Shown: positions 1-64,000 of the stretch, piece after piece
Numbering within the stretch: the first letter of the stretch is position 1
How the letters are laid out: the number at the start of each line of letters is the position of its first letter
Assembly: GCA_963842815.1 (NCBI GenBank)
Contig: CAWJHU010000001.1
Span: forward strand, 12,866 to 76,865
Reading direction: 5' to 3'
Length of the DNA: 64,000 bases
Source: Candidatus Nomurabacteria bacterium
GTDB taxonomy: Bacteria; Patescibacteriota; Minisyncoccia; Phycocordibacterales; UBA9973
Position numbers and translations under genes: made by a program
The notes under the pieces: generated by a model
Database searches by the model: none
Seen by the model: only the letters and a program-made list of their open reading frames with translations
What the model was told of the DNA's origin: nothing

Positions 1-107
1 AAAGTAGCTAGCAATTAGTTTTATTCCCAGGGGGATTTGTTTTTTATCACTCATTTTATATATATATTTAACTTCTTAATTTTTTCCTTATAAATTACTT
101 TAATCTG

Positions 108-194
108 CGGAGAGAGAGGGATTCGAACCCTCGGTGCCATTTCTGACACACATCCTTTCCAGGGATGCCGATTAAACCACTCTCGCATCTCTCC
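108..194 (-). tRNA. tRNA-Ser (anticodon GGA), type II with long variable arm
   Basis: Reverse complement folds as a cloverleaf: acceptor GGAGAGA/TCTCTCC, anticodon stem CATCC/GGATG with loop CTGGAAA (U33, anticodon GGA), long variable arm, T-arm GAGGG-TTCGAAT-CCCTC. CCA is not encoded. Confidence 0.8.
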
Positions 195-603
195 ATAAAT
201 TTTCAATTATCTTTTGCAACCTTAAAAAATCTTCTTTGCACGAATATCTTATCTTGAACGTTCCAAACGGATTTGCTTTGAATTTACCCATTTTTTGTTT
301 CAAACATATTGACTGTTGAAATTGTTTTAATGGAATAGATGAAGCCTTTGACCAAAACAACTTCAATTTTTTCTCATTTAAATCTGGGTAAAAGAAAATC
401 TGTCCCTTAACGCGTTTCCGATCAGCTTTGATAACTTTTTTTAGAAACAAACTGAAGCTTTTTATGATATATGGGTCGGAATTGGTTAATTCTATTGAAT
501 AAATATATCGACCTTCCCCCCTGTAGTCTCGCCTTGCCTTAGTACCTTCACAAGCATAAAGCGAAGCGCCTAAAATTGTCAACTCTTTAATATTCATTAT
601 CAC
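172..603 (-). CDS. Hypothetical protein, possibly a single-motif LAGLIDADG-like homing endonuclease; its 3' end overlaps the 5' end of tRNA-Ser by ~23 nt
   Basis: 143-aa ORF. N-terminal 'ILGASLYACEGT' loosely resembles a LAGLIDADG motif and the ~150-aa size fits single-motif enzymes. I do not recognise it with certainty. Confidence 0.3.
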   Translation of the reverse strand: MIMNIKELTILGASLYACEGTKARRDYRGEGRYIYSIELTNSDPYIIKSFSLFLKKVIKADRKRVKGQIFFYPDLNEKKLKLFWSKASSIPLKQFQQSICLKQKMGKFKANPFGTFKIRYSCKEDFLRLQKIIENLWRDARVV

Positions 604-645
604 GCTATTATAGCGTAAAAATTATTTAAAGTAAATACAGATATA

Positions 646-1167
646 TTAAATTTTCACTTCTAAAAGAGAACTCTTTTTTAGAACAAAAAATTCTTCTTTA
701 GCCAACCATTTATTTATCAACGGACTTAAGGTAAGAGCAAAACCGATGTTGCCTGCCAGATGCAGGGCAGTAAAAGGAATTTGCATAACAAGGGCGTTTA
801 ATATTGTTTGCCCGAACATCGGAGCAAAGGAAACTCCGGTGATGAGGTCATAAATTATAGTTGCCATAAATGCGAACAAGGCAAAATTGAAAGCGGATGA
901 TTTGAATTTTTTGAAATAGAAAAAAGAAGCCATTCCCACAAGGCCGTAGGATATGCCTGCAACCCATGTCCAGGCTCCAAAATGAGTCAAAAGGTCGTAG
1001 ATAATAATACTAAGGAAACCGAAAATAAACCCTAAAACAGCCCCATATTTGCGTCCTAGGGGCATTATAGAGGCCATTATGGGTTCCACATTGGGGGCTC
1101 TTAGGGGAATTAATCTGAACAAAAGACAACCGGCAAAGATAATAAAAATTTTTGCTTTATCTTTCAT
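646..1167 (-). CDS. Integral membrane protein with about five predicted TM helices, resembling an ECF-transporter S component / small-substrate transporter
   Basis: 173-aa highly hydrophobic ORF with a regular TM pattern. The family assignment is tentative. Confidence 0.4.
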   Translation of the reverse strand: MKDKAKIFIIFAGCLLFRLIPLRAPNVEPIMASIMPLGRKYGAVLGFIFGFLSIIIYDLLTHFGAWTWVAGISYGLVGMASFFYFKKFKSSAFNFALFAFMATIIYDLITGVSFAPMFGQTILNALVMQIPFTALHLAGNIGFALTLSPLINKWLAKEEFFVLKKSSLLEVKI

Positions 1168-1173
1168 GGATTT

Positions 1174-3204
<2,031 letters not shown>

Positions 3205-3223
3205 GACAAAAATAACATTTTAT

Positions 3224-4393
3224 TTATGGCGAAACCGTAACAGTATTTGACCTAAGGCTTTCACTGCCCTGGCCGTTGGGGAAAAAACGGAAATTATAGT
3301 CGCCCGGAGTGCTGGGCATAACAAAAGTACAAGAGCCGGAAGAAATTGCCCCGTCAGCTGGACTTTGAGAACAACCGTTGCCAAAAACCCAGTCGGGGTA
3401 AGGGGGGTCGCTATCAGGCGTAGAAATATTATATTTTCCTATCCAATCCGTAGAAGTTGGGTCGGGAATATCGGCAAAGGTCACTGTAACAGTATCTCCG
3501 GGACTGACGGTGCTGGGGCTGGCTACCAACGTGGGATTATTTTCTGCCGGAGGAGAAGAACTGCTCACCGTAACAGTATTGGAAGCGGTAATTAAAGTAA
3601 GACCATCGTTTTCAAAAATACGGAAATTATAGTCGCCCGGAGTGCTGGGCATAATAAATTTGCAAGAACCGGAAGCAAATGCCGTTCCGTCAACAATTGT
3701 CTGAGAACAATCAGGAGAGCCGTTATCATAAACCCAGGCATAACCATCGGGATAACTGCCATCCGCAAAAGGAGAATTATCTTCCGCAGAAGTGGTATAT
3801 TCCCCTATCCAATCACGAGCAGTCGGTTCTTGAATTCCGGAAAATGTTACCGTAACAGTATCTCCAGGGTTAGCGGCGCTTGGACTGGCTATCAATACCG
3901 GGTTGCTGGAATTGCTGACATAAGTAACCTGCAGTTCGCGTTCAACACGATTGGTGCTGGATGATGCACAAGAGGCATCGCCGATATTGTATCCCTTGGA
4001 GGTAACAACGGTTGTCGGAAAATCGGATTTATCCACAACTACTTTAGCGCAATTTTGTCCATTAGTGCCTAGTCCAGGGACAACGAAACTCCAAAGAGGA
4101 GAAACTCCGGAAAGAGTAATCGGACTTCCGGAACAATTCATGGTTGCCGTCCCGGTAAAAGCATTATCGGCAGGATTTTCTTTGTCATAATAGAGAGCGC
4201 ATTCCGCTCCGGTGTCGGCGGCAAAAAAAGCGTCGTTGGTATCCTTGGCCGAACCGCCAAAATTAATTTCTTTGAGCGCAATACTCATAACGCCCAAGGT
4301 TATTGCCAGAATAATGCTTGAAATCATTACTGCATACAAAAGGGTGAAACCTCTATTCTTTTTTATATCTTTTATTTTCATCATTCTGTCCAA
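3224..4393 (-). CDS. Large pseudopilin / pilus-associated protein with a prepilin-type N-terminus and two internal ~100-aa tandem repeat domains
   Basis: N-terminus 'KKNRGFTLLYAVMISSIILAITLGV' is a class III signal (G|FTLL), though position +5 is Tyr rather than Glu. Two repeats 'NP.L.ASPS...PGDTVTVTF...DWIG.Y......MPSTPGDYNFR.F' are also visible at DNA level (3281-3330 vs 3601-3650). Confidence 0.65.
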   Translation of the reverse strand: MDRMMKIKDIKKNRGFTLLYAVMISSIILAITLGVMSIALKEINFGGSAKDTNDAFFAADTGAECALYYDKENPADNAFTGTATMNCSGSPITLSGVSPLWSFVVPGLGTNGQNCAKVVVDKSDFPTTVVTSKGYNIGDASCASSSTNRVERELQVTYVSNSSNPVLIASPSAANPGDTVTVTFSGIQEPTARDWIGEYTTSAEDNSPFADGSYPDGYAWVYDNGSPDCSQTIVDGTAFASGSCKFIMPSTPGDYNFRIFENDGLTLITASNTVTVSSSSPPAENNPTLVASPSTVSPGDTVTVTFADIPDPTSTDWIGKYNISTPDSDPPYPDWVFGNGCSQSPADGAISSGSCTFVMPSTPGDYNFRFFPNGQGSESLRSNTVTVSP

Positions 4394-4818
4394 TTGAATA
4401 AATCTTCCGAAAAAGTAACGCTAAAATTCCCGGATCCCTGGGTCCAGGAAACGGTTGAATTGATTTTTACTTCATTGGGATTTGAGGGAACCGGCAACAT
4501 TGATATTGTGCGAACGAAATTGGGGTCGGGGCTGGAATAATTTTTATTGGCAGCTAAAAAATTGTTCCAGGTAAGCCCGGTGGTATTGGCAAATAAAACA
4601 TAATTGTCTCTCATGTTTCTGACATATTCAATGCCTCCCTGGGCCAGATATTCGGCTGTAATTTTTGTTTTGGCATAATTTGTATTTGAAATCCCGCTAC
4701 CCAAGATAGACATCAGAGCTACAATGGAGACGGAAAAAATTGAAATGGCTATAAGCGTTTCAACCAGAGTGAAACCGTCGTTCAATTTATTGATTTTTTT
4801 TAAATATCCTTTTTTCAT
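4381..4818 (-). CDS. Type IV pilus minor pilin / pseudopilin
   Basis: N-terminal prepilin signal 'NDGFTLVETLIAISIFSVSIVAL' (G|FTLVE, Glu at +5) followed by a hydrophobic helix. Confidence 0.75.
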   Translation of the reverse strand: MKKGYLKKINKLNDGFTLVETLIAISIFSVSIVALMSILGSGISNTNYAKTKITAEYLAQGGIEYVRNMRDNYVLFANTTGLTWNNFLAANKNYSSPDPNFVRTISMLPVPSNPNEVKINSTVSWTQGSGNFSVTFSEDLFNWTE

Positions 4819-4819
4819 T

Positions 4820-5422
4820 TTAAGGCGAAGTATCTATTAATCTCTGGGATACCGCGGTTTCTAGCGAAAAGGGTGTGCTGATATCTTTATAAGTTATTGC
4901 TCCGGATAGTTTGATTATCGCGAAGGGCTGCAGAGTGTCCGAAGACTCCGCGCCGGTTACCCAAAATCCGGAGTTTGCGTCCAAACTTATTTCACTGGAA
5001 TTCAACTGAGTCCAAGTTGTTCCGCCATTAATGGATTTGCTGATATTATTGGATTCAATTTTATATATCCATTGGTCTTTATTATCTGGATTGCCGGAGG
5101 AAGGTTCAAATGCGATTATAACCCCGCCATTGGAACAACTTAAAGGAGAAAAAGGGATGCCAATATCCGACAAAGATAAATTATTGCTGCAATGATAATC
5201 ATATCCGGTTCGCAAATTTCTAGACATATCTTCCATAATAAAACTTAAATTGTCCATAATGGAGCGCATATCCTGAGATTTTGTATGAATCAAACTGGCG
5301 TTCAAAAGAGCCCCCATGCCAATCATAACCACCACCAAAAAAAGAGAAATGGCTATCATGGTTTCTATGATGGTGAATCCGGCAGTTTTTTTATTATTTT
5401 TTTTTATGTTGAACCTAGGCAT
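4820..5422 (-). CDS. Type IV pilus minor pilin / pseudopilin
   Basis: N-terminal 'KKTAGFTIIETMIAISLFLVVVMIG' (G|FTIIE). Confidence 0.75.
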   Translation of the reverse strand: MPRFNIKKNNKKTAGFTIIETMIAISLFLVVVMIGMGALLNASLIHTKSQDMRSIMDNLSFIMEDMSRNLRTGYDYHCSNNLSLSDIGIPFSPLSCSNGGVIIAFEPSSGNPDNKDQWIYKIESNNISKSINGGTTWTQLNSSEISLDANSGFWVTGAESSDTLQPFAIIKLSGAITYKDISTPFSLETAVSQRLIDTSP

Positions 5423-5994
5423 TGATTTAATTGAATTCTACCCGAAGGATAAACATCTATGCAAGAAGTTATGGAGGATGGAGAAATAATGGTAATTTGA
5501 ATATATTCAAGACCGGGTAATAAACCGCTGGAAGTGAAAATTGCGCCGGAATCCGGTCTGGTAAAAGTAATGGAGAGAGGGTTTGTAATTTGCTGAAGAA
5601 GAGTAGTGCCCGCATAGCTGTCTATTCTGGATATGGAATTATTTTTTGTTATATTTATGGTGTCCAGTGCCTCCCCCGTGTCATAACCATTGGAAGGATT
5701 ATTCAGGTCGGCAAAATAAATAAATTGCTTAGGAGAAGAGGGGTCAAAATATAATCCATAGGACGGTTTCCAGTTTGCGGGAGAACTCAACGGCAATTCA
5801 CCCGACAAAGCCGATTTTTGCGCCTCCACAATTTTCATGGCAATATCGTTGGCTAAAACTTTTATGTCCACCTTTTCCTGAAATCCGCCATAATTAAAAA
5901 GAACAATGGAAGTCATGATGGAAAAAATACTCAAAACTACAATGAGTTCCACATAGGTCATGCCTGAATTATAACTGCGAATTTTTTTAATCAT
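5404..5994 (-). CDS. Type IV pilus minor pilin / pseudopilin (GspH/FimT-like)
   Basis: N-terminal 'SGMTYVELIVVLSIFSIMTSIVL' (G|MTYVE). Confidence 0.65.
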   Translation of the reverse strand: MIKKIRSYNSGMTYVELIVVLSIFSIMTSIVLFNYGGFQEKVDIKVLANDIAMKIVEAQKSALSGELPLSSPANWKPSYGLYFDPSSPKQFIYFADLNNPSNGYDTGEALDTINITKNNSISRIDSYAGTTLLQQITNPLSITFTRPDSGAIFTSSGLLPGLEYIQITIISPSSITSCIDVYPSGRIQLNQCLGST

Positions 5995-5999
5995 TAAAA

Positions 6000-6791
6000 T
6001 TAAAAACCGGCCGGGAAAAGATGCAATTCAAAAAGAAAAGCAATCAACACGCCTAAAACCAAGAATGGAGCAAAGGGAATCTCGCTTTTTATTCCGTGCT
6101 TCTTTGAAAAGGCAATGAGAATGAGCCCCACAATTGCTCCGGACCAAAAAGCTATCACTGCTCCGGAAAGCAATCTGGAAAATCCGAGAAGCCAGCCTAA
6201 TCCCAGCGCGAGTTTTGCATCTCCCAACCCCATCCAGCTGCCCTTGGAGACAAGCCACAAAAAAGCAAAAGGCAGAGCCAGCAGTAATCCGGATAAAAAT
6301 TCCAGTATGGACGGAAGATGGGGATAAAATATAAAATCCGCGAAGAAAAACAACCCAATAAAAGCGATTAAACCGAAAATAAAAGCAAGAGTGTCGGGAA
6401 TGATCTTATGCTTAAAATCATAGACGGCGATAACCAAAAGAATGGAAAACATGGTGGCGTAATAGGCATAGGAAATGGAAAATGCAAATGTGTTTATGAA
6501 AAAAATATCCTGAAACTTCAAAAATAATCCCGCAAAAATCAATCCCGAAAGAAGTTCAACTATGGGATATTGGATTGAAATTTTTGCTTTGCAATTTCGG
6601 CATCTTCCCTTGAGAGCAAAAAAACTAATCAAGGGAATGAGTTCATGCCAACAAAGTTGTTTTTGGCAGGTCATGCATCCGCTTCTTCCGCCGAAAGAAC
6701 GACTGGTATTAAACCTAAAAATAACAACATTCAAGAAACTGCCGATAATAAGACCCAGAATGGAGAAAATAATTGTAAGAGTGAAAGTCAT
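6000..6791 (-). CDS. pilD: Prepilin peptidase (A24 family) PilD
   Basis: Polytopic membrane protein with N-terminal CxxC...CxxC ('CMTCQ...CRNC'), a catalytic Asp region 'GLGDAKLALGLG', and an overall A24 peptidase arrangement. Confidence 0.85.
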   Translation of the reverse strand: MTFTLTIIFSILGLIIGSFLNVVIFRFNTSRSFGGRSGCMTCQKQLCWHELIPLISFFALKGRCRNCKAKISIQYPIVELLSGLIFAGLFLKFQDIFFINTFAFSISYAYYATMFSILLVIAVYDFKHKIIPDTLAFIFGLIAFIGLFFFADFIFYPHLPSILEFLSGLLLALPFAFLWLVSKGSWMGLGDAKLALGLGWLLGFSRLLSGAVIAFWSGAIVGLILIAFSKKHGIKSEIPFAPFLVLGVLIAFLFELHLFPAGF

Positions 6792-6805
6792 AATGATTTT
6801 TATAG

Positions 6806-7285
6806 TTAATTACAAGAAAAAGTCGTAGTACTTATGGCACCAGTGGCGGCATAGGGTTCTTGTTTTGACATTCCCCCGCTATCTACGCACCAAGAAGTAT
6901 TGGCTGTTGATTTCAAGCCGACAGCCACAGCCCAGTTGAGGGAAGAATTATAACAGGAACTTTTATTGCCTCTTTTGACCGCTTCCGTTATGGCATTGGA
7001 AATTGTTTTATCCTTGGCCAGCATATTTGACCCTGAAGCGTTATAGAGCGGACAGTTACCAATGCCGTAGGCAGAACCGCCGGCCGGCAAAAATGAATTG
7101 TCATTATTGGAATAAAAAAGTTCCGTTTGACCTCTGATGGTATCCAGATTACTTTTTACAGCCGCATCGGCGCCTTTGTTTCTGGAACTATCCAATACTA
7201 CTAAAGTAACCGAAACCAGGATAGCGATGATGGCTACCACGACCAAAAGTTCAATTAAGGTGAAGCCCTTTTTGAAGTTTTTCAT
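6806..7285 (-). CDS. Type IV pilin (variant paralog of the triplicated major pilin)
   Basis: N-terminal 'MKNFKKGFTLIELLVVVAIIAILVSV' is almost identical to the three copies upstream. The C-terminal domain is different and contains Cys pairs. Confidence 0.85.
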   Translation of the reverse strand: MKNFKKGFTLIELLVVVAIIAILVSVTLVVLDSSRNKGADAAVKSNLDTIRGQTELFYSNNDNSFLPAGGSAYGIGNCPLYNASGSNMLAKDKTISNAITEAVKRGNKSSCYNSSLNWAVAVGLKSTANTSWCVDSGGMSKQEPYAATGAISTTTFSCN

Positions 7286-7350
7286 ATAAAAATAAAATTA
7301 TAATAATACTTTATAACTTATTAATTATAGCATATCCATAAACAAACAAA

Positions 7351-7385
7351 AACCACCCCAAGTGAAAAATGAGGCGGTTTTTGTT
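7351..7385 (-). terminator. Intrinsic terminator hairpin downstream of each pilin copy (also at 7991-8025 and 8631-8665)
   Basis: The minus-strand RNA has aaccgccuca/uggggugguu as a 10-bp stem (with G-U pairs) followed by UUUUU. On the plus strand it is T-rich as well. Confidence 0.6.
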
Positions 7386-7404
7386 TTTCAGAACTAACCA
7401 AAGA

Positions 7405-7869
7405 TTACGGACAAACTGTAACACCAGAACCCAAAGAAGCTGATTCTTTTGAAGCCCCGGTAGAATCTACACACCAACCATCACTGGCCGTGGCAGGACC
7501 CTTCAAAGATGTAATGGCAGCCCAAGCAGTAGCAGAATCATGACAAACAGAAGAGTTTGCGGCACCTGTGGCGCTGTAGGCAAATGCATTAGAGGTAACC
7601 GTGTTTCCTGATGCTAGCTTTTGCGCAGCATTCAATATCATAGGACCGACACCTCCCGTAGCGGTACAAACACTGGCATATGTTTGGCCTGTATCATAGA
7701 AAAGTTCAGCCTGAGCACGGGCACCGGACATAGCAGCCTTAATGGCGGCATCTGAACCTTTTGTTCGGGCACTATTCAATGAAGCCAGAACAACTGAGGC
7801 CAAAATACCGATGATAGCTACCACGACCAAGAGTTCAATTAATGTAAAACCTTTTTTAAAATTCTTCAT
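7405..7869 (-). CDS. pilA: Type IV major pilin, tandem copy 1
   Basis: 154 aa, 'MKNFKKGFTLIELLVVVAIIGILASV...'. Identical to copy 2. Confidence 0.9.
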   Translation of the reverse strand: MKNFKKGFTLIELLVVVAIIGILASVVLASLNSARTKGSDAAIKAAMSGARAQAELFYDTGQTYASVCTATGGVGPMILNAAQKLASGNTVTSNAFAYSATGAANSSVCHDSATAWAAITSLKGPATASDGWCVDSTGASKESASLGSGVTVCP

Positions 7870-8044
7870 AATTTTTTATTCCGCTATGGCGGAACAACTT
7901 AATATTAACTAATAATTTTTTCCCCATCCTTAAATGGGATTTTCGACTTATTTTAAATACGCATATAATTATACCAAATATAAAAACAAAAACCACCCCA
8001 AGTGAAAAATGAGGCGGTTTTTGTTTTTCAGAACTAACCAAAGA

Positions 8045-8509
8045 TTACGGACAAACTGTAACACCAGAACCCAAAGAAGCTGATTCTTTTGAAGCCCCGG
8101 TAGAATCTACACACCAACCATCACTGGCCGTGGCAGGACCCTTCAAAGATGTAATGGCAGCCCAAGCAGTAGCAGAATCATGACAAACAGAAGAGTTTGC
8201 GGCACCTGTGGCGCTGTAGGCAAATGCATTAGAGGTAACCGTGTTTCCTGATGCTAGCTTTTGCGCAGCATTCAATATCATAGGACCGACACCTCCCGTA
8301 GCGGTACAAACACTGGCATATGTTTGGCCTGTATCATAGAAAAGTTCAGCCTGAGCACGGGCACCGGACATAGCAGCCTTAATGGCGGCATCTGAACCTT
8401 TTGTTCGGGCACTATTCAATGAAGCCAGAACAACTGAGGCCAAAATACCGATGATAGCTACCACGACCAAGAGTTCAATTAATGTAAAACCTTTTTTAAA
8501 ATTCTTCAT
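8045..8509 (-). CDS. pilA: Type IV major pilin, tandem copy 2 (identical to copy 1)
   Basis: Protein and DNA identical to 7405..7869, with a 640-bp period. Confidence 0.9.
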   Translation of the reverse strand: MKNFKKGFTLIELLVVVAIIGILASVVLASLNSARTKGSDAAIKAAMSGARAQAELFYDTGQTYASVCTATGGVGPMILNAAQKLASGNTVTSNAFAYSATGAANSSVCHDSATAWAAITSLKGPATASDGWCVDSTGASKESASLGSGVTVCP

Positions 8510-8684
8510 AATTTTTTATTCCGCTATGGCGGAACAACTTAATATTAACTAATAATTTTTTCCCCATCCTTAAATGGGATTTTCGACTTATTTTAAATAC
8601 GCATATAATTATACCAAATATAAAAACAAAAACCACCCCAAGTGAAAAATGAGGCGGTTTTTGTTTTTCAGAACTAACCAAAGA

Positions 8685-9149
8685 TTACGGACAAACTGTA
8701 ACACCAGAACCCAAAGAAGCTGATTCTTTTGAAGCCCCGGTAGAATCTACACACCAACCATCACTGGCCGTGGCAGGACCCTTCAAAGATGTAATGGCAG
8801 CCCAAGCAGTAGCAGAATCATGACAAACAGAAGAGTTTGCGGCACCTGTGGCGCTGTAGGCAAAATCTCCTGTACCTACTGTATTGGTTGCCGCTAGCTT
8901 TTGCGCAGCATTCAATATCATAGGACCGACACCTCCCGTAGCGGTACAAACACTGGCATATGTTTGGCCTGTATCATAGAAAAGTTCAGCCTGAGCACGG
9001 GCACCGGACATAGCAGCCTTAATGGCGGCATCTGAACCTTTTGTTCGGGCACTATTCAATGAAGCCAGAACAACTGAGGCCAAAATACCGATGATAGCTA
9101 CCACGACCAAGAGTTCAATTAATGTAAAACCTTTTTTAAAATTCTTCAT
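8685..9149 (-). CDS. pilA: Type IV major pilin, tandem copy 3 with a mosaic patch (AATNTVGTGDFAYS vs ASGNTVTSNAFAYS)
   Basis: Identical to copies 1 and 2 except for a ~35-nt substituted block at about 8861-8895. Confidence 0.9.
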   Translation of the reverse strand: MKNFKKGFTLIELLVVVAIIGILASVVLASLNSARTKGSDAAIKAAMSGARAQAELFYDTGQTYASVCTATGGVGPMILNAAQKLAATNTVGTGDFAYSATGAANSSVCHDSATAWAAITSLKGPATASDGWCVDSTGASKESASLGSGVTVCP

Positions 9150-9278
9150 AATTTACTTCTCTTACCCCATCCTAATGAGGTAAATTAACATCAATTAATA
9201 ATTTCGACTTATTCTTAATGAGCATATTATAACTTTTATTCTTACGGATGTGCAAAAGAGTTATCCACACCCGATTTT

Positions 9279-10487
9279 TTATTGTATGCTTCCGGCAAGG
9301 TTGTAAATAGGCATTAGAACAGAAACCAAAAGCACTCCTACGCCCAAACCTAAAACCACAATCATAACCGGCTCAATCAGGCCAACCAATGTGTCAACGG
9401 CGCCATCAACTTCCCGTTTATAAAAATCCGCCAAAGTTTTTAAAATTTCCCCCAGAGAGCCCGTTTCTTCTCCAATTTTAATCATTTGCACCATAATACC
9501 CGGAACCTGGGCCGTATGTTTTTCAAAGGCGGCAGAAAAAGACAGCCCCGATTTTACTCCATCGGCCACGTCTTTTAAAATGTCTCTATAGACTCGGCTA
9601 CCGACAACATCGGAAGTAATATCTATGGCCCGAACTATGGGGACTCCGGAGATAAGCATTGTATCCATATTGTCCGCTATTCTGGAAAGGTAAAGTTTTT
9701 TGTAAAGATTTCCTACGGCCGGCGTGGAGAGACGGATATTGTCCAGATAGATTTTGCCTTTTTCCGTGCTGGAAAGTCTCCACAACCAAATACCCAAAAG
9801 GATTATAAAAATAATGAGGAGAAAACCATAATGCAAGGAAAAATTGGAAAGGGCGATGACTATTTTTGTGTAAATCGGCGGGTCCTGCCCGGAATCAAGA
9901 ATAATAGCCGAAAGCTTAGGAATAACCACCACAAACATAAGTCCCATCACCACAAAAAAAGTGCAAATAACGAATATGGGATAGATAAGCGCATTTCTTG
10001 TTTTGGAAGTGAGAGAATATTGGCGGTCCAAATAATTTGCCAGATGTTCAAAAGTTTCATTCAATTTGCCGGTCTCTTCTCCCACCTTAACCATGTTGAC
10101 ATAAAAATTGGAAAAAACATCCGGGTGCTTGGCCAAGGCTCCGGAAATGGAAATTCCGGCCTGAAGGTCGTCGCTTATTTCCGTAAGTTTTTTGGAGAGA
10201 AGTTTATTTTCCGTATTGGCGGCCAGCATGGTAAAAGTTTTCAAAGCGGAAACTTGGGCGGTAAACAAAGTTGAAATCTGGCGGGAAAGAATCACGATTT
10301 CCTTCATGGAAACTTTTTCAAGAAAAGAAAAAGAGAGGAAGGATTTATTTTTTCCTTCTTCTCTGATGGAAATAATAATCAATCCCCTTCTCTGCAGGCC
10401 ACTGATGGCCATATCGCGGTTGGGCGCATCAATCTCCCCTTCTTTTTCTATTCCTTTGTCGTCTACCGATTTATATTTAAATAACAT
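9279..10487 (-). CDS. pilC: Type IV pilus assembly platform protein PilC (GspF family)
   Basis: 402 aa with two repeated GspF-like domains and three TM segments. Its position between pilT and the pilin genes fits. Confidence 0.85.
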   Translation of the reverse strand: MLFKYKSVDDKGIEKEGEIDAPNRDMAISGLQRRGLIIISIREEGKNKSFLSFSFLEKVSMKEIVILSRQISTLFTAQVSALKTFTMLAANTENKLLSKKLTEISDDLQAGISISGALAKHPDVFSNFYVNMVKVGEETGKLNETFEHLANYLDRQYSLTSKTRNALIYPIFVICTFFVVMGLMFVVVIPKLSAIILDSGQDPPIYTKIVIALSNFSLHYGFLLIIFIILLGIWLWRLSSTEKGKIYLDNIRLSTPAVGNLYKKLYLSRIADNMDTMLISGVPIVRAIDITSDVVGSRVYRDILKDVADGVKSGLSFSAAFEKHTAQVPGIMVQMIKIGEETGSLGEILKTLADFYKREVDGAVDTLVGLIEPVMIVVLGLGVGVLLVSVLMPIYNLAGSIQ

Positions 10488-10499
10488 AAATTATAATTA

Positions 10500-11558
10500 T
10501 TATATTAAGCGTTCAAGGCCTTTGGGGTTAAGGGAAAATTGATAGGCATTTTCTATGGTAATTTCTCCGGCGCGAACAAGTTCTATGAGCGAATGGTTCA
10601 AATCTATCATTCCGGATTCTGTTCCGGTTTCTATAACCACATCTATTTCCTGGGTGCGCTTTTCCCGGATTAAATTAGCAACGGCATTGGTATTCAGAAG
10701 AAGTTCGCAGGCAGGAATGAGTCCGCCGGTTATTCTGGGAATGAGTCTTTGGGAAAAAATGCCCAGCAAGCTTCCGGCCAGCTGGAGACGAATTTGGTCC
10801 TGCTGGCTGCCGGGGAAAGAATCAATAATTCTGTCTATGGTTTGCGAAGCATTGTTGGTGTGCAAAGTTGAAAGCACCAGATGTCCCGTTTCGGCGGCAG
10901 TTACGGCTGTGGCAATCGTTTCCGGCGTGCGCATTTCTCCTATCATTATCACATTCACATCCTCGCGAAAAACCGACCGAAGAGCGGTATGAAAATCCGT
11001 GGTATCAATGCCGACTTCCCGCTGGTCAACTATAGATTTATTTGGGGTGTAGACATATTCAATGGGGTCCTCAATGGTTATAATGTGGCGCGCCTGTTCG
11101 TCATTAATCAGATTTACCATGGCTGACAACGTGGTTGATTTACCCTGTCCAACAGGGCCAACCGCCAGAAAAAATCCCTGTTTCTTGCGAGCCAATTCCG
11201 CAATAATGGGAGGCAGATTCAATTCCGCCAAAGATTTTACTTTTGGAACCAATCGAAAAGCAACGCTAATCAAACCTTTTTGGAAAAAAGCATTGCCCCG
11301 GAGGCGCGCTTCTCCGCGAAAGTCGTAGGAAAAATCTACTTCTTTGTCCTCCATAAATTTATTTAATTTCGCTTTGTCTAAAATTTCATTCAAAATGCCC
11401 ATTATGTCTTCTTTGGTTAGAACCGGATGTTTCAAAAGAAAAGTAAGTTCCCCTGCCACCCGAATAGCCGGAACTTTTCCAATTCCCAAATGCAAATCCG
11501 AACCATTCTCGTGGATAACGGTTAAGATAAGTTCCTCCAATTCTTTTTTATAATCCAT
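10500..11558 (-). CDS. pilT: Type IV pilus retraction ATPase PilT
   Basis: 352 aa with Walker A 'GPVGQGKST', 'IITIEDPIEY', His box 'GHLVLSTLHTN', and the PilT signature 'AVANLIREKR'. Confidence 0.85.
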   Translation of the reverse strand: MDYKKELEELILTVIHENGSDLHLGIGKVPAIRVAGELTFLLKHPVLTKEDIMGILNEILDKAKLNKFMEDKEVDFSYDFRGEARLRGNAFFQKGLISVAFRLVPKVKSLAELNLPPIIAELARKKQGFFLAVGPVGQGKSTTLSAMVNLINDEQARHIITIEDPIEYVYTPNKSIVDQREVGIDTTDFHTALRSVFREDVNVIMIGEMRTPETIATAVTAAETGHLVLSTLHTNNASQTIDRIIDSFPGSQQDQIRLQLAGSLLGIFSQRLIPRITGGLIPACELLLNTNAVANLIREKRTQEIDVVIETGTESGMIDLNHSLIELVRAGEITIENAYQFSLNPKGLERLI

Positions 11559-11634
11559 AAATTTATGTGGCGTTAATCTCGCAGTTAATTTTTATTGATA
11601 ATTTTTATTAATTATACCATAAAACAAAAATCGT

Positions 11635-13389
11635 TTATTCGTTCTCGTTGGTGAAATTGAAAACTTCCTTGTAGGGGATAATACCATCCAGAGCTTTGAG
11701 CATGGCATCCTCTCTCATCATAAGCATTCCATTTCCCCGGGCCACTTTGTAGATTTCGGAATCAACGGGATTTTTTAATATTACTTCCTGCATTTCTTTG
11801 CCTATTTTGAACATCTCAAAAATAGCAATACGGCCTCGGGTCCCGGAAGGACAATCCTGAGTCGGTACCGTATCATACATTTGATCTTTGATTACAATTT
11901 CTTTTCTAAATTTATCGGGTAAATCTTTTATTTCATCTTCAATCTGCAATTTGATGCTCGGGTCCATGGGTACCAGTTTTCGGCAGGAAGGAAAAGTCAA
12001 TCTGGCCAAACGTTGGGCAACGGACAAAATAAGGGTCGGGGCTATCAGGTACGGGTCAACTCCCATGTCCACCAAACGAGGAATGGCCCCAATGGCATTG
12101 TTGGTGTGCAGAGTTGAAAGCACCAGGTGTCCGGTTAAAGCGGCCTGAATAGCCAGCTGGGCTGTTTCCTTGTCGCGTATTTCTCCAACCATAATTACAT
12201 CCGGGTCCTGACGAAGAATGGAACGCAAACCGGAAGCGAATGTATATCCGATTTCTGGCATCATTTGGGATTGATTTATATCGGGCATATGATACTCTAT
12301 CGGGTCTTCCAGAGAAACAATATTGTATTTCTCTTTATCCAGTTCGTTCATCATTGAATACAGGGTTGTGGATTTACCGGAGCCTGTGGGCCCGGTAATT
12401 AAAATGAGGCCATAGGGCTTGGCCAGCGCCTCCTGAAGCATTTCAAGATTTCTTTTTGATAATCCCAGTTGGTCCAACGGCTTCACTCCTTTTTCCGCAT
12501 CCAAAATACGGATTACCACCTTCTCGCCATAATAGGCGGGCATAGTGGAAACACGAAAGTCAATTTTATGTCCGTCAAGATTAGTGCTGAAGGCTCCGTC
12601 CTGGGGTTTTCTTTTTTCATCCAAACGCAATTTAGCCAGAATTTTTACGCGCGCCACTATTCCACTGGCAACATTGGAAGGCAAAACAATGGATGTATGC
12701 AAAATTCCATCCACCCGAAAACGCACTTTCACTTTTTCTCCGGTATTTTCTATGTGTATGTCGGAAGCATTCTCTTCTATGGCATTGCGCAAAATCACGG
12801 CTACAATTTTTATAACCGGAGCATCTTCCACTATTTTTGCTTCCTCGTTTGATTTTACATTTTTAATTTCTTTGCTCAGAGTATTCAATTCGCTTAGGCT
12901 TTTTTCGTCCAGCGTTTCATCCTGATTCAATTCACTCAATGCTTCTTCCACTTGAACCGAAAGGCCTTTATAACTTTCCATTATGCTTTTATAATCGCTG
13001 TTGGAAATAAGAAAAATTTTAAAAGGAACACCCAGCTTGGCTGAAATAAATTGCAGCGCGTCAATCGCCTGAGTATTTTCTCCATTTAGAATGCCAACCT
13101 CCAACACTCCATCCTTAAATTCAATCGGAGCAAAATTATAATAGGTTGCGGCATCTTCCGGAATGTATTTAAGAGCGTCAAAAAAAGATGTGCTTTTAAT
13201 GTCAACCTTTTTTATCGGCATCTGCAAATATTCTCCTTTAATCTCAAGGATTTTTCCTTCCGGAACGCCGGATTCAATTAGGGCTTCATCAATGTTGCCG
13301 CTATACTTTTCTTTGGCAAGATTTTTAATTTCATCTATCTGGCTTTTGTTGATTGCGCCCTTTTTAGCTAATTCTTCTAAAAAACTCAT
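11635..13389 (-). CDS. pilB: Type IV pilus assembly ATPase PilB (GspE family)
   Basis: 584 aa with an N-terminal GSPII_E_N-like domain, Walker A 'GPTGSGKST', 'SLEDPIEY', and His box 'GHLVLSTLHTN'. Confidence 0.85.
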   Translation of the reverse strand: MSFLEELAKKGAINKSQIDEIKNLAKEKYSGNIDEALIESGVPEGKILEIKGEYLQMPIKKVDIKSTSFFDALKYIPEDAATYYNFAPIEFKDGVLEVGILNGENTQAIDALQFISAKLGVPFKIFLISNSDYKSIMESYKGLSVQVEEALSELNQDETLDEKSLSELNTLSKEIKNVKSNEEAKIVEDAPVIKIVAVILRNAIEENASDIHIENTGEKVKVRFRVDGILHTSIVLPSNVASGIVARVKILAKLRLDEKRKPQDGAFSTNLDGHKIDFRVSTMPAYYGEKVVIRILDAEKGVKPLDQLGLSKRNLEMLQEALAKPYGLILITGPTGSGKSTTLYSMMNELDKEKYNIVSLEDPIEYHMPDINQSQMMPEIGYTFASGLRSILRQDPDVIMVGEIRDKETAQLAIQAALTGHLVLSTLHTNNAIGAIPRLVDMGVDPYLIAPTLILSVAQRLARLTFPSCRKLVPMDPSIKLQIEDEIKDLPDKFRKEIVIKDQMYDTVPTQDCPSGTRGRIAIFEMFKIGKEMQEVILKNPVDSEIYKVARGNGMLMMREDAMLKALDGIIPYKEVFNFTNENE

Positions 13390-13397
13390 AATTTAAT

Positions 13398-13832
13398 TTA
13401 GGGTGTTTTTACGGTGGTTGAAGGAGTTGCGGGAATTATAGGTGCTGAAGGAGTTGAAGACGGCGGAGTTGTTATTGTTGCAGGAGTATCATAACCAATC
13501 GGGGCAAATGGATTTGTCCTGCCTTCGTCTCCGGGAGCAGTAAGTAAAATACTGGAATCATGTAAATTGACAAAAGCCGGGTCAGAAAAAATAGTATCGT
13601 CCAGTTTTATGCTTTTAACGCTCAGCAGAACGGAAAGAAAATTTTGAGCTATGGCAGAATTTTGGTCTAGAGTGCTTGTATCCGTTGATGTTGTATCGGT
13701 TGTTGTGGAAGAAGTTGAAGAGGAAACCAGATTTTGCTGTTCCGGGGCCGGTTTGATAAAGAAAATATAAGCCAGAATCAAGATAGCGGCAATTACTGTA
13801 AAGATTATTATGTTTTTTATTTTTGAAGCCAT
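13398..13832 (-). CDS. Pilus-locus membrane-anchored Ser/Thr/Pro-rich protein, possibly PilP-like
   Basis: N-terminal TM helix and low-complexity S/T/P-rich tails. The assignment rests on gene context only. Confidence 0.4.
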   Translation of the reverse strand: MASKIKNIIIFTVIAAILILAYIFFIKPAPEQQNLVSSSTSSTTTDTTSTDTSTLDQNSAIAQNFLSVLLSVKSIKLDDTIFSDPAFVNLHDSSILLTAPGDEGRTNPFAPIGYDTPATITTPPSSTPSAPIIPATPSTTVKTP

Positions 13833-13833
13833 T

Positions 13834-14424
13834 TTAATTTTTTAACCAATAAGTTCTAATTTTAAAATCATATTTATAGGCCTGAGATAAAGACGGATTA
13901 AGCCCTATACTTGTGCTCAAACCTGAAGAAAACTGAATTGAAGATACGTCTACAATTCTAAGATTATTTTCCAAGTCTTTAATAAAATTAATAAAATTAT
14001 TGTAGGTTCCCTGGGTGGAAAATTCCAAATTCCAGGTGCCGTAATCACTATTGGCTCCGGGAGCGGCCACTACAGTCGTTTGTGGTGTTGTACTGCTATC
14101 ATCCGTTACGTCATATTTAACATTTTTAAGCACCATGCCGTAGGGCGACGCTATTTTTTCTATTTCAAGAATCAAGCGGATATTATCAACATTGTCCGGT
14201 AAAAGTTTTTGAAGCTTGGATAGATTTTCCGGGTCAAAAGAATTATATTTTTGAGTTAATTTGTCCCGCTCAGCTTCAAGGGCTTTGGAATTATCAAGCG
14301 CTTCGTTGTAGGAAGCTATTTGCTCTCTTTCCGAGGAAATGCTTTGGTAAAGCGGACTGGTAAACATAAAAAATCCCGCAATGGCAACTCCTATTAAAAT
14401 GACCGGCAAAATATATTTGAACAT
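13834..14424 (-). CDS. pilO: PilO-like type IV pilus inner-membrane component
   Basis: Single N-terminal TM, a coiled-coil, and a position between pilN and pilB. Confidence 0.55.
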   Translation of the reverse strand: MFKYILPVILIGVAIAGFFMFTSPLYQSISSEREQIASYNEALDNSKALEAERDKLTQKYNSFDPENLSKLQKLLPDNVDNIRLILEIEKIASPYGMVLKNVKYDVTDDSSTTPQTTVVAAPGANSDYGTWNLEFSTQGTYNNFINFIKDLENNLRIVDVSSIQFSSGLSTSIGLNPSLSQAYKYDFKIRTYWLKN

Positions 14425-14426
14425 AA

Positions 14427-15068
14427 TTAATTTAATACTTCTCCGCTATTGGGAATTACAATGGAGGAATTTCCGTTTGTGGTCTGAAGCGTTTTTTTAT
14501 AATCAATAAAATTTGGGTCGACCGAAAAATTCAAATCAAAAGTAACGTTGCCTTTGTCGTCCAAAGAAAGATTGGAAAAAACAGGGTCAATCAAATATTT
14601 ATTTTTTGAGAAAAGGTCCGCCTGAAGAGCGATGGAGGTATAACCTATGGCCGTCCCGCTCATTTTTACTATTATTTTTGCATTTGCACTGCCATCAAAA
14701 TCGTAGCTGAATTTGGTATAGCCGATGGTCTTCATTGTAATTGCCTGGAGCGCGTTAAAAATGGGAGAAATGGCAACGTGGTTGGCTAAAATTTCATTGG
14801 AAGCAATCAAACGCTTATCCAGAACCTGAAGCTGGACTATTTTAGACGGTTCAAAACGGTCTTTGGCTAAACTCAAATCATTTTCCATTTGGGTAATATT
14901 CTTTGCCAAAACCCCGTTATAAAAATAAAGAGCTCCCGTGGCGACAATCAGGGTAAAAAAAATAAAAATAGAAATAATAGTAAAGAGACCGATGGGTCGT
15001 GATGAGATGGGTCGCTCCTCTATCATCGGCTTCTTGGGTATAAAAGATGTTTGAAAATCTTGTTCCAT
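14427..15068 (-). CDS. pilN: PilN-like type IV pilus inner-membrane component
   Basis: Short cytoplasmic N-terminus, a single TM helix, a periplasmic domain, and a position downstream of pilM. Confidence 0.6.
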   Translation of the reverse strand: MEQDFQTSFIPKKPMIEERPISSRPIGLFTIISIFIFFTLIVATGALYFYNGVLAKNITQMENDLSLAKDRFEPSKIVQLQVLDKRLIASNEILANHVAISPIFNALQAITMKTIGYTKFSYDFDGSANAKIIVKMSGTAIGYTSIALQADLFSKNKYLIDPVFSNLSLDDKGNVTFDLNFSVDPNFIDYKKTLQTTNGNSSIVIPNSGEVLN

Positions 15069-15090
15069 TTTGTTTATTATATTATCTCAC

Positions 15091-16218
15091 TTACTGCAAT
15101 TTTCGCAAGGCTAATCCCAAAGCAACTGCAAACTCTGGGCCGGTGGTTTCCAATACCTTTCCTAAAAATTCCGGCGCACTAACCTTGGAGAAGGGATGCC
15201 CTATTTCTATTTCAGCCCGGAAATTATTGGAAGCCACTTCCTTTAGCCCTTTCAGGAGAGACCCTCCGCCTGTAAATATTACTTTGCTGATGGTTCTATC
15301 GTATTTTTTCTCGTAACCCAATAATACATTATTCGTTTCCGAAAAGATATAATCAATATGGGTCCTGATGATATCTGCCAACCCTTTTTCGGCGGGATTT
15401 TCAAAAAGACCGTATTCTTTTTTCATTTCCTCGGCTTTGGGGAATGGAATGCCCAGGGATTGAGAAATAGATGAGGAGATGTCCGCTCCTCCGCGGTTTA
15501 TGCTATGGTGATTTTTAACCATACCGAATTCAACTATGGAAAGTTTCGTGCTGGAAGCGCCAAAATCCATCAAAAGTACCGGAGAGAGTTCATGCTCAAA
15601 ATTTGCCCGAATGGAGGAAAAAACTTCAATCTCAAAAAACCCGGCTTCCAGGTTGCACTGGGAAACGATGGAACGATATTTTGAAATCGCGTCATTTTGA
15701 ATTGCCACCACAAGCACTTCTGTTTTTTCCGGCAACATGGCCGGCAAATCCGGATTATTGGTTTCTTCAAAAGATGGCTCCTTTTTGGGTAATATGAAAT
15801 AATCCAAGGAAACTTCCGTGATGGGTAATGGAATATATTTGCGGGCTTCTGTGGGAACAATGGAAGCCACTTCGCTTTCTTTAACCTGGGATGGAAGCGT
15901 AATGGTAAAAATCAAACTTGATTGCACCGGAATAGCAAAAGCCGAAGAGGTTGTGGTTGCGCCGGACTGTTTTAAAACTTCTTTTAGGGCTTCCACTATT
16001 TTTTCAATGGGAAGATTGGTAACGCGACCCACATCAACATCCGCATAGGAACCAAGCTCAATGGCGCCGTAGGTTTCAAGCACTGCCCTGCCTCCTCTTT
16101 TTTTTATTTCAACCACCTTAATGGCGGAAGAACCGATGTCAATGCCGACAGCACTACCACTCTCACCGCCTCCAAAAAGGTTCAAATTGGAAAAAAGTTT
16201 TTTGACTGGATTATTCAT
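15091..16218 (-). CDS. pilM: PilM (actin-like ATPase fold) type IV pilus assembly protein
   Basis: 375 aa with the 'VGIDIGSSAIKVVEI' phosphate-1 motif and 'FGASSTKLSIV'. It heads the pilMNO block. Confidence 0.8.
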   Translation of the reverse strand: MNNPVKKLFSNLNLFGGGESGSAVGIDIGSSAIKVVEIKKRGGRAVLETYGAIELGSYADVDVGRVTNLPIEKIVEALKEVLKQSGATTTSSAFAIPVQSSLIFTITLPSQVKESEVASIVPTEARKYIPLPITEVSLDYFILPKKEPSFEETNNPDLPAMLPEKTEVLVVAIQNDAISKYRSIVSQCNLEAGFFEIEVFSSIRANFEHELSPVLLMDFGASSTKLSIVEFGMVKNHHSINRGGADISSSISQSLGIPFPKAEEMKKEYGLFENPAEKGLADIIRTHIDYIFSETNNVLLGYEKKYDRTISKVIFTGGGSLLKGLKEVASNNFRAEIEIGHPFSKVSAPEFLGKVLETTGPEFAVALGLALRKLQ

Positions 16219-16250
16219 TTTCTTGAATTACGTCTATAATTATAACATAT

Positions 16251-16910
16251 ATGCGTTTTCTAAACACCATATTAAACATAGTTTTCCCTGTGAATTGCGT
16301 TTCCTGCGGGAAAGAGGGTTCGGATTTGTGCTTAAACTGTCTTTCGAACTCTCCTTCGGCGGAAAGGGAAAGCGCCAATTGGATATTTCCTCTGTTTGAT
16401 TACCGTCATATTCCCATTAAAAAATCCATCTGGCTTTTAAAATATAAAGGCAAAAAACATTTGGCGGACATTTTTGCGGAAATTATGTACGACAAAATAA
16501 TGGAGGAGCTTTCGGAATTAAGTCTTCTGAAAAATTTTCGCGAACCAATTTTAATTCCCATTCCCCTTTCTCCAAAAAGACACAGGGGACGGGGTTATAA
16601 CCAGGCGGAGTTAATTTGCAGAGAATTAATAAAAATAAATAATTTGCGCCATGGTGTGGAGATGAAGCTGGAAAAAAATATTTTAATAAAAACAAAAGAA
16701 ACGGAACACCAGGCAAACATCAAAGATAGGAAGGACAGATTAAAAAATCTCACCGATTCTTTTTCTATTAAAAATGGAGAACTGATAAAAAACAAAAATA
16801 TAATTCTGATAGACGATGTCAGCACCACCGGCGCGACTTTAACTGAGGCTAAAAAAATACTGAAACAATCCGGCGCCAAAAAAGTAATCGCTTTCACCGT
16901 GGCGCATTAA
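16251..16910 (+). CDS. comFC: ComF-family protein (ComFC-like phosphoribosyltransferase with an N-terminal zinc ribbon)
   Basis: 'CVSCGKEGSDLCLNC' zinc ribbon, PRTase motif 'IILIDDVSTTGATL', and a divergent position next to the T4P locus. Confidence 0.75.
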   Translation: MRFLNTILNIVFPVNCVSCGKEGSDLCLNCLSNSPSAERESANWIFPLFDYRHIPIKKSIWLLKYKGKKHLADIFAEIMYDKIMEELSELSLLKNFREPILIPIPLSPKRHRGRGYNQAELICRELIKINNLRHGVEMKLEKNILIKTKETEHQANIKDRKDRLKNLTDSFSIKNGELIKNKNIILIDDVSTTGATLTEAKKILKQSGAKKVIAFTVAH

Positions 16911-16945
16911 AAATAAAAAGACTGTCTTACGGGACAGTCTTTCGA
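16911..16945. terminator. Hairpin after comFC (aaagactgtc-ttacgg-gacagtcttt)
   Basis: 10-bp perfect stem. The T-run is better in the minus-strand orientation. Confidence 0.4.
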
Positions 16946-17201
16946 ATGAAATGTGTTATTCCTTTTTTCCCTTTCCTTTTGGTTTAACAAAAAATACAAA
17001 ATAGAATATTTGTAAATAGGGTGCTGATATTAAAACACTCAAAAAGGAGTAAGCTATTGCGTATTGATTCATTTTTTACCCTTTCTTATTTTAATCTGCG
17101 GATTATTTTGACTAAAAGGTGCTGTGATTTCTTTTTAAGATACTTTTTTAATTATAATTTGTCAACGTGTAATGTTTTATAATTTTTGTTATATTTAACA
17201 T

Positions 17202-18389
17202 ATGAAATATTGCAAAGATTGCGAACCGGCTCAGGAAATACACTGGGTGGCCTATATGTCCGTGGTAATGAGCTACATCGGCGAGCCATTTTTTGATTTT
17301 ATGGAAATGCTTTTTAAGAGTACGGCCGAAGCTATTTCCAATAAATCTTCCATTCCCTTTTTGAAATTGATGGTCTTTCTGGGCTTCGGACATTTTTCGG
17401 AAATACCTGATGGGAAAGACACTCTGCGCACAAAATGTTTTTGGGATGAAGCCAAGAGGCGCGGAATAAAAATGGTTGAGTTTCATATGGGAATAATCAG
17501 GGACGCTTTTATTGCGGAATATAAAGGCAAAAAAATAACTTTTGATGGCCTGCCCCGCCCGGGAGAAGCTGAATCCGATTCCTTGGGATGGATGGATAAT
17601 AAAGGAATAATGAAAATAAAATTTCAAAAGGAAGGTTTGCCGGTGGCCAATGGCGGAACGGCTTTTACCAAAAGAAAGGCACTAGAAATTTTTAACCGTA
17701 TTAAAAAACCGGTCATTACCAAACCGAATTTGGGTTCCCGCTCCCGCCACACTCTCATTCACATAGACACTCCCGAAAAATTAATCTATGGATTCAAAAA
17801 AGCAAAAAAACTTTCTCCTTTGGTAGTAATAGAGGAAGAACTTAGAGGTTATCTTTTCCGAGCCACGCTAGTCGGAGGAAAATTGGTGGGCGTAGTCAGG
17901 CGGGACCAGCCGGAAGCCATCGGAGATGGAGTACACACTTTAAAAGAATTAATGGACAAAGAAAATGCAAGGCCGGAACGCAACGGCCCGATTTTTCATA
18001 AAATCATTATTGACCCGGATGCGGAGATAGAATTAAAACGGGAAGGAATCGGAATGAACGATATTCCCCAGAAAGGACGAATAATAACATTTTCCCAGAA
18101 AACCAGCCGAGGCATCGGCGGAACCACCACCGAAGTCACAGATATGATTCATCCGGAAAATGTAAAAATGCTGGAACATCTTGGCGCGTTTTTGAAAGAC
18201 CCGTTGGTGGGCGTAGATTTGATAATAGAAAGAATAGAAGAACCCTGGTATACCGAACAGCATTGCGGAATCATTGAATGCAATAGTCTGCCTTTTATAG
18301 ATTTGCACCACTACCCTCTTTTCGGAAAACCAAACAACGTTGCCGGCAAACTCTGGGATTTGGTCATGCCGGAATCCAAGACGAGCTAA
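17202..18389 (+). CDS. ATP-grasp ligase, cyanophycin-synthetase-N-terminal-like domain (stand-alone)
   Basis: 'GLPVANGGTAFTKRKALEIFNRIKKPVITKPNLGSRSRHTLI' and downstream ATP-grasp motifs. No Mur-ligase domains follow. Confidence 0.6.
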   Translation: MKYCKDCEPAQEIHWVAYMSVVMSYIGEPFFDFMEMLFKSTAEAISNKSSIPFLKLMVFLGFGHFSEIPDGKDTLRTKCFWDEAKRRGIKMVEFHMGIIRDAFIAEYKGKKITFDGLPRPGEAESDSLGWMDNKGIMKIKFQKEGLPVANGGTAFTKRKALEIFNRIKKPVITKPNLGSRSRHTLIHIDTPEKLIYGFKKAKKLSPLVVIEEELRGYLFRATLVGGKLVGVVRRDQPEAIGDGVHTLKELMDKENARPERNGPIFHKIIIDPDAEIELKREGIGMNDIPQKGRIITFSQKTSRGIGGTTTEVTDMIHPENVKMLEHLGAFLKDPLVGVDLIIERIEEPWYTEQHCGIIECNSLPFIDLHHYPLFGKPNNVAGKLWDLVMPESKTS

Positions 18390-18498
18390 AAAATTGCAAA
18401 CAATATTTTTGCCGGTACGGATTTTTTGAAGCTTAAAAAATCCTGAAATTGGCTCGCCGTCGCTCGCCAAACCCCTTAAAAACTTTGTTTGCAATTTT

Positions 18499-18996
18499 TT
18501 ATTTTATTTTTTCTATAGTAATTTCCGACTTAGGATCAAAAGCGTCCGGGTCCATTTTGAGGTGAGAAATATATTTTTCTTGAATAACGAAATCGCCTAA
18601 AAATTTCAGAAAATCTTCTCTTTTGTCTAACTCCCCTTTTTCTTCTAAATGTTCCAACGGGTGCGCCTCCGGAGTATATTCAAAATGCCCGCAAATTTCT
18701 CCGTCTTTGTAAACTCTTAAATGATATTGGTCCTGAAAGTCCGTTAATTTTCTCCAGCTTAAAACCTGGTCTTGGTCTATCCAGGCGATGAAGTGGTTGC
18801 CAAATCCCCATTTTGAATGGAGGTGCTGTTTCAGTTCTTCCAAAGTCCTGCCGGGAGCCAGCCAGCCGATATGATATTTCTGTCTCCCCTTTTTGTGCCA
18901 AATAAACCCAATTTTCAAAAGAAATTTTCGAACCGGCAAAAAGAAGCTATAAATAAAGTCCCAAGTTTTTTGTTTAAATTCATCCCAAAAATTCAT
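18499..18996 (-). CDS. Hypothetical protein
   Basis: 165-aa ORF convergent with the ATP-grasp gene. I recognise no motif. Confidence 0.4.
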   Translation of the reverse strand: MNFWDEFKQKTWDFIYSFFLPVRKFLLKIGFIWHKKGRQKYHIGWLAPGRTLEELKQHLHSKWGFGNHFIAWIDQDQVLSWRKLTDFQDQYHLRVYKDGEICGHFEYTPEAHPLEHLEEKGELDKREDFLKFLGDFVIQEKYISHLKMDPDAFDPKSEITIEKIK

Positions 18997-19056
18997 AAGA
19001 GTACTATACCATAAATCTTAAATTGACAGAATAAATTAAAAACCTATACTTAGATA

Positions 19057-19809
19057 ATGGAAACAGAAACAAAGTTTAATAAATTATCAACCCCCATAGC
19101 TATTATTGTGGTAGGATTATTGATTGCCGGAGCGGTATATTTTTCTTCCACCGCCAAACCCGCAAACACAACCAATACAAAAGACAATGGCATTCCGGTA
19201 AACACAGAAACTTTAGCGCCGGTTGGAGCACAAGACAGAATTCTCGGAAATCCGAACGCAAAAATTACGCTCATTATGTACGAAGATTTCCAATGTGTTT
19301 TTTGCGGAGCGATTGCCGGCTTTCAGCCTGATTTGATTCAATCTTTGAAACAAAGAGACCCGACCTGGGCTCCTTTTATGCCTGCGGTTGTTGATAATTA
19401 TGTAAAAAACGGAATGGTGCAATTAGTATACAGAGATTGGGCATTTTTGGGGCCGGAATCCATCCAATCGGCCGAAGCGGCCAGGTGCGCCGGAGACCAG
19501 GGAAAATTCTGGCAATATCATGATTATCTTTTCGCCCATCAAAAAGGAGAAAACCAAGGAAACTTTTCCGATTCCAATTTAAAATCTTTTGCGAAGGTTC
19601 TCGGCCTGGATACCGCTCTTTTCGACAAATGTCTTGATTCGGGGAAATATGCCCAAGCTGTGGCAGATTCCAAAGATGAGGGAACTAATGCCGGGGTAGA
19701 GGGTACGCCCAAAGGATTTATTCTGAAAGACGGCAAGGTTATTTCAACCATTGACGGAGCCGAATCATTCACTACGGTAAAACAAAAAATTGACTCCGCC
19801 CTTAAATAA
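19057..19809 (+). CDS. DsbA-family thiol:disulfide oxidoreductase (membrane-anchored)
   Basis: N-terminal TM helix and CxxC active site 'FQCVFCG' in a thioredoxin-fold context. Confidence 0.75.
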   Translation: METETKFNKLSTPIAIIVVGLLIAGAVYFSSTAKPANTTNTKDNGIPVNTETLAPVGAQDRILGNPNAKITLIMYEDFQCVFCGAIAGFQPDLIQSLKQRDPTWAPFMPAVVDNYVKNGMVQLVYRDWAFLGPESIQSAEAARCAGDQGKFWQYHDYLFAHQKGENQGNFSDSNLKSFAKVLGLDTALFDKCLDSGKYAQAVADSKDEGTNAGVEGTPKGFILKDGKVISTIDGAESFTTVKQKIDSALK

Positions 19810-19814
19810 AAATT

Positions 19815-20432
19815 ATGAATTCTATATTCAATCTGGATTTGCCGATATTAATTAAGACTATCGGTTATTTGGGAATTTTCTTTTTCATCTTCGCCGAGTC
19901 CGGATTATTTTTCGGATTTTTCCTGCCGGGAGATTCGCTTTTATTTACAGCCGGACTGCTGGCTTCCCAGGGATATTTCAGCATCCCTATCTTGGTTTTA
20001 TTGGCTGTTTTGGGGGCTATTTTCGGCGACCAAATCGGATATTTATTCGGCAAAGAAGTCGGCCCAAAAATTTTCAACCGGAATGATTCATTTTACTTTA
20101 AAAAGAAACATGTCCTTGACGCAGAAAATTTTTATCAAAAATACGGCAAGAAAACCATTATTCTGGCGCGCTTCGTACCCATTGTCCGCACTTTCGTTCC
20201 TATTTTAGCCGGCGTGGGGAAAATGCATTATAAAACTTTTGTCGCTTACAATATTATCGGCGGAACTATTTGGGGAATGGGCATTACCTTGCTGGGATAT
20301 TTTCTGGGTCAAAAAATTCCCAATATAGATACCTATCTATTGCCCATAATATTATTGATAATAATCGTTTCTATCCTGCCAGGAATTTTTTCCTTTATTT
20401 GTGCTAAAATGAAGAAATGTACGAATCAATAA
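19815..20432 (+). CDS. DedA-family membrane protein
   Basis: 'GLFFGFFLPGDSLLFTAGLLASQG' DedA signature with multiple TM helices. Confidence 0.75.
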   Translation: MNSIFNLDLPILIKTIGYLGIFFFIFAESGLFFGFFLPGDSLLFTAGLLASQGYFSIPILVLLAVLGAIFGDQIGYLFGKEVGPKIFNRNDSFYFKKKHVLDAENFYQKYGKKTIILARFVPIVRTFVPILAGVGKMHYKTFVAYNIIGGTIWGMGITLLGYFLGQKIPNIDTYLLPIILLIIIVSILPGIFSFICAKMKKCTNQ

Positions 20433-21382
20433 AAAACTTTAATAAACAATTTTCCTTTGAACCTGAAATTAAAAATCGGGAACACCTTATAAAAAAAACA
20501 AGTTTTGTCGTCGTTGGTATGGGTGGCTCCGCTCTAGCTCCTCTACTTTTGAAAAAATGGAAACCGGAACTTGATGTCCTTATTCATCGGGATTATGGTT
20601 TGCCAAAAATTTCTGCGGAAAAATTAAAAAATAAGTTTATCATTCTGAGTTCCTACTCCGGCAATACGGAAGAAACGCTTGACGCTTTTGAAAAAGCAAA
20701 GGACGGCAATCTAGCAATGGCTATAATTTCAACCGGCGGTAAATTATTGGAGTTGGCCAAAAAAAATAATATTCCCTATATAGAATTGCCCAATACCGGT
20801 ATTCAGCCTCGGATGGCCTTGGGTTTATCCCTAAAAGCATTCTTAAAATTTATGGGAGAGGAAAATGCTCTGAAAGAAATCACTGAATTAGTGGAAAATT
20901 TTAATCCCGTTGACTTCGAGAAAGAAGGAAAATTGTTGGCGCAAAAATTGAAAAATCATGTGCCTGTTGTTTACTCCTCCAATCAAAATTTTTCTATTGC
21001 CTATAATTGGAAAATAAAACTGAATGAGACCGGCAAAATCCCCGCCTTCTGCAATACCCTGCCGGAATTAAACCACAATGAAATGACTGGTTTTGATATT
21101 AAAGATACTACCAAAGAATTAAGTAGCAAATTTTATTTTATTATTCTAAAAGACACCGAAGACAATCCAAAAATTTCAAAAAGAATGGAAATTCTAAAAA
21201 AATTATACGAAGGCCGTAACTTGCAAGTTGAAACAAAAGAGCTCAACGCGGAAAACATTTGGCATAAAATTTTTTCTTCCCTTGTTTTAGCCGATTGGGT
21301 TGCCTATTATACAGCTCTTGAATACGGACTGGAACCGGAACAGGTACCCATGGTGGAAGAATTCAAGAAACTTATTTCATAA
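20417..21382 (+). CDS. Bifunctional phosphoglucose/phosphomannose isomerase (SIS domain, archaeal-type)
   Basis: SIS motif 'VVGMGGSALAPLLL' and ~320-aa size. Confidence 0.6.
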   Translation: MYESIKNFNKQFSFEPEIKNREHLIKKTSFVVVGMGGSALAPLLLKKWKPELDVLIHRDYGLPKISAEKLKNKFIILSSYSGNTEETLDAFEKAKDGNLAMAIISTGGKLLELAKKNNIPYIELPNTGIQPRMALGLSLKAFLKFMGEENALKEITELVENFNPVDFEKEGKLLAQKLKNHVPVVYSSNQNFSIAYNWKIKLNETGKIPAFCNTLPELNHNEMTGFDIKDTTKELSSKFYFIILKDTEDNPKISKRMEILKKLYEGRNLQVETKELNAENIWHKIFSSLVLADWVAYYTALEYGLEPEQVPMVEEFKKLIS

Positions 21383-21388
21383 TTTAAA

Positions 21389-23116
21389 TTATTGTACCAA
21401 AGCGTACATCTTCGCTTTTGTTTTCGGACCGACAAGACCATCGGCTTTGAGACCATAGGCAGTCTGAAATTTCTTTACAGCAAGGAGAGTAGCCCGGCCG
21501 AATTTAGTGGTTTCTTTACCCAGTGATCCAGGACCCGATTGGGCTACAATATAACCGTTAGCATTTAAAAACTTCTGCAATTCTTTAACTGCTTCGCCTA
21601 TACTTCCATTTTTGAGAGTAATAGCGCCAAAATTATAAATTATTTGTCCTAAGATATTTGAAGGGGTTGCTGTCACCATGATTGTCGTTCCGTTTTCCCC
21701 ACATGGCTGGCCTATGGTAGTGCTAAATAAATTACCGACTGGACATCCGGCAATTGTCGGAGTAGTTGGATTAATTGGAATTGGAGGCAGATTTGAAACA
21801 GGAGAAGGAATTGTTGTGGCCGGGGTGGTTGTTGAGGTTATCGGGGTGGTTGTGGCCGGGGTGGTTGTTGAGGTTATCGGGGTGGTTGTGGGTGCAATAT
21901 CAACATACGGTCTTTTGTGTTTCTGAACTGTCGGCGCTGCTTCAAAGAGCCAACCTGTGTTGCTATCTGCTTCATTGATTGAATTTGCTCCGGCATAAAA
22001 GGTTGTCCCGCCGGTAGCAATCGAATTGTATATATCAAGATAGTCGCTATTTACTATTCCCAAAGATTGAGAAATGGTAAATGGGTTAGTATCATCGTCG
22101 CTATCCAGGGTAATAAGATTATCTGCTGTTCCCGACACATCAAATGTCGTAACGGTTTGAGTGGTTCCATTGGTGAAAATCAAGGAGTGGGCCGCAGTTC
22201 CATCATCTTTGAAATCGTTGAAAGTGTTTGAACCTTGGATATAAATCGTACCTGTCCCCGCTCCGGTAAACCAGATATTGTTGTAGGTTTTGCCAACTTC
22301 GGGTGTCTCATTATTATCAACAAACTGAAAAGTTTTAGAATTTTCGCTTGCATCGGTAAATTTAATGATAGAAGTTTCGGGATATATGTTGACAACTTCA
22401 TTATTATTTTGAGCAACAGTCCAAATTGGAGAGTCATAATAATTATTATCGTTTCCGGTCGCTTCCCAGGTGCCACTCCCCATATAAACTGTTGGGGTAA
22501 GCCCTGTATCAGCATAGAAATAAAAATTGTTTGCCGTGATGTTGTGGTTGTTAGCATTAAAAGTGCCGTTCGCTTGCAAAAATTGTCCCGTGACAGTTAA
22601 GTTGTCTTGTAGTGTCCAACCACCAATACCTACAATTCCTAAGTCAAGAATAATGTCTCCATTGGTGGTTATCGTTTGACCGGGAGTTGTTGCTTGTAGG
22701 CGAAAAGAAGTCGTACCGGCAAAAGTTAAACCACTTTCTAATGCTAAAGAACCCGAAACATTTAAACCATAGTAATTAGCACCATCATCAATGGTATAAC
22801 TATGCCCTACAGTAGAAGTAAAATTATTCATAAGAGCACTAAAATCTAGAGTTATCGTTCCCTCTCCACTGTTAAGTCCGGAATTGGAATCAAAATAAAC
22901 ATTATTGGAAGAATCCGGGGCGCTCGCACCGGAAGAACCTCCTGAAGTTGTGCTCCAATGGTCCGTATCTGACCAACTGCCGGAACCACCTACCCAATAT
23001 CTATTTGTGCCATCTGCTCTTGCAACTTTTGCCCAGTCAGTAAAACCTAAACTGATGGCAAAAATAAAGATTGCCATAATTAGAGCTAAGTTTTTTAATT
23101 TATATAATTTTTTCAT
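21389..23116 (-). CDS. Secreted Thr/Asn/Gly-rich surface protein with Thr-Pro tandem repeats and a C-terminal peptidoglycan-binding (PG_binding_1-like) domain
   Basis: Signal peptide, and a 39-nt DNA tandem repeat at 21822-21899 encoding TPITSTTTPATT x2. The C-terminus 'LQKFLNANGYIVAQSGPGSLGKETTKFGRATLLAVKKFQTAYGLKADGLVGPKT' matches a PGBD. Confidence 0.65.
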   Translation of the reverse strand: MKKLYKLKNLALIMAIFIFAISLGFTDWAKVARADGTNRYWVGGSGSWSDTDHWSTTSGGSSGASAPDSSNNVYFDSNSGLNSGEGTITLDFSALMNNFTSTVGHSYTIDDGANYYGLNVSGSLALESGLTFAGTTSFRLQATTPGQTITTNGDIILDLGIVGIGGWTLQDNLTVTGQFLQANGTFNANNHNITANNFYFYADTGLTPTVYMGSGTWEATGNDNNYYDSPIWTVAQNNNEVVNIYPETSIIKFTDASENSKTFQFVDNNETPEVGKTYNNIWFTGAGTGTIYIQGSNTFNDFKDDGTAAHSLIFTNGTTQTVTTFDVSGTADNLITLDSDDDTNPFTISQSLGIVNSDYLDIYNSIATGGTTFYAGANSINEADSNTGWLFEAAPTVQKHKRPYVDIAPTTTPITSTTTPATTTPITSTTTPATTIPSPVSNLPPIPINPTTPTIAGCPVGNLFSTTIGQPCGENGTTIMVTATPSNILGQIIYNFGAITLKNGSIGEAVKELQKFLNANGYIVAQSGPGSLGKETTKFGRATLLAVKKFQTAYGLKADGLVGPKTKAKMYALVQ

Positions 23117-23162
23117 TGCAACACTAGTATTATACTATTTTTTAAAAAAAAGAAATGCGAAA

Positions 23163-23390
23163 ATTTGCGGTGTATGTTGGACAAAGTTCGAAACTATTTC
23201 GAGCTAAATCCAAATGATTAAAGCTAATGTGTACGCTCGACGTTATTCTTAATTTTAATATATCCACTACGCTCGGCTAATATGCTAATTCAAATGGACT
23301 CGGAAAATGGAAACAAATATTTTGGGGATTAGGATTTCCATTTTCCTCGACTGTATCTTTTGGCGAGATTCCGAATTCTGCCCGCAGGAG
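23163..23390. repeat. Left arm of an ~228-bp near-perfect inverted repeat (partner at 31588-31816)
   Basis: Direct comparison: the reverse complement of 31588-31816 matches 23163-23390 with only a handful of mismatches. Each arm also contains an internal 12-bp hairpin (ggaaaatggaaa...tttccattttcc). Confidence 0.9.
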
Positions 23391-23439
23391 AAATTCAAGT
23401 TCAAAATTCAAAACATTGTCTCGGGCAATTATACCATTT

Positions 23440-23880
23440 TTCTATTTTGGTGGTTACGCAAAGTTTTTGAGGTGCACCCTCGGCATCCGCCTCGGGCGTT
23501 TCCGCTAGGGCTACGAGTGCCTAGATGCCTATGAGCGGGCAAGCAAAATAACCGAACGGCTCAAATACCAGGAAATGAGCCGTTCACTAGATTGCCCGCA
23601 ACTTCTTGGGGAGAGGAAGTTTCCTCTCCCCGGGTCGGGCTCTCCTCGATTACGAGGAGTCTGCCCTCGCCATCCCCACTCTACGTTTTTCAATATTATG
23701 TTTGGTGTGTAGCTTTCGCTGTGAAGATTAGTATTTCAATTCGGGTCAGGCACTCGTCCTTTAGTCATGGACACCCTAGCGGAAATGCCCGAGGCGAAAT
23801 ACTCGTGCTTGCCCCGAGTTTTGCGATTACGCAAAACTCTACCCACCCGTGCGTGCACGCAAAATCACTCCCTTATTTTT
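23440..23880. other. GC-rich, densely self-complementary ~440-bp non-coding region (candidate structured RNA or recombination site)
   Basis: Visibly GC-rich compared with its surroundings. It contains a perfect hairpin ggggagagga-agtt-tcctctcccc, ctcctcg-atta-cgaggag, ttgcg-atta-cgcaa, and a long-range pairing of 23480-23518 with 23746-23795. No convincing ORF is present. Confidence 0.5.
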
Positions 23881-23883
23881 AAA

Positions 23884-24507
23884 TTAAATTCTTGAATACG
23901 AAACCGCATGTCCAGTTTTTCCAACTTGCTTGATTTTATTTTCTTTTTCCAAGATTGAAAGATATCGAGTTGCAGTTGCGTCAGAAATATGCAAAAACTT
24001 TTCTACTTCATCATTCGTGATTTTAGATTTTTTCAGAAACATTGCCATAACTTTATCCAACTTTTTCCTTTTTCGGAATTGAATTGCATTTTTTGCTTTA
24101 TTTAATAATTCAAGAACTTTGTTTTTATTTGGAATTATTACGGGAACAGGTTCAGGTTTGATCGGCTCAGGTTCAGAAGCCAACGGCTCATTTACTGGTA
24201 TTTGAGCCGTTCGGGTTTCAGAAGTTTGCACAGGTTTAGAAATTCCTTCAGCTTTTCCGCCTTCGGCGGGTAATTCTTCGGGTTTTGCTTCTTCAGGGCT
24301 AGGGGTAGAAATAGGCTCATTTTGAGGATTGTCATTATTAAGGGAAACGGGTATATCTGCGTTTTTAGGGGATTCTGGGGCTTCAGGGGGCATATTTGAG
24401 GGTTCAGAACCCTTTGCATCTATGGGTATATCAGCCATAGGCTCTTGAGGGCTTATTGGAATAGAGTTTTCTTCTGAAATTGGGTTTTGGGTAGTTTCAT
24501 CGGGCAT
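23884..24507 (-). CDS. Putative DNA-binding protein with a Pro/Glu-rich disordered N-terminus and a C-terminal winged helix
   Basis: The C-terminus 'ITNDEVEKFLHISDATATRYLSILEKENKIKQVGKTGHAVSY' is wHTH-like. Confidence 0.45.
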   Translation of the reverse strand: MPDETTQNPISEENSIPISPQEPMADIPIDAKGSEPSNMPPEAPESPKNADIPVSLNNDNPQNEPISTPSPEEAKPEELPAEGGKAEGISKPVQTSETRTAQIPVNEPLASEPEPIKPEPVPVIIPNKNKVLELLNKAKNAIQFRKRKKLDKVMAMFLKKSKITNDEVEKFLHISDATATRYLSILEKENKIKQVGKTGHAVSYSRI

Positions 24508-24535
24508 AACATGTAAATTATATACTATATCTAAA

Positions 24536-25339
24536 TTAAGTGTTTCGTTTTAAGAAATAAATTAAAACAAAAATCGCCAGCATTATCAAAACTATCGTTC
24601 CGCCAGTAGAAAGATTTAGATAAAAAGATAAAAATATTCCGGATATAACCGAGAACAAAGAAACAAGTTCTGCATATAGAATAGTTTGAGTAAAACTTTT
24701 TCGAAGTTGTAAGGCAGTAACTACTGGTATGACAATTAGGGCGGCGATAAGTAAAACTCCGACAATAGGAATTGAAAGAGAGACAGTCACAGCAGAAAGT
24801 ACAATTAAAATTGTATTAATAAATTTCGTCGGTATACCGCTTACTTTAGCCGCATCTTCATCAAAAGTAACAAATACAAGTTCCTTGTAAAATGCAAAAA
24901 GTGTCCCAATGACGATAATCGCTAGAATTAAAATCGTATAAACGTCATTTTGAGTAACTGTAACGATGCTTCCAAAAAGATAATTAAATAGATTGGTATT
25001 AAAACCATGAGCCAAGCTAAGTATTACTATTGCTAATGCGAGACTCCCAGAAAGGAAAAGAGCCAAAGCAGATTCACCGTAAACTCTTTTAGAATTTCTT
25101 AATTTTTCAATTCCCAAAGAAGCGACAACTGTTACTCCAAGCGCAGTTAAGATTGGATTTAAACCAAAAAGCAAAGCGATGGCAATGCCTGCGAGCGATA
25201 CGTGAGAAAGCGTATCAGCTATCAATGAATAGCGTCTTAATACCAAAAAAATACCGATCAAAGGAGCTATCACAGCTATTATTATCCCTGCTTCTAGTCC
25301 TCTTATGACAAATCCATATTGAAAAATATTTAAAAGCAT
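24536..25339 (-). CDS. znuB: Zinc/manganese ABC transporter permease (ZnuB-like, ABC-3 family)
   Basis: 267-aa polytopic membrane protein adjacent to the ATPase and the TroA-like binding protein. Confidence 0.75.
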   Translation of the reverse strand: MLLNIFQYGFVIRGLEAGIIIAVIAPLIGIFLVLRRYSLIADTLSHVSLAGIAIALLFGLNPILTALGVTVVASLGIEKLRNSKRVYGESALALFLSGSLALAIVILSLAHGFNTNLFNYLFGSIVTVTQNDVYTILILAIIVIGTLFAFYKELVFVTFDEDAAKVSGIPTKFINTILIVLSAVTVSLSIPIVGVLLIAALIVIPVVTALQLRKSFTQTILYAELVSLFSVISGIFLSFYLNLSTGGTIVLIMLAIFVLIYFLKRNT

Positions 25340-26107
25340 TTAATTATGGCGATGGTTAGTGATAATTTTTATGTCTTGACCGGGAATATTTTCAAGTTCA
25401 CTTGATTTCAAAAATTCTTCCACCGATGTATGAGAAACGAGGGTATAATCCACACAGGCAATATGCATTGCTTCTTTGATTATCCTATCTACATCATGAG
25501 TGACTAGAACTAAAGTCAAATCAAGCTCTTTGTTTAATTTTCTTAAGATATCATAAAAATCATCTTGAGATTTTTTATCAATTCCAGTTGTCGGTTCGTC
25601 TAAAAAAATTATTTCCGGTCGTCCTGCCAGAGCTCGAGCGATAAAGACGCGTTGCTGTTGACCTCCTGACAAATCGCCGATTAAACGATCTTTGAAATTC
25701 CACATCTCTACTTGTCTCAGCGACTCTTCTATAATTTTTTTATCTTGTTTGTCAGTGCCGTGGAGTAATCCCTTTTTTGCGAATCTTGCCATAGCCACGA
25801 CTTCTTTCACTGTGGCGGGGAAATTTACATCAAAATTAGTCGCTTTTTGTGGAACATAGCCGATTTTTGACCAATCCTTGAATTTTTTAATATCTTCTCC
25901 AAATATTTTAATTGAACCTTTGACTGGATTTAAAAGTCCAAGAATTATTTTTATCAAAGTTGTTTTTCCTGCGCCGTTCGGACCGACAATACCAATATAA
26001 TCTCCCTTGTGTATATCAAGGGTAATATTGCTCAACACCTCATCGTTATTATAACTAAATGAGATATCTTTAATTTCTATTATGTTTTTTGAGTGATCTA
26101 CTTGCAT
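25340..26107 (-). CDS. znuC: Zinc ABC transporter ATP-binding protein (ZnuC-like)
   Basis: Walker A 'GPNGAGKTT', ABC signature 'LSGGQQQR', and Walker B 'IIFLDEP'. Confidence 0.85.
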   Translation of the reverse strand: MQVDHSKNIIEIKDISFSYNNDEVLSNITLDIHKGDYIGIVGPNGAGKTTLIKIILGLLNPVKGSIKIFGEDIKKFKDWSKIGYVPQKATNFDVNFPATVKEVVAMARFAKKGLLHGTDKQDKKIIEESLRQVEMWNFKDRLIGDLSGGQQQRVFIARALAGRPEIIFLDEPTTGIDKKSQDDFYDILRKLNKELDLTLVLVTHDVDRIIKEAMHIACVDYTLVSHTSVEEFLKSSELENIPGQDIKIITNHRHN

Positions 26108-27018
26108 TGTAGCGCTATTCTTAAATTAGTTAAATTATTTTGCATTTCAGTTAAATAATTATTACCTTGCGCTATTTCGTCATTACTCAAACCCTCTATC
26201 GGATTTAACACTAGAGTTTTTGCTCCGACTTCTGTTGCGATAGTATCAGCCAATTTTGGACTAACTAAACTTTCAAAAAATATATATTTTACGTTATTGG
26301 CTTTGGCAAATTTTACAATATCTGCTAATTGTGCGGGTGATGGTTCGGCGTCAGGAGAAAGACCGGTGATTGATACTTGGTTAAGCCCATATGATGAAGA
26401 CAGATAACCAAAAGCGGCGTGAGAGGTGATAATATTTTTTTCCGAACAACTGCTTAATCCTTGTTTGTATTCTTTATCTAAATTATCCAATTTCGTTTTT
26501 AATGTATTTGTATTTGTTTTATAAAATTCCGTATTTACTGGATCAACTTGAACAAAACTTCCGGCAATTTTATCTACCATTTCTTTTGCAAGTTGTGGAC
26601 TCAACCAAACATGAGGATCAATAACATTATTTCCATTTTCTAGTACTTTTTGATTGGTTAAATTTTGTCCTGCGATTACTACAGTAGTTTTTTGAGGATC
26701 GATATTTTTCTGTATATTATCTCCCCAAGCTTCTAATCCTCCACCATTTAAAACAAGGAGTTTACTATTGTCTATTTGAGCTATATCTAAAGCAGTAGGC
26801 TCATAGTCGTGTGGTTCAGCCCCAGCGGGAGTTATATTCACCACATTTGCTTTATCTCCACCTATTTGGCTTGAAAAGAAATAGAGCGGATAAAAACTCG
26901 TTGTCACTTGTAGTTTATTTGACTGTGCTGTTGGTTTTTGTGCACTATTTATAATAAGAGTTAAAATACCAATAAAAACTACTCCCATTACTAAACCCAA
27001 TAAATATTTTTTATTCAT
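26098..27018 (-). CDS. znuA: Zinc ABC transporter substrate-binding protein (ZnuA/TroA-like)
   Basis: Signal/anchor N-terminus, metal-ligand His/Asp positions ('EPHDYEPT', 'DPHVWLSP'), and its position in the operon. Confidence 0.8.
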   Translation of the reverse strand: MNKKYLLGLVMGVVFIGILTLIINSAQKPTAQSNKLQVTTSFYPLYFFSSQIGGDKANVVNITPAGAEPHDYEPTALDIAQIDNSKLLVLNGGGLEAWGDNIQKNIDPQKTTVVIAGQNLTNQKVLENGNNVIDPHVWLSPQLAKEMVDKIAGSFVQVDPVNTEFYKTNTNTLKTKLDNLDKEYKQGLSSCSEKNIITSHAAFGYLSSSYGLNQVSITGLSPDAEPSPAQLADIVKFAKANNVKYIFFESLVSPKLADTIATEVGAKTLVLNPIEGLSNDEIAQGNNYLTEMQNNLTNLRIALQCK

Positions 27019-27021
27019 AAA

Positions 27022-27459
27022 TTATTTTTTAACACATGATTTACATAAACCAAAAAAATCAAAAGTATGATTTGTGATTTCTGCAAAATCGGGCGTTTGT
27101 TTTAATACTTTGCTAATAATATTTTTTGAACCGCATTCAATAAAATCCTTCACCTTGTCGCATTTGATACACACGATATGGTGATGATGATTTCTTGAGG
27201 CAAGTTCGTACCATCTTTTATTGCCTGTTAATTGTATTTCTAAAATAATACCTTCTTTCTTTAATAGATTAAGCTCACGATATAGAGTAGTTTTGTTTGC
27301 AGATATTTTATTCTTTTTGAGTAACTTCTGAAAATCAGAAGCGGAAAGTGGCTTATCGTTTTTACTAAGCGAATTCAAAACAAAATTTCGCATAGCGCTA
27401 AATCTGTGTCCTCTTTTTTTTAGTTTCAATAAAATGCCCTTTTCTTCAGCCATGCACAC
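27022..27459 (-). CDS. zur: Fur-family metalloregulator, probably Zur
   Basis: N-terminal wHTH and a C-terminal 'HHHHIVCIKC...C' metal site. It lies immediately upstream of znuABC. Confidence 0.75.
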   Translation of the reverse strand: MCMAEEKGILLKLKKRGHRFSAMRNFVLNSLSKNDKPLSASDFQKLLKKNKISANKTTLYRELNLLKKEGIILEIQLTGNKRWYELASRNHHHHIVCIKCDKVKDFIECGSKNIISKVLKQTPDFAEITNHTFDFFGLCKSCVKK

Positions 27460-27465
27460 ATCTTA

Positions 27466-27490
27466 ACGCAACCGTGTTGCGTTTGTCAAG
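27466..27490. promoter_or_regulatory. Putative Zur/Fur operator palindrome (aacgcaac-cgt-gttgcgtt) just upstream of zur
   Basis: Perfect 8-3-8 inverted repeat, 7-30 nt upstream of the zur start on the transcribed side. Confidence 0.5.
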
Positions 27491-27580
27491 AACATATTTT
27501 TATTATTTCAAAATTAATCTTTGAGGAAAATCGGCATTTCTGCATGTTTAGAGTATATCAAAAGTTAAATTAAATAAAAA

Positions 27581-27612
27581 AATAAAGAGGCAACATTCGT
27601 TGCCTCTTTATT
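27581..27612. terminator. Bidirectional intrinsic terminator hairpin (aaagaggcaac-attcg-ttgcctcttt)
   Basis: 11-bp perfect stem flanked by an A-run and a T-run. It lies downstream of the minus-strand 66-aa gene. Confidence 0.6.
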
Positions 27613-27639
27613 TCGCTATTCCGTTTTCCAGAACCTGTT

Positions 27640-27840
27640 TCATTTTCTGTTATAAGGGGATTGGTTCGTTGGATGAAGTGAGATATTTTTCTCACTTGCC
27701 TTTGAGTATACAGCTTCGGGAGTTCTACCTATCTTTAAACTAATGACCCCCGTAGGAGTATTTTTACTCGCAAGCGTTCTTAATTGCTGAACATCTTCTC
27801 TGGTCCAATGTTTGCCAGAATTTCGATTATATTTAGCCAT
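27640..27840 (-). CDS. Small hypothetical protein (66 aa)
   Basis: ORF followed by a terminator. I recognise no motif. Confidence 0.4.
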   Translation of the reverse strand: MAKYNRNSGKHWTREDVQQLRTLASKNTPTGVISLKIGRTPEAVYSKASEKNISLHPTNQSPYNRK

Positions 27841-27874
27841 AAATTACGAAGAATAGTTAATAATAAACAAATTG

Positions 27875-28168
27875 CTATGCTCTACATTCGGGCAATTTTA
27901 GAAGATTGTCCGTTTTCACATCATCAGGTATGGTTTTTACATACTTAGTGCCAAGCGCAGTAATTCCCGTAATAAGGTATGCCTTATTACCATACGCGTC
28001 TTTAACATATGCTTGATTTCCAGCTTTCACGAAATCATATATTTCAAGGCGAGTCGATTTTCCTGTTTCTTGAGAATTTTCATTGATCCACCCTAAGTCT
28101 GTAATTGCAGTATAGGGATTTTCATGATTACCCCCGTCTTTGTTGATACAAATAATTTTAACAGCCAT
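27875..28168 (-). CDS. DUF3892-like small protein
   Basis: 'ICINKDGG...GWINE...KAYLIT...DDVKTDNLLKLPEC' matches my recollection of the DUF3892 pattern. Confidence 0.45.
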   Translation of the reverse strand: MAVKIICINKDGGNHENPYTAITDLGWINENSQETGKSTRLEIYDFVKAGNQAYVKDAYGNKAYLITGITALGTKYVKTIPDDVKTDNLLKLPECRA

Positions 28169-28275
28169 AATTTTTTATTTGGTTACGTTATTGTTTTTAT
28201 AATCTCGACCTTTGTAAATAATTCACTTATTTATCTCTCCAAACATATTTCTTCCCAAAAGGAGCTATTGGTTTT

Positions 28276-28404
28276 ATGGGTCTGATTTGCGGAATTTTGG
28301 GTATTGGTGGTATTCTTGGGATGCGTGGAATTTTCGGTATACTAGGAATTTTTGGAAAAAACTTTGGGTCTTTTGTTAATCTCCATGGCATAAAGTTTAT
28401 TTAA
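28276..28404 (+). CDS. Unannotated small ORF: 42-aa Gly-zipper hydrophobic peptide (MGLICGILGIGGILGMRGIFGILGIFGKNFGSFVNLHGIKFI)
   Basis: AGGAG sits 8 nt upstream of the ATG. The peptide is a strongly hydrophobic GxxxG-repeat. It lies in the lexA-like/DUF3892 intergenic region and is too short for the ORF track. Confidence 0.45.
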   Translation: MGLICGILGIGGILGMRGIFGILGIFGKNFGSFVNLHGIKFI

Positions 28405-28556
28405 AATGTTTATTTATAATGATAATTCTGTCGAGTTCATAGTTTTTAAAAAACTATCAGAATTATTGCCCATTTCAGAATCTATTGATAATCAAAGATA
28501 TAAACTGTGGATAACTAGGGCTTGTTTAGGTTATCTTTAGGTAGTATACTCTAAAT

Positions 28557-29186
28557 ATGTATAAAAAGTCAAGTATTATAGGAATAGGAAAACCATCAAA
28601 ACGTCAAACTGAGATACTTCAGTTTGCTAGGGAGTATCGAAGAGAAAATGGGTACTCTCCAGTCCTTTCGGAAATGGCCAAACATTTTAATGTGTCAATT
28701 CCAACAATCCATCAGCATATTGATTCTTTGCGAAAGAAAAATCTCCTTACTGTTGAAAAAGGAAAAAAAAGATCTATCCAAGAACTTCGCAACCCACAAC
28801 TGCTAGTTGCTGAAATTCCTTTAATGGGGATTATTTCTGCCGGAGGTCCTATTGAAGCAATTAGAGATCCAAAACCAATTGAAGTTCCAAAAAATATGCT
28901 TTCAAGTGGTTCAAATTATTATGCATTAAAAGTTTCTGGACGGAGTATGATTGAGGAAGGAATATCAGATGGAGATATTGTAATAATACGAGAACAGTCA
29001 ACAGTCGATGATGGAGAAAAGGCTGTTGCGTATATGCCAGATAGAAATGAGGTTACATTAAAAAAAATTTATCGAGAAAAAGATCGCATAAAACTTGTTC
29101 CGGCGAATAAATACATGGAACCTTTTTATGAAACAAATGTTGAAATACAAGGAAAGGTTATGGGAGTACTTAGGAAAGAAATTTAA
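28557..29186 (+). CDS. LexA/CI-like autocleaving repressor (HTH + S24 peptidase domain)
   Basis: N-terminal wHTH, and a C-terminal S24 fold with Ser in 'VSGRSMIEEG' and Lys in 'TLKKIYR'. Confidence 0.75.
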   Translation: MYKKSSIIGIGKPSKRQTEILQFAREYRRENGYSPVLSEMAKHFNVSIPTIHQHIDSLRKKNLLTVEKGKKRSIQELRNPQLLVAEIPLMGIISAGGPIEAIRDPKPIEVPKNMLSSGSNYYALKVSGRSMIEEGISDGDIVIIREQSTVDDGEKAVAYMPDRNEVTLKKIYREKDRIKLVPANKYMEPFYETNVEIQGKVMGVLRKEI

Positions 29187-29205
29187 TAAATGTTAAAATA
29201 ATTTT

Positions 29206-30780
29206 ATGTCATTAGTATCAATACCAGAAGCATCAAAATGGGCATCAGATTTTCTTGAAAAAGAAATTTTACCGACAAATATTTCTTATCTTGTTCAATA
29301 TGGAAAAGTAAAAAAACATGGAGAAAATGGCTCCACAATGATTGATTTAAGAGACTTGAAAAAATACTATGATACATATAATGGCAAGCGAGAAGTAAGT
29401 TGGAAAAAAAGTTTAGGTAATGACTTAAACTGGACACTCTCTTTTGATAATTTACGAGAGAAAGATACAACCAAACATGTTCACCGTCTCCATCCATATA
29501 AAGGGAAATATATTCCTCAACTTGTTGAATATTTTATTGATAGTCATACTGATGATTTCAAAAAAGAAGTTTATTTCAAAACTGGAGATATTGTTCTTGA
29601 TCCATTCTTGGGGTCAGGGACAACAATTATTCAATCTTTAGAAATGGGAATTCATTCTGTCGGTATAGATGTTTCTGAATTTAATTGTATGATTTCGAGC
29701 TGTAAGGCTACTCTTTATAACGATGAATATTTACAAAAAGCTATAAAAAGATTAATAGCCTCACTTGATACTTTTGAGCATGACAACAAAATTCAAGATT
29801 TTGAAACTGAACTTTTAGCTGAGCTTGCCAAGTTTAATCTAGTTAATTTTCCAGGATATGATTTTAAATATAAAATTAATCAGGGAAGCTTTAATGAAAG
29901 TAAATTTGCCATTGAAAGAGAAAAAGAATTTTTACTAATTTATCAAAAATTACTTAAAAAATATTCAATAAAAATAAAACAAGATAAAACATCGTCTTTT
30001 CTTGATATGTGGTTTGTAGAAAATGTACGTCGTGAGATTGACCATGTTTTTGAAACAATAAAGCAAGAAAAAGATATAAAAACAAAAAAGATTCTCGCAC
30101 TTATTTTAAGTAGAACGATAAGATCATGCCGAGCTACTACTCATAGTGATTTAGCAACTCTTAAAGAACCACAAATTACGACTTATTATTGTTATAAACA
30201 TAAAAAAATTTGTAAACCTATTTTTTCAATATCAAGTATGCTTAATCGCTATGCCCTTGATACTTTAAATAGGATTAAGGAATTTAATAAATTACGCAAA
30301 CCAGTTCACTATTCAGTATTGGCTGGTGATTCAAGAACAATAAATATTTTTGAAAAAGTAGAAAAAAATAATCCAGAATTTTCAAAAATTCTTAAAAAAG
30401 AAAAAATAGCAGGTATTTTTTGTTCACCCCCTTACGTTGGTCAAATTGATTATCATGAACAACATGCTTATGCTTATGATCTTTTAGGGTTTAAAAGAAA
30501 AGATGAATTAGAGATAGGTCCTCTTTATAAAGGACAAGGGATAGAAGCTAGAAAATCTTATGTGGAAGGTATTTCGGACGTGTTAAATAATTGTAAAAAA
30601 TATCTAAAAAAAGATTTTGATATTTTTCTTGTGGCGAATGATAAATTTAATTTATACCCAGAAATTGCTAAAAATTCAGGTATGAAAATAGTAAATCAAT
30701 TTAAAAGACCAGTGTTAAATCGGACGGAAAGAGATCGAAACCCGTATTCCGAAATTATTTTTCATTTTAAATCAATTTAA
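29206..30780 (+). CDS. DNA N6-adenine/N4-cytosine methyltransferase (alpha-group order: motif I ... TRD ... motif IV)
   Basis: Motif I 'VLDPFLGSGTTI' and motif IV 'FCSPPYVG', with a long TRD between them. Confidence 0.75.
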   Translation: MSLVSIPEASKWASDFLEKEILPTNISYLVQYGKVKKHGENGSTMIDLRDLKKYYDTYNGKREVSWKKSLGNDLNWTLSFDNLREKDTTKHVHRLHPYKGKYIPQLVEYFIDSHTDDFKKEVYFKTGDIVLDPFLGSGTTIIQSLEMGIHSVGIDVSEFNCMISSCKATLYNDEYLQKAIKRLIASLDTFEHDNKIQDFETELLAELAKFNLVNFPGYDFKYKINQGSFNESKFAIEREKEFLLIYQKLLKKYSIKIKQDKTSSFLDMWFVENVRREIDHVFETIKQEKDIKTKKILALILSRTIRSCRATTHSDLATLKEPQITTYYCYKHKKICKPIFSISSMLNRYALDTLNRIKEFNKLRKPVHYSVLAGDSRTINIFEKVEKNNPEFSKILKKEKIAGIFCSPPYVGQIDYHEQHAYAYDLLGFKRKDELEIGPLYKGQGIEARKSYVEGISDVLNNCKKYLKKDFDIFLVANDKFNLYPEIAKNSGMKIVNQFKRPVLNRTERDRNPYSEIIFHFKSI

Positions 30781-30783
30781 TTT

Positions 30784-31566
30784 ATGGCTTTGTCTAAAGA
30801 ACAAATAAAGAATGTTGAGGATGTTTTAAAAGCAAGTTTACGTAATAAGTTTCAAAACTATAGTCCAGAACCAGCATCAATGCCTTTTCATACTAGATTA
30901 TTAGGAAAAGACAGACTCGCTTTGTATTCCTTTATTCATTCATTGAATACGAATTTTGGTACAAGTATTTTTGAGCCAGTAGGACTTGCTTTGGCACAAA
31001 AAAGTTTTAAATTAGCAACTTCACAAGCAACAGCAGGAGATCAAATTAGTGACGAAGCACAGAAAGAAATTCAAAAGATTATAGATGGTCTTAATACAGC
31101 AACAAGTTTGCCAAATAAAAAAGAAGAAATCGAAAGAATAAGAAAAGTTTGTCAAAAAGGACAAATGATAAAAGTTAAACCAACAAAAGTTGACTTAATG
31201 TTTGAATCAAAAGAAGGTGCATATTTTTTATTTGATATTAAAACAGCAAAACCAAATGCTGGTGGATTTAAAGAATTTAAACGCACACTTTTGGAGTGGG
31301 TTGCTGTAATTTTAGCTAAAAATCCAAATGCAGATGTGAATACTTTTATTGCTATTCCATATAATCCTTACGAGCCAGAGCCATATACTCGTTGGACAAT
31401 GCGTGGAATGCTTGATTTAGAAAACGAACTCAAGGTAGCAGATGAATTTTGGGATTTTCTTGGTGGTAAAAATACATATAAAGATTTACTTGATTGTTTT
31501 GAAAGAGTGGGCATTGAATTAAGAGAAGAAATTGATAATTATTTCAAACGTTTCAATAAAAAATAG
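30784..31566 (+). CDS. Putative type II restriction endonuclease (cognate to the adjacent methyltransferase)
   Basis: Immediately downstream of the MTase and roughly 260 aa. The family is not confidently recognised. Confidence 0.45.
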   Translation: MALSKEQIKNVEDVLKASLRNKFQNYSPEPASMPFHTRLLGKDRLALYSFIHSLNTNFGTSIFEPVGLALAQKSFKLATSQATAGDQISDEAQKEIQKIIDGLNTATSLPNKKEEIERIRKVCQKGQMIKVKPTKVDLMFESKEGAYFLFDIKTAKPNAGGFKEFKRTLLEWVAVILAKNPNADVNTFIAIPYNPYEPEPYTRWTMRGMLDLENELKVADEFWDFLGGKNTYKDLLDCFERVGIELREEIDNYFKRFNKK

Positions 31567-31587
31567 CCCGCATTCCTCCCCAAACCC

Positions 31588-31816
31588 CTCCTGCGGGCAG
31601 AATTTGAAATCTCGCCAAAAGACACAGCCGAGGAAAATGGAAATCCTAATCCCCAAAATATTTGTTTCCATTTTCCGAGTCCATTTGAATTAGCATATTA
31701 GCCGAGCGTAGTGGATATATTAAAATTAAGAATAACGTCGAGCGTACACATTAGCTTTAATCATTTGGATTTAGCTCGAAATAGTTTCGAACTTTGTCCA
31801 ACATACACCGCAAATT
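31588..31816. repeat. Right arm of the ~228-bp inverted repeat (partner at 23163-23390)
   Basis: See the left arm. Confidence 0.9.
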
Positions 31817-31832
31817 CTGGGTTAGAGCATTC

Positions 31833-31927
31833 CCGCCAAAAAATGCGTCGGCGCGAAGCGCCGACGATGTGGGCGAATCCGCACCAAACCCAAACCCCGC
31901 CAGGATTTTCCACGCTCCGCGTGGCTC
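31833..31927. repeat. Left arm of the ~95-bp inverted repeat flanking the recombinase gene (partner at 33365-33459)
   Basis: The reverse complement of 31833-31927 is about 90% identical to 33365-33459. Both arms translate to a similar EPRGAWKILAGFGFG...SSALRADAFFGG peptide. Confidence 0.85.
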
Positions 31928-31960
31928 CTCGTTGCCAATGCAAAACACAAGTCGGTAATA

Positions 31961-33535
31961 TTGAACATCATGAATAATCAAACCAAAAAGTTTTTCATAT
32001 ATACTCGCAAGTCCACAGACGACAAAGACAGACAAGTCCGCAGTATTTCCGATCAACTTTCTGAATTAAAGGAATTAGCATTGAAAGGACAAATTGATGT
32101 TGTGGATGTCTTTGTCGAAAAACAGACAGCCAAAATACCAGGCCGTCCTGTTTTTAACGAAATGATGGAGAGAATGGAGAAAGGCGAAGCACAAGGTATT
32201 TTGGCGTGGCATCCGGACAGACTTGCGAGAAACTCGGTAGATGGCGGAAAGATCATCTACCTCGTTGATACAGGGATAATAAAAGATTTGAAATTCTCAA
32301 CTTTTTGGTTTGACCCCACACCGCAAGGAAAGTTCATGCTATCGATAGCATTTTCGCAATCCAAGTATTATGTGGACAATTTGTCGGAGAATATTAAGCG
32401 AGGACACAGGAACAAACTAAAAGAAGGAATATGGCCTCGAAACGCTCCCATGGGATATTTGAATGATAGCGAGAAAAAAATTATCATTCCTGACCCAGAA
32501 CGCGCTCCATATATCAAGAAAGCGTTCGAGGCATATGCAAGCGGTAAATATACTCTCCGACAAATTAGAGATATGATAACCGGACTTGGATTGCGCTCAA
32601 TGAAAAGTGAAGAACTTTCCGTCTCCGTCATGCACGAAATATTAAGAAATCCAATTTTCTGCGGACTTATGCGGTATGGGGGTGAAATACACGAGGGTAA
32701 ACATGAACCGATTATCACAAAGAAACTTTTTGACCAATGTCAGGAAGTGATGATGCGAAAATCAAAACCAAAAGAAACAGGTTTCAAAACATATTTATAC
32801 CGAGGATTTTTCCGTTGCGGAGAATGTGGTTGCTTCATTACTACAGAAACACAAAAAGGTCATAATTACCTCCGTTGTACTAAACGGAAAAATCCTTGTG
32901 CTCAAAAATATGTTCGTGAAGAAATCATCACTTCCCAGATTAAGGAAAATATACAAAAAATTTCTTTGCCGCTCGATTGGGCAAAATGGATGATTGAAGA
33001 AAACAAAAAGGATCAATCATCCGAAATCCAATCGAGCGAGATTTTTTCTCAATCGACCAAAGACGAAATTTCTCTTTTGGATTCTAAAATCGAGAAGCTG
33101 ATGAATGCGTATTTAGAGAACGCACTTTCACTAGAGGAATACAAGGAAAGTAAAAGTGCGTTAGTTAGCTCTAAACAGCTTCTCAAAGAGAAATTATTAA
33201 GTTTTGAGAAAAAATCTCATAATCGGTTCGAACTTACGGAAAAATTCCTAAAGGACAATATTACCAACGTGGAATTGGCAAACAAAAAAACAAATGAAGA
33301 AAATCTTCATTTGTTCCAAAAAGTCGGTTCGAACTTTAAAATTCATAATCGAACCGTACTTTTTGAGCCACGCGGAGCGTGGAAAATCTTGGCGGGATTT
33401 GGGTTTGGCGGGAATTCAGCCCAATCATCGGCGCTTCGCGCCGACGCATTTTTTGGCGGGGGTATTGATTTCAAATTGTTGCGGAGCCGGGCGGATTCGA
33501 ACCGCCGAGGGGTTTTGAAGCCCCTGCCTCTTTAG
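31961..33535 (+). CDS. Large serine recombinase (resolvase catalytic domain + recombinase domain + zinc ribbon)
   Basis: N-terminal 'FFIYTRKSTDDKDRQ..SISDQ' with the catalytic Ser, 'LAWHPDRLARN', and the zinc ribbon 'CGECGCF...LRCTKRK'. The last ~55 codons read through the inverted-repeat arm and antisense into tRNA-Ser. Confidence 0.85.
   Translation: MNIMNNQTKKFFIYTRKSTDDKDRQVRSISDQLSELKELALKGQIDVVDVFVEKQTAKIPGRPVFNEMMERMEKGEAQGILAWHPDRLARNSVDGGKIIYLVDTGIIKDLKFSTFWFDPTPQGKFMLSIAFSQSKYYVDNLSENIKRGHRNKLKEGIWPRNAPMGYLNDSEKKIIIPDPERAPYIKKAFEAYASGKYTLRQIRDMITGLGLRSMKSEELSVSVMHEILRNPIFCGLMRYGGEIHEGKHEPIITKKLFDQCQEVMMRKSKPKETGFKTYLYRGFFRCGECGCFITTETQKGHNYLRCTKRKNPCAQKYVREEIITSQIKENIQKISLPLDWAKWMIEENKKDQSSEIQSSEIFSQSTKDEISLLDSKIEKLMNAYLENALSLEEYKESKSALVSSKQLLKEKLLSFEKKSHNRFELTEKFLKDNITNVELANKKTNEENLHLFQKVGSNFKIHNRTVLFEPRGAWKILAGFGFGGNSAQSSALRADAFFGGGIDFKLLRSRADSNRRGVLKPLPL
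33365..33459. repeat. Right arm of the ~95-bp inverted repeat (inside the 3' end of the recombinase ORF)
   Basis: See 31833-31927. Confidence 0.85.
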
Positions 33536-33570
33536 CAAAGAGGTACGTTAGACCGCTCTGACACGGCTCC
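33482..33570 (-). tRNA. tRNA-Ser (anticodon GCU), type II
   Basis: Acceptor GGAGCCG/CGGCTCC, anticodon stem CCTCT/AGAGG with loop TTGCTAA, long variable arm, T-arm GGCGG-TTCGAAT-CCGCC. Confidence 0.8.
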
Positions 33571-33675
33571 GTTTTACTCAATTACTCTAACATATTCTTA
33601 ATATTTTTCCATTCCCGCCTGCAACGTTATGCATAGCATTGTGGACAGGTTTTCTGCTATACTTTCTGCATAATT

Positions 33676-33762
33676 TTGGAGAGATGGGTGAGCGGTTTAA
33701 ACCAACAGTTTACTAAACTGTCGTCCCCTTAAAAGGACCGCGAGTTCGAATCTCGCTCTCTC
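33676..33762 (+). tRNA. Type II (Ser-like) tRNA with an apparent anticodon ACU (atypical); possibly a variant or pseudo tRNA-Ser
   Basis: Acceptor GGAGAGA/TCTCTCC, 3-bp D stem, anticodon stem ACAGT/ACTGT with loop TTACTAA (U33, A34-C35-U36), long variable arm, T-arm GCGAG-TTCGAAT-CTCGC. Confidence 0.55.
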
Positions 33763-33765
33763 CGC

Positions 33766-35946
33766 ATGGAATTATCCGACAAACTTGAAACAAAATTTCG
33801 TCTGGATGAAAAGCAAAAAAGAGCTTTGCGCAAACTCAATCTTTTTTCCGTGCATGATTTGCTTTTTCACTTCCCTGTCCGCTACAGCGACATAAGTGAG
33901 ATAAAACAAATAGCGGAACTGGTGCCGGGAGAAATAGCCACAGTTTTCGGCAAAATTTCAAAATTAAAAACAAAAAAAGGTTATCGTTCAAAAATTCCCA
34001 TGGGCGAAGCGCAGATAGAAGATTTATCCGGAAAAATAAAAATTACTTGGTTTCATCAGGCATACTTGGCCAAAATGATTCACGAAGGTGAAAATGTAAA
34101 ACTTACCGGCAAGGTGACGGAAAGTAAATATGGCACATATCTGGCAAATCCGGAATTTGAAAAAACTTCAAACATGCCCATAGATTCGCAGGATACTCTG
34201 TTTACCAAAGATGGCGCGGATAATACAGGATATTCTTTTCCCATTTATCGCGAAACCAGAGGCATAACTTCCAAGTGGTTTTATCACGCCATAGAAAAAA
34301 TACTACGAGATAAAACTCTGGATAAAATAGAAGATTATATTCCGGCTGATATTTTGAAAAAATATAATTTGCCGACGCTGAAAACTTCTTTGATTTGGAT
34401 TCACAAACCGAAAAACGCGCGGAACGCAGAATCCGCGCGGAAAAGATTCGCTTTTGAAGAAGTTTTTTGCATCCAACTGGAACGCCAGCATGATAAATTT
34501 GAATACAAAAAAAATAAATCTTTTCAAATAAAAAATGATGAAAAAGAAAAAGAAGAATTTATAAAACGTTTCCCTTTCATCCCGACCACTTCTCAAAAAA
34601 AATCAATTGAAACGATTTTGGACGATATGGGAAAAAATTTTCCTATGTCCAGACTTTTGGAAGGCGATGTTGGAAGCGGAAAGACAGCGGTTGCTGCGAC
34701 AGCCGCCTATGCTGTGGTAAAACAAAGACCCTTCGACTATGCTCAGGGCAAGCCCCAAACTTTTGGGAATCTGCAAGTGGCTTATATGGCGCCGACGGAA
34801 ATTCTAGCCGCCCAGCATTTTGAATCTTTTATCCAATATTTTAGACATCTACCAATCAATATTGGGCTCATAACCGGCTCCGGTTGCCGTAAATTCCCCT
34901 CTAAAGTAAATCCTTTGGGTTGGACCGATATATCAAGGGCACAACTTCTGAAATGGACAGCAGAGGGAATTATCCCAATTTTAATCGGCACCCATGCTCT
35001 TATTCAAAAAACCGTTAAATTTAAAAATTTGGCTTTTGTGGTAATAGATGAACAGCATCGTTTCGGTACGGCCCAGAGAAGAAAATTGGTTCGCAAAGAC
35101 AATATCGCTCCGCATTTGCTTTCCATGACCGCCACGCCTATTCCCCGCACCTTAGCTTTGACAATTTACGGCGATTTGGATTTATCTTTGTTAAATGAAA
35201 TGCCGGCCGGCAGAAAAGAAATCATTACCGAAATTATCACGCCAAATAAACGCAATGAGACTTACGAAAAAGTCAGAGAAGAATTAAAAAATGGCAGACA
35301 GCTTTATGTTATCTGCCCAAGAATAAATGAGCCTGACCCGGAAAAAGAAATGGCCGTCCAAGCCAAGTCTGCCGTGGCCGAAGCGAAGCGTTTGAAAAAA
35401 GAAATTTTTAGAGAATATGAAATTGGCGTGCTCCATTCAAAAATGAGCAAGCAGAAAAAAGAAGAAGTGATGCAAGAATTTGTCAGTGGAAAAATAAATA
35501 TTCTTTGCGCCACATCCGTGGTAGAAGTCGGGGTAAATGTTCCAAATGCAACTATGATAATTATTGAGGGTGCAGAAAGATTTGGTCTTGCCCAACTCCA
35601 TCAGCTTCGTGGACGGGTAATCAGAAGCAATTATCAAGCTTATTGTTATGTTTTTGCCGATGCCAAAAGCGATAAAACAATCCAAAGATTAAAAGCGCTA
35701 AAAACCGCCAAGAATGGTTTTGAATTGGCGGAATTGGACCTCACCCTGCGGGGTTCCGGCGAACTTGGAGGGACAAAACAATGGGGCATTTCCGACCTGG
35801 GAATGGAAGCCATAAAAAATCTAAAAATGGTAGAAGCCGCCCGCACCGAAGCCATCCGCCTGATAACTGACGACCCAGAACTTTTAAAATACCCATTATT
35901 GAAAAACAAAGTAAGAGAGAAGGTAAAAGAATTCCACTTCGAATAA
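33766..35946 (+). CDS. recG: ATP-dependent DNA helicase RecG
   Basis: 726 aa with an N-terminal wedge/OB region, helicase motifs 'GDVGSGKT' and 'DEQHRFG', and a C-terminal helicase domain with 'QLRGRVIRS'. Confidence 0.85.
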   Translation: MELSDKLETKFRLDEKQKRALRKLNLFSVHDLLFHFPVRYSDISEIKQIAELVPGEIATVFGKISKLKTKKGYRSKIPMGEAQIEDLSGKIKITWFHQAYLAKMIHEGENVKLTGKVTESKYGTYLANPEFEKTSNMPIDSQDTLFTKDGADNTGYSFPIYRETRGITSKWFYHAIEKILRDKTLDKIEDYIPADILKKYNLPTLKTSLIWIHKPKNARNAESARKRFAFEEVFCIQLERQHDKFEYKKNKSFQIKNDEKEKEEFIKRFPFIPTTSQKKSIETILDDMGKNFPMSRLLEGDVGSGKTAVAATAAYAVVKQRPFDYAQGKPQTFGNLQVAYMAPTEILAAQHFESFIQYFRHLPINIGLITGSGCRKFPSKVNPLGWTDISRAQLLKWTAEGIIPILIGTHALIQKTVKFKNLAFVVIDEQHRFGTAQRRKLVRKDNIAPHLLSMTATPIPRTLALTIYGDLDLSLLNEMPAGRKEIITEIITPNKRNETYEKVREELKNGRQLYVICPRINEPDPEKEMAVQAKSAVAEAKRLKKEIFREYEIGVLHSKMSKQKKEEVMQEFVSGKINILCATSVVEVGVNVPNATMIIIEGAERFGLAQLHQLRGRVIRSNYQAYCYVFADAKSDKTIQRLKALKTAKNGFELAELDLTLRGSGELGGTKQWGISDLGMEAIKNLKMVEAARTEAIRLITDDPELLKYPLLKNKVREKVKEFHFE

Positions 35947-35974
35947 AAAGCTGGAGAATTTCATTTCGAGTAAG

Positions 35975-36367
35975 CTATTTTAAGAATCCATAAAATGGGT
36001 TAGCATCAAACTCGCGATAATCAATCGTAAGTTCTTCTCCGGCCTGAATGTCACGCGCAGCAACATTTGCAGTATCTTCATCTTCTGGATCTTTTACACA
36101 AGAGGTGTTTGGGGTATTCGAGTGATTAAAAAACCTAGCATCATCAGTACAAAGTACATAATTTAATGTTTTTGGATTTTGATATGCGTAACGCATAAAA
36201 TAACTTTTTGCAGGTTCTTGAAGTTTATCAGGATATTCTTTGCCGACACGCATGTCAAACTCTTTTTTAAACTTCCAAATATATGCTCCTTTTGGAATAA
36301 ATCCATCAGCAAACAATCCAATACCATCAATTTTACTTGGCGCTATTTTAGTTTTAATTAAAAGCAT
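35975..36367 (-). CDS. SET-domain protein (putative lysine methyltransferase)
   Basis: 'FFNHSNTPNTSC' (NHSxxPN) and the post-SET 'GEELTIDY', at 130 aa. Confidence 0.65.
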   Translation of the reverse strand: MLLIKTKIAPSKIDGIGLFADGFIPKGAYIWKFKKEFDMRVGKEYPDKLQEPAKSYFMRYAYQNPKTLNYVLCTDDARFFNHSNTPNTSCVKDPEDEDTANVAARDIQAGEELTIDYREFDANPFYGFLK

Positions 36368-36470
36368 AAAATTTTATATAACATAACTAAAATCTTTTTG
36401 TCCGTCCTCTAGGACTCCCCGCCAGCAACGCCTAAAGCGTAGCTTTTGCGGGCTGGGAACCTAGGACTTG

Positions 36471-36543
36471 TGGGCGTGGAGGGATTCGGACCCCCGGCCA
36501 TTCGTGTATAAGACGAACGCTCTACCAACTGAGCTACACGCCC
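36471..36543 (-). tRNA. tRNA-Ile with anticodon UAU (AUA-decoding)
   Basis: Acceptor GGGCGTG/CACGCCC, D-arm GCTC-AGTTGGTA-GAGC, anticodon stem TTCGT/ACGAA with loop CTTATAC (anticodon TAT), 5-nt variable loop, and a T-arm. Confidence 0.7.
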
Positions 36544-36548
36544 AAGAA

Positions 36549-36785
36549 TCATATTCTTCTTTTTAAATATGCCCTACCAAAACCTGTTTTTAAAGCTTTC
36601 TCTCTTTGTAAGGCCTTCTGTTTACTGCAACAAGCTTCATAATACACTAATTCCAAAGGGCGTCTATCCCGCGTTATTTTAACAAGTCCCTTACTGTGTT
36701 CTATAAAACGTTTCTTTAAATCTTCTGAAAAACCTGTGTAAAATTTATTATCCTTTTTACTTTTTAAAACATAAGTGTAAAACAT
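36549..36785 (-). CDS. Small GIY-YIG nuclease-family protein
   Basis: 'MFYTYVLKS...KFYTGFSEDLKKRFIEHSKG' GIY-YIG motif. The start was chosen at the Met that avoids overlap with ftsH. Confidence 0.6.
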   Translation of the reverse strand: MFYTYVLKSKKDNKFYTGFSEDLKKRFIEHSKGLVKITRDRRPLELVYYEACCSKQKALQREKALKTGFGRAYLKRRI

Positions 36786-36795
36786 AACTAATGTT

Positions 36796-38739
36796 CTATG
36801 CCAATTTCTTTTCTTCCCTGCCTGCAACGCTTTGCGTAGCAATGCGGGCACGGGGTATTATTCCATTGGCAATAATAATTTTGTCGTATTCTTCCTGTTC
36901 CAGTGTTTCAACTTCTATGAGTTTATGGGCAATGGCTTCCAGCGCTTTTTTGTGCTCCTTCAAGACTTTCTCGGCTGACTTTATGCCGTCATCTATAATT
37001 CTCGTAACTTCCGTATCAATTTTTGTGGCAATCGTTTCGGAATATGCTTCTTCCCTGACTTCTCCCCAATTCAATTTTCCGCCATCGTTGCCAAAAGTGA
37101 CCGGACCGATTAAGTCCGACATCCCCCATCTCGTGACCATTGCGCGAGCTAAATTAGTAGCCACCTGCAAATCGCTGGATGGACCAGTGGTAATATCGCC
37201 GAAAATCATTTTCTCGGCAACATATCCCCCCAGAGACATGGCAATATCATCTATAAATTCTTTTTTGGATTGAAGACGTCTTTCCTCAAGAGGAAGTTTC
37301 AAAGTATATCCTCCGGCATTTCCCCGGGCGATAATGGAAACTTTGTGCACCGGGTCGGCATTGGGCAAAACGGAAGCGACCAGGGCATGCCCCGCTTCAT
37401 GATAAGCGGTAATTTCTTTTTCTTTTTTGGAAAGCAAATGGCTTTTTCGTTCGGGACCAAGCATCACTTTTTCAATGGCGCGGATCAAATCAAATTGAAA
37501 AACTTTTTTGCGGTTTTCCCTGCGCAGCCAAGATGGCTCCTTCGTTCATCAAAGAATATAAATCAGCTCCGGAAAATCCGGGAGTTCGTTCGGCAATTAA
37601 TTTCAAATTCACGTCTTCCGCCAACGGTTTTAAGAGCGCGTGAATATTTAAAATTTCTTCGCGGTCACGCGGTCCGGCAAATCAAGAATAACTTTTCTAT
37701 CAAATCGTCCCGGACGAATGAGCGCCGGATCCAAGCACATCCGGCCTGTTGGTGGCAGCCATGACAATCACTTTTTCATTGGGTTCAAAGCCGTCCATTT
37801 CAACCAAGAATTTGGTTTAAGAGTTTGTTCTCGTTCATCATTGCCTCCGCCGAATCCGCCTCCGCGAGTGCGCCCAATGGCATCAATTTCATCCATAAAA
37901 ATAATAGCCGGAGCTGCTTTCTTGGCCATTTTGAAAAGGTCGCGCACACGGGAAGCTCCGACGCCTACGAACATTTCCACGAATTCACTTCCGGAAAAAT
38001 GGAAAAACGGCACACCGGCTTCCCCTGCCACTGCCCGCGCCAGCAACGTTTTTCCGGTGCCCGGAGCCCCGGTCAAAATTACTCCTTTCGGAATTCTCGC
38101 TCCAATGTTTAAAAACTTTTTAGGATTTTTCAAAAAATCCACAATTTCTTTCAATTCTTCTTTGGCTTCTTTACATCCGGCAACATCTTTGAAAGTCACT
38201 TTGTTATTTTTGTCATTTGGGTCGGTAATGCGAGCTTTGGATTGGCCGAAAGTAAATGCCTGCATTCCCGCGCCTTTCACTTGGCGGGAAAGATACCAAA
38301 AGAAAAATATAATGAAAACGATCGGCAAAAGAAACGGCATGATGTTCATAAACCAATACCAAAATCCGCTTTCGTCTTTTACTTGGATATTGGCCCCTGC
38401 CAGTGCGTCTTTGGTTACTCCATAATTAAAAAGAGTTTGAGAAAGAGAAGTCTCCGTTTCTTTTTTGGAATTTTTTACCGTATTATCTTTGTAAGTAATG
38501 GTTAGATTTTCTCCTTCTACCACAATTCTTTTTACTTCTCCAGCCATAACGCTTTTAGCCAAATCGGAAATAGAAACATCCGGCACAACTTTGGAAGTAT
38601 CCGCAATGACCAAATACAGCGCCGTGATAACCATAAAAATCAAAATAGCGCCCAGAATATTGCCGGAAAATTTGGGTGTTTCCATTTTCTTTTTGCCTTT
38701 ATTTTTCGGCTCTTTTTGGTTTAAAAAATTGAAATCCAT
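36796..38739 (-). CDS. ftsH: ATP-dependent zinc metalloprotease FtsH, disrupted by about five frameshifts between ~37500 and 37812
   Basis: N-terminal TM regions with Walker A 'GAPGTGKT' and 'IIFMDEID' in the 323-aa ORF, and 'HEAGHALVA' (HEXXH) in the 230-aa ORF. The SRH and linker ('[37 protein letters not shown]', '[21 protein letters not shown]') are recoverable only by switching frames. Confidence 0.85.
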
Positions 38740-38966
38740 AGTGGTGCATTATAGCACGAAAAATGAAAAAATAAAATCCAAATTTTTACAAAAAAATAAC
38801 CAATAAAAAAATAAATTAATATTGGCTATTTTCGGTTTTTTCTTCTCTCCTGCCATTCATAATGCAAGTGAACAAAAATACCCCATGCTGCTATGATTAG
38901 AATGGTTAGGATAGTAATTAAAAAGTCTCTCATGATTTTCTCCGGTTTATTTTTAAAAAAATTAAA

Positions 38967-39374
38967 GAACTTTCTGTGGAGATGCGGGGAATCGAACCCC
39001 GGTGCAAAAGGTTTTTGTAAAGAAATCTACATGTGTAGCGCGTTTTTGTTTTAGATTAAAAAATTTAAAAACGAGCAAAATATTTTTTAATCGATTCCTT
39101 TTGTTTTGGAAAAAAGCCAGGACACTCTTCTCTCCTATCCCGATAATATTATGCCCGGCTCTCATATATCGGAAGTCTATGAGAAGGACATCAGCTTACG
39201 CCGAAGCGGAAACTGAAGCGAAAGAAAAGTTCGCCATACCGAAATATGGAGAAACAATTGCCTTCACTTTATCAGTCAATTTTGCAATTAACATTTGAAC
39301 GAATTTTAACGAGATTACGTTCATGCTCGACATGCATCCTTGCATTAGACCATTTGTCTATGCCTTGCATCCCC
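38967..39374 (-). ncRNA. ssrA: tmRNA (ssrA), ~408 nt, with predicted tag ANFSFASVSASA
   Basis: Minus-strand 5' GGGGAUGC pairs with 3' GCAUCUCC-A, and the T-arm is GGGGUUCGAUUCCCC. The 5' region resembles E. coli tmRNA (AGGAUGCAUGUCGAGC vs AGGUGCAUGCCGAGG), and there is an internal ORF GCG AAC ... GCG UAA. smpB lies immediately upstream. Confidence 0.7.
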
Positions 39375-39385
39375 AAATTTTATTT

Positions 39386-39832
39386 TCAACGTTCTTTATA
39401 TTCTCGCCTGATTTCACGGTCAGTTTCGCGTTTTTTGATAGTTTCGCGTTTATCTTGTTTTTTCTTTCCCTTAACCAAAGCAATTTCTACTTTGATTTTT
39501 CTACCTTTATTATACACCGAAATCGGCACTATTGTCAAACTCTTATTTTTCTCACTGCCGGCCAGGGTGGCAATTTCTTTTTTAGTCAGCAAAAGTTTTT
39601 TGTTCCTAAGCGGGTCGTAATCTTTGGGCGTATTGTTGGGCTGATAAGGCGGAATATTCGCATTTATTAAAAAAGCCTCGCCTCCCCTCACAACCACGAA
39701 GGCACCTTCTAGAGACATTCTGCCTCCCCGAACTGATTTAACTTCTATGCCCAAAAGCTCAATACCTGCTTCGTATTTTTCCAAAATTTCGTAATTGAAT
39801 CGCGCTTTTCTGTTTTCGGCGTAATGAGCCAT
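39386..39832 (-). CDS. smpB: SsrA-binding protein SmpB
   Basis: 148 aa with 'ENRKARFNYEILEKYEAGIEL...GIEVKS' and a basic C-terminal tail. Confidence 0.85.
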   Translation of the reverse strand: MAHYAENRKARFNYEILEKYEAGIELLGIEVKSVRGGRMSLEGAFVVVRGGEAFLINANIPPYQPNNTPKDYDPLRNKKLLLTKKEIATLAGSEKNKSLTIVPISVYNKGRKIKVEIALVKGKKKQDKRETIKKRETDREIRREYKER

Positions 39833-39898
39833 TATTATATATTATCATATATCAATATATTTATATTTTTCTAGGAAGTTATGATAAAATAAACAAAT

Positions 39899-41219
39899 AT
39901 GCCATTAAACCCCGAATTAAATGTTTCCGGATATAGAGGAGTCTGGGGAGAAAGTTTAAATGATGAAATAGTCACGCGTTTCACCAAGGCTTTCGGTTAT
40001 TTTACTAAAGAAGATTCTGGAAAAGAAAATCCAACTATTTTAATCGGTCGGGATGGTCGCGAAAGCGGACCGAAAATTAGAAAAGTGATAATTAGAGAAT
40101 TGGGGAATCTTGGAATTAATGCCGTTGACGGAGACGTGATGCCGACGCCGACGGTTTTATTTTCTGTCCGCAAACATAAATACGATGGAGCAATTATCAT
40201 TACCGCTTCGCATAATCCGATAGAATACAACGGCCTGAAATTTGTGAACAAGAAGGCATTTTTTACTATGGAAAAAGAAATACAAAAAATAAAAGAATAT
40301 TATGTCCATTCCTAATTTCACAAAAGAACATGCGGACCAAATTTTAGCTAACATAAATGTGGAAGCAATTCGTGCCGAAAAATTCAAGGTAGCCGTCGAT
40401 ATGATAAATGCTTCCGCCTGCGTAATGGACCCGTATCTTTTTGAACAACTTGGCGTGGAATTGATTCCTTTAAACAATATTCCCACCGGTAAATTTGCCC
40501 ATAGGCCTGAACCCATTAAGGAAAATCTAAGCGATATTGCCTATCTGGTTAAAGAATCTAAGGCTGACCTTGGTTTTGTACATGACCCCGATGCCGACCG
40601 GCTGGTGGTAGTGAATGAAAAGGGAGAAGTAATTTCTGAAGAATATTCCGTCGCCATATCCGTAGAAAATATTTTATCTAAAAATCCGGGCAAGCCGATT
40701 GTGATTAATCTTTCCACCTCTCAAATGAGTGCAGACATCGCCCAAAAATATGGCAGTGAATGTTTTCGTACAAAAATCGGAGAGCCGAATGTGGTGGAAG
40801 GAATTATTGAACATAATGCCATTATTGGCGGCGAAGGAAATGGCGGAGTTATCTATCCCCTTATTAACACTGCTCGTGATAGTTTTGTCGGCCTTTCACT
40901 TATTTTGGAACTTTTAGCCGAAAGAAAACAAACAGTAAACGAATGCATCGCCACTCTGCCTAAATATTTTATAAAAAAAGACAAATGGCCCATTGCCGGA
41001 AAAAATTTGAATGAAATATATTCAAAATTGAAATCACATTTCAAAGACGCAAAAATAGACGAACAGGATGGCTTGCGTTTAGATTTACCGAATGGTTCCT
41101 GGCTCCATCTGAGACCATCCAACACAGAACCGATTATCCGGCTTTTCGGCGAAGCTAAGGATGAAAAATCCATAGAAACCTTATTTAATGAAGCTAAGTT
41201 GACTTTAAGCGGAAAATAA
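39899..41219 (+). CDS. Phosphohexomutase (phosphoglucosamine mutase / PMM-PGM family), split by an apparent +1/-1 frameshift near 40300
   Basis: Active-site 'ITASHNPIEYNGLKF' in the 138-aa ORF, and domains II-IV in the overlapping 305-aa ORF. The combined ~440 aa matches a single-chain enzyme. The junction lies in an A-run. Confidence 0.75.
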
Positions 41220-41257
41220 GCTAAACTCTCCGTATAGTTTAAGGTATTAAACATCAA

Positions 41258-41764
41258 TTGCGTGAAAGAATAAACAACCAAATACGAGCACACGAACTTC
41301 GTGTCATAGATAGTGCAGACCAAAATCTCGGTGTTTTAAGCATAAAAGAAGCATTGGAACTAGCCCAAAATAAGGGTCTGGATTTGATTGAAGTATCTCC
41401 CAATGCTAATCCGCCCATCGCGAAGATAATGGATTTTGGCAAATACCAATACGAAGTAAATAAAAAATTAAAGAAGGCCAAGGCGGGCTCCAAACCGACG
41501 GAAACAAAGTCAATTCAAATAAAAATAGGCACCGGCGACCATGATTTGGAACTTAAGGCCAAAACCGCTTCAAAATGGCTGAAGGAAGGACACAGAATCA
41601 AGGCGGAACTCTTCCTTACGGGACGAACGAAGTATATGGATGAAAAATTTTTAAGAGAACGATTGGATAGGGTGCTTCATTTGATTACAGAAGAATATAA
41701 AGTTTCCGATTCTTACAAAAGAACTCCCAAAGGATTGGTTATAACCATAGAAAAAGCAAAGTAG
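41258..41764 (+). CDS. infC: Translation initiation factor IF-3
   Basis: 'ELRVIDSADQNLGVLSIKEALELAQNKGLDLIEVSPNANPPIAKIMDFGKYQYE'. It probably uses a non-ATG start, as infC typically does. Confidence 0.85.
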   Translation: MRERINNQIRAHELRVIDSADQNLGVLSIKEALELAQNKGLDLIEVSPNANPPIAKIMDFGKYQYEVNKKLKKAKAGSKPTETKSIQIKIGTGDHDLELKAKTASKWLKEGHRIKAELFLTGRTKYMDEKFLRERLDRVLHLITEEYKVSDSYKRTPKGLVITIEKAK

Positions 41765-41786
41765 TTTATAAAATAGAAAAAACAAT

Positions 41787-41981
41787 ATGAAAGGAATGAA
41801 AACAAACAAATCATATACAAAGAGATTAAAACTTACCAAAAATGGCAAGATTATTTCCCGTAAGCCGGGGTTTAACCATTTCAACGCCAAGCAATCCCGC
41901 ACCAAGCAGTTAGCCGGCAAAAAAGGCCAGAACTTTTTGATTAAAAATAAGCCCAAAAGTCATTTATTACCATTTAGTTAA
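41787..41981 (+). CDS. rpmI: Ribosomal protein L35
   Basis: 64-aa basic protein in the infC-rpmI-rplT order. Confidence 0.8.
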   Translation: MKGMKTNKSYTKRLKLTKNGKIISRKPGFNHFNAKQSRTKQLAGKKGQNFLIKNKPKSHLLPFS

Positions 41982-41987
41982 AACAAT

Positions 41988-42332
41988 ATGACCAGAGTTA
42001 AAAAGGGAGTACATGCATTAAAAAGACGAAGAAGCGTATTAAAACAGACAAAGGGTTTTCGTCATGGGCGAAGCACCAAGGAACGCCAAGCCAAAGAAGC
42101 CCTGCTTCATGCGGGAAATTATTCTTTCGCTCATAGAAAAGACAAGAAATCTTTTAATAGAAAACTTTGGAATATTAAAATAAATGCCGGAGCCCGAGAG
42201 CTGGGTATGTCCTATTCAAAACTCATGGGCACGCTTAAAAAGAAAAATATTTTGCTGGATCGAAAAATTTTAGCCGACCTGGCCGAAAATAATCCGTTGG
42301 TTTTTGTAAAAATTTTGGAAAGCCTAAAATAA
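41988..42332 (+). CDS. rplT: Ribosomal protein L20
   Basis: 'MTRVKKGVHALKRRRSVLKQTKGFRHGRS'. Confidence 0.85.
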   Translation: MTRVKKGVHALKRRRSVLKQTKGFRHGRSTKERQAKEALLHAGNYSFAHRKDKKSFNRKLWNIKINAGARELGMSYSKLMGTLKKKNILLDRKILADLAENNPLVFVKILESLK

Positions 42333-42334
42333 AT

Positions 42335-42362
42335 ATAAAAAATCCCCGGTCGGGGATTTTTT
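42335..42362. terminator. Bidirectional intrinsic terminator (aaaaatccccggtcggggatttttt)
   Basis: Perfect hairpin flanked by A and T runs, between convergent rplT and the LOG-family gene. Confidence 0.75.
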
Positions 42363-42960
42363 ATTTATTCTGTTCGTCTACTTTATATTTTTTAATAAGA
42401 GCAATGACATCGGCTACCAACTTTTTAATCTCTCCTCCGCTGACAATTTTCTGATTTGGGCGATGGGCCTTGGTAATAATATCCTCCAATTCAGCCCCTG
42501 TGGCCCAGGGCCCTTCCAGAATACCTATGGGCTTATCATCCTCAAAAGCAATGGTAAATTCATGAATGGTGCCAATGCGTCCAGGTCCGCAGATAACCGC
42601 ATCGGAGGAACGAGTGAGCAGAAGGTCGCGCCCAGGATAGCCGAAGCCGGTATAAATAATCAAATCCATATAGTCAATGGGAAGTTTATAAACTTCTATA
42701 TGTTCTTTTTCTGAAGCTGCCGGAGAAAAGCCGATTGATATTCCCCCTTCCTCTTTGGCTCCCATGGCTGCCCAAAAAGGAAATCCGGTGGTTGCTCCCG
42801 TTACCAAAACCGCTCCCTGGCGAGCTATTTCACGCCCAAGTTCTTTTGCTATGTTCAATGTGTCCGGTCCGCAGTTGCTGGTATCTGCCGCTCCGGAAAT
42901 ACATATTTTTATTTGATTGTGCCCGTGTTTATTGTAGGGGTCGGAAGAAATAGTGTTCAT
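42361..42960 (-). CDS. LOG-family / TIGR00725-type Rossmann-fold nucleotide-binding protein
   Basis: 'PGRIGTIHEF' resembles the LOG GGxGTxxE motif, at ~200 aa. Confidence 0.5.
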   Translation of the reverse strand: MNTISSDPYNKHGHNQIKICISGAADTSNCGPDTLNIAKELGREIARQGAVLVTGATTGFPFWAAMGAKEEGGISIGFSPAASEKEHIEVYKLPIDYMDLIIYTGFGYPGRDLLLTRSSDAVICGPGRIGTIHEFTIAFEDDKPIGILEGPWATGAELEDIITKAHRPNQKIVSGGEIKKLVADVIALIKKYKVDEQNK

Positions 42961-42972
42961 ATATTTAATATA

Positions 42973-44409
42973 TCATAAAGAAAGTAAAACACTACTTCCC
43001 TGCAGGGGCGCAGAGGCGTCAATGGCCAAATTATCTCTGATTCTCTGGGCTAAAAACATTGAAGATTTTGGTTCACCCATAACTACGAAAACTTTTTTAA
43101 CCGTATCTTCCATATCTTCTACAAAACCAAAGAGTCCATCTCCATCTTTATGTCCCGAATATCCTAAAATAATTTCAACATGCGCTTTCACATTCACTTC
43201 CTCTCCGGAAATGCGCACTTTTTTTACTCCTTCTTCAATTAAACGTCCCAGAGTCCCGACGGATTGATAGCCGGTAAGCAGAATAGTGTTGTTGGGGTCG
43301 GGTAAATAATGCTTTTCGTGATGGACTATGCGCCCCCCGGAGGACATTCCGGACCCGGCAATAATTATTTTCGGATTGGGCGCTTCGTTGATCATTTTTG
43401 AATCTTCGGATTGCAGAGTGGAATGAAGGCCGGGAAAATCAAATAAATATTTATTTTGGGACAGTTCTTTTTGTGCCTTTTCATTGAAATAACTTTTATA
43501 TTGCTTGAAAATTTCAGTCAGGCGGATAGCCAACGGGGAATCAAAGAAAATAGGCATAATGGGGATGCGGTCATTTTCCACTAAATCATTCAGTTCAAAT
43601 AAAAGTTCCTGGGAACGCTCTAAAGAAAAAGTAGGGATCAGAAGAGCTCCTTTTCTTTTATAATTGTCCTCTATGATTTCTTCCAGAAGTTTTTTACGGT
43701 CGTTTCTGGATTCATGGTTTCTGTCTCCGTAAACGCTTTCCATTATTAAATAATCCGCATCGGTAACTTTTTCCGTATTCGGTAACAGGGGCGACGGCGA
43801 ATTTCCCAGATCTCCGGTAAAAAGAATTTTTTTGCCTTTGTAAACAAATTGAACCATAGCCGAACCTAAAATATGTCCGGCATCTCTAAAAGAAACTTCC
43901 AAATCCGGGCTTATGTTTATTTTTTCGTGGTAATCAAATCCTGTCCATTGTAAAAAGGCCGCACTAATATTTTCCGGAGAATATATTTTGTCCAAATTAA
44001 ATTGCTTATTTTTAGTCAAAATGCTGGCTGTGTCCTCCAACATCGGACCCGTCAAAGCCCGAGTGGGCTTGGTAGAGTAAATTTTCCCATGAAAACCTTC
44101 ACTGATTAATTTTGGAATCTTCCCGATATGGTCAATATGGGCATGAGTGATAAAAAGAATATCTATTTCTTTCGGATCATAAATAAAAGGCGCCCAATTG
44201 GTATCATCCGCCAATTCCATTCCTTGAGTAAGTCCACAATCCACCAAAATTTTTTTATTATCAATTTCCAAAAGAAAATTTGCGCCCGTGACTGAACCTG
44301 TTCCTCCACAAAATGTTAATTTAGCTGTATTTTGCATATGTATATTATACCTTTTAACCAAATTTTTTCCAAAATACATTAAAAATGTTTGAGAAGAAAA
44401 AATCCCCAC
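42973..44409 (-). CDS. Metallo-beta-lactamase / beta-CASP family ribonuclease (RNase J / CPSF-like)
   Basis: 'ITHAHIDHIG' MBL motif, beta-CASP-type spacing, and a C-terminal RNA-metabolising MBL-like region. The true start is probably the internal Met ('MQNTAKLTFCGGTGSVTG'). Confidence 0.65.
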   Translation of the reverse strand: MGIFSSQTFLMYFGKNLVKRYNIHMQNTAKLTFCGGTGSVTGANFLLEIDNKKILVDCGLTQGMELADDTNWAPFIYDPKEIDILFITHAHIDHIGKIPKLISEGFHGKIYSTKPTRALTGPMLEDTASILTKNKQFNLDKIYSPENISAAFLQWTGFDYHEKINISPDLEVSFRDAGHILGSAMVQFVYKGKKILFTGDLGNSPSPLLPNTEKVTDADYLIMESVYGDRNHESRNDRKKLLEEIIEDNYKRKGALLIPTFSLERSQELLFELNDLVENDRIPIMPIFFDSPLAIRLTEIFKQYKSYFNEKAQKELSQNKYLFDFPGLHSTLQSEDSKMINEAPNPKIIIAGSGMSSGGRIVHHEKHYLPDPNNTILLTGYQSVGTLGRLIEEGVKKVRISGEEVNVKAHVEIILGYSGHKDGDGLFGFVEDMEDTVKKVFVVMGEPKSSMFLAQRIRDNLAIDASAPLQGSSVLLSL

Positions 44410-44429
44410 CCAAAGCGGAGAATTTTTCT

Positions 44430-44556
44430 TAGGGTTATTTCCGATGTATTACCGTAGCTTATAGCTAGGTGGGTACCAGACGGATAAGACCAAGGTCAAA
44501 CACGATCGAGGCTCCCATAAAATATTGTTCTAGGTAATAATCGGAAATAACCCTAC
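44430..44556 (-). other. Structured leader/ncRNA candidate upstream of the beta-CASP RNase: ~96 nt enclosed by a 15-bp perfect stem
   Basis: agggttatttccgat (44431-44445) pairs with atcggaaataaccct (44538-44552). There is a nested tattacc/ggtaata stem and a ctag...ctag symmetry. Confidence 0.4.
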
Positions 44557-44617
44557 CTAAAGTCTATGCCTTTTAAAAAAGTTGGCAACTGGACGAAACT
44601 TTTTTTTCGTTTCTGAA

Positions 44618-45202
44618 TTATTCGTCCACTCCGAAACGCTTATAGTTGAAAGTTTTCATGTCGCCGAACCAATGTTTGATTTCATGCTCCGCCTCTTCCG
44701 GAGTTTCAGAACAATGGATGATATTTGTCACGCATCTTTTTTCTTTATTGGCTAAAGCCGGAGAATCTATTGAAAAATCTCCGCGAATAGTACCGACAGC
44801 CGCCTTGTAGGGCATGGTTTCACCGGCAATTTTTCGAACCACATCCACCGCATGCAATCCCTGCACTATCATTTTTACCAGCGGAGCGCTAATCATAAAA
44901 TCAATAAGCCATTTGCGGACTTCCGGACCAATTTTTGCCGGGTCAGCTGTGCCAAAATCTGAAACTAAATCATAACCGTATTTTTGATATGTATCGGAAG
45001 TTTTAGTCCCCAATCTCGTGATCCATTCTTCTTTTTTGGGATAGTGATTGTCCATTAAATCGCGAGTCGGCTGGAACATTTCAAGAGCCACAATCTTCAA
45101 ATCGCGCTGCTCAAAACGCTTAATAATCTCGCCAATCAAACCCTTTCGGATTCCGTCCGGTTTTATCATTACATATGTTTGTTCTTCTTTTGGATGTTTC
45201 AT
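44618..45202 (-). CDS. ndk: Nucleoside diphosphate kinase
   Basis: 'YVMIKPDG' and 'NIIHCSETPEEAEHEIKHWF' (with the active-site His). Confidence 0.8.
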   Translation of the reverse strand: MKHPKEEQTYVMIKPDGIRKGLIGEIIKRFEQRDLKIVALEMFQPTRDLMDNHYPKKEEWITRLGTKTSDTYQKYGYDLVSDFGTADPAKIGPEVRKWLIDFMISAPLVKMIVQGLHAVDVVRKIAGETMPYKAAVGTIRGDFSIDSPALANKEKRCVTNIIHCSETPEEAEHEIKHWFGDMKTFNYKRFGVDE

Positions 45203-45245
45203 ATTTTTATCTTAGCAAAATACATTTTAAAATACAACCTCATCC

Positions 45246-45315
45246 CCCGCCTTCTCCTGAAAGGAGAAGGGGTCAATTCCCTAGTTCCCCCTCTCCTTTC
45301 AGGAGAGGGTTGGGG
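45246..45315. repeat. Two adjacent inverted copies of the GC-rich palindromic element (ctcctgaaaggag core)
   Basis: 45255-45275 'ttctcctgaaaggagaagggg' and 45283-45318 'ccccctctcctttcaggagagggttggggtgaggtta'. The latter is the reverse complement of the ligA-embedded copy. Confidence 0.75.
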
Positions 45316-45338
45316 TGAGGTTATTGTATAATTGCTAT

Positions 45339-45728
45339 ATGCCCAGAATAATAAACAATTTTAAAAGGAAAGAAATTAGAAAAGAATTGCGAAAAAATCA
45401 AACCCCTCAGGAAACTATTCTTTGGGCTAAACTTAGGGACAATCAAACAAAATATAAATGGAAAAGACAAGTTAGTATCGGTCCTTATATTGCCGATTTT
45501 TACTGTTGGAAAAAACTTTTAGTCGTTGAACTTGATGGAGCGCAACATTTAGACAATAAGGAATATGATAAAGACAGAGAGAAATATTTTTTAAGTCTGG
45601 GGATTAAAACAATAAGATTTTGGAATAATGAAGTTAATACAAATATTGAGGGGGTAATTGAATTTATTATAAAAGAACTAGAAAAACAACCTCACTCTAG
45701 TCCTCTCATGAAAGGAGAGGGGAAATAA
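45339..45728 (+). CDS. DUF559 (Vsr/restriction-endonuclease-fold) protein
   Basis: 'IADFYCWKKLLVVELDGAQHLD...DREKYFLSLGIKTIRFWNNEV'. The C-terminal 'PLMKGEGK' is encoded by another copy of the palindromic element. Confidence 0.65.
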   Translation: MPRIINNFKRKEIRKELRKNQTPQETILWAKLRDNQTKYKWKRQVSIGPYIADFYCWKKLLVVELDGAQHLDNKEYDKDREKYFLSLGIKTIRFWNNEVNTNIEGVIEFIIKELEKQPHSSPLMKGEGK

Positions 45729-45868
45729 ATTCAGATTCCTTCTTTCCTCTTAGGAATTACTAATTAAACATTCCACTAGGTTCGGAGCATTGAAAATAAC
45801 CTCATTTTACAAGGAACTTTTTCCCTAGCATCTTAGGAATTATACATAAAGTTCGAACCTAATCGGTT

Positions 45869-46252
45869 TTGGTGTATAATAAACTCATGGTACTAGAATC
45901 ACTAGGAAATCCAAAAGAGATTAAGAAGGAAGAAATAAAAGGACACTTATTATGGACAAGAAAAGATCACTTAGATGTCGGTAGTAGCCATCACATTGAT
46001 AAGAAGTTCGGAGACGATATTCCTTGGGGAGATACTTTAAATGATAGCGATTTAGAAGATTACTGGGTTAAGAAAATAGGGGGAACTCTAAAAATGTTAA
46101 CGATGTCTCCAGAGATCATAGAAAAAATTAAAAAGGACACTGATTTCCTAAGTCCAGAATCTTTTTCTAGTGACTTAGAATACTGCAAAAAAAGAGGATT
46201 AGATATTGCTGAGGGAGAAAAGGTTTTAGAAAAACTTAAATATTTGCGGTAA
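45869..46252 (+). CDS. Hypothetical protein (127 aa)
   Basis: ORF only. Confidence 0.35.
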   Translation: MVYNKLMVLESLGNPKEIKKEEIKGHLLWTRKDHLDVGSSHHIDKKFGDDIPWGDTLNDSDLEDYWVKKIGGTLKMLTMSPEIIEKIKKDTDFLSPESFSSDLEYCKKRGLDIAEGEKVLEKLKYLR

Positions 46253-46299
46253 GTAATATCGTTTCTCGAACTTCCTCCTAGGTTCGGAGGTTAAGAAGG

Positions 46300-46345
46300 G
46301 GGCTAAATCCCCCCTCTCCTTTCAGGAGAGGGTTGGGGTGAGGTT
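46300..46345. repeat. Copy of the GC-rich palindromic element (cccccctctcctttcaggagagggttggggtgaggtta)
   Basis: Near-identical to 45283-45318. Confidence 0.75.
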
Positions 46346-46386
46346 AGATAAGATTGGAGTGAGGTTGAGTACGGGTAAGATAAATT

Positions 46387-49153
46387 TTACTGCATCGAGG
46401 TATACCTAACCATGATTTCTTTCTCCACTTCTTCACGGTCGCGGCCGTATTTCATATAGGAAAGCTGTTTCAAGCTATCTACAATTTCTTTATTCCCCTC
46501 TTTCGGCGCTAATGTTTTTATATTAAAAGGTTTTGTCGGCTGACCATTTACCAGCATACTCATGTAGGCATTATAATTATCCAACTTGGTTATGTCTTGG
46601 GCAGAAAATATTGGTTTAAATTTTGGCTCTAAAAATGTCGCGTCTTCGGTGCCTACTCGGAATACTGCCATTGAGCCGACGTTGCCGAAAACCGCATTTT
46701 TTATATTTTCTTCCAATTGAGTGATATATTGGTGGGCAATGTTTAAAGACAATCTGTATTTTCTGGCTTCGGACAAAATAGAAGCGATAGAGTCAGTGGT
46801 GACATTTTGGAATTCGTCTATATAAAGATAAAAATCATTTATTGGCTTGCCAAACATATCTACCCGAGAAAGCGCCGCCATTTGAATTTTACCGACAAGC
46901 ACCAAACCAATCAGATTCGCATTGATATCACCTAGTCTTCCTTTGGAAAGATTAACTAATAGAATTTTTTTCTCATCCATAATTTTGCGGAAATTGAAAA
47001 CGGAATTTTGCTGAAGCACTACCGGACGCATAATGTCGTTAGAAATAAAATTGTCGAATTTTGAGGAAATATAGGGCACAAAATTTGCCAAAGATTGGTC
47101 TCCTGTTGTTTGTTCAGCTGAAACCCAGAACTGCTTGATGATGGGATTTTTGCATTTAGCCAATTTCATATCGCGGAATTCTTTGTCGGCTAAAACTCGG
47201 GTGATTTCGAGTAATGTCGAGCCCGATTCCGGGTCTTCCATCACCAAGAAGGCGCTATTTCTAAAATATTGTTCAAACATCGCTCCGCCTCCGATTTTCA
47301 TATCAAAAAGTTTGTTGAAAATTCCCATCATTTCATTTACCACAAAAGTTTTCTGCTCCGGATATTTCGGGTCATATTCCAGCATATTAAGTCCCATCGG
47401 CCTTGCCGTGTAAGCCGGGTCAAAATAAATTACATCGTCAATTCTTTCCTTGGGGATGCGAGATAAAATGGTCTGAATATCCGTGCCGTGCGGGTCAATA
47501 TAACAGCAACCATCGCCATTTCTGATGTCCTGGGTAATCATATTGAGCATAATATTTGTCTTGCCCGTTCCCGTCTGGCCGATGGTATAAAAATGCCTCA
47601 TGCGGTCTTCCCGGGACATATGAATCACTGTGTCCTTTCCCCTGATAACTATTTACACCTAAAGTTATTCCTGTTTGTTGCCCTGCTACTTCCAAAGGCG
47701 CTGGGGCAATACCGGCTTTGGCTTCTTTTAATTGAGGCTGGCTTCCTATGCCCACCGGAAAATGAAATACGGAAGAAAGTTCCTTGAGATTCATTGGTAA
47801 AATTTTGTCATCCGAAAATATACGATAAGAAAAATCGTGGAAAAGTTCCTTCAACCCGCTGCCGGAAATTCTCTCAAACAAAAAAGAGTTGCTGGTTGAT
47901 TCCGTAAATTGATTGAAGGAAGATTCTATTTCCGACAAGATCATGGCGGCTCTTTCTTTAGTTTTTGCCGAAGCGACCACGCGAATGTTTGCTTTCATAA
48001 TGGTGCTTTTCATTTTGTTGTTTATTTTCTCCACTGCTCCTTCATCCACTGCACTTCTGCCAGCCATATATTTTTCCTTCACTTCCTCTTTCTTTTTTGC
48101 CCCAAATAAAAAATCTTTTGAGGCTTTAAAAAATGCTTTGTTGAATTTATAAAAATTATCCGCCGCGTGCCTGACAGACATTCCGCTTTTAACATCATCC
48201 AAAATTAAATGAAATTCATCTATGAATTTTTCTCCGGCAGGAGCTATGACCAGCTGAATAGCCGCACCCTCTCCCTGGGTTTCCAATCTTGAAAAAACAT
48301 TCAGCAGTGTGTTCATCGGGTCATGGTCGATTTGGTCATAGGTTTTTATGGGAAGCACGGAACGCTCCGAAAAATTAGCATAGGCCCCGATGGAAGCGCC
48401 TTTTTCATTAAAAATATTATAATCATCCGTTACTTCGCGAATTTTCGCATCATGATAAAAAGCGAGAATTTGCTTTTCAAAAAGCGAGATGTGTTTATTG
48501 GGGATGGCGGCATAAATTATTACTTCGTCCGTGTCGTTGCTGAGGGCTATTTCCAAGGTATAATAATTTTCTTTTTCATTATTTTTCCCCTCCGAAATGG
48601 ACTGCATGCCAGCATAAAATTGTTCCATGGCACCAATAAATTCTTTGAAACTTTTTTGCTTGTCGGCTTCATCTCTGGGAGGCGGAAGAGTTATTTCAAA
48701 AAGGGTCATATTCAGAGATTTATAAAGAGGCGTTCCTTCTTTCAGGTCGGACACTTTGCCAGTTTTCAAATATTGAATCAAGATGCGATGAAAATCGTCA
48801 TCAATGTGCGGATTGGCCATCATTTCTACCACAGAGAGCGCGTTGCGAATTCCCTTGGTTATGACAATACCCAAGAGTTCTTCCATAATGCTGTCGTGGG
48901 TTTCCGGCTTGAGCGCAAGCACTATTTTTTCCGCTTCCTTTTTATTCAGAACATTGTCTTTATGAATAACTTCTTCCAGAGGTTTTTGTTTATATTCTCC
49001 TATGACATCTCTGACTGCATTTTCGTTTGCATGTTCAAAGCGTCCCTTGTCTACGAGCTCCTGTTCCCGCTTGGCCACATGGGCGCGCAAATAATCAAGC
49101 TCTTCTTCCGGAGTTTTGAACTTGGGCATTCCACTCAAAAGTGATCCTTCCAT
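46387..49153 (-). CDS. Large P-loop ATPase with a TraD/VirD4/TrwB-like (DUF87-type) C-terminal domain and a ~550-aa N-terminal extension; split by a frameshift near 47600-47650
   Basis: Walker A 'GQTGTGKT', and a C-terminal 'RKYRLSLNIAHQYITQLEENIKNAVFGNVGSMAVFRVGTEDATFL' typical of coupling-protein ATPases. The two ORFs overlap by 134 nt in different frames. Confidence 0.55.
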
Positions 49154-49175
49154 AAATATATTATAGCACAGCTAT

Positions 49176-49259
49176 TTTGAAAGAATTTTAAGAGTCGTGG
49201 GTTCCCTGTCCTTATGACTCCGAGGGCGAAGGCTCAAAAATTCTTTCAAAATAGCTGTG
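49176..49259. other. 24-bp perfect inverted repeat (gcacagctattttgaaagaatttt / aaaattctttcaaaatagctgtgc) enclosing a 36-nt structured loop, between map and the ATPase gene
   Basis: Read directly from the sequence. The loop itself contains a gagtc...gactc pairing. Confidence 0.7.
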
Positions 49260-49260
49260 C

Positions 49261-50031
49261 TTAGATTTTAGTTAATATTTCAGGCTCACCTTCGGTAATC
49301 AAAATCGTATGTTCAAAATGCGCGCTTCTTTTTCCGTCGGCAGTGCGAAAAGTCCACCCATCTTTATCCAGAACCACATTTTTTGTCCCATTATTCAGCA
49401 TAGGTTCTATGGCTATAATCATTCCGGGCACAAGTTTTGCTCCTGTCCCAGCCTTACCAAAATTCGGCACATAGGGGTCTTCATGGATAGCCCGTCCGAC
49501 GCCATGCCCGGACAAAATTTCCACTATTCCGTATCGATATTTGCGAACAAAATTTTCTATGGAATTTCCAATATCTCCTATCCTGTTCCCTTCCTGGGCC
49601 GCATTGATGCCAACCTGTAATGCTTTTTCGGTTACTTCCAAAAGTTTTCTGGAAGATGCGCTTACTTCCCCCACCGGCACGGTAATGGCCATATCAGTAA
49701 AAAGATTTTTGTGCTTCAACAATAAATCCAGAGAAACAATATCCCCTTCCTGTAAAATTTTATTTTTGTTTGGGATACCATGCACCACTTCATTGTTTAC
49801 CGAAACACACAAAGATGCCGGGTAGGGAGAATCCGCTCCTTCTGGACGATAATGCAACGAGGCCGGCTCATCTCCCATTTCTCTGATTAATTTCTCCGCG
49901 TATTTATCCAACTCCCAAGTGGAAATTCCCGGTTTAACTATTTCTTTTACTTTATACAAAACGGTAGCCAGCCTTTTGCCGCCTTCTCGTATTATTTCTA
50001 TTTCCTTTGGCGTTTTAATTATTATTGCCAT
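49261..50031 (-). CDS. map: Methionine aminopeptidase type I
   Basis: 256 aa with metal ligands in 'DMAITVPVG', 'HGVGRAIHE' and 'EHTILIT' contexts. Confidence 0.85.
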   Translation of the reverse strand: MAIIIKTPKEIEIIREGGKRLATVLYKVKEIVKPGISTWELDKYAEKLIREMGDEPASLHYRPEGADSPYPASLCVSVNNEVVHGIPNKNKILQEGDIVSLDLLLKHKNLFTDMAITVPVGEVSASSRKLLEVTEKALQVGINAAQEGNRIGDIGNSIENFVRKYRYGIVEILSGHGVGRAIHEDPYVPNFGKAGTGAKLVPGMIIAIEPMLNNGTKNVVLDKDGWTFRTADGKRSAHFEHTILITEGEPEILTKI

Positions 50032-50075
50032 ATGTTTACATTACAGAACAAAAACGTAATTTGCAAATATATCCA

Positions 50076-50108
50076 CCCCGCCCTTTGGGCACCCCTCAAG
50101 AGGGGAAT
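50076..50108. repeat. Inverted-repeat arm flanking DUF559 gene 2 (ccaccccgccctttgggcacccctcaagaggggaatt)
   Basis: The reverse complement matches 50505-50552 (aattcccctcttgaggggtgc...gcggggtgg). Confidence 0.7.
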
Positions 50109-50569
50109 TTTAATTCCAACTCATTTTTTCTTTTGCTTATTATTTCTACCACTAATTGATAAACATTGCCTATATTTTTCTTCACATCAATATCAGGTAT
50201 TCTAATTACCTGTAAATTTACACTCTGCATAAAATTGTCTCTTTCAGCATCATATTCTTCTTTATCATCATGACTTGAACCATCTATTTCAAAAACCAAG
50301 CCTAACTCGGGAATAAAAAAATCAACAACATAATTACCTATTATGACTTGCCGATCAATATCAAAACCTAATTTCTTTTTGTCTTTAAATGTTTGCCAAA
50401 ATATAACTTCTGATAAATTTCCTGCTCTTCTTAAATCTTTTGCCCTATCAGTTAATAATTTATTTTTTGGAATTTTCCAGTATGGGTATAAGGATTTTGG
50501 GTCCCATAATTCCCCTCTTGAGGGGTGCTTCGACTTTAGTCGGAGCGGGGTGGGTAATTTATTTTCCAT
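50096..50569 (-). CDS. DUF559 (Vsr/REase-fold) protein, second copy
   Basis: 'VIIGNYVVDFFIPELGLVFEIDGSSHDDKEEYDAERDNFMQSVNLQVIRIPDIDV'. The N-terminus is partly encoded by the flanking inverted repeat. Confidence 0.65.
   Translation of the reverse strand: MENKLPTPLRLKSKHPSRGELWDPKSLYPYWKIPKNKLLTDRAKDLRRAGNLSEVIFWQTFKDKKKLGFDIDRQVIIGNYVVDFFIPELGLVFEIDGSSHDDKEEYDAERDNFMQSVNLQVIRIPDIDVKKNIGNVYQLVVEIISKRKNELELKFPS
50505..50552. repeat. Inverted-repeat arm flanking DUF559 gene 2
   Basis: See 50076-50108. Confidence 0.7.
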
Positions 50570-51245
50570 ATTTAGCTAGTAAATCTTCACGTGTCATAAA
50601 TGCTTTTGCTATGGGTCTGTTTTCTTCAAGAAAATGTTCTTTTCTTTCTTCTTCTGAAATATCACCAACAATAATAAAGCCTAATTTTTCTAAAAGTAAA
50701 GGATTTTTTGCAACTATCCAAGAAATTGCATATACTCTTTTAATATTAGGGTAAGATTTTATTAATTCAGCTAATTTAATTAGACCATTTATTATTTCTT
50801 TTTTAAAATTTCCTATTCCTTCTTTTTTTATAAATTCTGTTGCAGGAAGAAGATGAATAAGTGTTTCGTCTTCTTCTCCTAATCCTGCAAATAGAACTTC
50901 GCTCAGTTTCAAGTTTCCATCCTTACTTAAAATTTCCTGTCTTCCTATTTTTTCAAAAATTTCCGGTTGTGTAGCTTTTATTATTATAAATGGTTCTAAA
51001 ACTTTTAATAAATGAGATATAGAAGTTTGTCTATCTTTTATGTTTACGCTTTCTCTGACTCCTTTAACGATTCCTTCTTTATCAAAAACCAAACCACCTC
51101 TTTGATAGGACTCCAATCTTAAAATAAATTTATCTATATTAGAATCTAATTCTCGTGGATTATCAAAAAGTCTCTCAAGACTATTTTTTAATTCTTCTTT
51201 GGCAGTATTGATTTTTATCTGTTCTGAAAGTGGATTTTGTTCCAT
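50559..51245 (-). CDS. Hypothetical protein
   Basis: ORF of ~228 aa taken from the internal Met 'MEQNPLSEQ'. I recognise no motif. Confidence 0.35.
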   Translation of the reverse strand: MEQNPLSEQIKINTAKEELKNSLERLFDNPRELDSNIDKFILRLESYQRGGLVFDKEGIVKGVRESVNIKDRQTSISHLLKVLEPFIIIKATQPEIFEKIGRQEILSKDGNLKLSEVLFAGLGEEDETLIHLLPATEFIKKEGIGNFKKEIINGLIKLAELIKSYPNIKRVYAISWIVAKNPLLLEKLGFIIVGDISEEERKEHFLEENRPIAKAFMTREDLLAKYGK

Positions 51246-51250
51246 TTTAT

Positions 51251-51931
51251 TTAACTGATTACCGTTCCTAAAAACTTTTCCCCATTTAAACACTTAGCCA
51301 AATTATCTATCGGTTTGCCGTTCATAATAATCACTTCCATTCCTTCTTTTTCTGCCACCTCCGAGGCAACCGGATCAAATGGCGAATTAAGGCCCGGGTT
51401 CCATTCTTTGGGAATTAATTTTCTGTATTCTGGCCAAGAAATTTGCTCAAATTTCTTGGCATTCGGGTTTATCCTTGGATCGGAATCATAGACATAATCA
51501 GTGTTAGATAAATTAATTATCTTTTTTGCGCCAAGTGTTTTTGCTCCTACAACCGCATCAAAATCCGTACTGCGCCCCGGTCCGAAAGCCGAACCGATGA
51601 CAATCGGTTTTTCAAAAGTAAAATGAGTGGAAAGATCCGCGATTACTTCTTTATGCGCATATTCGCCAAAAATAATTCTTAATAATTCCGCATTTAATTT
51701 TAAAGAGGCTATGCCTATCCAATCAAGGTCTTCCGGAGAGGGATTAGACAATTCTTTGGCGGCATCTTGATACTTCCGGCAGATTTTTCCTCCACCGGTA
51801 ATAATCACAAACTTTCTACCTTTCACGATTTGAGAAAGAATCAGGGCTTTAAAATCTCTTAAAAAATTCAGGTCCAAATTTTCAGGGATAATAAGCGAGC
51901 CCCCGAGTGAAATTACTATGGTTTCTTCCAT
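51251..51931 (-). CDS. pyrH: UMP kinase (amino-acid-kinase fold)
   Basis: 'VISLGGSLI', 'VIITGGG', and 'KFEQISWPEY' typical of UMP kinases. Confidence 0.7.
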   Translation of the reverse strand: MEETIVISLGGSLIIPENLDLNFLRDFKALILSQIVKGRKFVIITGGGKICRKYQDAAKELSNPSPEDLDWIGIASLKLNAELLRIIFGEYAHKEVIADLSTHFTFEKPIVIGSAFGPGRSTDFDAVVGAKTLGAKKIINLSNTDYVYDSDPRINPNAKKFEQISWPEYRKLIPKEWNPGLNSPFDPVASEVAEKEGMEVIIMNGKPIDNLAKCLNGEKFLGTVIS

Positions 51932-51934
51932 GTA

Positions 51935-52534
51935 TTAAAAATTTAATGCCTTAATAATATCTTTATGAACATTTTCTATGGTTTGCTCTCCATTTATTTC
52001 AATAAAGTTATATCCGGTTTTATTTTTAAAATATTCAACAGAGGGCAATACATCTCTTTCATACCAGCCAAGTCTATTTTTTATTTTTTCCGGAGTATCA
52101 TCGGAACGTTTTCTTTCCATCATTCGGGCATAGGACCATTCTTTTGAAACATTTATTAAGATAATATTTGGGTTTTTTATTTTATAAAAATCAAAAGCAG
52201 AATCAAGGGCAATCGCTTCTTCTTTTCTTCGGCAAACACCATCTAATATCATATCTTCCTTGCCGGTAAAATTTTTAACCATGAAATCAGTCCATATCCA
52301 TATGGGTAAAAATACTGGAATTAAATGTCCTTCTTTTAAAATATTTTGAATATTTTTATTAGTTAAAGCCTCCCCCTTTGTGAGTTCTCTAAAGGTGCTA
52401 CCTGTTTCAACACACAAAACATCCCTTCCGTTATTTTTTAAGTATTTTGCTAATAATTCGGTTTGGACCCCTTTTCCACACCCAGATCGCCCAAAAAATA
52501 CAAAAGCTTGTGAATTCATACAAAAAGAATACAC
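51935..52534 (-). CDS. adk: Adenylate kinase (short form)
   Basis: P-loop 'FFGRSGCGKG' and a position immediately after secY. Confidence 0.65.
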   Translation of the reverse strand: MYSFCMNSQAFVFFGRSGCGKGVQTELLAKYLKNNGRDVLCVETGSTFRELTKGEALTNKNIQNILKEGHLIPVFLPIWIWTDFMVKNFTGKEDMILDGVCRRKEEAIALDSAFDFYKIKNPNIILINVSKEWSYARMMERKRSDDTPEKIKNRLGWYERDVLPSVEYFKNKTGYNFIEINGEQTIENVHKDIIKALNF

Positions 52535-52565
52535 GTTTTTTCAAAAAAAATCAAGAAAAACGAGA

Positions 52566-53837
52566 TTAGTATTCCCTCATTGATATTTGGGCATCCACTT
52601 TTTTGATGAGGTCAAGCACCACAGAAACAACGATGAGAAGAGCTGTCCCGCCGAGAGCGATGGCGGTAATGCCGGTCAAGGAACGCACAATGAGAGGCAA
52701 AACGGCAATGAAGCCGAGGAAAACTGCGCCGAGCAAAGTAATACGACTCAGAACTTTTGAAATGTATTGAGAAGTAGATAATCCCGGACGGATACCCGGA
52801 ATAAATGCGCCATTTTTTTGCAGATTGGTAGCTAACGCTTCAGGGTCAAAAGTGACCGCAGTATAAAAGTAAGTGAAAAGAAATACCAAAATAAAGTAAA
52901 GCACGGCATAAAGCACGCTGGTTTGGGTAAAGGAAACAAGCACTTTGGAGATGGAAAGCAAAACAGAATTTGTGGAACTTGCCAAGAAATTACCAATCAT
53001 TTGAGGAAAAAGCAGAAGAGAAAGGGCAAAAATTATCGGAATAACTCCGGCTTGGTTAACCCGCAGAGGAATATAGGTTGAACCTCCGCCATACATTTTC
53101 ATTCCTCTTACCTGCTTGGCATAAGTCACCGGAATAGGACGTTCCGCTTCCGTAACCACCACCACTCCGGCAATCACAGCCGCGCCGGCTACGATAAACA
53201 TTAGAAAGAGAGGAATTTGGGAAACATCAAAAGTAAAGAGCAACTGGCTTACTTCCGTCGGAATTCTTGAAACAATACCGGCGAAGATTATTAAGGACAC
53301 CCCATTTCCAATACCGAATTCGGACATAAGTTCACCAAGCCACATCAACAGCATTGAACCTGAAACCACAATAATTAAATTGGTAACGCGGTCAAAAGCC
53401 GTCAAATTTACTAAGATCTTTTGGCCTTCCAAAATAGCCAAAAGGCTAAATCCCTGGATGGCGGCCAAAGGAATGGTAAGCATTCTTGAATATTGGGTGA
53501 ATTTCTTCCTGCCCGCTTCGCCTTCTTCATGATAAATTCTTTTTAAAGCAGGAACCATGATGGTCAGAAGTTGCATGATAATGGAACTGGTGATGTAAGG
53601 CCCCACTCCAAGCATTATAATGGAAAGATTGGAAAGCCCGCCGCCGGAAAATATATTCAGGATGCCGAAGAATTGGTTATTATTGAGAAATTGATTGAGG
53701 GCCACCGTATCAATTCCCGGGATGGGAACAGCGGCCAGTAATCTGAAAATTACCAAAGCAAAAAGAACAAACAAAACTCTCTTTCGCAAAATGGTGTCGG
53801 TCCAAATCAGTTTTATTTTATTCCAAAAATTTTCCAT
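52566..53837 (-). CDS. secY: Preprotein translocase subunit SecY
   Basis: 423 aa with 10 TM helices and a position after rplO. Confidence 0.9.
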   Translation of the reverse strand: MENFWNKIKLIWTDTILRKRVLFVLFALVIFRLLAAVPIPGIDTVALNQFLNNNQFFGILNIFSGGGLSNLSIIMLGVGPYITSSIIMQLLTIMVPALKRIYHEEGEAGRKKFTQYSRMLTIPLAAIQGFSLLAILEGQKILVNLTAFDRVTNLIIVVSGSMLLMWLGELMSEFGIGNGVSLIIFAGIVSRIPTEVSQLLFTFDVSQIPLFLMFIVAGAAVIAGVVVVTEAERPIPVTYAKQVRGMKMYGGGSTYIPLRVNQAGVIPIIFALSLLLFPQMIGNFLASSTNSVLLSISKVLVSFTQTSVLYAVLYFILVFLFTYFYTAVTFDPEALATNLQKNGAFIPGIRPGLSTSQYISKVLSRITLLGAVFLGFIAVLPLIVRSLTGITAIALGGTALLIVVSVVLDLIKKVDAQISMREY

Positions 53838-53838
53838 T

Positions 53839-54150
53839 TTATTTTATGTCTATTTTGCCACCCCTGAGAGACAAACGTTTTCTTATTTCGGAAAAACTTT
53901 CTTGTTTGCCGTCCACGGAAAGAACTTTTTCTTTGGGAAGCAATACTTTCCTGTTGATGGACTTAAATTGATATCCGCGATTTTTGGGTAGCTTCTTAAT
54001 GATATCACGAAGTTCCAGACGGCGCTTATTGCCTGCCCGAGCCGTTTGACCTTTGCCTCCCCGACCGGAAGTTTTAGCGTGTTTTCCCCCGCGTCCTATC
54101 AGGCGGTCTTTTTTATTCTTATGTTGTCTCTTTAAATTATGTATTTGCAT
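53839..54150 (-). CDS. rplO: Ribosomal protein L15 (short)
   Basis: 'GRGGKHAKTSGRGGKGQTARAG'. The start is taken at 'MQIHNLK'. No L30 gene lies between S5 and L15. Confidence 0.8.
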   Translation of the reverse strand: MQIHNLKRQHKNKKDRLIGRGGKHAKTSGRGGKGQTARAGNKRRLELRDIIKKLPKNRGYQFKSINRKVLLPKEKVLSVDGKQESFSEIRKRLSLRGGKIDIK

Positions 54151-54151
54151 A

Positions 54152-54724
54152 TTATTTTTCCTTTTCCACTTCCGGGACAATTATTTCTTTATTGGCAATA
54201 ATAATACTCTCTGGAATAATTTTCGTATATTTTGAGGAAATTTGGGAAAGGGCCGCCATCACCGCTTTGGCATTGTTCAATTTGTTCTTGCTGCCGGAAA
54301 AAATTTTCCCGGTAATATCTTTCAGGCCAGCTAATTTTACAATATCTCGAACCACCGATCCCGCCACCAATCCACGGCCTTTATTGGGCATAAGCATGAC
54401 ATGGGAACTTGAAAATTTGGCGGAAACTTCATGGGGAATAGACATGGTCTTGGTAAGTTTTAATCGAATCATATTTTTCTTGGCATTTCTGACTGCTTTA
54501 TTGATAGCCAGAGAAGTATCTCCCGCTTTTCCCAAACCCAAACCAATGGAACCTTTTTTATCGCCGGCCACCAAAGCAACACTGAAAGAAAATCTGCGTC
54601 CTCCGGCCACCACACGGGTCACTCGGCGAATACTCAAAATTTTCTGGTCAAATTCCGGCTTGGGTCGGCCAAAAGACGATGCTCTTCGTCCGTTATTCTT
54701 TTTTTTGTTTTCTTCTTCTTCCAT
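54152..54724 (-). CDS. rpsE: Ribosomal protein S5
   Basis: 'RVTRVVAGGRRFSFSVALVAGDKKGSIGLGLGKA'. Confidence 0.9.
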   Translation of the reverse strand: MEEEENKKKNNGRRASSFGRPKPEFDQKILSIRRVTRVVAGGRRFSFSVALVAGDKKGSIGLGLGKAGDTSLAINKAVRNAKKNMIRLKLTKTMSIPHEVSAKFSSSHVMLMPNKGRGLVAGSVVRDIVKLAGLKDITGKIFSGSKNKLNNAKAVMAALSQISSKYTKIIPESIIIANKEIIVPEVEKEK

Positions 54725-54738
54725 ATATTTGTATTATA

Positions 54739-55080
54739 TTAAAATTTAAGTCCGGCAACTCGCGCTTCGTCGGCTACTAATTTTATCCGACCGGTATATT
54801 TAAATCCGTTTCGGTCAAAAACAACTTTATCAATTTTTATTTTTTTGCAAGCTTCCGCAATCATTTTTCCAACTTGCTTGGCTCTTTCGGTTTTTGTTCC
54901 TTTGGTCATTTTAACATCACTGGCCTGTGTCAGAGTCTTGCTTTTTTGGTCATCAATAACTTGCGCGTAAATAAATTTGTTGGAACGAAAAACAGAAAGT
55001 CTTGGGCGCGCCAAGGTGCCGGCAATTTTTGCTCTGATTTTGCTTTTAATCTTATTCTTTTTTCATCTTTTTTAATCATA
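54739..55080 (-). CDS. rplR: Ribosomal protein L18, with an apparent frameshift in its N-terminal region (~55030-55045)
   Basis: 'ARPRLSVFRSNKFIYAQVIDD' is in one frame, while the upstream 'MIKKDEKRIRLKAK' and 'KIAGTLARPRL' are recoverable only by a 1-nt shift in an A-run. Confidence 0.75.
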
Positions 55081-55084
55081 TATT

Positions 55085-55618
55085 TTAGGCTGTTTTCTTG
55101 CCTTGTTTTCGTCTAATAACTTCTCCTTCATAGCGCATTCCTTTACCCTTATATGGCTCCGGTTTTTTAAGCGCACGAATCATTGCCGTAAAGCTTCCCA
55201 CTAATTCCTTGTCAATTCCGCTGATGGTAATATTATTTTTTTCGGCTGTGGCAGTAATGCCTTCCGGAATTTTAACAATAACCGGATGAGAAAATCCCAA
55301 AGCAAAAACAAATTCTTTTCCTTTTACTTCGGATTTAAATCCGACTCCTTCCAAGATTAATTTCTTTTGATAGGGCGTCTCCACCCCCTGAATCATATTT
55401 TTTATATGCGAAGCATAAGTGCCCCAGAGAGACTTGGAAAATTTGTCGTTTCTTTTTATATTTAAAGTTATTATTTTATCTCCTATGTTAAAAGTAATAT
55501 CGTCCCGGAAGGTTTTGCTGATGGTTCCCTTGGGGCCTACCACTTTCAAAACAGCGCCACTTTTTGTGACTTGCACTCCTTTTGGTATTTGTATTTCTTG
55601 TTTGCCTATTCTACTCAT
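55085..55618 (-). CDS. rplF: Ribosomal protein L6
   Basis: 177 aa, 'MSRIGKQEIQIPKGVQV'. Confidence 0.9.
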   Translation of the reverse strand: MSRIGKQEIQIPKGVQVTKSGAVLKVVGPKGTISKTFRDDITFNIGDKIITLNIKRNDKFSKSLWGTYASHIKNMIQGVETPYQKKLILEGVGFKSEVKGKEFVFALGFSHPVIVKIPEGITATAEKNNITISGIDKELVGSFTAMIRALKKPEPYKGKGMRYEGEVIRRKQGKKTA

Positions 55619-55623
55619 AAAAT

Positions 55624-56010
55624 TTACCAGATTTTAAATAATGCTTCCCCTCCGACCTGTTCTTTTCTCGCTTCTTTGCCAGACAAAATTCCTTTGGGCG
55701 TTGAAAGTACCAGAAGCCCGGAACTGTTCCTGACCGAATGAATATCTTTCATTTTAAAATAAACGCGTCGGGATTGTTTGGAAACCCTTTCCACCTCCGT
55801 AATTTTCGGCTTTTTATCCGTGTAAACCAATTCAATTTCCAAAACCGGAAAAGTTTTTTTCACTTTCTTTGAAACTTGCTTCACATATCCTTCTTTCTTC
55901 AGGCATTCAGCAATGGCATTTTTCATTTTGGAATATGGAAAAGTAACAGACTCCTTGCCTGCAAGGCTTCCGTTCTTCAGCATTATTATCATGTTTGAAA
56001 TTGAATCCAT
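55624..56010 (-). CDS. rpsH: Ribosomal protein S8
   Basis: 'MDSISNMIIMLKNGSLAGKESV'. Confidence 0.9.
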   Translation of the reverse strand: MDSISNMIIMLKNGSLAGKESVTFPYSKMKNAIAECLKKEGYVKQVSKKVKKTFPVLEIELVYTDKKPKITEVERVSKQSRRVYFKMKDIHSVRNSSGLLVLSTPKGILSGKEARKEQVGGEALFKIW

Positions 56011-56022
56011 AAAATTTAAAAT

Positions 56023-56208
56023 TTACCAACTTGACTTGCGAACACCCGGAAGCATTCCTTCATTGGCTAATTCTCTGAAACAAATTCGACACACTCCGAA
56101 ATCTCGCATAAAACCATTTCCCCGCCCACAGCGAAAACATCGATTTTTCTGTCGAGTGGAAAATTTCGGTTTTTTTGCTGCTCTCGCTTTAACTGATGTT
56201 TTTGCCAT
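56023..56208 (-). CDS. rpsZ: Ribosomal protein S14 type Z (zinc-binding)
   Basis: 61 aa with CxxC...CxxC. Confidence 0.85.
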
Positions 56209-56345
56209 ATAAAATAAGGTCTATTTATAGGTGATATCTTGTGTTTTTTCTTAAAACTTAATAAAAATCTTAAGGAGAAACACAGATCAAACCTAACTCT
56301 CTAGACCTTTACATACTAACAAAAAAGACTTAAAGAGTCAACTTC

Positions 56346-56921
56346 TTATTTCTTCTTTTTCTCTTTTATATCTTCTTCTTTTTTGAAAGGAATACCAATG
56401 AGTTCAAAGAAAGTTTTGCCTTCTTTTTTATTTTTCGCTGTAGAAACAAGAGTGATGGCAAGCCCAAAAACATCTCGGATGTCTTCGTCAGCGGTTTCCG
56501 GAAAGATAGTGTGCTCTTTGATGCCGATGGTCAGATTGCCGATATTGTCCACTGCTCCGGGATTAATTCCGCGGAAGTCTTTGGTGCGAGGAAGCGCCAC
56601 GTTGATAAGCTTTTCCAAAAAGGCATACATTCTTTTTCCGCGCATTGTGACCACAACTCCGATCGGGTCCCCTTGGCGAATTTTAAAGGATGCGATGGAT
56701 TGTTTGGCGCCCCTCAGAGCTCCTTTCTGGCCGGTGATTTTTGCCAAGCGTTCTCCGATGGCATCATTTTTATTTTTATCTTTTTTTATGGCCGTTCCGG
56801 TACCGACATTCAATACGACTTTCACCATTTTGGGCGCAGCCATTGCATTTTTATAATGAAATGTGCTTTTCATTTTTTCAAAACTTTCTATTTCTTTTTC
56901 TTTTACGGTTAAATGTTTCAT
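56346..56921 (-). CDS. rplE: Ribosomal protein L5
   Basis: 'NAMAAPKMVKVVLNVGTG'. Confidence 0.9.
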   Translation of the reverse strand: MKHLTVKEKEIESFEKMKSTFHYKNAMAAPKMVKVVLNVGTGTAIKKDKNKNDAIGERLAKITGQKGALRGAKQSIASFKIRQGDPIGVVVTMRGKRMYAFLEKLINVALPRTKDFRGINPGAVDNIGNLTIGIKEHTIFPETADEDIRDVFGLAITLVSTAKNKKEGKTFFELIGIPFKKEEDIKEKKKK

Positions 56922-56930
56922 ATATAAAAA

Positions 56931-57236
56931 TTAAATTTCTTGTCCGCTTTTTTTGGTAATCCTAACCATTTTGCCACCAACTTCTTTTTTCCCCAGACGA
57001 GTTCCATGGCCTGTTTTTGGGTCCACAATCATAACATTGGAAACATGCAGAGGCATCGGAATATCTATCTTGGAACCTTTTTCTCCGGATTTTCTCGGGC
57101 GCTGGTGTTTTTTCATCATATTGATACCTTCCACCACCACTTTATTTTTATCAACAAAAACAGCCACAATTTTGCCCTTTTTGCCTTTGTCTTTCCCAGC
57201 TATCACTATTACATTGTCTCCTTTTTTTAATTTCAT
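56931..57236 (-). CDS. rplX: Ribosomal protein L24
   Basis: 'MKLKKGDNVIVIAGKDKGKKGKIV' KOW motif. Confidence 0.9.
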   Translation of the reverse strand: MKLKKGDNVIVIAGKDKGKKGKIVAVFVDKNKVVVEGINMMKKHQRPRKSGEKGSKIDIPMPLHVSNVMIVDPKTGHGTRLGKKEVGGKMVRITKKSGQEI

Positions 57237-57245
57237 AAATTTTAT

Positions 57246-57617
57246 TTAAATTACTTCCGGCGCCAAAGAAATTATTTTTTGAAATCCTTTTTCGGCAAGT
57301 TCTCTGGGCATCGGTCCGAAGACACGTCCGGCTTTCGGATCAAGCTTTCCTTTTTCCAACAAAACCACCGCATTGTCGTCAAAACGAATATATGAACCGT
57401 CTTTTCTCCTGTATGCGTTTCTGGTACGAACCACCACAGCCTGATGCACGTCTTTTTTCTTTACCAATTTTCTGGGACTGGCAACTTTTACGGAAATAAT
57501 AACCAAATCGCCCAAAGTGGCGTATCTCTTTTTGGAACTGCCCAAAATCTTGAACACTTTTCCTATGGTGCCTCCCGCATTGTCCGTTATTTTTACTAAT
57601 GTTTCTGTTTGAATCAT
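57246..57617 (-). CDS. rplN: Ribosomal protein L14
   Basis: 'MIQTETLVKITDNAGG'. Confidence 0.9.
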   Translation of the reverse strand: MIQTETLVKITDNAGGTIGKVFKILGSSKKRYATLGDLVIISVKVASPRKLVKKKDVHQAVVVRTRNAYRRKDGSYIRFDDNAVVLLEKGKLDPKAGRVFGPMPRELAEKGFQKIISLAPEVI

Positions 57618-57626
57618 ACAATTATA

Positions 57627-57890
57627 TTAATTATAAACTACTTTAAATTTCTTATCTTTTGAAATGGGCCTGGTTTCTATTATTTCCACTTTGTCTCCTG
57701 TTTTGCATCTGTTTTCTTCGTCATGGGCTTTGTATTTCTTATTTATTTTATAAAACTTCCCGTATTTTGGATGCTTCACAAATCGTGAAACGGAAACCAC
57801 TACGGTTTTATCCATTTTATCCGAAACAACTACTCCCTTCAGAAAGGCACCGTTATTTTCCGTTATTTCTTTTTCAGTTTTCGTTTTCAT
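57627..57890 (-). CDS. rpsQ: Ribosomal protein S17
   Basis: 87 aa, OB-fold S17 pattern. Confidence 0.85.
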
Positions 57891-57892
57891 TT

Positions 57893-58096
57893 TTAATTTT
57901 TACGATTTATTTCTGTTAAAACTCTGGCTACTTGTTTTCTTAAATTTGCGGATTCTTTGACATTTTTTGATTTTGAGCCTTCTGCCTTAAATCGTAAAAT
58001 TCTTATACTTTCCTCCAAATTAATAAGCCTTGCTTTTAGCTCATCTTTTTTCATTCTCTTTAAATCTTCACTTGTTTCTTTTTTTGTTTTAGCCAT
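57893..58096 (-). CDS. rpmC: Ribosomal protein L29
   Basis: '[38 protein letters not shown]'. Confidence 0.85.
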
Positions 58097-58100
58097 ATGA

Positions 58101-58529
58101 TTATATATTATGAACTCTGGAAACAACTCTCGTCTTTACCGGAAGTTTCGTCCCGGCTTTTCTCAGAGCTTCATGGGCTACTTCTTTTTCCACGCCATCT
58201 ACTTCAAAAATAATACGTCCCGGATAAACGTCAAAACAATATCCCTGCGGGTCTCCTTTCCCTTTCCCCATTCCCATTTCTGCGGCCTTAGCGGTAAAAG
58301 GCCTGTCCGGAAAAATGCGAACCCAATATTTTCCAGCCTTGGTTAAAGTACGGGATATTACTTTTCTGGCAGATTCAATCTGATTTGATTTAACGCGGGC
58401 CTGAGTCAGAGCTTTGAGTCCATAAGAACCGAAGGAAAGTTTTGTTCCGCGAGTTTCCGGCGTGGTAGCCTTTGGATTGCTCCGCCCCGTCTGCCATTTT
58501 CTAAATTTTACTTTTTTGGGAATTAACAT
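58101..58529 (-). CDS. rplP: Ribosomal protein L16
   Basis: 'MLIPKKVKFRKWQTGR'. Confidence 0.9.
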   Translation of the reverse strand: MLIPKKVKFRKWQTGRSNPKATTPETRGTKLSFGSYGLKALTQARVKSNQIESARKVISRTLTKAGKYWVRIFPDRPFTAKAAEMGMGKGKGDPQGYCFDVYPGRIIFEVDGVEKEVAHEALRKAGTKLPVKTRVVSRVHNI

Positions 58530-58535
58530 ATAATT

Positions 58536-59213
58536 TTATGTGGAACGGGCAACTTTCTTATCCGCGAATATTTTGCCGCGATAAATCCAGACCTTTATAC
58601 CCACATCGCCATAGGGCAAATGCGCTTTTTCCCTTTTAAAATCAATATCTGCACGGAAAGTTTGAAACGGAATAGATCCTCGTTTTAATTCTTCTGTTCT
58701 GGCAATTTCCGCTCCTCCTAAACGACCGGACAAAACTATTCTCACTCCTTCTACCCCATGGGCCGTCATCACTTTTTCAATCATTTGTTTTATCACTCGA
58801 CGATAGGGTAATCTTTTTTCCAATCCTTCGGCAACCATATAGGCAACAATGGAAGCATCCGCTTCCGGATTTCCCACTTCCACTATTTCAAGTTTAAAAT
58901 CTTCCGGTTTTGTTAATTTTAATTTAGCAATCTTTTTTAAAATATCTTCCTTAAGTTTTGTCACTCCTTCTCCGTTGCGACCGATGATAAGGCCAGGGCG
59001 AGAGGTGTGAATAATAAAACGAGTTGTTTTTTGGTTTCTTTCAATTTCAATGGAAGAGATATACATACCGCGTAATTTTTTTTCCAAGTATTCGCGTATC
59101 AAAACATCTCTTTTTAAATAATCACAATATTTTTTGGGATCGGCAAACCAATGGGATTTCCAATCTCTTAATATTATCAACCTATGCGCATATGGATGGA
59201 CTATTTTTGACAT
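58536..59213 (-). CDS. rpsC: Ribosomal protein S3
   Basis: KH domain, 225 aa. Confidence 0.9.
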   Translation of the reverse strand: MSKIVHPYAHRLIILRDWKSHWFADPKKYCDYLKRDVLIREYLEKKLRGMYISSIEIERNQKTTRFIIHTSRPGLIIGRNGEGVTKLKEDILKKIAKLKLTKPEDFKLEIVEVGNPEADASIVAYMVAEGLEKRLPYRRVIKQMIEKVMTAHGVEGVRIVLSGRLGGAEIARTEELKRGSIPFQTFRADIDFKREKAHLPYGDVGIKVWIYRGKIFADKKVARST

Positions 59214-59217
59214 AAAA

Positions 59218-59622
59218 TTATTTTATTTTCTTTTTCACTACTTTTGATTTTAAAACTTTAACACTTTTGGTTATTTTATTACTTTTTTTAACAGATTGTG
59301 TTTTTTCAGCTAAAACAAGGGTCAAATGACTGGTACGTTTGTTTATCCTATGCCCCGTGCCCATGGCCGCTGGCATCATTCTTTTCATGACAATTCCTTT
59401 GTCCACTCGCAATTCTTTGATAAATAAATTTTCTTTTTCTATTCCCATTTGTTTAGCATTGGCCACTGCCGAAAGCAAAAGTTTTTTAATCGGAACTCCT
59501 GCCCGTTTGGCCAAAAAATCCAGCCGAGCAATGGCTTCCTCCACACTTTTCCCTTTAATCAGTTCGGCAACTAAGCGAACTTTTCTGGGAGCCTGTCTGT
59601 AATTTTTTAAAAATGCTTTCAT
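59218..59622 (-). CDS. rplV: Ribosomal protein L22
   Basis: 134 aa. Confidence 0.85.
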   Translation of the reverse strand: MKAFLKNYRQAPRKVRLVAELIKGKSVEEAIARLDFLAKRAGVPIKKLLLSAVANAKQMGIEKENLFIKELRVDKGIVMKRMMPAAMGTGHRINKRTSHLTLVLAEKTQSVKKSNKITKSVKVLKSKVVKKKIK

Positions 59623-59646
59623 AGTTTTGTGACGTTAAGCTCGTAG

Positions 59647-59997
59647 TTATTTTTTAGTGGTGGCTGCAGCCGCGGCTTCGGTAGCGGATTTAGCTTGGGT
59701 TATTTCGGCTTCTTTTTTCTTTTGTTCAAGTTCTTTTTGCATTTTTCCGCCGTGTTTTATAAATTTCTTGGTTGGAGAAAATTCTCCCAATCTGTGGCCA
59801 ACCATATCTTCGGTCACCAAAACTTCAACATGAGTTTTACCATTATGAACACCGAAGGTGAAACCCACCATTTCGGGCGCAATCTGACAGGCTCTCTTCC
59901 AGGTCTTGATCATTGGAGTCTGAAGCGGGTTTTTACCGGCTATTTTTTCCAATAGCCTTTCGTCTACATTTAAACCTTTTTTGATTGATCTTGTCAT
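59647..59997 (-). CDS. rpsS: Ribosomal protein S19 with an Ala/Lys-rich C-terminal extension
   Basis: 'GFTFGVHNGKTHVEVLVTEDMVGHRLGEFSPT'. Confidence 0.9.
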   Translation of the reverse strand: MTRSIKKGLNVDERLLEKIAGKNPLQTPMIKTWKRACQIAPEMVGFTFGVHNGKTHVEVLVTEDMVGHRLGEFSPTKKFIKHGGKMQKELEQKKKEAEITQAKSATEAAAAATTKK

Positions 59998-60059
59998 AAC
60001 AAAAAGCTCCTAACGAGCTTGTTTTTATAATAGCAAAATACAAAATAAAGTCAAATAAA

Positions 60060-60092
60060 TATTAAAAAACGCCCCTAGGGCGTTTTTTTGAT
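60060..60092. terminator. Hairpin + T-run between rplB and rpsS (aaaaacgcccctagggcgttttttt)
   Basis: Perfect palindrome acgccc-ctag-gggcgt flanked by A and T runs, inside the S10 operon. It may act as an attenuator. Confidence 0.5.
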
Positions 60093-60943
60093 TAGGCTTG
60101 AGATTTTCTGGATTTTCCGGTCTTGCGACGGGAAACCATAAACACATTTGAATATTTTTTAGGATGCCTGGTCTTTCTTCCACCGGTAACTTTACCCCAC
60201 ATGGTCTTGGGGCGTTTGGTTCCACGGCCTTGTCTGCCTTCACCTCCTCCATAGGGATGGTCTACCGGATTCATGGCTGTCCCTCGCACTTTCGGACGAA
60301 TTCCTTTCCAGCGAGAACGCCCTGCTTTGCCATAATTTTCCAAATGATGTTCTTCATTGGAAACTGTCCCGATGGATGCCCAACAATTTTCATCTATCTT
60401 GCGAACTTCGGACGATGGCATTTTTAAATTTGTATAGCCGTCGGCATTGGCCACCACCTGGGCAAAAATTCCCGCGGAACGGCCAATCTTTGCGCCTCCT
60501 TTAGGTTTGATTTCAATATTGTAAACAAAAGTTCCGACCGGAATATTTCTGAGCGGCAATCTGTTGCCTGGATTGAGTTCTGCTTTTTCTGACACCACAA
60601 ATGACATTCCGGGTTTTGTGGATTTTGGAATTACCACATATCTTTTTTCTCCATCCTTGTAAACAACCAATCCGATAAAAGCGCTGCGGTTTGGGTCGTA
60701 TTCAATGGATTTTATTTTGGCTGGAATATCTTTTTTGTCATATAAAAAATCAACATCGCGGTAAAGACGCTTGTGTCCGCTACCTTTGTGTCGCATGGTG
60801 ATGCGTCCGGCGCTATTCCTTCCCACAGAACGCCTGAAACCGTAGGTGAGAGATTTGGTCGGGGTGGAGGCAGTCAAAAACTCACGATAATTGATATTCG
60901 TCATCTGTCTTCTTGATTTGCTTGTGGGTTTGTATGATTTCAT
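60092..60943 (-). CDS. rplB: Ribosomal protein L2
   Basis: 283 aa with the 'GGGEGRQGRG...' C-terminus. Confidence 0.9.
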   Translation of the reverse strand: MKSYKPTSKSRRQMTNINYREFLTASTPTKSLTYGFRRSVGRNSAGRITMRHKGSGHKRLYRDVDFLYDKKDIPAKIKSIEYDPNRSAFIGLVVYKDGEKRYVVIPKSTKPGMSFVVSEKAELNPGNRLPLRNIPVGTFVYNIEIKPKGGAKIGRSAGIFAQVVANADGYTNLKMPSSEVRKIDENCWASIGTVSNEEHHLENYGKAGRSRWKGIRPKVRGTAMNPVDHPYGGGEGRQGRGTKRPKTMWGKVTGGRKTRHPKKYSNVFMVSRRKTGKSRKSQA

Positions 60944-60947
60944 TGTT

Positions 60948-61250
60948 TTAAATAAATTCTATTTTGTCTTCCTTTTTTAAATAAACAATTGCTTTCTTGC
61001 CTCCGCCCCTCACTCCCTTTTTACCTTTGGACATAATATTTTTATGCGGGACTGAAAGTACGTTTATCCTTACAGGTTTTACTTTATAAAGAGCAAAAAT
61101 CGCTTTTTCTATTTCTTTTTTATTGGCTGACGGAGCTACGTTAAAAACGTAAACATTCTGCGCGGTTGCGTCGGTTGCTTTTTCGGTCACTCTCGGATTT
61201 TTAATTGTTTTTAATATTATGTCTGCCATATTATTTATACTTCCCCTCAC
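60948..61250 (-). CDS. rplW: Ribosomal protein L23
   Basis: 100 aa. Confidence 0.85.
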   Translation of the reverse strand: MRGSINNMADIILKTIKNPRVTEKATDATAQNVYVFNVAPSANKKEIEKAIFALYKVKPVRINVLSVPHKNIMSKGKKGVRGGGKKAIVYLKKEDKIEFI

Positions 61251-61270
61251 CCAGGGTCAGGAATGTTATT

Positions 61271-61930
61271 TTACCCTCGTGACTCTAAAAATTTTACACT
61301 CTCCTCCGGATTTTCTATTAAAAGATATTGATAACTCAAAACATCCAATGGATTTATATTTTTAAGAAAGACTATTTCAAGCTGAGGCAAATTTCTGAAA
61401 CTCTTTTCTGTTTTTTCGCTTCGTTCAGACAAAGCAACCAGTACTCTCGGCTTTTTTGAACTAGCCAATGGTTTAAAACCGGAAGCCTTGGAAAGATTTT
61501 TCATAACTTCCAGCGCTTTTTTTGTTTTTGTTTCGGATAAAGAAAGCGAGTCAACAAAAAGTATTTCATTATCTTTCATTTTTTTGGAAAGCACGGAAAA
61601 AAGAGCTTGGGCGCGCATTTTCTTTGAAATTTTTCTTTTGTAATTCTTGTCGGAAAGCGGACCATGAGTAACCCCTCCGCCAACCCAGATGGGAGAACGA
61701 GTGGACCCGTGACGAGCTCGACCGGTTCCCTTTTGTTTCCAGGGTTTCTTGCCTCCGCCAGAAACTTCGCTACGGTCTTTGGTGTCGGCAGTGCCGGCGC
61801 GTTTGTTGGAACGCATTCCTTCCACCACCTGGTGCACCAAATCAGCGCGCCATTTGGCGGCAAAAACTTTTACGGGCAAATTGATTGTTCCTGCGCTTGT
61901 TCCTTTTTGGTTGTATATTTTTGCTTCCAT
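61271..61930 (-). CDS. rplD: Ribosomal protein L4
   Basis: 219 aa. Confidence 0.85.
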   Translation of the reverse strand: MEAKIYNQKGTSAGTINLPVKVFAAKWRADLVHQVVEGMRSNKRAGTADTKDRSEVSGGGKKPWKQKGTGRARHGSTRSPIWVGGGVTHGPLSDKNYKRKISKKMRAQALFSVLSKKMKDNEILFVDSLSLSETKTKKALEVMKNLSKASGFKPLASSKKPRVLVALSERSEKTEKSFRNLPQLEIVFLKNINPLDVLSYQYLLIENPEESVKFLESRG

Positions 61931-61953
61931 TTTTTTAATATTTTTTATGAATT

Positions 61954-62568
61954 TTATCGGCTTATCATTTCCACCAAGCTTCCTCGTCTGCCTGTTATCG
62001 CCCCCTTTACAAGAATCGTATTATTTTCTTTGTCTATAAAAACAACTTTTAAATTCTTCTGAGTAATACGGTCTCCACCCATTCTTCCGGCCATTCTCAT
62101 CCCCCTCGGCACATGGGTTCGCAAACCTCCGCCAATGGAACCCGGCTCTCTTTCGGAATGTTTTTGTCCATGTGAACGAGGACCTCCGGAAAAGCCGTGG
62201 CGCTTTACAACTCCCTGAAACCCTTTACCTTTGGAGATACTTGAAACCTGAAGTTTGTCGCCTATGGAAAAGGTTGAAACGTCTATAACATCTCCTTCTT
62301 TGGCTTCATTTTTATCTGTCGGTTTCAATCTGAATTCTTTAAGAGTTTGATAAAAACCTCCTTTCATGGCACCTTTCGCTCCTTTGGTGATTCTGTGTTC
62401 TTTTTGTACTCCAAAACCAACCTGTACGGCATTGTAACCATCTTTTGATTTTTCAAAAACCTTGGTTACGGTTATCGGTCCCGCAGAAACAATAGTTACC
62501 GGAAAAACCTGCCCCTCCGGGGAAAAGTACTCAGTCATATTTTCTTTTTTTCCAAGAATGAATTTCAT
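61954..62568 (-). CDS. rplC: Ribosomal protein L3
   Basis: 204 aa. Confidence 0.9.
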   Translation of the reverse strand: MKFILGKKENMTEYFSPEGQVFPVTIVSAGPITVTKVFEKSKDGYNAVQVGFGVQKEHRITKGAKGAMKGGFYQTLKEFRLKPTDKNEAKEGDVIDVSTFSIGDKLQVSSISKGKGFQGVVKRHGFSGGPRSHGQKHSEREPGSIGGGLRTHVPRGMRMAGRMGGDRITQKNLKVVFIDKENNTILVKGAITGRRGSLVEMISR

Positions 62569-62586
62569 AAAACTATTTAACTGCGA

Positions 62587-63009
62587 TTAAAGCATCTTTA
62601 CATCAATATCCACTCCCGAAGGAAGAGATAAATTGGTAAGCGCTTCAACCGTTTTCGCGTTCGGGTTTATAATATCAATCAATCTTTTATGCACCCTTAT
62701 CTCAAATTGTTCTCGTGTATTTTTGTAGATGAAAGATGCGCGATTAACCGTGTATTTTTTAATTTCCGTCGGCAATGGTATCGGTCCAACAATCTCTGCA
62801 TCGTAACGCATAGCCGTATCTATGATTTGCTTAACCGAAGCATCTAAAATTTTGCTTTCATATGCGCGAACTCGGATACGAAGAATTACCTTGCTTTCTT
62901 CTTTTTTTTCTTTTGAAGAAACTTTGGAAATTTTGGGCGTTTTCACGGCTTTCACTGCTGCAGTTTTCACCGCTTTAGGCTTTTTTGTTTTTATTTCTTT
63001 AGTTGCCAT
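62587..63009 (-). CDS. rpsJ: Ribosomal protein S10 with a ~35-aa Lys-rich N-terminal extension
   Basis: Core 'ILRIRVRAYESKILD...', preceded by a KKPKAVKTAAVKAVKTPK-type tail. Confidence 0.85.
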   Translation of the reverse strand: MATKEIKTKKPKAVKTAAVKAVKTPKISKVSSKEKKEESKVILRIRVRAYESKILDASVKQIIDTAMRYDAEIVGPIPLPTEIKKYTVNRASFIYKNTREQFEIRVHKRLIDIINPNAKTVEALTNLSLPSGVDIDVKML

Positions 63010-63026
63010 GCAATTTAAATATCAGA

Positions 63027-64000
63027 TTAACCCAGAATTTTTGTAACCACTCCGGCACCGACAGTCTTGCCTCCTTCACGAATAGCAAATCTCTGTGCCT
63101 CTTCCAATGCAACCGGGGTAACCAGTTTGACTGTAATTTTTACCGTATCTCCGGGCATAACCATTTCCGTTCCTTCAGCCAAAGTAACATCTCCGGTAAC
63201 ATCCGTTGTGCGAATATAAAATTGAGGTTTGTAACCTTTGAAAAATGGAGTGTGGCGTCCGCCTTCCTCTTTTTTCAAAACATAAATTTCGCAAGTAAAA
63301 TGGTCGTGCGGAGTAACTGTGCCCGGTTTTGCCAAAACTTGTCCGCGGGTAACATCTTCCTTCTTAAGACCTCGAAGCAATATTCCGGCATTGTCTCCGG
63401 CCATACCTTCTTTGAGGCTTTTGTTGAACATTTCAATACCGGTAACCACTGATTTTTGAGTTGGTTTTATCCCGACAATTTCTACTTCTTCATCAACTTT
63501 TACCACACCTCTTTCAATCTTTCCGGTTACCACCGTACCGCGTCCTTCAATGGAAAAGATGTCTTCCACCGGCATAAGGAAAGGCTTAAAAGTGTCTCGC
63601 ACCGGAATTGGAATATAAGTATCAAGAGCGTTGGTAAGTTCAAGAATTTTCTTTGCCCATTCATCATCCAAAGATTTTGATTCAAGAGCTTTGAGGGCGG
63701 AACCTCGAATAACCGGACAATCCTTGTCAAACCCTTGTTTGGCAAGCAATTCACGAATTTCTTCTTCTACCAGGTCAATCATTTCTTTATCATCAACCAT
63801 ATCGCACTTGTTTAGGAAAACGATTATCTTCGGCACGCCCACTTGCTTGGCAAGCAAAACGTGTTCCCGAGTCTGGGGCATGGCTCCATCCGTAGCGGCA
63901 ACCACCAAAATAGCGCCATCCATTTGGGCGGCACCAGTAATCATGTTTTTAATGTAATCGGCATGTCCCGGGGCGTCAATGTGCGCATAGTGGCGGGCAT
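63027..64000 (-). CDS. tuf: Elongation factor Tu (partial; N-terminus lies beyond the window end)
   Basis: GTPase domain 'HVDHGKT' context (reverse strand), with domains II and III complete. Confidence 0.9.

What the first reader, a model, noticed from the sequence alone, without database searches (positions are those of the whole stretch)
7346..9152. Perfect 640-bp tandem triplication of the major pilin cassette, with a mosaic patch in the third copy
Three pilin genes (7405-7869, 8045-8509, 8685-9149) lie in a 640-bp-period tandem array. Each copy carries its own upstream TATAAT-like sequence and downstream terminator hairpin. Copies 1 and 2 are 100% identical over the whole unit. Copy 3 differs only by a ~35-nt replaced block (ASGNTVTSNAFAYS becomes AATNTVGTGDFAYS), the signature of segmental gene conversion. 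A fourth, divergent pilin with the same N-terminus follows at 6806-7285. Such perfect repeats are either very recent amplifications (gene dosage of pilin) or a recombination-driven pilin variation system. They are also prone to assembly collapse, so the true copy number may differ.
Basis: seen in the sequence. Interest (0 to 1): 0.6.

Follow-up and report, generated by a model that had tools for sequence, protein, structure and literature searches.

The report
Tandem major pilin gene array
A tiny-genome groundwater-type bacterium (Candidatus Nomurabacteria) carries three head-to-tail, almost identical copies of its main pilus-fibre gene. The copies are kept identical by recombination except for one exposed surface loop; this is a real but fairly ordinary kind of gene amplification that short-read assemblies usually hide.

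Summary
Period-640 identity is perfect over 7344-8864, and copies 1 and 2 match at 640/640 nt. Copy 3 shares 531 nt and differs at 18 positions, all inside one 28-nt block (8865-8892). It is 2.83 units, not a perfect triplication: the promoter region of copy 3 is only about 65% identical to the inter-copy spacer.

An independent k=31 assembly of run ERR10755942 breaks exactly 30 nt inside both repeat edges. At least two tandem copies therefore exist in raw reads. The count of three and the S-S-T order rest on one assembly.

The array lies between pilC and a conserved second pilin gene plus pilD, in the type IV pilus locus of a Ca. Nomurabacteria genome. The nearest relative (85% nt identity) has the same junction and spacer, yet its copies are identical to each other. 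The array is therefore old and homogenised by concerted evolution, and only the last S-copy duplication is recent.

[quoted passage not shown] Copy 3 carries the family-typical form. Three other lineages show independent identical or near-identical pilin arrays, two of them collapsed into cyclic contigs.

No feature of a Neisseria-type variation system was found. The likely function, which is inferred, is pilin dosage plus two co-expressed surface isoforms.

The parts
9279..10487 (-). pilC (T2SSF platform protein), immediately upstream of the array
   Evidence: Pfam T2SSF 2.4e-60. Used as the anchor for 80 related loci.
9155..9278 (-). Native pilC-pilA intergenic region, holding the promoter and 5'UTR of copy 3. 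Contains -35 TGCACA (9249-9254), -10 TATAAT (9226-9231), a DnaA-box-like TTATCCACA (9261-9269) and the conserved AAGTCGA motif (9204-9210).
   Evidence: Orthologous to the pilC-pilA intergenic regions of L082, L087 and L001. Only about 65% identical to the inter-copy spacer.
8685..9149 (-). pilinA copy 3 (T-type loop, AATNTVGTGDF), 154 aa prepilin
   Evidence: (N_methyl 1.7e-09).
8865..8892 (-). Variable patch, T form (codons 86-95). 18 of 28 nt differ from copies 1 and 2.
   Evidence: Differs from the relative L081 at only 5 nt over the 12-codon patch region, against 20 for the S form.
8622..8668 (-). Intrinsic terminator hairpin after copy 3
   Evidence: Inverted repeat I5. Identical in sequence to the hairpin folded (dG -25.6 kcal/mol, z -5.8).
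8515..8623 (-). Inter-copy spacer holding the promoter and 5'UTR of copy 2. Extended -10 TGGTATAAT at 8608-8616. Contains the 27-nt hairpin insertion.
8045..8509 (-). pilinA copy 2 (S-type loop, ASGNTVTSNAF)
8225..8252 (-). Variable patch, S form, in copy 2
7982..8028 (-). Intrinsic terminator hairpin after copy 2
7875..7983 (-). Inter-copy spacer holding the promoter and 5'UTR of copy 1. Extended -10 at 7968-7976. 100% identical to 8515-8623.
7405..7869 (-). pilinA copy 1 (S-type loop)
7585..7612 (-). Variable patch, S form, in copy 1
7344..7386 (-). Intrinsic terminator hairpin after copy 1. Position 7344 is the left edge of the repeat.
   Evidence: dG -27.4 kcal/mol, z -5.0.
6806..7285 (-). 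pilinB, the conserved second major-type pilin (159 aa, 44% identical to pilinA). It has its own extended -10 TGCTATAAT at 7324-7332.
   Evidence: Orthologues follow pilinA in L082, L087 and L177.
6000..6791 (-). pilD prepilin peptidase (A24)
   Evidence: Pfam A24_N_bact 1.2e-29 and Peptidase_A24 1.2e-10.

Best explanation
This is a real head-to-tail array of a self-contained major type IV pilin expression cassette. Each unit holds an extended -10 promoter, a roughly 95-nt 5'UTR, a 154-codon prepilin gene and a strong intrinsic terminator. The array sits in the type IV pilus locus (pilMNO-pilB-pilT-pilC-[pilinA x3]-pilinB-pilD-minor pilins) of a Candidatus Nomurabacteria (Paceibacterota, CPR) genome.

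Shown:
- The array is older than its perfect identity suggests. The first duplication joined the terminator and -10 region downstream of pilinA to the -10 box of the native pilinA promoter.
- The resulting spacer has since diverged to about 65% identity with the native promoter region, and it is shared with a relative that is 13-15% diverged.
- Coding sequence and terminator are identical within each genome. This means recurrent homogenisation by unequal crossing-over or gene conversion (concerted evolution).

Inferred:
- The present state arose from a two-copy T-S array by an unequal crossover 3' of the patch, giving T-S-S.
[quoted passage not shown] It is an old allele that was retained or transplanted, not new mutation.
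- The array raises pilin dosage and lets the cell make two major-pilin isoforms. These either co-polymerise into a mosaic pilus surface, as PilE1 and PilE2 do in Streptococcus sanguinis, or are expressed differentially. Only copy 3 keeps the native -35 and the conserved upstream element.
For: Repeat geometry and patch.

Pilin identity and locus.

Tandem junction present in raw reads: Logan k=31 contigs of ERR10755942 align to window 18427-9125 and 7373-3646. Each stops exactly k-1 = 30 nt inside a repeat edge, at 9154 and 7344.

Old origin and concerted evolution:
- L081/L095 has the same layout: 3' end of an upstream pilinA, terminator, spacer, pilinA, terminator, pilinB. Its period is 642 nt, and its two visible copies are 118/118 identical to each other while carrying L081-specific substitutions.
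- Window copy 3 and the L081 coding sequence differ at 61/465 nt, spread over 44 synonymous and 9 non-synonymous codons. Window paralogues differ at 0 sites outside the patch.
- The spacer is 65% identical to the native upstream region but 82% identical to the L081 spacer, with a shared 27-nt insertion.

Patch location:
- It lies in the most variable, indel-rich columns of the family alignment.
- It immediately follows helix 75-85 in a model with pLDDT 90.
- T-like loops occur in 11 of the top 120 relatives, S-like loops in 2.

Recurrence in other lineages:
- L176 and L179 are cyclic megahit contigs whose first 141 nt equal their last 141 nt, with periods of 598 and 596 nt.
- L077 has two pilinA genes with identical mature sequence. 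The second carries the leader of the downstream pilinB, as expected from a crossover in the conserved N-terminal coding region.

Promoter-terminator module: a terminator followed by TGnTATAAT is conserved in all A-to-A and A-to-B intergenic regions.

Against: - The copy number of three and the S-S-T order on one molecule come from a single deposited assembly (a 337,777-nt contig) of unknown read technology. A k=31 graph proves only that at least two junction contexts exist.
- S and T could belong to different co-existing strains.
- Only 118 nt of the upstream copy in L081 are visible.
- No expression, proteomic or filament data exist. Dosage and mosaic pilus are inference from precedent.
- Close relatives P0002 and P0003 have a single pilinA, so the array is not universal.
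- Foldseek found no significant PDB match. The surface exposure of the patch rests on general pilin architecture.
Confidence: 0.6

Rival explanations
1. The array is real (at least two copies), but the three-copy S-S-T arrangement is the assembler's resolution of a loop-plus-bubble graph. The true copy number differs, and S and T may be alleles of different co-existing strains rather than paralogues in one genome.
For: A perfect 881-nt repeat exceeds short-read and k-mer lengths. The Logan assembly of the same population fragments exactly at the repeat edges and yields no full pilinA gene. L174 differs from the window at 3 of 9303 nt, so slightly different genotypes do exist. Related lineages collapse into cyclic units.
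Against: A minimal graph traversal would give two copies, not three. A three-copy result therefore suggests evidence from long reads or from coverage. The relative L081 shows a T-type copy downstream of another copy, so multi-copy arrays occur on single contigs. None of this fixes the phasing in the window.
Confidence: 0.2
2. A dedicated, programmed pilin antigenic-variation system of the Neisseria pilE/pilS type (or a Moraxella-type inversion), in which the extra copies serve as donor cassettes for high-frequency gene conversion.
For: The copies differ by a short, sharply bounded block in a hypervariable loop, as with Neisseria mini-cassettes. Identical flanks would support RecA-mediated conversion.
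Against: All copies are full-length, each with its own promoter, start codon, leader peptide and terminator. There are no 5'-truncated silent cassettes. There is no G4 motif anywhere in the window and no other pilin-like sequence outside the locus. No donor for either patch was found at k>=12. No invertase or recombinase is adjacent; the only recombinase is 22 kb away in a separate element.
Confidence: 0.07
3. A transient, selectively neutral recent amplification of a single gene with no functional meaning. The patch would have been imported once by homologous recombination with DNA from another strain.
For: Copies 1 and 2 including the spacer are 100% identical, so the last step is very recent. 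Close relatives with one copy exist. S-like loops occur in other lineages that could act as donors (P0004, P0010).
Against: The spacer is old and shared with a diverged relative, so a state of at least two copies has persisted across speciation. Independent arrays with different junctions occur in at least three other lineages. That argues for recurrent selection or a strong structural predisposition rather than a one-off accident.
Confidence: 0.13

Closest known systems
Streptococcus sanguinis pilE1/pilE2 (two adjacent major pilin genes; heteropolymeric type IV pilus)
   Same: Adjacent full-length major pilin genes with high identity. [quoted passage not shown]
   Different: Here there are three copies. 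Two encode the same protein, and the nucleotide sequence is identical outside a 28-nt block. Each copy has its own promoter and terminator. Co-polymerisation is untested. The organism is a CPR bacterium.
Bartonella Trw type IV secretion system trwL/trwJ tandem amplification (Nystedt et al. 2008, cited in PMC12102498)
   Same: Tandemly amplified surface pilus-subunit genes. [quoted passage not shown]
   Different: Those are VirB2-type conjugative pilins of a T4SS, not type IV pilins, and the machinery and protein fold differ. Trw copies are more diverged (from my own knowledge).
VirB2 pilin arrays of Patescibacteria (PMC12102498)
   Same: Arrays of 2-11 pilin genes in CPR genomes, proposed to aid adaptation to hosts.
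   Different: A different pilin family. Those arrays average 25% aa identity with a maximum of 54%, whereas these copies are 96-100% identical.
Neisseria pilE/pilS antigenic variation
   Same: Short block replacement in a variable region of a type IV major pilin.
   Different: No silent promoterless cassettes, no G4 element and no donor were found. All copies are expression-competent.
Legionella pilA1/pilA2 and other paired major-type pilins; also pilinA/pilinB in this clade
   Same: Two related major-type pilin genes side by side (PMC13170364 abstract). The pilC-pilinA-pilinB-pilD layout is the norm in 80 related loci.
   Different: Those pairs are diverged paralogues. The feature here is a further, homogenised amplification of one of them.

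Membership tests
Type IV pilin (T4aP-like major pilin) | Class III signal peptide: short basic leader, Gly at -1, hydrophobic N-terminus with Glu at +5 | tested here: met
   MKNFKKG|FTLIELLVVVAIIGILA. Pfam N_methyl PF07963 at 1.7e-09, above the gathering score.
Type IV pilin (T4aP-like major pilin) | Long N-terminal alpha1 helix packed on a C-terminal antiparallel beta-sheet head | tested here: met
   AlphaFold2 model with pLDDT 90.4: helix 10-59, alpha-beta helix 75-85, four strands between 107 and 143. A PDB profile search hits PilA/PilE N-termini, and 9laa_A matches over residues 1-133.
Type IV pilin (T4aP-like major pilin) | Significant structural match to solved pilins | tested here: inconclusive
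Type IV pilin (T4aP-like major pilin) | Linked assembly machinery: PilB, PilT, PilC, PilM/N/O, prepilin peptidase | tested here: met
   Pfam hits for T2SSF and A24. The L174 gene table, 99.97% identical to the window, shows PilM_2, PilO, two T2SSE proteins and T2SSF.
Type IV pilin (T4aP-like major pilin) | It is the major (fibre-forming) subunit | not testable with these tools
   Inferred from its position directly after pilC, its own strong promoter and terminator, conservation of the family (7675 hits) and the amplification itself.
Tandem gene array under concerted evolution | Paralogues within a genome are more alike than orthologues between genomes | tested here: met
   Window copies show 0 differences outside the patch. 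Against the L081 orthologue there are 61/465 nt differences. The L081 copies are 118/118 identical to each other and share lineage-specific substitutions.
Tandem gene array under concerted evolution | The duplication is older than the identity of the copies implies | tested here: met
   The spacer is 65% identical to the native upstream region and 82% identical to the L081 spacer, with a shared 27-nt insertion.
Heteropolymeric pilus with two major pilins (S. sanguinis type) | Two expression-competent major pilin genes that differ in an exposed loop | tested here: met
Heteropolymeric pilus with two major pilins (S. sanguinis type) | Both proteins are made and co-assemble in one filament | not testable with these tools
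   Needs proteomics or cryo-EM.
Neisseria-type pilE/pilS gene-conversion system | Silent, promoterless, 5'-truncated donor cassettes | tested here: not met
   All copies are complete with promoter, ATG and leader. The window holds no other pilin-like sequence. The rest of the genome was not available.
Neisseria-type pilE/pilS gene-conversion system | G-quadruplex-forming sequence upstream of the expression locus | tested here: not met
   No G3+N1-7 x4 motif on either strand anywhere in the 64-kb window.
Diversity-generating retroelement target | A template repeat near-identical to the variable region, with differences at template adenines, plus a reverse transcriptase | tested here: not met
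   Neither patch has a further copy in the window at k>=12. The window was not scanned for a reverse transcriptase.

The most novel reading that the evidence does not exclude
Nomurabacteria, and perhaps other CPR bacteria, routinely keep their major type IV pilin as a homogenised tandem array of self-contained promoter-gene-terminator cassettes. Copy number and hypervariable-loop content shift by unequal crossing-over between conserved terminator/-10/N-terminal modules. This would be a simple RecA-driven 'accordion' for pilin dosage and surface variation in host attachment or phage evasion. It would be systematically invisible because short-read assemblers collapse it into cyclic contigs of about 600 nt or break contigs at pilC.
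Probability: 0.3. Interest if true: 0.55.

Novelty: new member of a known kind. Interest (0 to 1): 0.4.

Why it matters
CPR bacteria have very small, streamlined genomes with few duplicated genes and depend on contact with host cells. Type IV pili are their best-supported tool for attachment and DNA uptake.

Several lineages keep multiple identical copies of the main fibre gene, and the copies differ only in the exposed loop. This points to strong selection on pilin quantity and on surface identity.

There is also a practical warning. In short-read metagenome assemblies these arrays appear as cyclic contigs of about 600 nt or as contig breaks after pilC. Pilin copy number and variant content in CPR MAGs are therefore probably under-reported.

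Tried and rejected
- Tandem Repeats Finder found nothing relevant because its period cap is 500. The repeat was verified by direct offset comparison instead.
Folding confirmed them.
- Exact-protein look-ups of both pilinA variants found no contig, although both are in the protein collection from the 337,777-nt source contig. PilC and pilinB look-ups found the Logan contigs.
- Search for a donor of the patch: no k>=12 match elsewhere in the window. pilinB shares only 'SNA' at the protein level, with no shared 10-mer, so it was rejected as donor.
- DGR was rejected because there is no template repeat.
- A Neisseria-like system was rejected because there are no G4 motifs or silent cassettes.
- Rfam and tRNA scans show no RNA gene in the array.
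- The JGI metagenome scan gave no relative closer than L081/L095.
- Literature searches found no report of identical type IV pilin arrays in Nomurabacteria and nothing for ERR10755942.
- Several MAG contigs end at or just inside the 5' end of pilinA (L033, L036, L066, L067, L059). This fits repeat-induced breaks, but strain heterogeneity could cause the same, so it was not used as evidence.
Full report

Yes. Three 154-codon ORFs lie on the minus strand at 7405-7869, 8045-8509 and 8685-9149. Comparing the window with itself at an offset of 640 nt gives two perfect runs: 7344-8224 equals 7984-8864 (881 nt), and 8253-8514 equals 8893-9154 (262 nt).

Unit 1 (7344-7983) and unit 2 (7984-8623) match at 640/640. 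Unit 3 shares only 531 nt (8624-9154). It differs from unit 2 at 18 positions, all inside 8865-8892, with no indel. If 18 mismatches were spread at random over 531 nt, the chance of all falling in one 28-nt window is about 5e-24.

The array is therefore 2.83 units, not a perfect triplication. The 124 nt upstream of copy 3 (9155-9278) are homologous to the inter-copy spacer (7875-7983 = 8515-8623) but only about 65% identical, with indels.

**2. What are the genes?**

Each product has a class III signal peptide (MKNFKKG|FTLIELL; Pfam N_methyl 1.7e-09). A profile of the family hits the N-terminal helix of solved PilA/PilE pilins, and one PilA (9laa_A) matches over residues 1-133.

The AlphaFold2 model (pLDDT 90.4) has helix 10-59, a short helix 75-85 and four strands between 107 and 143. 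Foldseek gave no significant PDB match.

The neighbours, all on the minus strand, are:
- pilC, 9279-10487 (T2SSF).
- Two T2SSE ATPases, 10500-11558 and 11635-13389.
- PilM and PilO upstream of those.
- A second major-type pilin ('pilinB', 44% identical), 6806-7285.
- Prepilin peptidase, 6000-6791.
- Three minor pilins, between 4381 and 5994.

PilC-anchored loci name the organism as Candidatus Nomurabacteria / Paceibacterota (CPR); the best PilC identity is 89%.

**3. Each copy is a self-contained cassette.**

A hairpin of 17-19 bp flanked by A- and U-tracts follows every copy (7344-7386, 7982-8028, 8622-8668; dG -25 to -27 kcal/mol, z -5 to -6).

Copies 1 and 2 have an extended -10 (TGGTATAAT, 7968-7976 and 8608-8616). 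Copy 3 has TGCACA-17-TATAAT (9254-9226). pilinB has TGCTATAAT (7324-7332).

Across ten A-to-A and A-to-B intergenic regions from six lineages, the module 'terminator, about 10-15 nt, TGnTATAAT' is conserved.

**4. Is it an assembly artefact?**

The source contig is 337,777 nt and is held in NCBI and ENA. An independent Logan (k=31) assembly of run ERR10755942 contains the same population:
- L174 equals window 18427-9125 (99.97% identity).
- L175 equals window 7373-3646 (100% identity).

Both contigs stop exactly 30 nt (k-1) inside the repeat edges at 9154 and 7344. That is what a de Bruijn graph does when the repeat interior has two different contexts on each side. The spacer-to-pilinA and terminator-to-spacer junctions therefore exist in raw reads, and there are at least two tandem copies.

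The graph cannot show that there are exactly three copies, or that the S and T patches sit on one molecule. I could not test this.

**5. Age of the array.**

The closest relative is the metagenomic contig L081 (identical to L095): 1,074 nt, with a pilin 92% identical in protein and about 85% in nucleotides. It aligns end to end with window 8095-7023. Its layout is: 3' end of an upstream pilinA, terminator, inter-copy spacer, pilinA, terminator, start of pilinB.

Its period is 642 nt. The 118 nt visible in both of its copies are identical to each other and carry L081-specific substitutions. Its spacer has the same junction and the same 27-nt hairpin insertion as the window's spacer. That insertion is absent from the native pilC-pilinA regions of the window, L082, L087 and L001.

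The key identities:

| Comparison | Result |
|---|---|
| Window spacer vs L081 spacer | 82% |
| Window spacer vs native upstream region | 65% |
| Window copy 3 CDS vs L081 CDS | 61/465 nt differ (44 synonymous, 9 non-synonymous codons) |
| Window paralogues outside the patch | 0 differences |

The duplication therefore predates the split of the two lineages. The coding sequence and terminator have been kept identical within each genome. This is concerted evolution by unequal crossing-over and/or gene conversion.

Only the last step is recent. A two-copy T-S array that underwent an unequal crossover 3' of the patch yields exactly T-spacer-S-spacer-S with identical spacers. This last step is inference.

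**6. The patch.**

Codons 86-95 change from SGNTVTSNAF (copies 1 and 2, 'S') to ATNTVGTGDF (copy 3, 'T'). Four conserved codons inside the block all differ synonymously, and six differ non-synonymously. The block is therefore an old, saturated allele. It is not recent point mutation or a cluster of sequencing errors.

It falls in the most variable, indel-rich columns of the family alignment, directly after the alpha-beta helix of the model. By general knowledge of type IV pilins, this region is exposed on the filament.

L081 carries the T form, with 5 nt differences over the 12-codon region against 20 for S. T-like loops occur in 11 of the 120 best relatives, and S-like loops in two (P0004, P0010). 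Copy 3 is thus the 'ordinary' copy, and copies 1 and 2 carry the unusual loop. No donor for either form exists in the window.

**7. Recurrence in other lineages.**

Most of the 80 related loci have pilC-pilinA-pilinB-pilD with diverged paralogues. The P0002 and P0003 lineages have one pilinA. Three further lineages show arrays:
- L176 (P0004; megahit k141; 739 nt). Its first 141 nt equal its last 141 nt, which marks a collapsed perfect repeat of period 598.
- L179 (P0013; 737 nt). The same pattern, with period 596.
- L077. It has two pilinA genes with identical mature sequence (period 730, 97.4% nt identity) followed by pilinB. The second pilinA carries pilinB's unusual leader, as expected from an unequal crossover inside the conserved N-terminal coding region.

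The L176 and L179 spacers resemble A-to-B intergenic regions rather than the window's spacer. These amplifications are therefore independent events.

**8. Mechanism and function.**

Shown: the structure, the promoters and terminators by sequence, concerted evolution, and recurrence.

Inferred: conserved modules shared by adjacent pilin genes (terminator, -10 box, N-terminal coding sequence) predispose the locus to unequal recombination. Selection keeps the arrays because they raise pilin supply and allow two surface isoforms.

The best precedent is S. sanguinis. [quoted passage not shown]

Copy 3 alone retains the native -35 and a conserved TGTGGATAA element. Differential regulation of T versus S is therefore possible.

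**9. Rejected alternatives.**

- Neisseria-type variation: there are no silent cassettes, no G4 motif and no other pilin sequence in the window.
- DGR: there is no template repeat.
- RNA genes: none in the array.

**10. Verdict.**

This is a real, well-defined tandem array of the major pilin cassette. Its perfect identity reflects homogenisation of an old array plus one recent expansion. It is a new member of a known kind (tandem major-pilin paralogues and amplified pilus-subunit arrays) and is of moderate interest. The main unresolved point is the exact copy number and phasing, which needs reads.

Noticed in passing
window 23162-33570: Probable integrated element next to tRNA-Ser(gct) at 33481-33570. 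It holds a 524-aa large serine recombinase ORF (31961-33535) whose 3' end overlaps the tRNA, a putative methyltransferase/restriction pair (29206-31566), a LexA/S24-like repressor (28557-29186), and a zinc ABC transporter with a Fur-family regulator (24536-27459). A 229-nt inverted repeat lies at 23162-23390 and 31816-31588 (98% identity). A peptide motif (PRGAWKILAGFGFG..SSALRADAFFGG) recurs at the recombinase C-terminus and in an antisense ORF at 31757-32056.
   Followed up: partly
window 9261-9269 (+ strand TTATCCACA); also L082, L087, L001, L178: A perfect DnaA-box-like 9-mer (TGTGGATAA on the coding strand) sits just upstream of the -35 of the native pilinA promoter. It is conserved in the pilC-pilinA intergenic regions of L082, L087 and L001 (L178 has TGTGGATCA). 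It is absent from the inter-copy spacer. The motif occurs only three times in the window, at 4029, 9261 and 28506.
   Followed up: partly
window 7943-7949, 8583-8589, 9204-9210 (minus-strand AAGTCGA): The motif AATAAGTCGA, about 20 nt downstream of the -10 box, is invariant in the pilinA 5' leaders of all six aligned sequences from five lineages. Its function is unknown; it could mark the transcription start region or a regulatory site.
   Followed up: no
L077 3637-4206 and 4367-4912; P0015: Two adjacent pilins in L077 and the homologue P0015 have unusually long leaders that look like a duplicated leader (MKNSKKVFILRDSKGFTHQNFFKKISG|GFTLIELL, 27 aa), where this family normally has about 7 aa.
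   Followed up: no
window 33678-33765 (+) and 33481-33570 (-): ARAGORN calls two divergently oriented tRNA-Ser genes about 100 nt apart. One has the unusual anticodon ACT. Rfam reports only the ACT one at gathering score.
   Followed up: no
window 10500-13389 versus L082 2925-3326 and L087 7175-7573: The relatives carry a single-domain response regulator gene (about 132 aa) between pilB and pilT. The window has only a 76-nt gap there.
   Followed up: no
L033, L036, L066, L067, L059 (contig ends): Several Nomurabacteria MAG contigs end within 31-432 nt after pilC, that is, at or just inside the 5' end of pilinA. This suggests that assembly breaks at the pilin array or paralogues are common.
   Followed up: partly
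window 38974-39374: A tmRNA gene (Rfam 133.6 bits) with tag peptide AKLTDKVKAIVSPYFGMANFSFASVSASA, which is long for a tmRNA tag.
   Followed up: no

What the first reader, a model, noticed from the sequence alone, without database searches (positions are those of the whole stretch)
23163..33570. Nested long inverted repeats framing an 8.4-kb accessory cargo plus a large serine recombinase next to tRNA-Ser
Two independent pairs of long inverted repeats are directly visible.

- An ~228-bp pair (23163-23390 and 31588-31816, only a few mismatches) brackets a cargo segment. The cargo carries zur-znuABC, a LexA/CI-like repressor module, and a methyltransferase/endonuclease pair.
- An ~95-bp pair (31833-31927 and 33365-33459) brackets the 524-aa serine recombinase gene. 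The recombinase 3' end reads antisense into tRNA-Ser(GCU).

Terminal inverted repeats of this length, a serine recombinase, and a tRNA boundary together look like either a site-specifically invertible segment or a tRNA-targeting integrative element. Neither classic Hin/Gin invertase systems (26-bp sites, small recombinase) nor standard phage integration (direct repeats) matches this arrangement.
Basis: partly seen in the sequence, partly recalled or inferred. Interest (0 to 1): 0.8.

Follow-up and report, generated by a model that had tools for sequence, protein, structure and literature searches.

The report
Serine-integrase island with mirrored attP
The two inverted-repeat pairs are real and mark a 10.3-kb mobile island that a large serine integrase inserted at the very 3' end of a tRNA-Ser gene; unusually, the island keeps a second, mirror-image copy of its own attachment site inside, a design shared by a large, apparently undescribed family of elements in Patescibacteria (CPR) genomes.

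Summary
Observation confirmed. The inverted-repeat arms are 23162-23390/31588-31816 (229 nt, 98%) and 31832-31927/33365-33460 (96 nt, 90%; really ~120 nt reaching a shared core).

They are not independent. Read in reverse, the internal block 31588-31927 is B'-GCGG-A, the joint a circularised element would have (attP). The outer arms are the two halves of a second attP, split by integration: attL is flank|GCGG|A at 23167, and attR is B'|GCGG|tRNA-Ser(GCU) at 33481.

- A close relative (L084) has the same flanking genes and an identical tRNA with no element, so it is an empty site.
- The same layout recurs in more than 50 Patescibacteria loci. B' abuts a tRNA 3' end in 50 (49 tRNA-Ser of any isoacceptor, 1 tRNA-Asp), and cargo is 0-8 kb, mostly restriction-modification or other defence genes.
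- Arms are about 99% identical within an element but 60-74% between elements.
- attP lies inside the integrase reading frame, so integration swaps the last ~17 residues.
- Rare loci show the internal site joined to a second tRNA-Ser, tandem arrays, or flipped modules.

Verdict: a tRNA-Ser-targeting large-serine-recombinase island, not a routine inversion switch. The mirrored internal attP and split integrase tail are a new variant. I found no description in six searches of the held paper library.

The parts
23167..23170 (+). attL core GCGG (the shared stretch with the internal site is AATTTGCGG, 23162-23170). This is the left boundary of the element.
   Evidence: Unrelated flank lies on the left and arm A on the right. 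The empty site L084 has the same flank joined directly to the tRNA.
23162..23390 (+). Arm A, the left arm of the 229-nt inverted repeat. After the core, its first ~55 nt encode the conserved integrase tail RCMLDKVRNYFELNPND* in the frame that would continue from B' in the circular form.
   Evidence: (outer 60 nt 93-96% identical in dozens of loci).
23469..23808 (.). Conserved, strongly structured non-coding region just inside arm A. Function unknown, no Rfam match.
23884..24507 (-). Gene for a 207-aa protein with a weak winged-helix match at its C-terminus. Conserved next to the structured region in L001, L003 and L135.
   Evidence: (Pfam matches below the curated cut-offs).
24536..27459 (-). 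Cargo: zinc-uptake ABC permease, ATPase and ZnuA-type binding protein (24536-27018), plus a Fur/Zur regulator (27022-27459).
   Evidence: In L003 the homologous operon lies outside the element.
27875..28168 (-). Cargo: DUF3892 protein.
28557..31566 (+). Cargo module: LexA/CI-like S24 repressor, N4/N6 DNA methyltransferase and TdeIII-type restriction endonuclease. GC content is 27-31% against about 40% in the flanks.
   Evidence: The same module sits in the same place and orientation in L052, L063 and L068.
31588..31816 (-). Arm A', the inverted copy of arm A.
31808..31811 (-). Core of the internal inverted attP-type site (CCGC on the + strand).
31812..31927 (-). Arm B, the inverted copy of the integrase 3' end. 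31812-31831 is the core-proximal patch that has diverged from B' here but is identical to the L001 type.
31932..31961 (+). Promoter-like site (TTGCCA-18-TAATAT) between arm B and the integrase start codon.
   Evidence: This is a consensus match only.
31970..33535 (+). Large serine recombinase gene (521 aa from the ATG; 524 aa from the TTG at 31961). Its last 17 codons are antisense tRNA sequence.
33365..33480 (+). Arm B', which is both the last ~40 codons of the integrase and the left half of attR. It contains the conserved GC hairpin at 33428-33444.
33481..33484 (+). attR core GCGG, the complement of tRNA positions C71-C72-G73-C74. This is the right boundary of the element.
33481..33570 (-). 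tRNA-Ser(GCU), the integration target. It is intact and identical to the gene at the empty site in L084.
33678..33765 (+). tRNA-Ser(ACU), an unoccupied second potential target. Its 3' end abuts the recG start codon.

Best explanation
Window 23167-33480 (10,314 bp) is an integrated mobile island. It belongs to a large Patescibacteria family whose only constant gene is a large serine recombinase (LSR).

Integration (inferred from the junctions)
- The LSR recombines an element site, attP = B'|GCGG|A, with a chromosomal site, attB = downstream flank|GCGG|tRNA.
- The 4-nt core is the end of the acceptor stem, the discriminator base and C74 of a tRNA-Ser gene.
- Integration leaves attL (flank|GCGG|A, 23167) and attR (B'|GCGG|tRNA-Ser(GCU), 33481).

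The internal mirrored site
- The element carries a second, intact attP-type site in inverted orientation (A'|CCGC|B, 31588-31927) between the cargo and the integrase gene.
The ~96-120-nt pair is B (internal site) against B' (attR side).
- In the free circle, which is inferred and not observed, the two sites would form a ~345-bp inverted repeat. That repeat would divide the circle into a cargo segment and an integrase segment.

Split integrase tail
- attP lies inside the integrase reading frame.
- In the attP configuration the protein ends in a conserved tail (RCxLDKVRxYFExNPxD).
- In the usual integrated state that tail is replaced by residues encoded by antisense tRNA.

Other steps
- The two copies of each arm are kept about 99% identical, probably by gene conversion. 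The mechanism is inferred.
- The internal site can recombine with other tRNA-Ser genes, and attL can receive a further element. This is shown by rare variant loci.
- Why the mirrored copy is kept is not established. My preferred guess is that it preserves an intact spare of the integrase 3' end plus attP. Stable integrants then carry a tail-swapped integrase convergent with the tRNA, while the rarer opposite arrangement restores a complete integrase downstream of the tRNA.
For: Anatomy in the window
- Searches show the junctions. The reverse complement of the internal block reads ...B'-AATTTGCGG-A. The left end reads unrelated flank-AATTTGCGG-A. The right end reads B'-TGCGG-antisense tRNA-Ser(GCU).

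Empty site
- L084 (recG 89% identical) has the same left-flank genes (19815-ORF homologue, pgi, PG-binding protein).
- About 110 nt further on it has an identical tRNA-Ser(GCU) with no element. L088 and L089 are also empty.

Generality
- Almost every related locus with enough DNA has a ~120-nt B/B' pair around the LSR.
- Those loci also have a 90-430-nt A/A' pair whose right arm abuts or overlaps B by 3-10 nt.
- In 18 loci the three junctions share only (T)(G)GCGG.
- B' is joined to a tRNA 3' end in 50 loci: Ser-GGA 18, GCU 15, UGA 10, CGA 5, ACU 4, Asp 1.

The LSR
- It has Resolvase, Recombinase and Zn_ribbon_recom domains.
- The 120 closest clusters of 7421 database hits are 73-93% identical to it.

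Activity of the sites
- L031: tRNA-Ser|B-LSR-B'|A.
- L036, L057 and L164: tRNA-Ser|B-LSR-B'|tRNA-Ser. L080 shows a tRNA-Ser|B joint.
- L017, L029+L030 and L172: tandem arrays with hybrid B2'|A1 joints.
- An identical LSR protein (P0034) has two different upstream joints in sister samples.
- The divergent tRNA-Ser(GCU)/(ACU) pair is found in both orientations, with breakpoints exactly at the tRNA 3' ends.

Concerted evolution
- Within an element the arms are 99.5% (A) and 99.2% (B) identical. Between elements they are 60.5% and 73.7%.

Coding tail
- 67 of 74 unique A ends stop after 16-20 codons in the LSR frame.
- They encode a conserved peptide, and the third codon position is the most variable.
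- At least 10 of the 120 closest LSR clusters end in that tail (regex count; P0013 looks like an eleventh by eye), and 70 end in tRNA-antisense tails.

Cargo
- Cargo varies and is mostly restriction-modification or other defence genes. A small XRE or LexA-like regulator lies next to A'.
Against: - No circular form, restored attB from the same population, or recombination activity was observed. Everything rests on comparative sequence.
- No recombination directionality factor was identified.
- If the two attP copies were equivalent, both integrase orientations should be about equally common. The observed ratio is 50 against 3 in the tally (plus L080), so an extra assumption is needed: selection, or instability of one state.
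- In the window the core-proximal 19 nt of B' differ from B, so this copy is a mosaic and may be impaired.
- The zinc-uptake operon inside the cargo is chromosomal in L003, so part of the 'cargo' may be captured host DNA.
- Twelve loci have B' next to something I could not classify.
Confidence: 0.85

Rival explanations
1. Invertible-segment switch. On this reading, the integrase's main job is to flip the 8.2-kb cargo segment, its own 1.4-kb gene segment, or both, between the inverted repeats. This would be phase variation, as in the Hin/Gin/Cin systems or shufflons.
For: - Each segment is bounded by near-identical inverted repeats, with the recombination core at their outer edge.
- Rare flipped states exist: the integrase module in L031 and the cargo in L079.
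- One LSR protein is found with two different upstream joints.
- The tRNA-Ser pair is inverted among relatives.
Against: - Orientation is almost fixed across independent genomes. B' faces the tRNA in 50 loci, against 3 in the tally plus L080.
- The XRE gene is in one orientation in 16 of 17 loci, and the LexA-MTase-REase module in 4 of 4.
- The element is absent from an otherwise syntenic relative. That shows insertion, not inversion.
- The recombinase is a 521-aa integrase-type protein, not a ~190-aa invertase.
Confidence: 0.12
2. The internal A'|B copy is a functionless relic. One ancestral inverted duplication of the attP region is simply kept alike by gene conversion, and the element behaves as an ordinary single-attP serine-integrase island.
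For: - Integration and tandem arrays need only one attP.
- No role for the second copy is demonstrated.
- The inner end of arm A varies from 28 to 433 nt, as expected for conversion tracts.
Against: - The copy is retained in essentially every member, across LSRs down to 55% identity, including relatives at tRNA-Ala and tmRNA.
- It is retained even in L078, where the cargo is reduced to nothing.
- Five loci show the internal site joined to a tRNA-Ser 3' end exactly at the core: L031, L036, L057, L080 and L164. So the site has been used.
Confidence: 0.15
3. Two separate transposons, each bounded by terminal inverted repeats. One would be an IS-like unit (B-LSR-B'). The other would be a non-autonomous cargo unit (A-cargo-A'), inserted side by side by a transposase-like reaction.
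For: - Each unit has its own inverted ends.
- The units occur apart: the LSR module sits between two tRNAs in L036 and L057, and orphan A' ends occur in L098, L116 and L163.
Against: - There are no target-site duplications.
- The ends are halves of one site whose two sides are A and B, and the joints follow an attP x attB grammar.
- B' and the start of A are integrase coding sequence.
- Two sites in inverted orientation cannot excise the segment between them by conservative site-specific recombination (established knowledge).
Confidence: 0.04
4. Assembly artefact. The repeats would come from mis-joined or collapsed contigs.
For: Many related contigs break at these repeats.
Against: - The arms are 98% and 90% identical, not 100%.
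- The same architecture occurs in more than 50 assemblies made with different assemblers and samples.
- Contigs breaking at an inverted repeat longer than the k-mer is the expected behaviour.
Confidence: 0.01

Closest known systems
Serine-integrase (large serine recombinase) prophages and islands, e.g. phiC31, Bxb1, A118, SPbeta SprA/YokA
   Same: - Same three-domain recombinase. One search gives the domains, and one search gives weak sequence matches to SPbeta YokA (9dxh) and A118 integrase (4kis).
- Integration leaves only a very short shared core and no long direct repeats.
- The integrase gene sits next to one end of the element.
   Different: - The target is the last 4 nt of tRNA-Ser genes of any anticodon.
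- attP lies inside the integrase reading frame, so the protein's last ~17 residues depend on the integration state.
- The element holds a second, inverted attP-type copy. I know of no natural serine-integrase element with that feature.
- No phage genes are present, and IMG/VR has no relatives.
SSV1-type integrases of archaeal fuselloviruses (attP inside the int gene, which is partitioned on integration into a tRNA gene)
   Same: attP is within the integrase ORF, the target is a tRNA gene, and integration changes the integrase coding sequence. The SSV1 side rests on established knowledge; the element's side.
   Different: SSV1 integrase is a tyrosine recombinase whose gene is cut into two large parts. 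Here only the last ~17 codons of a serine recombinase are exchanged, and an intact spare copy is kept in inverted orientation.
Yeast 2-micron plasmid (FLP/FRT within 599-bp inverted repeats)
   Same: The inferred circular form would be a circle divided into two unique segments by a long inverted repeat. Each copy of the repeat contains the recombinase's site, and the recombinase gene lies in one segment.
   Different: - FLP is a tyrosine recombinase that flips the segments for copy-number amplification of a replicating plasmid.
- No replication genes are seen here.
- Orientation is nearly fixed in integrated copies, and the site is used for chromosomal integration.
Hin/Gin/Cin DNA invertase systems
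   Same: A serine recombinase gene lies inside or next to a segment bounded by inverted recombination sites.
   Different: Those invertases are small (~190 aa), use 26-bp sites plus an enhancer, and show frequent flipping of a fixed chromosomal or phage segment. Here the protein is integrase-type, the arms are 120-430 nt, there is an empty site in a relative, and the orientation is nearly fixed.
Engineered recombinase-mediated cassette exchange with inverted attP pairs (e.g. MiMIC landing sites; papers listed)
   Same: Two inverted serine-integrase sites flank a cassette, which forbids excision between them and allows exchange or inversion with a partner carrying two inverted attB sites. The divergent tRNA-Ser pair is such a partner.
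   Different: That is a laboratory design. A natural counterpart has not been described, to my knowledge. Here it is only inferred from rearranged loci.
tRNA-targeting genomic islands with tyrosine integrases (Islander-type)
   Same: They integrate at the 3' part of a tRNA gene and carry accessory or defence cargo.
   Different: Those duplicate tens of nt of the tRNA as direct repeats. An example lies next door in L001 (66-nt repeat). This element shares only 4-9 nt and uses a serine recombinase.

Membership tests
Large serine recombinase (serine integrase) integrative element | Recombinase with an N-terminal resolvase catalytic domain, a recombinase domain and a zinc-ribbon domain, about 450-700 aa | tested here: met
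   PF00239 (residues 12-157), PF07508 (179-264) and PF13408 (279-331) in a 521/524-aa protein. The motif YTRKST, with the presumed catalytic serine, is read directly.
Large serine recombinase (serine integrase) integrative element | attL, attR and attP share only a short core with attB, and no long direct repeats flank the element | tested here: met
   only (AATTT)GCGG is shared in the window, and (T)(G)GCGG in 18 other loci.
Large serine recombinase (serine integrase) integrative element | Presence/absence polymorphism: an empty target site in relatives | tested here: met
   L084 has the same flanking genes and an identical tRNA-Ser(GCU) without the element. L088 and L089 are also empty.
Large serine recombinase (serine integrase) integrative element | Circular excised form and catalysed attP x attB recombination | not testable with these tools
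   No reads and no biochemistry were available. Direct B'|A joints exist, but where resolved they are in tandem arrays (L017, L029, L172) or in the flipped L031 state.
Large serine recombinase (serine integrase) integrative element | A recombination directionality factor for excision | not tested
   No candidate was recognised. The only widely shared cargo gene is a small XRE HTH protein.
Hin/Gin-type DNA inversion system | Small (~190 aa) serine invertase with a C-terminal HTH | tested here: not met
   a 521-aa integrase-type protein.
Hin/Gin-type DNA inversion system | Both orientations of the segment occur commonly | tested here: not met
   Across loci, the integrase module is 50 to 3 in the tally plus L080, and cargo markers are 20 to 1. 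Within-population heterogeneity could not be tested.
Transposon or IS bounded by terminal inverted repeats | The inverted repeats are the termini of the mobile unit, and target-site duplications flank it | tested here: not met
   The mobile unit defined by the empty site runs from A to B', and these are not repeats of each other. No duplication occurs beyond the 4-9-nt core.
Tyrosine-integrase tRNA island (Islander type) | Tyrosine integrase and a direct repeat of the tRNA 3' part at the far end | tested here: not met
   None of the ten proteins scanned in and beside the element matched Phage_integrase, and no direct repeat of the tRNA is present.
2-micron-like inverted-repeat plasmid | Autonomous replication and frequent flipping between two isomers | not testable with these tools
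   No replication gene was recognised in any cargo examined. Isomer ratios need reads.

The most novel reading that the evidence does not exclude
The mirrored internal attP together with the split integrase tail would be a built-in state switch and rearrangement device.

- Integration through the site at the integrase 3' end would give a tail-swapped, quiescent integrase that converges with the tRNA.
- The internal copy would keep an intact 3' end plus attP. Flipping the module, or using the other site, would then restore a complete integrase driven from the tRNA.
- The same two inverted sites would act with the several tRNA-Ser genes as a natural cassette-exchange and inversion system.
- That system would reshuffle small CPR chromosomes and swap defence cargo.

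A further possibility is that the inverted arms let the element fold on itself as single-stranded DNA after natural transformation. That would also explain the ~99% arm identity without flipping.
Probability: 0.3. Interest if true: 0.8.

Novelty: new variant of a known kind. Interest (0 to 1): 0.66.

Why it matters
- It defines what may be the main integrative-element family of Patescibacteria (CPR), a huge uncultured group for which almost no mobile elements are characterised. The database holds 7421 recombinase hits at E <= 1e-10, and the 120 closest clusters are all 73-93% identical to this integrase.
- It shows that these elements ferry restriction-modification and other defence genes.
- It gives exact att sites for a very conserved serine integrase that targets a universal sequence, the 3' end of tRNA-Ser. 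That is of practical interest for genome engineering.
- It presents two features not known for serine integrases: an attP inside the integrase gene, and a conserved inverted spare copy of attP. Both make testable predictions about how directionality and stability are controlled without a known accessory factor.
- It offers a concrete cause for inversions at tRNA-Ser genes in these genomes.

Tried and rejected
- Rfam scans of the window and of both arm regions found only tRNAs and tmRNA. Nothing matched the arms or the structured region.
- Exact-sequence look-ups of the window's integrase, from either start codon, found nothing on record.
- An IMG/VR scan with the integrase found no relatives. 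I dropped the idea of a prophage or phage satellite.
- A promoter/terminator scan of arm A and the structured region found nothing. The hairpin plus T-run in B' is terminator-like in the window, but the T-run is not conserved in other loci. I do not claim a terminator.
- The strand of the structured region could not be decided from folding energy. The z-scores are -9.8 and -9.3.
- I considered that arm A mimics the tRNA T-arm, since both contain TTCGAA. The spacing from the core differs by about 5 nt, so I keep only the functional observation that attL can receive another element.
- The contig of P0004, a 91%-identical integrase with the complete tail that might be a circular form, has no DNA on file.
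- An Rfam scan of loci where B' abuts a non-tRNA sequence (L008, L027, L045, L065, L003) gave no RNA gene at those joints.
- A model in which a single-stranded dumbbell integrates directly was rejected. It predicts identical inverted chromosome copies on both sides, which are not seen; L036 and L057 have different tRNA-Ser genes on the two sides.
- Six literature searches found no description of this element. Absence from this library is not proof of novelty.

Full report
**1. Observation**

The repeat finder reports two inverted-repeat pairs in the region.
- Arms 23162-23390 and 31588-31816: 229 nt, 98% complementary, 8197 nt apart.
- Arms 31832-31927 and 33365-33460: 96 nt, 90% complementary, 1437 nt apart.

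They are the two longest inverted repeats in the 64-kb window, and neither arm has further copies there.

ARAGORN finds tRNA-Ser(GCU) at 33481-33570(-) and a tRNA-Ser called with anticodon ACU at 33678-33765(+).

Pfam confirms the gene content.
- A weak winged-helix match at 23884-24507(-).
- Zinc-uptake ABC genes and a Fur/Zur regulator at 24536-27459(-).
- DUF3892 at 27875-28168(-).
- A LexA-like S24 repressor at 28557-29186(+).
- An N6_N4 methyltransferase at 29206-30780(+).
- A TdeIII-type endonuclease at 30784-31566(+).
- A large serine recombinase (LSR; Resolvase + Recombinase + Zn_ribbon_recom) at 31961/31970-33535(+). Its last codons are antisense tRNA.

The restriction-modification part has 27-31% GC, against about 40% in the flanks.

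**2. The two pairs are one duplicated site**

A' and B are only 15 nt apart. Read in reverse complement, the internal block 31588-31927 is B'-like sequence, then AATTTGCGG, then A. That is the joint that would form if the right end of the region were ligated to its left end.
- The left end reads unrelated flank-AATTTGCGG-A. The GCGG is at 23167-23170.
- The right end reads B'-TGCGG-AGCCGGGCGGATTCGAACC..., which is the antisense of the tRNA 3' end. The GCGG is at 33481-33484, the complement of C71-C72-G73-C74.
- The '15-nt spacer' and the modest 90% identity arise because the 19 nt of B' next to the core (33461-33479) differ from the internal copy. The internal copy is identical to that of the nearest relative, L001.

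**3. Related loci**

The LSR has 7421 database hits at E <= 1e-10. The 120 closest clusters are all 73-93% identical, and those that carry a name are labelled Patescibacteria.

I fetched 3 loci by exact protein and 80 by a scan of GTDB genomes. Most are Patescibacteria MAGs: Nomura-, Paceibacter-, Sacchari-, Morani-, Doudna-, Shapiro-, Uhr-, Kaiser- and Peribacteria. A few records carry other taxon labels, which I take to be misassigned bins.

Self-comparison of every locus shows the same layout almost everywhere.
- A ~120-nt B/B' pair lies around the LSR, with a ~1400-nt gap. It is usually 97-100% identical.
- Wherever upstream DNA is present, there is an A/A' pair of 90-430 nt whose right arm abuts or overlaps B by 3-10 nt.
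- The cargo between A and A' ranges from nothing to 8.2 kb. In L078, two 28-nt A ends lie back to back as a perfect palindrome.

Many contigs start or stop at these repeats. That is expected for an inverted repeat longer than the assembler's k-mer.

**4. Junction anatomy and target**

In 18 loci with all three joints, the internal site (read in reverse), the right end and the left end share only (T)(G)GCGG.
- To the right of the core at the right end is always the antisense 3' end of a tRNA.
- To the left of the core at the left end is unrelated flank.

A tally over 83 loci plus the window gives these counts.
- B' is joined to a tRNA 3' end in 50: Ser-GGA 18, GCU 15, UGA 10, CGA 5, ACU 4, Asp 1.
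- B' is joined to an A arm in 2, and to unclassified or degenerate sequence in 12.
- The upstream arm B is joined to A' in 52 and to a tRNA-Ser 3' end in 3. L080 adds a fourth such case.

This is the grammar of conservative site-specific recombination: attP (B'|core|A) x attB (flank|core|tRNA) gives attL + attR. The crossover lies within the last four nucleotides of the tRNA gene, so the tRNA stays intact.

**5. Empty site**

A metagenome scan with the neighbouring recG gave 80 more loci.

L084 (recG 89% identical) has the same left-flank genes as the window: the homologue of ORF 19815-20432, pgi, and the peptidoglycan-binding protein. About 110 nt further on it has a tRNA-Ser(GCU) identical in sequence to the window's, and no element.
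- L084 joint: ...ttcattgcaa-AT-rich-|GGCGG|AGCCGGGCGG.
- Window joint...ttcattgcaa-AT-rich-|GCGG|TGTATG (arm A).

L088 and L089 are also empty. The window's element is therefore a 10,314-bp insertion, 23167-33480.

**6. Evidence that the sites are used in other ways**

- L031 has tRNA-Ser(+)|B-LSR-B'|A-cargo. The integrase module is in the opposite orientation to the tRNA.
- L036 and L057 have a tRNA-Ser on both sides of B-LSR-B'.
- P0034, one exact LSR protein, lies behind A'|B in L165 and L166. In L164 it lies behind tRNA-Ser(GGA)|B*, with the same downstream tRNA-Ser(UGA)-RuvX.
- L017, L029+L030 and L172 are tandem arrays with hybrid B2'|A1 joints, so attL can serve as a target for a further element.
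- Orphan A' ends joined to non-B flank occur upstream of recG in L098, L108, L116 and L163.
- Among recG-anchored relatives, the divergent tRNA-Ser(GCU)/tRNA-Ser(ACU) pair lies in both orientations between pgi and recG. By my count from the table the split is about 24 against 14. The breakpoints are exactly at the tRNA 3' ends...TCCGC|ATGGAA, the recG start.

These are the products expected if the internal inverted site, or two inverted attB sites, recombine. They are rare states, not the rule.

**7. Not a routine flip-flop**

Orientation is nearly fixed across independent genomes.
- B' faces the tRNA in 50 loci, against 3 in the tally plus L080.
- The small XRE gene next to A' is on the same strand in 16 of 17 loci. 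L079 is the exception.
- The LexA-methyltransferase-TdeIII module, shared at 77-79% with L052, L063 and L068, is in the same place and orientation in 4 of 4.

**8. Concerted evolution**

The two copies of an arm within one element are a median of 99.5% (A) and 99.2% (B) identical. The same arms between elements are 60.5% and 73.7% identical.

Something homogenises the copies without flipping the segments. Gene conversion is the simplest candidate. Mismatch correction in a folded single strand is another. Neither is shown.

**9. attP is inside the integrase gene**

B' is the last ~40 codons of the LSR. In the B'|core|A configuration the frame continues TTG CGG TGT ATG TTG GAC AAA GTT CGA AAC TAT TTC GAG CTA AAT CCA AAT GAT TAA. 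This reads ...L R C M L D K V R N Y F E L N P N D stop.

Over 74 unique A ends:
- 67 stop after 16-20 codons in this frame.
- The peptide RCxLDKVRxYFExNPxD is conserved, with synonymous changes.
- Entropy by codon position is 0.64, 0.49 and 0.90.

This explains why the outer 60 nt of A are 93-96% identical in loci whose LSR DNA is only ~74% identical.

Among the 120 closest LSR clusters, 70 end in tRNA-antisense tails and at least 10 in the complete tail by the regex count. The latter include P0004, which is 91% identical to the window's protein; P0013 looks like an eleventh by eye.

In the window the tail is ...RSRADSNRRGVLKPLPL, so this copy is in the tail-swapped state. The internal inverted copy preserves an intact version of the 3' end. 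I infer, but cannot show, that the tail matters for activity or directionality. I also infer that the strong orientation bias reflects greater stability of the tail-swapped, tRNA-convergent state.

**10. Cargo and other parts**

Cargo across the family is mainly defence.
- TdeIII with an N4/N6 methyltransferase.
- HpaII with a C5 methyltransferase-RadC fusion.
- Type III res/mod genes.
- A Dam-like methyltransferase.
- An AAA_15 ATPase.
- A ThiF-family protein.

No replication, transfer or phage genes were seen, and IMG/VR has no relatives.

The zinc-uptake operon is inside the window's element but outside the element in L003, so it may be captured host DNA.

A promoter-like site lies between B and the integrase start.

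Just inside arm A lies a conserved, GC-rich, strongly structured non-coding region at 23469-23808.
- It is present in L001, L003, L011, L018, L073 and L135.
- 14 of 87 predicted pairs show compensatory changes.
- Folding z-scores are near -9.5 on both strands.
- It has no Rfam match.

Its role is unknown.

**11. Comparison with known systems, and novelty**

By its protein and its junctions, this is a member of the serine-integrase integrative elements (membership table). It differs in four respects.
- The target is the last nucleotides of tRNA-Ser genes of any isoacceptor. Relatives sit at tRNA-Ala (L054), tRNA-Asp (L006) and the tmRNA 3' end (L011, L028).
- attP lies within the integrase ORF. 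This recalls SSV1-type tyrosine integrases but is, to my knowledge, not described for serine integrases.
- The intact inverted second attP is universal in the family. It recalls the 2-micron plasmid's inverted FRT repeats and engineered inverted-attP cassette-exchange designs.
- The LSR is extremely conserved across deep CPR lineages.

Six full-text searches found no description. That is not proof of novelty.

I rate it a new variant of a known kind, of real interest to people working on mobile elements, CPR biology and integrase tools.

**12. What is shown and what is inferred**

Shown by sequence comparison:
- the repeats;
- the junction grammar;
- the tRNA target;
- the empty site;
- the family-wide architecture;
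- concerted evolution of the arms;
- the coding tail;
- the rare alternative joints.

Inferred:
- catalysis by the LSR at the GCGG core;
- the circular form with two inverted attP sites;
- gene conversion as the homogenising mechanism;
- any function of the internal copy or of the tail swap.

Noticed in passing
window 23469-23808 (also L001 1550-1880, L003 2352-2684, L011 4188-4493, L018 34-344, L073 7800-8189, L135 16093-16432): A conserved, GC-rich non-coding region of about 340 nt lies just inside arm A. It is closed by a 23-bp long-range stem and has several internal hairpins. 14 of 87 predicted pairs show compensatory changes, and folding z-scores are about -9.5 on both strands. It has no Rfam match. 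It could be a new structured RNA or a single-strand DNA signal. In L135 it sits beside the winged-helix gene with no integrase or A end nearby.
   Followed up: partly
window 23552-23584 and 24182-24214: The palindromic hairpin motif AACGGCTCA-N12-TGAGCCGTT occurs twice, 600 nt apart in opposite orientation. One copy is in the structured region and the other is inside the winged-helix ORF. L001 has the same pair (1629-1664 and 2458-2493). These may be operator sites.
   Followed up: no
window 33678-33765; same gene in L002, L004, L011, L013, L015, L022 and many recG loci: ARAGORN calls this tRNA-Ser gene with anticodon ACU (A at position 34). That is unusual for bacteria, but the gene is conserved next to tRNA-Ser(GCU) in these genomes. 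Its 3' end abuts the recG start codon (…TCCGC|ATGGAA).
   Followed up: no
L086, L095, L097, L131, L150, L155 versus window, L089, L140 (just upstream of recG): The divergent tRNA-Ser(GCU)/tRNA-Ser(ACU) pair is found in both orientations between pgi and recG in closely related genomes. By my count from the table the split is about 24 against 14 loci. Breakpoints are exactly at the two tRNA 3' ends. This is a site-specific inversion between two potential attB cores.
   Followed up: partly
L011 19393-21095 and L028 9812-11516; L054 11632-14994; L006 1734-1924: Related integrase elements with the same paired inverted arms abut other RNA genes: the 3' end of tmRNA (L011, L028), tRNA-Ala(GGC) (L054) and tRNA-Asp (L006). 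The window's own tmRNA (38976-39374) has no such neighbour.
   Followed up: partly
L001 11537-11602 and 18789-18854: A second island of about 7.2 kb, with a tyrosine integrase (17768-18661), lies on the other side of the same tRNA-Ser(GCU). It is bounded by a perfect 66-nt direct repeat of the tRNA's 5' part.
   Followed up: no
L003 8828-8950 and L027 8735-8856: LOOT RNA (Rfam RF03000, 82-88 bits) is present in both loci. In L003 it lies inside the element's cargo.
   Followed up: no
window 7161-9154: Three to four tandem copies of a ~640-nt unit, 93-100% identical. Not examined.
   Followed up: no
window 2856-2900, 45237-45323, 45685-45731, 46310-46346: A dispersed ~37-44-nt palindromic repeat (CCCCCTCTCCTTTCAGGAGAGGGTTGGGGTGAGGTTA) occurs in both orientations, resembling a small REP or MITE-type element.
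   Followed up: no
window 21813-21884: A perfect tandem duplication of 36 nt lies inside the gene for the peptidoglycan-binding surface protein, in its Thr/Pro-rich linker.
   Followed up: no
window 33428-33460 and 31846-31866; all related loci: Two GC-rich palindromes, CCACGCGGAGCGTGG and GTCGGCGCTTCGCGCCGAC, are conserved at the nucleotide level inside the B arms across the family. This holds even though the arms are coding and the sequence between the palindromes varies. The first marks the fixed inner boundary of the repeat. They may be protein-binding sites.
   Followed up: no
L098 2428, L108 113 and 244, L116 263, L163 69: Orphan A' ends are joined at the core to non-B flank upstream of recG, with no tRNA-Ser between them and recG. 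They look like cargo modules left behind after the integrase module and tRNAs were moved away.
   Followed up: no

What the first reader, a model, noticed from the sequence alone, without database searches (positions are those of the whole stretch)
23440..23880. GC-rich, densely self-complementary ~440-bp non-coding block just inside the left inverted repeat
Within an AT-rich genome this block is conspicuously GC-rich and contains no convincing ORF. It is packed with perfect local hairpins: ggggagagga-agtt-tcctctcccc, ctcctcg-atta-cgaggag, ttgcg-atta-cgcaa, and gtgcgtgcacgc. A long-range pairing also joins 23480-23518 to 23746-23795. It does not match the conserved cores I know for RNase P RNA, SRP RNA, tmRNA, or group I/II intron domain V. 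It could be a structured ncRNA, a recombination or att-like site of the adjacent element, or a decayed foreign fragment.
Basis: seen in the sequence. Interest (0 to 1): 0.6.

Follow-up and report, generated by a model that had tools for sequence, protein, structure and literature searches.

The report
Unannotated conserved structured RNA of Parcubacteria
The GC-rich block is a real gene for a roughly 400-nucleotide folded RNA on the minus strand, conserved in more than 200 Parcubacteria (CPR) genome and metagenome contigs, absent from the RNA family database Rfam, and of unknown function.

Summary
Window 23465-23872 is GC-rich (53-57% against 29-41% nearby), has no conserved ORF, and folds far better than shuffles (z about -9.5).

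It is not decay, an att site or a known RNA. The same element occurs in 103 GTDB genome loci and at least 120 metagenome loci. The named lineages are almost all Parcubacteria/Paceibacterota. No Rfam 15 family matches.

- **Architecture:** a 22-23 bp closing helix with nearly invariant sequence encloses a conserved core. Peripheral arms P5, P6 and P7 change sequence but stay paired.
- **Strand:** G-U pairs outnumber A-C by 72 to 16 and the tetraloops are GNRA, so the RNA reads from the window's minus strand, starting at a conserved GGGAG box.
- **Partner gene:** in 35 of 65 complete loci a winged-helix gene lies directly upstream. A palindromic hairpin (AACGGCUCA-N12-UGAGCCGUU) sits in or beside the RNA and again inside that gene. 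It tracks the gene's presence (34/35 against 4/21).
- **Copy number:** genomes carry one to three diverged copies, and contigs often break at the element.

Best reading: a new, lineage-specific, large non-coding RNA, probably acting as a ribonucleoprotein coupled to the winged-helix protein. Its function is unknown.

The parts
23469..23872 (-). Whole conserved structured RNA, about 400 nt. It runs from the GGGAG box to the conserved 3' tail GAUGCCGAGGGUGCACCUC.
   Evidence: Conservation across loci starts at GGGAG and ends after the tail. Fold z = -9.5. No Rfam match.
23868..23872 (-). GGGAG box, the probable 5' end (transcription start or processing site).
   Evidence: A GGGAG-like box (GGGAG in nearly all) was found in 53 of 65 elements, 50-173 nt upstream of the 5' arm. 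Sequence upstream of it is unrelated and AT-rich.
23849..23860 (-). Alternating purine/pyrimidine tract GCGUGCACGCAC in the 5' leader. Relatives have GUGCGCG or GUGUGUGUGCG here.
23816..23839 (-). Optional leader hairpin GAGUUUUGCG-UAAU-CGCAAAACUC, inserted between G tracts.
   Evidence: Present in a subset of relatives with different stem sequences, absent in others.
23774..23796 (-). 5' strand of the closing helix (CGCCUCGGGCAUUUCCGCUAGGG).
   Evidence: 22 pairs are 99% paired across 39 sequences with no compensatory change. Nine pairs are invariant and eight vary on one side only, to G-U.
23488..23510 (-). 3' strand of the closing helix (CCCUAGCGGAAACGCCCGAGGCG).
   Evidence: This sequence supplied the search pattern that found 103 genome loci and at least 120 metagenome loci.
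23756..23772 (-). P2 hairpin GUCC-AUGACUAAA-GGAC.
   Evidence: 97% paired. G-C changes to G-U in 13 of 39 sequences on this strand.
23749..23755 (-). P3 5' strand GAGUGCC, which pairs with 23515-23521.
   Evidence: One pair is U-A in 22 sequences and C-G in 15. Twelve sequences replace two pairs with tandem G-A/A-G.
23515..23521 (-). P3 3' strand GGCACUC.
23666..23742 (-). Conserved core junctions. They include the hairpin with loop UUGMAAUAC, the GNRA mini-hairpin AGC-GAAA-GCU (23711-23720), and the conserved stretch ACACACCAAACAUAAUAUUGAAAAACGUAGAGUGGGGAUGGCGAG.
   Evidence: High column conservation in alignment A2. The loop reads GAAA or GGAA.
23638..23665 (-). P5 variable arm (GGC/GCC base, then CUCCUCG-UAAU-CGAGGAG).
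   Evidence: All 10 pairs show changes on both sides across 57 distinct sequences.
23608..23631 (-). P6 hairpin GGGGAGAGGA-AACU-UCCUCUCCCC.
   Evidence: 99% paired, with double changes at 2-4 pairs.
23535..23599 (-). P7 variable arm. The closing helix GCGGGCAA/UUGCCCGC encloses the palindromic hairpin.
   Evidence: The closing helix has more than 10 different complementary sequences in relatives. Five of six pairs show double changes.
23554..23585 (-). Palindromic hairpin GAACGGCUCA-UUUCCUGGUAUU-UGAGCCGUUC, an accessory insert in P7.
   Evidence: It is a 33-nt, 97% inverted copy of 24182-24214. It is absent from short-P7 relatives and co-occurs with the winged-helix gene, 34/35 against 4/21.
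24182..24214 (-). Second copy of the palindromic hairpin, inside the winged-helix ORF, where it encodes the motif TAQIPVNEPL.
   Evidence: The arms are identical at synonymous codon positions in more than 30 relatives whose proteins are only 54-86% identical.
23884..24507 (-). Partner gene of 207 aa: a disordered Pro/Glu-rich N-terminus, a basic helix, and a C-terminal winged helix.
   Evidence: Pfam HTH_24 and HTH_11 hits are below threshold. 373 homologues were found; the source names given are Parcubacteria lineages or generic. The AlphaFold model has pLDDT 83. The gene lies directly upstream of the RNA in 35 of 65 loci.
23428..23436 (-). Extended -10-like box TGGTATAAT downstream of the RNA, reading away from it into the left repeat arm.
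   Evidence: The surrounding TTGCGTAACCACCAAAATAGAAAAATGGTATAAT stretch is identical in L002 and L003, and about 34 loci align over this region. The promoter role is inferred only.
23162..23390 (-). Left arm of the 229-nt inverted repeat. This conserved, weakly structured 'tail' follows the RNA in relatives and also occurs on its own.
   Evidence: Fold z = -1.5.

Best explanation
**Shown**
- Window 23469-23872 (minus strand) encodes a member of a previously uncatalogued family of structured non-coding RNAs, about 330-500 nt long, confined as far as sampled to Parcubacteria/Paceibacterota.
- The RNA folds into a multi-arm structure. A 22-23 bp helix of nearly invariant sequence closes a conserved core rich in GNRA loops and conserved junctions. 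The peripheral arms (leader hairpins, P5, P7) vary in length and sequence but stay paired.
- Genomes carry one to three diverged copies.

**Inferred**
1. The RNA is made as its own transcript starting at the conserved GGGAG box, just after the stop codon of the upstream gene. Alternatively it is cut out of a read-through transcript.
2. The long perfect closing duplex is the kind of substrate RNase III cuts, so the mature species may be the roughly 265-nt interior.
3. It works in trans as a protein-bound structural RNA (a ribonucleoprotein scaffold or possibly a catalyst), not as a leader for a neighbouring gene.
4. In the sub-lineage that includes this window, the adjacent winged-helix protein is coupled to it through the palindromic hairpin AACGGCUCA-N12-UGAGCCGUU. 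The hairpin occurs in the RNA's P7 arm and again inside the protein's own coding sequence. The most economical reading is that the protein recognises this element in both places, as an RNA hairpin or as a DNA operator, which ties its own synthesis to the RNA. In this window the two copies are also 32/33 complementary, so a direct antisense (kissing-hairpin) contact between the RNA and the mRNA is possible.

The cellular function of the RNA is not known.
For: **Structure**
- z = -9.5 to -9.8.

**Conservation**
- 103 loci in GTDB species genomes and at least 120 in metagenomes share the exact 21-mer of the closing helix. Viral contigs, phage records and plasmids have none.
- BLAST coverage shows a sharply bounded conserved unit.

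**Covariation**
- On a structure-blind MAFFT alignment of 39 sequences, 95% of cells pair, against 34-47% when partners are slid. Thirteen pairs change on both sides, against 6.6 in shuffles (0 of 500 shuffles reach the observed values).
- On the covariance-model alignment of P5-P6 (57 distinct sequences), 98% of cells pair against 84% shuffled. All 10 P5 pairs change on both sides. The covariation score is 0.242, against 0.08 shuffled and 0.02-0.05 slid.
- The P7 closing helix has more than 10 different complementary sequences.

**Strand**
- The minus strand is more stable in 49 of 65 homologues.
- G-U against A-C is 52:7 and 20:9.
- Loops read GAAA or GGAA on this strand.

**Not a known family**
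- Rfam 15 gives nothing at gathering or at E <= 10 on the window, on 18 further loci, or at E <= 1 on 10 diverse loci.
- No description was found in the searchable literature.

**Independence from neighbours**
- Flanking genes are unrelated between loci apart from the winged-helix gene.

**Link to the winged-helix gene**
- The gene lies directly upstream on the same strand in 35 of 65 loci.
- The hairpin is shared and co-occurs with the gene, 34/35 against 4/21, Fisher p = 1e-9.
- The arm variant GG to GC occurs in both copies of the same locus (L045 and L092).

**True multi-copy**
- Two copies lie on one 813-kb contig and two on one 72-kb contig. Copies within a genome are 67-93% identical.
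Against: - **No expression data.** The transcript, its ends and any RNase III cut are inferred.
- **No clear promoter.** The consensus scan found no sigma-70 promoter directly upstream of the RNA in the window. A -10-like box precedes GGGAG in only 20 of 53 loci by a strict pattern.
- **The closing helix shows no compensatory change**. By itself it could equally be two DNA sites.
- **Strand evidence is not unique to RNA.** G-U bias and GAAA loops would also fit a strand-specific single-stranded DNA structure.
- **The winged helix looks like a DNA binder by sequence.** It has a DeoR/HTH_11-type S..T..RYL..L motif. Its resemblance to the RNA-binding ribosomal protein eS25 is structural only and weak (Foldseek E about 1e-3).
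- **Loop complementarity is not universal.** Loops are same-sense in L063, L099 and L047, which weakens the antisense idea.
- **About 21 loci have no winged-helix gene**, so the protein cannot be an obligatory partner.
- **The co-occurrence test ignores phylogenetic relatedness.**
Confidence: 0.65

Rival explanations
1. The block is not an independent RNA gene. It is a structured 3' untranslated region or processing signal of the winged-helix mRNA, acting in cis on that mRNA's stability or translation. Long-range pairing of the two hairpin copies would be one route.
For: - It lies on the same strand directly after the gene's stop codon in 35 of 65 loci.
- No consensus promoter lies between gene and block in the window.
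- The 33-nt hairpin in the block is complementary to a hairpin 600 nt upstream in the ORF.
Against: - About 21 complete elements with enough upstream sequence have no winged-helix gene and sit after unrelated ORFs, some on the opposite strand.
- In those loci the conserved core, the GGGAG box and the leader are all still present.
- The shared hairpin is an optional insert, absent from short-P7 members.
- In L002 the winged-helix ORF and a short second ORF are followed by a hairpin plus U run before the core; L010 and L035 show the same hairpin.
Confidence: 0.13
2. The element works at the DNA level. The two invariant 23-bp arms and the palindromes would be protein-binding or recombination sites, or the region would be a strand-specific single-stranded DNA structure such as a single-strand replication origin of an integrated element.
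For: - The closing-helix arms are sequence-invariant with no compensatory change.
- The palindromic hairpin has 9-10-bp arms about two helical turns apart, like a dimer operator.
- The region lies beside a 229-bp inverted repeat and 8 kb from a large serine recombinase.
- The motifs GCGAAAGC and TAGCG recall features of single-strand origins. This point rests on my own knowledge and was not tested.
- Contigs break at the element in 50 of 103 loci, against about 12 expected.
Against: - Interior helices show abundant compensatory change that double-stranded protein sites would not need.
- Strong strand asymmetry: G-U against A-C is 72:16.
- Only one orientation of the interior relative to the flanks was seen in 65 loci.
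- Conservation extends beyond the arms on both sides.
- No replication-initiator, relaxase or transposase family recurs among the neighbouring ORFs.
- No match in plasmids, phages or viral contigs.
- Copies within a genome are diverged paralogues.
Confidence: 0.08
3. It is a highly diverged version of a universal housekeeping RNA (RNase P RNA, 6S RNA or long SRP RNA) that Rfam models fail to recognise in CPR bacteria.
For: - Size and GC content fit.
- CPR RNase P RNAs are known to fall below Rfam thresholds (PMC8172020).
- Sequence conservation is very high across the class, and contigs break at the element as they do at rRNA genes.
Against: - No RNase P, SRP or 6S hit even at E <= 10 on a 1-kb slice, where the filters are laxest.
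- The P4 strands of RNase P (GGAAAGUCC and ACAGAA..GGCUUA) are absent on either strand by direct reading.
- PMC8172020 reports that RF00010 still finds RNase P RNA in all their circular CPR genomes at low threshold.
- One to three diverged copies per genome, including two on one contig, is not expected for RNase P or SRP RNA.
- The architecture is a multi-arm junction closed by a 23-bp perfect helix. It is not a 6S-like rod with a central bubble.
Confidence: 0.04
4. It is a non-autonomous mobile repeat (MITE-like, with terminal inverted repeats), or a decaying fragment carried by the neighbouring element, and has no function of its own.
For: - 23-bp inverted arms.
- Multi-copy in some genomes.
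- Variable neighbourhoods rich in restriction-modification, toxin-antitoxin and reverse-transcriptase genes.
- Contig breaks at the element.
Against: - Copies in one genome are 67-93% identical, not near-identical.
- The arms are internal, with conserved leader and tail lying outside them.
- The core is under purifying selection with compensatory changes across lineages from Nomurabacteria to Kaiserbacteria.
- No transposase is associated.
Confidence: 0.03

Closest known systems
Large, ornate, lineage-restricted bacterial ncRNAs of unknown or recently emerging function (OLE, GOLLD, ROOL, raiA, HEARO/omega RNA)
   Same: - Several hundred nucleotides long.
- GC-rich relative to the genome.
- Many helices with GNRA loops and conserved junctions.
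- Variable peripheral arms.
- Restricted to one lineage.
- Sometimes multi-copy and sitting in variable genome regions.
- Sometimes paired with a dedicated protein (OLE with OapA, HEARO with IscB).
   Different: - No sequence or structure match to any of them (Rfam 15).
- A different host lineage (Parcubacteria).
- A 22-23 bp closing helix of invariant sequence.
- The partner is a small winged-helix protein, not a membrane protein or a nuclease.
RNase III processing stems that bracket rRNAs and some other stable RNAs
   Same: The 5' and 3' flanks form a long, perfect duplex of more than 20 bp enclosing a structured RNA. That is the classic RNase III substrate geometry (established knowledge; cleavage not tested here).
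   Different: The enclosed RNA is not rRNA, with no rRNA hit in Rfam. The stem sequence is invariant across the class, which processing alone does not require.
Feedback control in which an RNA-binding protein recognises the same motif in its target RNA and in its own mRNA (ribosomal proteins L1, S8, S15 and others)
   Same: One hairpin occurs both in the structural RNA and in the mRNA of the adjacent protein gene. Arm variants change together in both copies.
   Different: - Binding is untested.
- By sequence the protein looks like a DNA-binding winged helix.
- The mRNA copy lies inside the coding region rather than at the ribosome-binding site.
- The hairpin is optional in the RNA family.
Antisense kissing-hairpin control (CopA/CopT, RNA I/RNA II)
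   Same: In this window and in at least 13 relatives, the two hairpins have identical stems and complementary 12-nt loops. The RNA could therefore pair with the upstream mRNA over about 30 nt.
   Different: Both partners lie on the same strand and locus rather than overlapping in antisense. Loop complementarity is missing in several loci. The hairpin is a small accessory part of a much larger RNA.
Bacterial RNase P RNA (type A)
   Same: About 400 nt, GC-rich, multi-helix, with conserved single-stranded core stretches and variable peripheral helices.
   Different: Lacks the conserved P4 sequences, gives no RF00010 signal, is multi-copy, and has a different topology.

Membership tests
Any Rfam 15 family (4227 covariance models) | Score at or above the curated gathering threshold, or at least a credible sub-threshold match. 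| tested here: not met
   - No hit in 23100-24100 at gathering.
- At E <= 10 only noise appears: snoRNA models, and a 24-nt hairpin match to TD-2.
- Nothing at the element in 18 further loci or in 10 diverse loci at E <= 1.
RNase P RNA | Conserved P4 strands (GGAAAGUCC and ACAGAA..GGCUUA) and a match to RF00010/RF00011. | tested here: not met
   Neither motif is present on either strand. There is no RF00010 hit even at E <= 10.
RNase P RNA | A single essential copy per genome. | tested here: not met
   Two copies lie on one 813-kb contig and two on one 72-kb contig. At least 11 genomes have 2-3 loci.
tmRNA, SRP RNA and 6S RNA | A match to the family model and the family's characteristic fold (tRNA-like domain plus tag; helix 8 motif; rod with central bubble). 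| tested here: not met
   A canonical tmRNA is elsewhere in the window at 38974-39374 (133.6 bits). There are no SRP or 6S hits at the block. The predicted fold is a multi-arm junction.
Group I or group II intron | A match to intron models, and insertion in a host gene with splice boundaries. | tested here: not met
   No Rfam intron hit. The flanks are intergenic and differ between loci.
Riboswitch or cis-regulatory leader | Lies upstream of, and in sense with, a recurring family of regulated genes. | tested here: not met
   Downstream ORFs are unrelated between loci and lie on either strand.
MITE or insertion-sequence-like mobile repeat | Inverted repeats at the termini and near-identical copies within a genome. 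| tested here: not met
   Conserved leader and tail extend beyond the arms. Copies within a genome are 67-93% identical. Target-site duplications were not examined.
Invertible DNA switch (inverton) | The interior is found in both orientations between the inverted repeats. | tested here: not met
   All 65 complete elements have the same interior orientation relative to the asymmetric flanks. Read-level population data were not available.
Retron or reverse-transcriptase-associated ncRNA | An adjacent reverse-transcriptase gene. | tested here: not met
   A reverse-transcriptase-like ORF lies within three ORFs in only 2 loci, L028 and L051, and there is none in the window.
Winged-helix transcription regulators (Pfam HTH_24 / HTH_11), for the partner protein | A Pfam score at or above the gathering threshold. 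| tested here: inconclusive
   - HTH_24 scores 17.6 bits against a cut-off of 21.9. HTH_11 scores 16.9 against 25.
- Several homologues carry precomputed PF13412.
- The AlphaFold model shows a winged helix.
Ribosomal protein eS25-like RNA-binding winged helix, for the partner protein | Significant sequence or fold similarity to eS25. | tested here: inconclusive
   - The top Foldseek PDB hits are eS25 chains (rmsd 2-2.5 Å over about 60 residues, 24-30% identity), but E is only about 1e-3. ArsR/MarR repressors score equally.
- The sequence profile finds no eS25 at E <= 10.
RNase III-processed stable RNA | Cleavage within the closing duplex in vivo or in vitro. | not testable with these tools
   Only the substrate-like geometry is shown: a 23-bp duplex with one mismatch in the window and 99% pairing overall.

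The most novel reading that the evidence does not exclude
This is the founding example of a class-wide Parcubacteria RNA that forms a dedicated ribonucleoprotein, or a self-assembling or catalytic RNA particle comparable to OLE, GOLLD or ROOL. A winged-helix protein would read the same hairpin in the RNA and in its own mRNA. The invariant 23-bp duplex would be a specific recognition or assembly module rather than a mere processing stem. If so, it would be a new functional RNA class in the least-understood major bacterial radiation.
Probability: 0.3. Interest if true: 0.85.

Novelty: new member of a known kind. Interest (0 to 1): 0.72.

Why it matters
- **Few such RNAs are known.** Large, highly conserved structured RNAs are rare. 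Most known ones turned out to be ribozymes, ribonucleoprotein cores or guide scaffolds.
- **The host group is poorly understood.** CPR/Parcubacteria are uncultured, genome-reduced episymbionts. Their non-coding RNA repertoire is essentially unexplored, and standard Rfam annotation leaves this locus blank.
- **Retention implies function.** A GC-rich RNA of about 400 nt, kept in one to three copies by organisms with genomes under 1 Mb, with covarying arms, an invariant duplex and a linked protein, is unlikely to be dispensable.
- **Practical consequences.** The element breaks metagenome assemblies: half of the loci end within 500 nt of it. A covariance model for it would improve annotation of Parcubacteria genomes assembled from metagenomes.
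- **A tractable experiment.** The shared hairpin between the RNA and the partner gene offers a direct test of protein-RNA or RNA-RNA feedback.

Tried and rejected
**Known RNA families.** Four Rfam searches found nothing. RNase P, SRP and 6S motifs were read by eye on both strands and are absent.

**Phage, plasmid or viral origin.** There are no blastn hits in phages or plasmids and no pattern hit in viral contigs.

**Source contig.** An exact-protein look-up for the winged-helix protein found no record.

**Link to rRNA or tRNA operons as the cause of contig breaks.** No rRNA lies nearby. tRNAs follow the element in only two of the 18 loci scanned, L014 and L025.

**Protein coding.** A 52-aa gene called at this position in L002 is interrupted by an early stop when the same frame is read by hand in the window. 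The tail has frame-breaking indels.

**DNA inversion of the interior.** Only one orientation was seen.

**The 'tail' (left repeat arm) as part of the structured RNA.** It is not significantly structured (z = -1.5), and it occurs independently of the RNA.

**Trans targets in the window.** The only complementarity of 12 nt or more outside the locus is the hairpin copy in the upstream ORF.

**Defence-system membership of the partner protein.** PADLOC gives only a weak match to the C-terminal winged helix of SoFic. PHROGs gives a generic 'transcriptional regulator'.

**A terminal helix pairing the GGGAG leader with the 3' flank.** Two different registers can be drawn in different subfamilies. Neither is consistent, so this is left open.

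**Technical limits.** Structure-aware realignment with mafft-qinsi was unavailable. A full-length covariance model was not attempted, because the tool's stated timings put a model of about 330 positions past its 6-minute calibration limit. A 76-position model of P5-P6 was used instead.

**Literature.** Five searches found no description of this RNA.
Full report
**1. What is in the window**

Positions 23117-23883 form a 767-bp gap between two minus-strand ORFs. One is a 575-aa protein with a peptidoglycan-binding domain (21389-23116). The other is a 207-aa protein (23884-24507).

Within the gap, 100-nt windows between 23450 and 23850 have 44-57% GC (mostly 53-57%). The flanks have 20-41%.

That pairing is in fact a 23-bp helix (23488-23510 with 23774-23796) stacked on a 7-bp helix (23515-23521 with 23749-23755).

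The region folds about 55-60 kcal/mol better than dinucleotide shuffles on either strand (z -9.8 and -9.7). The full 411-nt element gives z = -9.5.

**2. It is conserved, and it is not a known RNA**

Rfam 15 finds a tmRNA and three tRNAs in the window but nothing at the block. A permissive scan of a 1-kb slice (E <= 10) returns only noise. Phage, plasmid and viral collections have no match.

Homologues of the upstream 207-aa protein number 373; the source names given are Parcubacteria lineages or generic. That search led to three further distinct loci. In two of them (L002/L003 and L004) the downstream non-coding stretch aligned with the block.

The most conserved 21-mer, CCTAGCGGAAAYGCCCGAGGC, is one strand of the closing helix.

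Named hosts are Nomurabacteria, Kaiserbacteria, Yonathbacteria, Taylorbacteria, Zambryskibacteria, Lloydbacteria, Paceibacterota and Minisyncoccia. A batch of third-party assemblies is labelled 'uncultured Candidatus Saccharibacteria'. One of these is the same contig as locus L004, which clearly belongs to the family, so I treat that label as coarse. Four records with unrelated names (Woesearchaeota, Burkholderiaceae, Thermodesulfovibrionales, Peribacteria) are probably binning errors or, for L009, a bare 21-mer match.

Rfam also finds nothing at the element in 18 further loci, or in 10 diverse loci at E <= 1. Five literature searches found no description. The one relevant paper (PMC8172020) reports that CPR RNase P RNAs are diverged but still detectable with RF00010.

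**3. Extent and strand**

BLAST coverage over the fetched loci defines a sharply bounded conserved unit from 24510 to 23160. It contains four parts:
- the 207-aa gene;
- the structured block;
- a short stretch with an extended -10-like box (TGGTATAAT, 23428-23436);
- a 'tail' of about 230 nt, which is the left arm of the window's inverted repeat.

The structured element itself begins at a conserved GGGAG box (23868-23872). Upstream of the box the sequence is unrelated and AT-rich; a GGGAG-like box was located in 53 of 65 loci. The element ends after the conserved tail GAUGCCGAGGGUGCACCUC, at about 23469.

Three observations put the RNA on the window's minus strand, the same strand as the upstream gene:
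- That strand folds better in 49 of 65 homologues, by a mean of 5.1 kcal/mol.
- In paired columns, G-U outnumbers A-C by 52:7 in alignment A2 and 20:9 in alignment A5.
- The mini-hairpin loop reads GAAA or GGAA (GNRA) on this strand.

**4. Architecture and covariation**

On a plain MAFFT alignment of 39 homologues (A2, not fitted to any structure), a hand-specified set of 52 pairs in six helices is 95% paired. When the partners are slid by 1-3 columns, only 34-47% pair. Thirteen pairs show changes on both sides, against 6.6 in column shuffles. No shuffle out of 500 reaches the observed values.

A 76-position covariance model of arms P5-P6 (window 23602-23677) finds 68 matches. On its alignment:
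- 98% of cells pair, against 84% shuffled.
- All ten P5 pairs change on both sides.
- The covariation score is 0.242, against 0.08 shuffled and 0.02-0.05 slid.

That alignment leans towards the model's structure, which is why the MAFFT-only count matters.

P5 stems include CUCCUCG/CGAGGAG, CUCCGAC/GUCGGAG, CUGCUGG/CCAGCAG, ACACUCUCGG/CCGAGAGUGU and others. The P7 closing helix takes more than ten complementary forms, among them GCGGGC, GUGUGC, GUGAGC, GCAGGC, GCGGAA, GUUCUGC, AUCCUGC and GCGGUGC.

The 22-bp closing helix behaves differently. It is 99% paired but has no compensatory change at all. Nine pairs are invariant and eight vary only to G-U. Its sequence, not just its pairing, is under selection.

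In 12 sequences, two pairs of P3 are replaced by tandem G-A/A-G.

A conserved core with variable, covarying peripheral arms is the signature of a functional structured RNA.

**5. The partner gene and the shared hairpin**

In 35 of 65 complete elements, a homologue of the 207-aa protein ends 54-921 nt upstream on the same strand. In about 21 others with enough upstream sequence, the neighbour is unrelated. No other neighbouring family recurs. Neighbourhoods often hold restriction-modification, toxin-antitoxin or reverse-transcriptase genes.

The protein has three parts: a disordered Pro/Glu-rich N-terminus, a basic helix and a C-terminal winged helix.
- By sequence it resembles DeoR/HTH_11-type DNA binders, but below Pfam thresholds.
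- By fold, the top PDB matches are ribosomal protein eS25 (rmsd 2-2.5 Å, 24-30% identity) together with ArsR/MarR repressors, all at E about 1e-3.

So DNA binding against RNA binding is undecided.

A palindromic hairpin, AACGGCUCA-N(11-15)-UGAGCCGUU, occurs in the RNA's P7 arm (window 23554-23585). In one subfamily it lies just 3' of the RNA instead. It occurs again inside the protein's coding sequence (24182-24214), where it encodes the conserved motif TAQ..EPL.
- The arms are identical even at synonymous codon positions in more than 30 relatives whose proteins are 54-86% identical. The constraint therefore acts on the nucleic acid.
- The arm variant GG to GC appears in both copies of the same locus (L045 and L092).
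- The hairpin in or near the RNA co-occurs with the gene: 34/35 against 4/21 (Fisher p = 1e-9, not corrected for relatedness).
- Short-P7 family members lack the hairpin.

The hairpin is thus an accessory module tied to the protein. The core RNA stands on its own.

In the window, and in at least 13 relatives, the two loops are complementary (32 of 33 positions here). In others they are same-sense. An antisense contact is therefore possible but not general.

**6. Copy number and assembly breaks**

At least 11 genomes have 2-3 loci. Two copies lie on a single 813-kb contig and two on a single 72-kb contig. Copies within a genome are 67-93% identical, so they are paralogues rather than transposon copies.

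Fifty of 103 loci have the arm within 500 nt of a contig end, against about 12 expected. Fifteen lie within 50 nt, against about 1.2 expected. I attribute this to the stretches that are nearly identical between paralogues and between co-occurring species, as happens with rRNA genes. This is an inference.

**7. Interpretation**

*Shown:* a new, conserved, covarying structured RNA family on the minus strand. It is genetically linked to a winged-helix gene through adjacency and a shared hairpin.

*Inferred:*
- it has its own transcript starting at GGGAG;
- RNase III may cut the closing duplex;
- it acts in trans as a protein-bound RNA;
- the winged-helix protein recognises the hairpin in both places, as RNA or as a DNA operator.

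*Rivals:*
- A cis-acting 3' untranslated region of the upstream mRNA. The 21 loci without that gene argue against it.
- A DNA-level site or single-stranded DNA structure. Interior covariation, strand asymmetry, the single orientation seen, and the absence of a recurring replication or transposition gene family among the neighbours argue against it.
- A diverged housekeeping RNA. Missing core motifs and multiple copies argue against it.
- A MITE or decaying fragment. Diverged paralogues and purifying selection argue against it.

**8. Comparison and novelty**

The RNA behaves like the large, ornate, lineage-restricted bacterial RNAs (OLE, GOLLD, ROOL, raiA, HEARO). It matches none of them and comes from a different radiation. 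I file it as a new member of that kind.

Its function is unknown. The invariant duplex and the RNA-mRNA shared hairpin are the most distinctive features and the most readily testable.

**9. The inverted repeat**

The left arm (23162-23390) is homologous to the sequence that follows the RNA in relatives such as L104, L064, L084, L052, L026 and L025. It also occurs independently of the RNA.

In the window, in L023 and in L093, an inverted second copy lies 3-8 kb away on the far side of the winged-helix gene and variable cargo. In the window the cargo is Zur-ZnuABC, LexA, a DNA methylase and a TdeIII-type restriction enzyme. A large serine recombinase gene sits just outside the right arm.

This looks like a separate feature, an invertible or composite segment. 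I did not resolve it.

Noticed in passing
window 23162-23390 and 31588-31816: A 229-nt, 98% complementary inverted repeat flanks an 8.2-kb segment. The segment holds the winged-helix gene plus the RNA, Zur-ZnuABC, LexA, an N6/N4 methylase and a TdeIII-type restriction enzyme. A large serine recombinase (31961-33535) lies just outside the right arm. An extended -10-like box (23428-23436) inside the segment reads outward through the left arm. An inverted second copy of the repeat sequence, on the far side of the winged-helix gene and with different cargo lengths, recurs in L023 and L093. This may be an invertible or composite element.
   Followed up: partly
window 31832-31927 and 33365-33460: A second inverted repeat (96 nt, 90% complementary). 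Its arms bracket most of the serine recombinase gene, and the right arm lies inside the 3' end of the ORF.
   Followed up: no
L005-L107 (contig ends): Half of the genome loci (50 of 103) have the RNA within 500 nt of a contig end, against about 12 expected. The element is a hotspot for assembly breaks in Parcubacteria genomes assembled from metagenomes.
   Followed up: yes
window 7161-9154: Three to four tandem copies of a 640-bp unit (93-100% identical), each holding a 154-aa ORF (7405-7869, 8045-8509, 8685-9149, and a 159-aa relative at 6806-7285).
   Followed up: no
window 2856-2892, 45237-45280, 45287-45323, 45688-45731, 46310-46346: A dispersed family of hairpins, CCCTCTCC-loop-GGAGAGGG with GGGGTGAGGTT flanks, occurs in both orientations. 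They may be REP-like elements or terminators. The stem resembles P6 of the RNA but with the strands swapped.
   Followed up: no
L001 about 4300-4920 (contig JBAZVG010000001.1): A third paralogue of the winged-helix gene lies on the same 813-kb contig as two complete RNA copies. It is followed only by the RNA's 5' leader (GGGAG, a hairpin, then UUUUGUGCGCGAAUGG) and then by unrelated sequence and a restriction-modification system. It may be a degenerate copy.
   Followed up: partly
L086 2223-3140: One family member has 874 nt between the two arms of the closing helix, against 198-395 nt in all others. This suggests an insertion inside the RNA gene.
   Followed up: no
window 23884-24507 (protein model of residues about 118-207): The best structural matches of the winged-helix domain in the PDB are eukaryotic and archaeal ribosomal protein eS25 (24-30% identity, rmsd 2-2.5 Å). 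Bacterial repressors follow them. The scores are weak (E about 1e-3).
   Followed up: partly
window 38974-39374 (minus strand): A canonical tmRNA gene (Rfam RF00023, 133.6 bits). tRNAs lie at 108-194, 33678-33764 and 36471-36543.
   Followed up: no
L014 1867-1940; L025 5759-6057: In two relatives, tRNA genes lie about 300-400 nt downstream of the RNA on the same strand. In L025 they follow the stretch that aligns with the window's -10-like box region.
   Followed up: no
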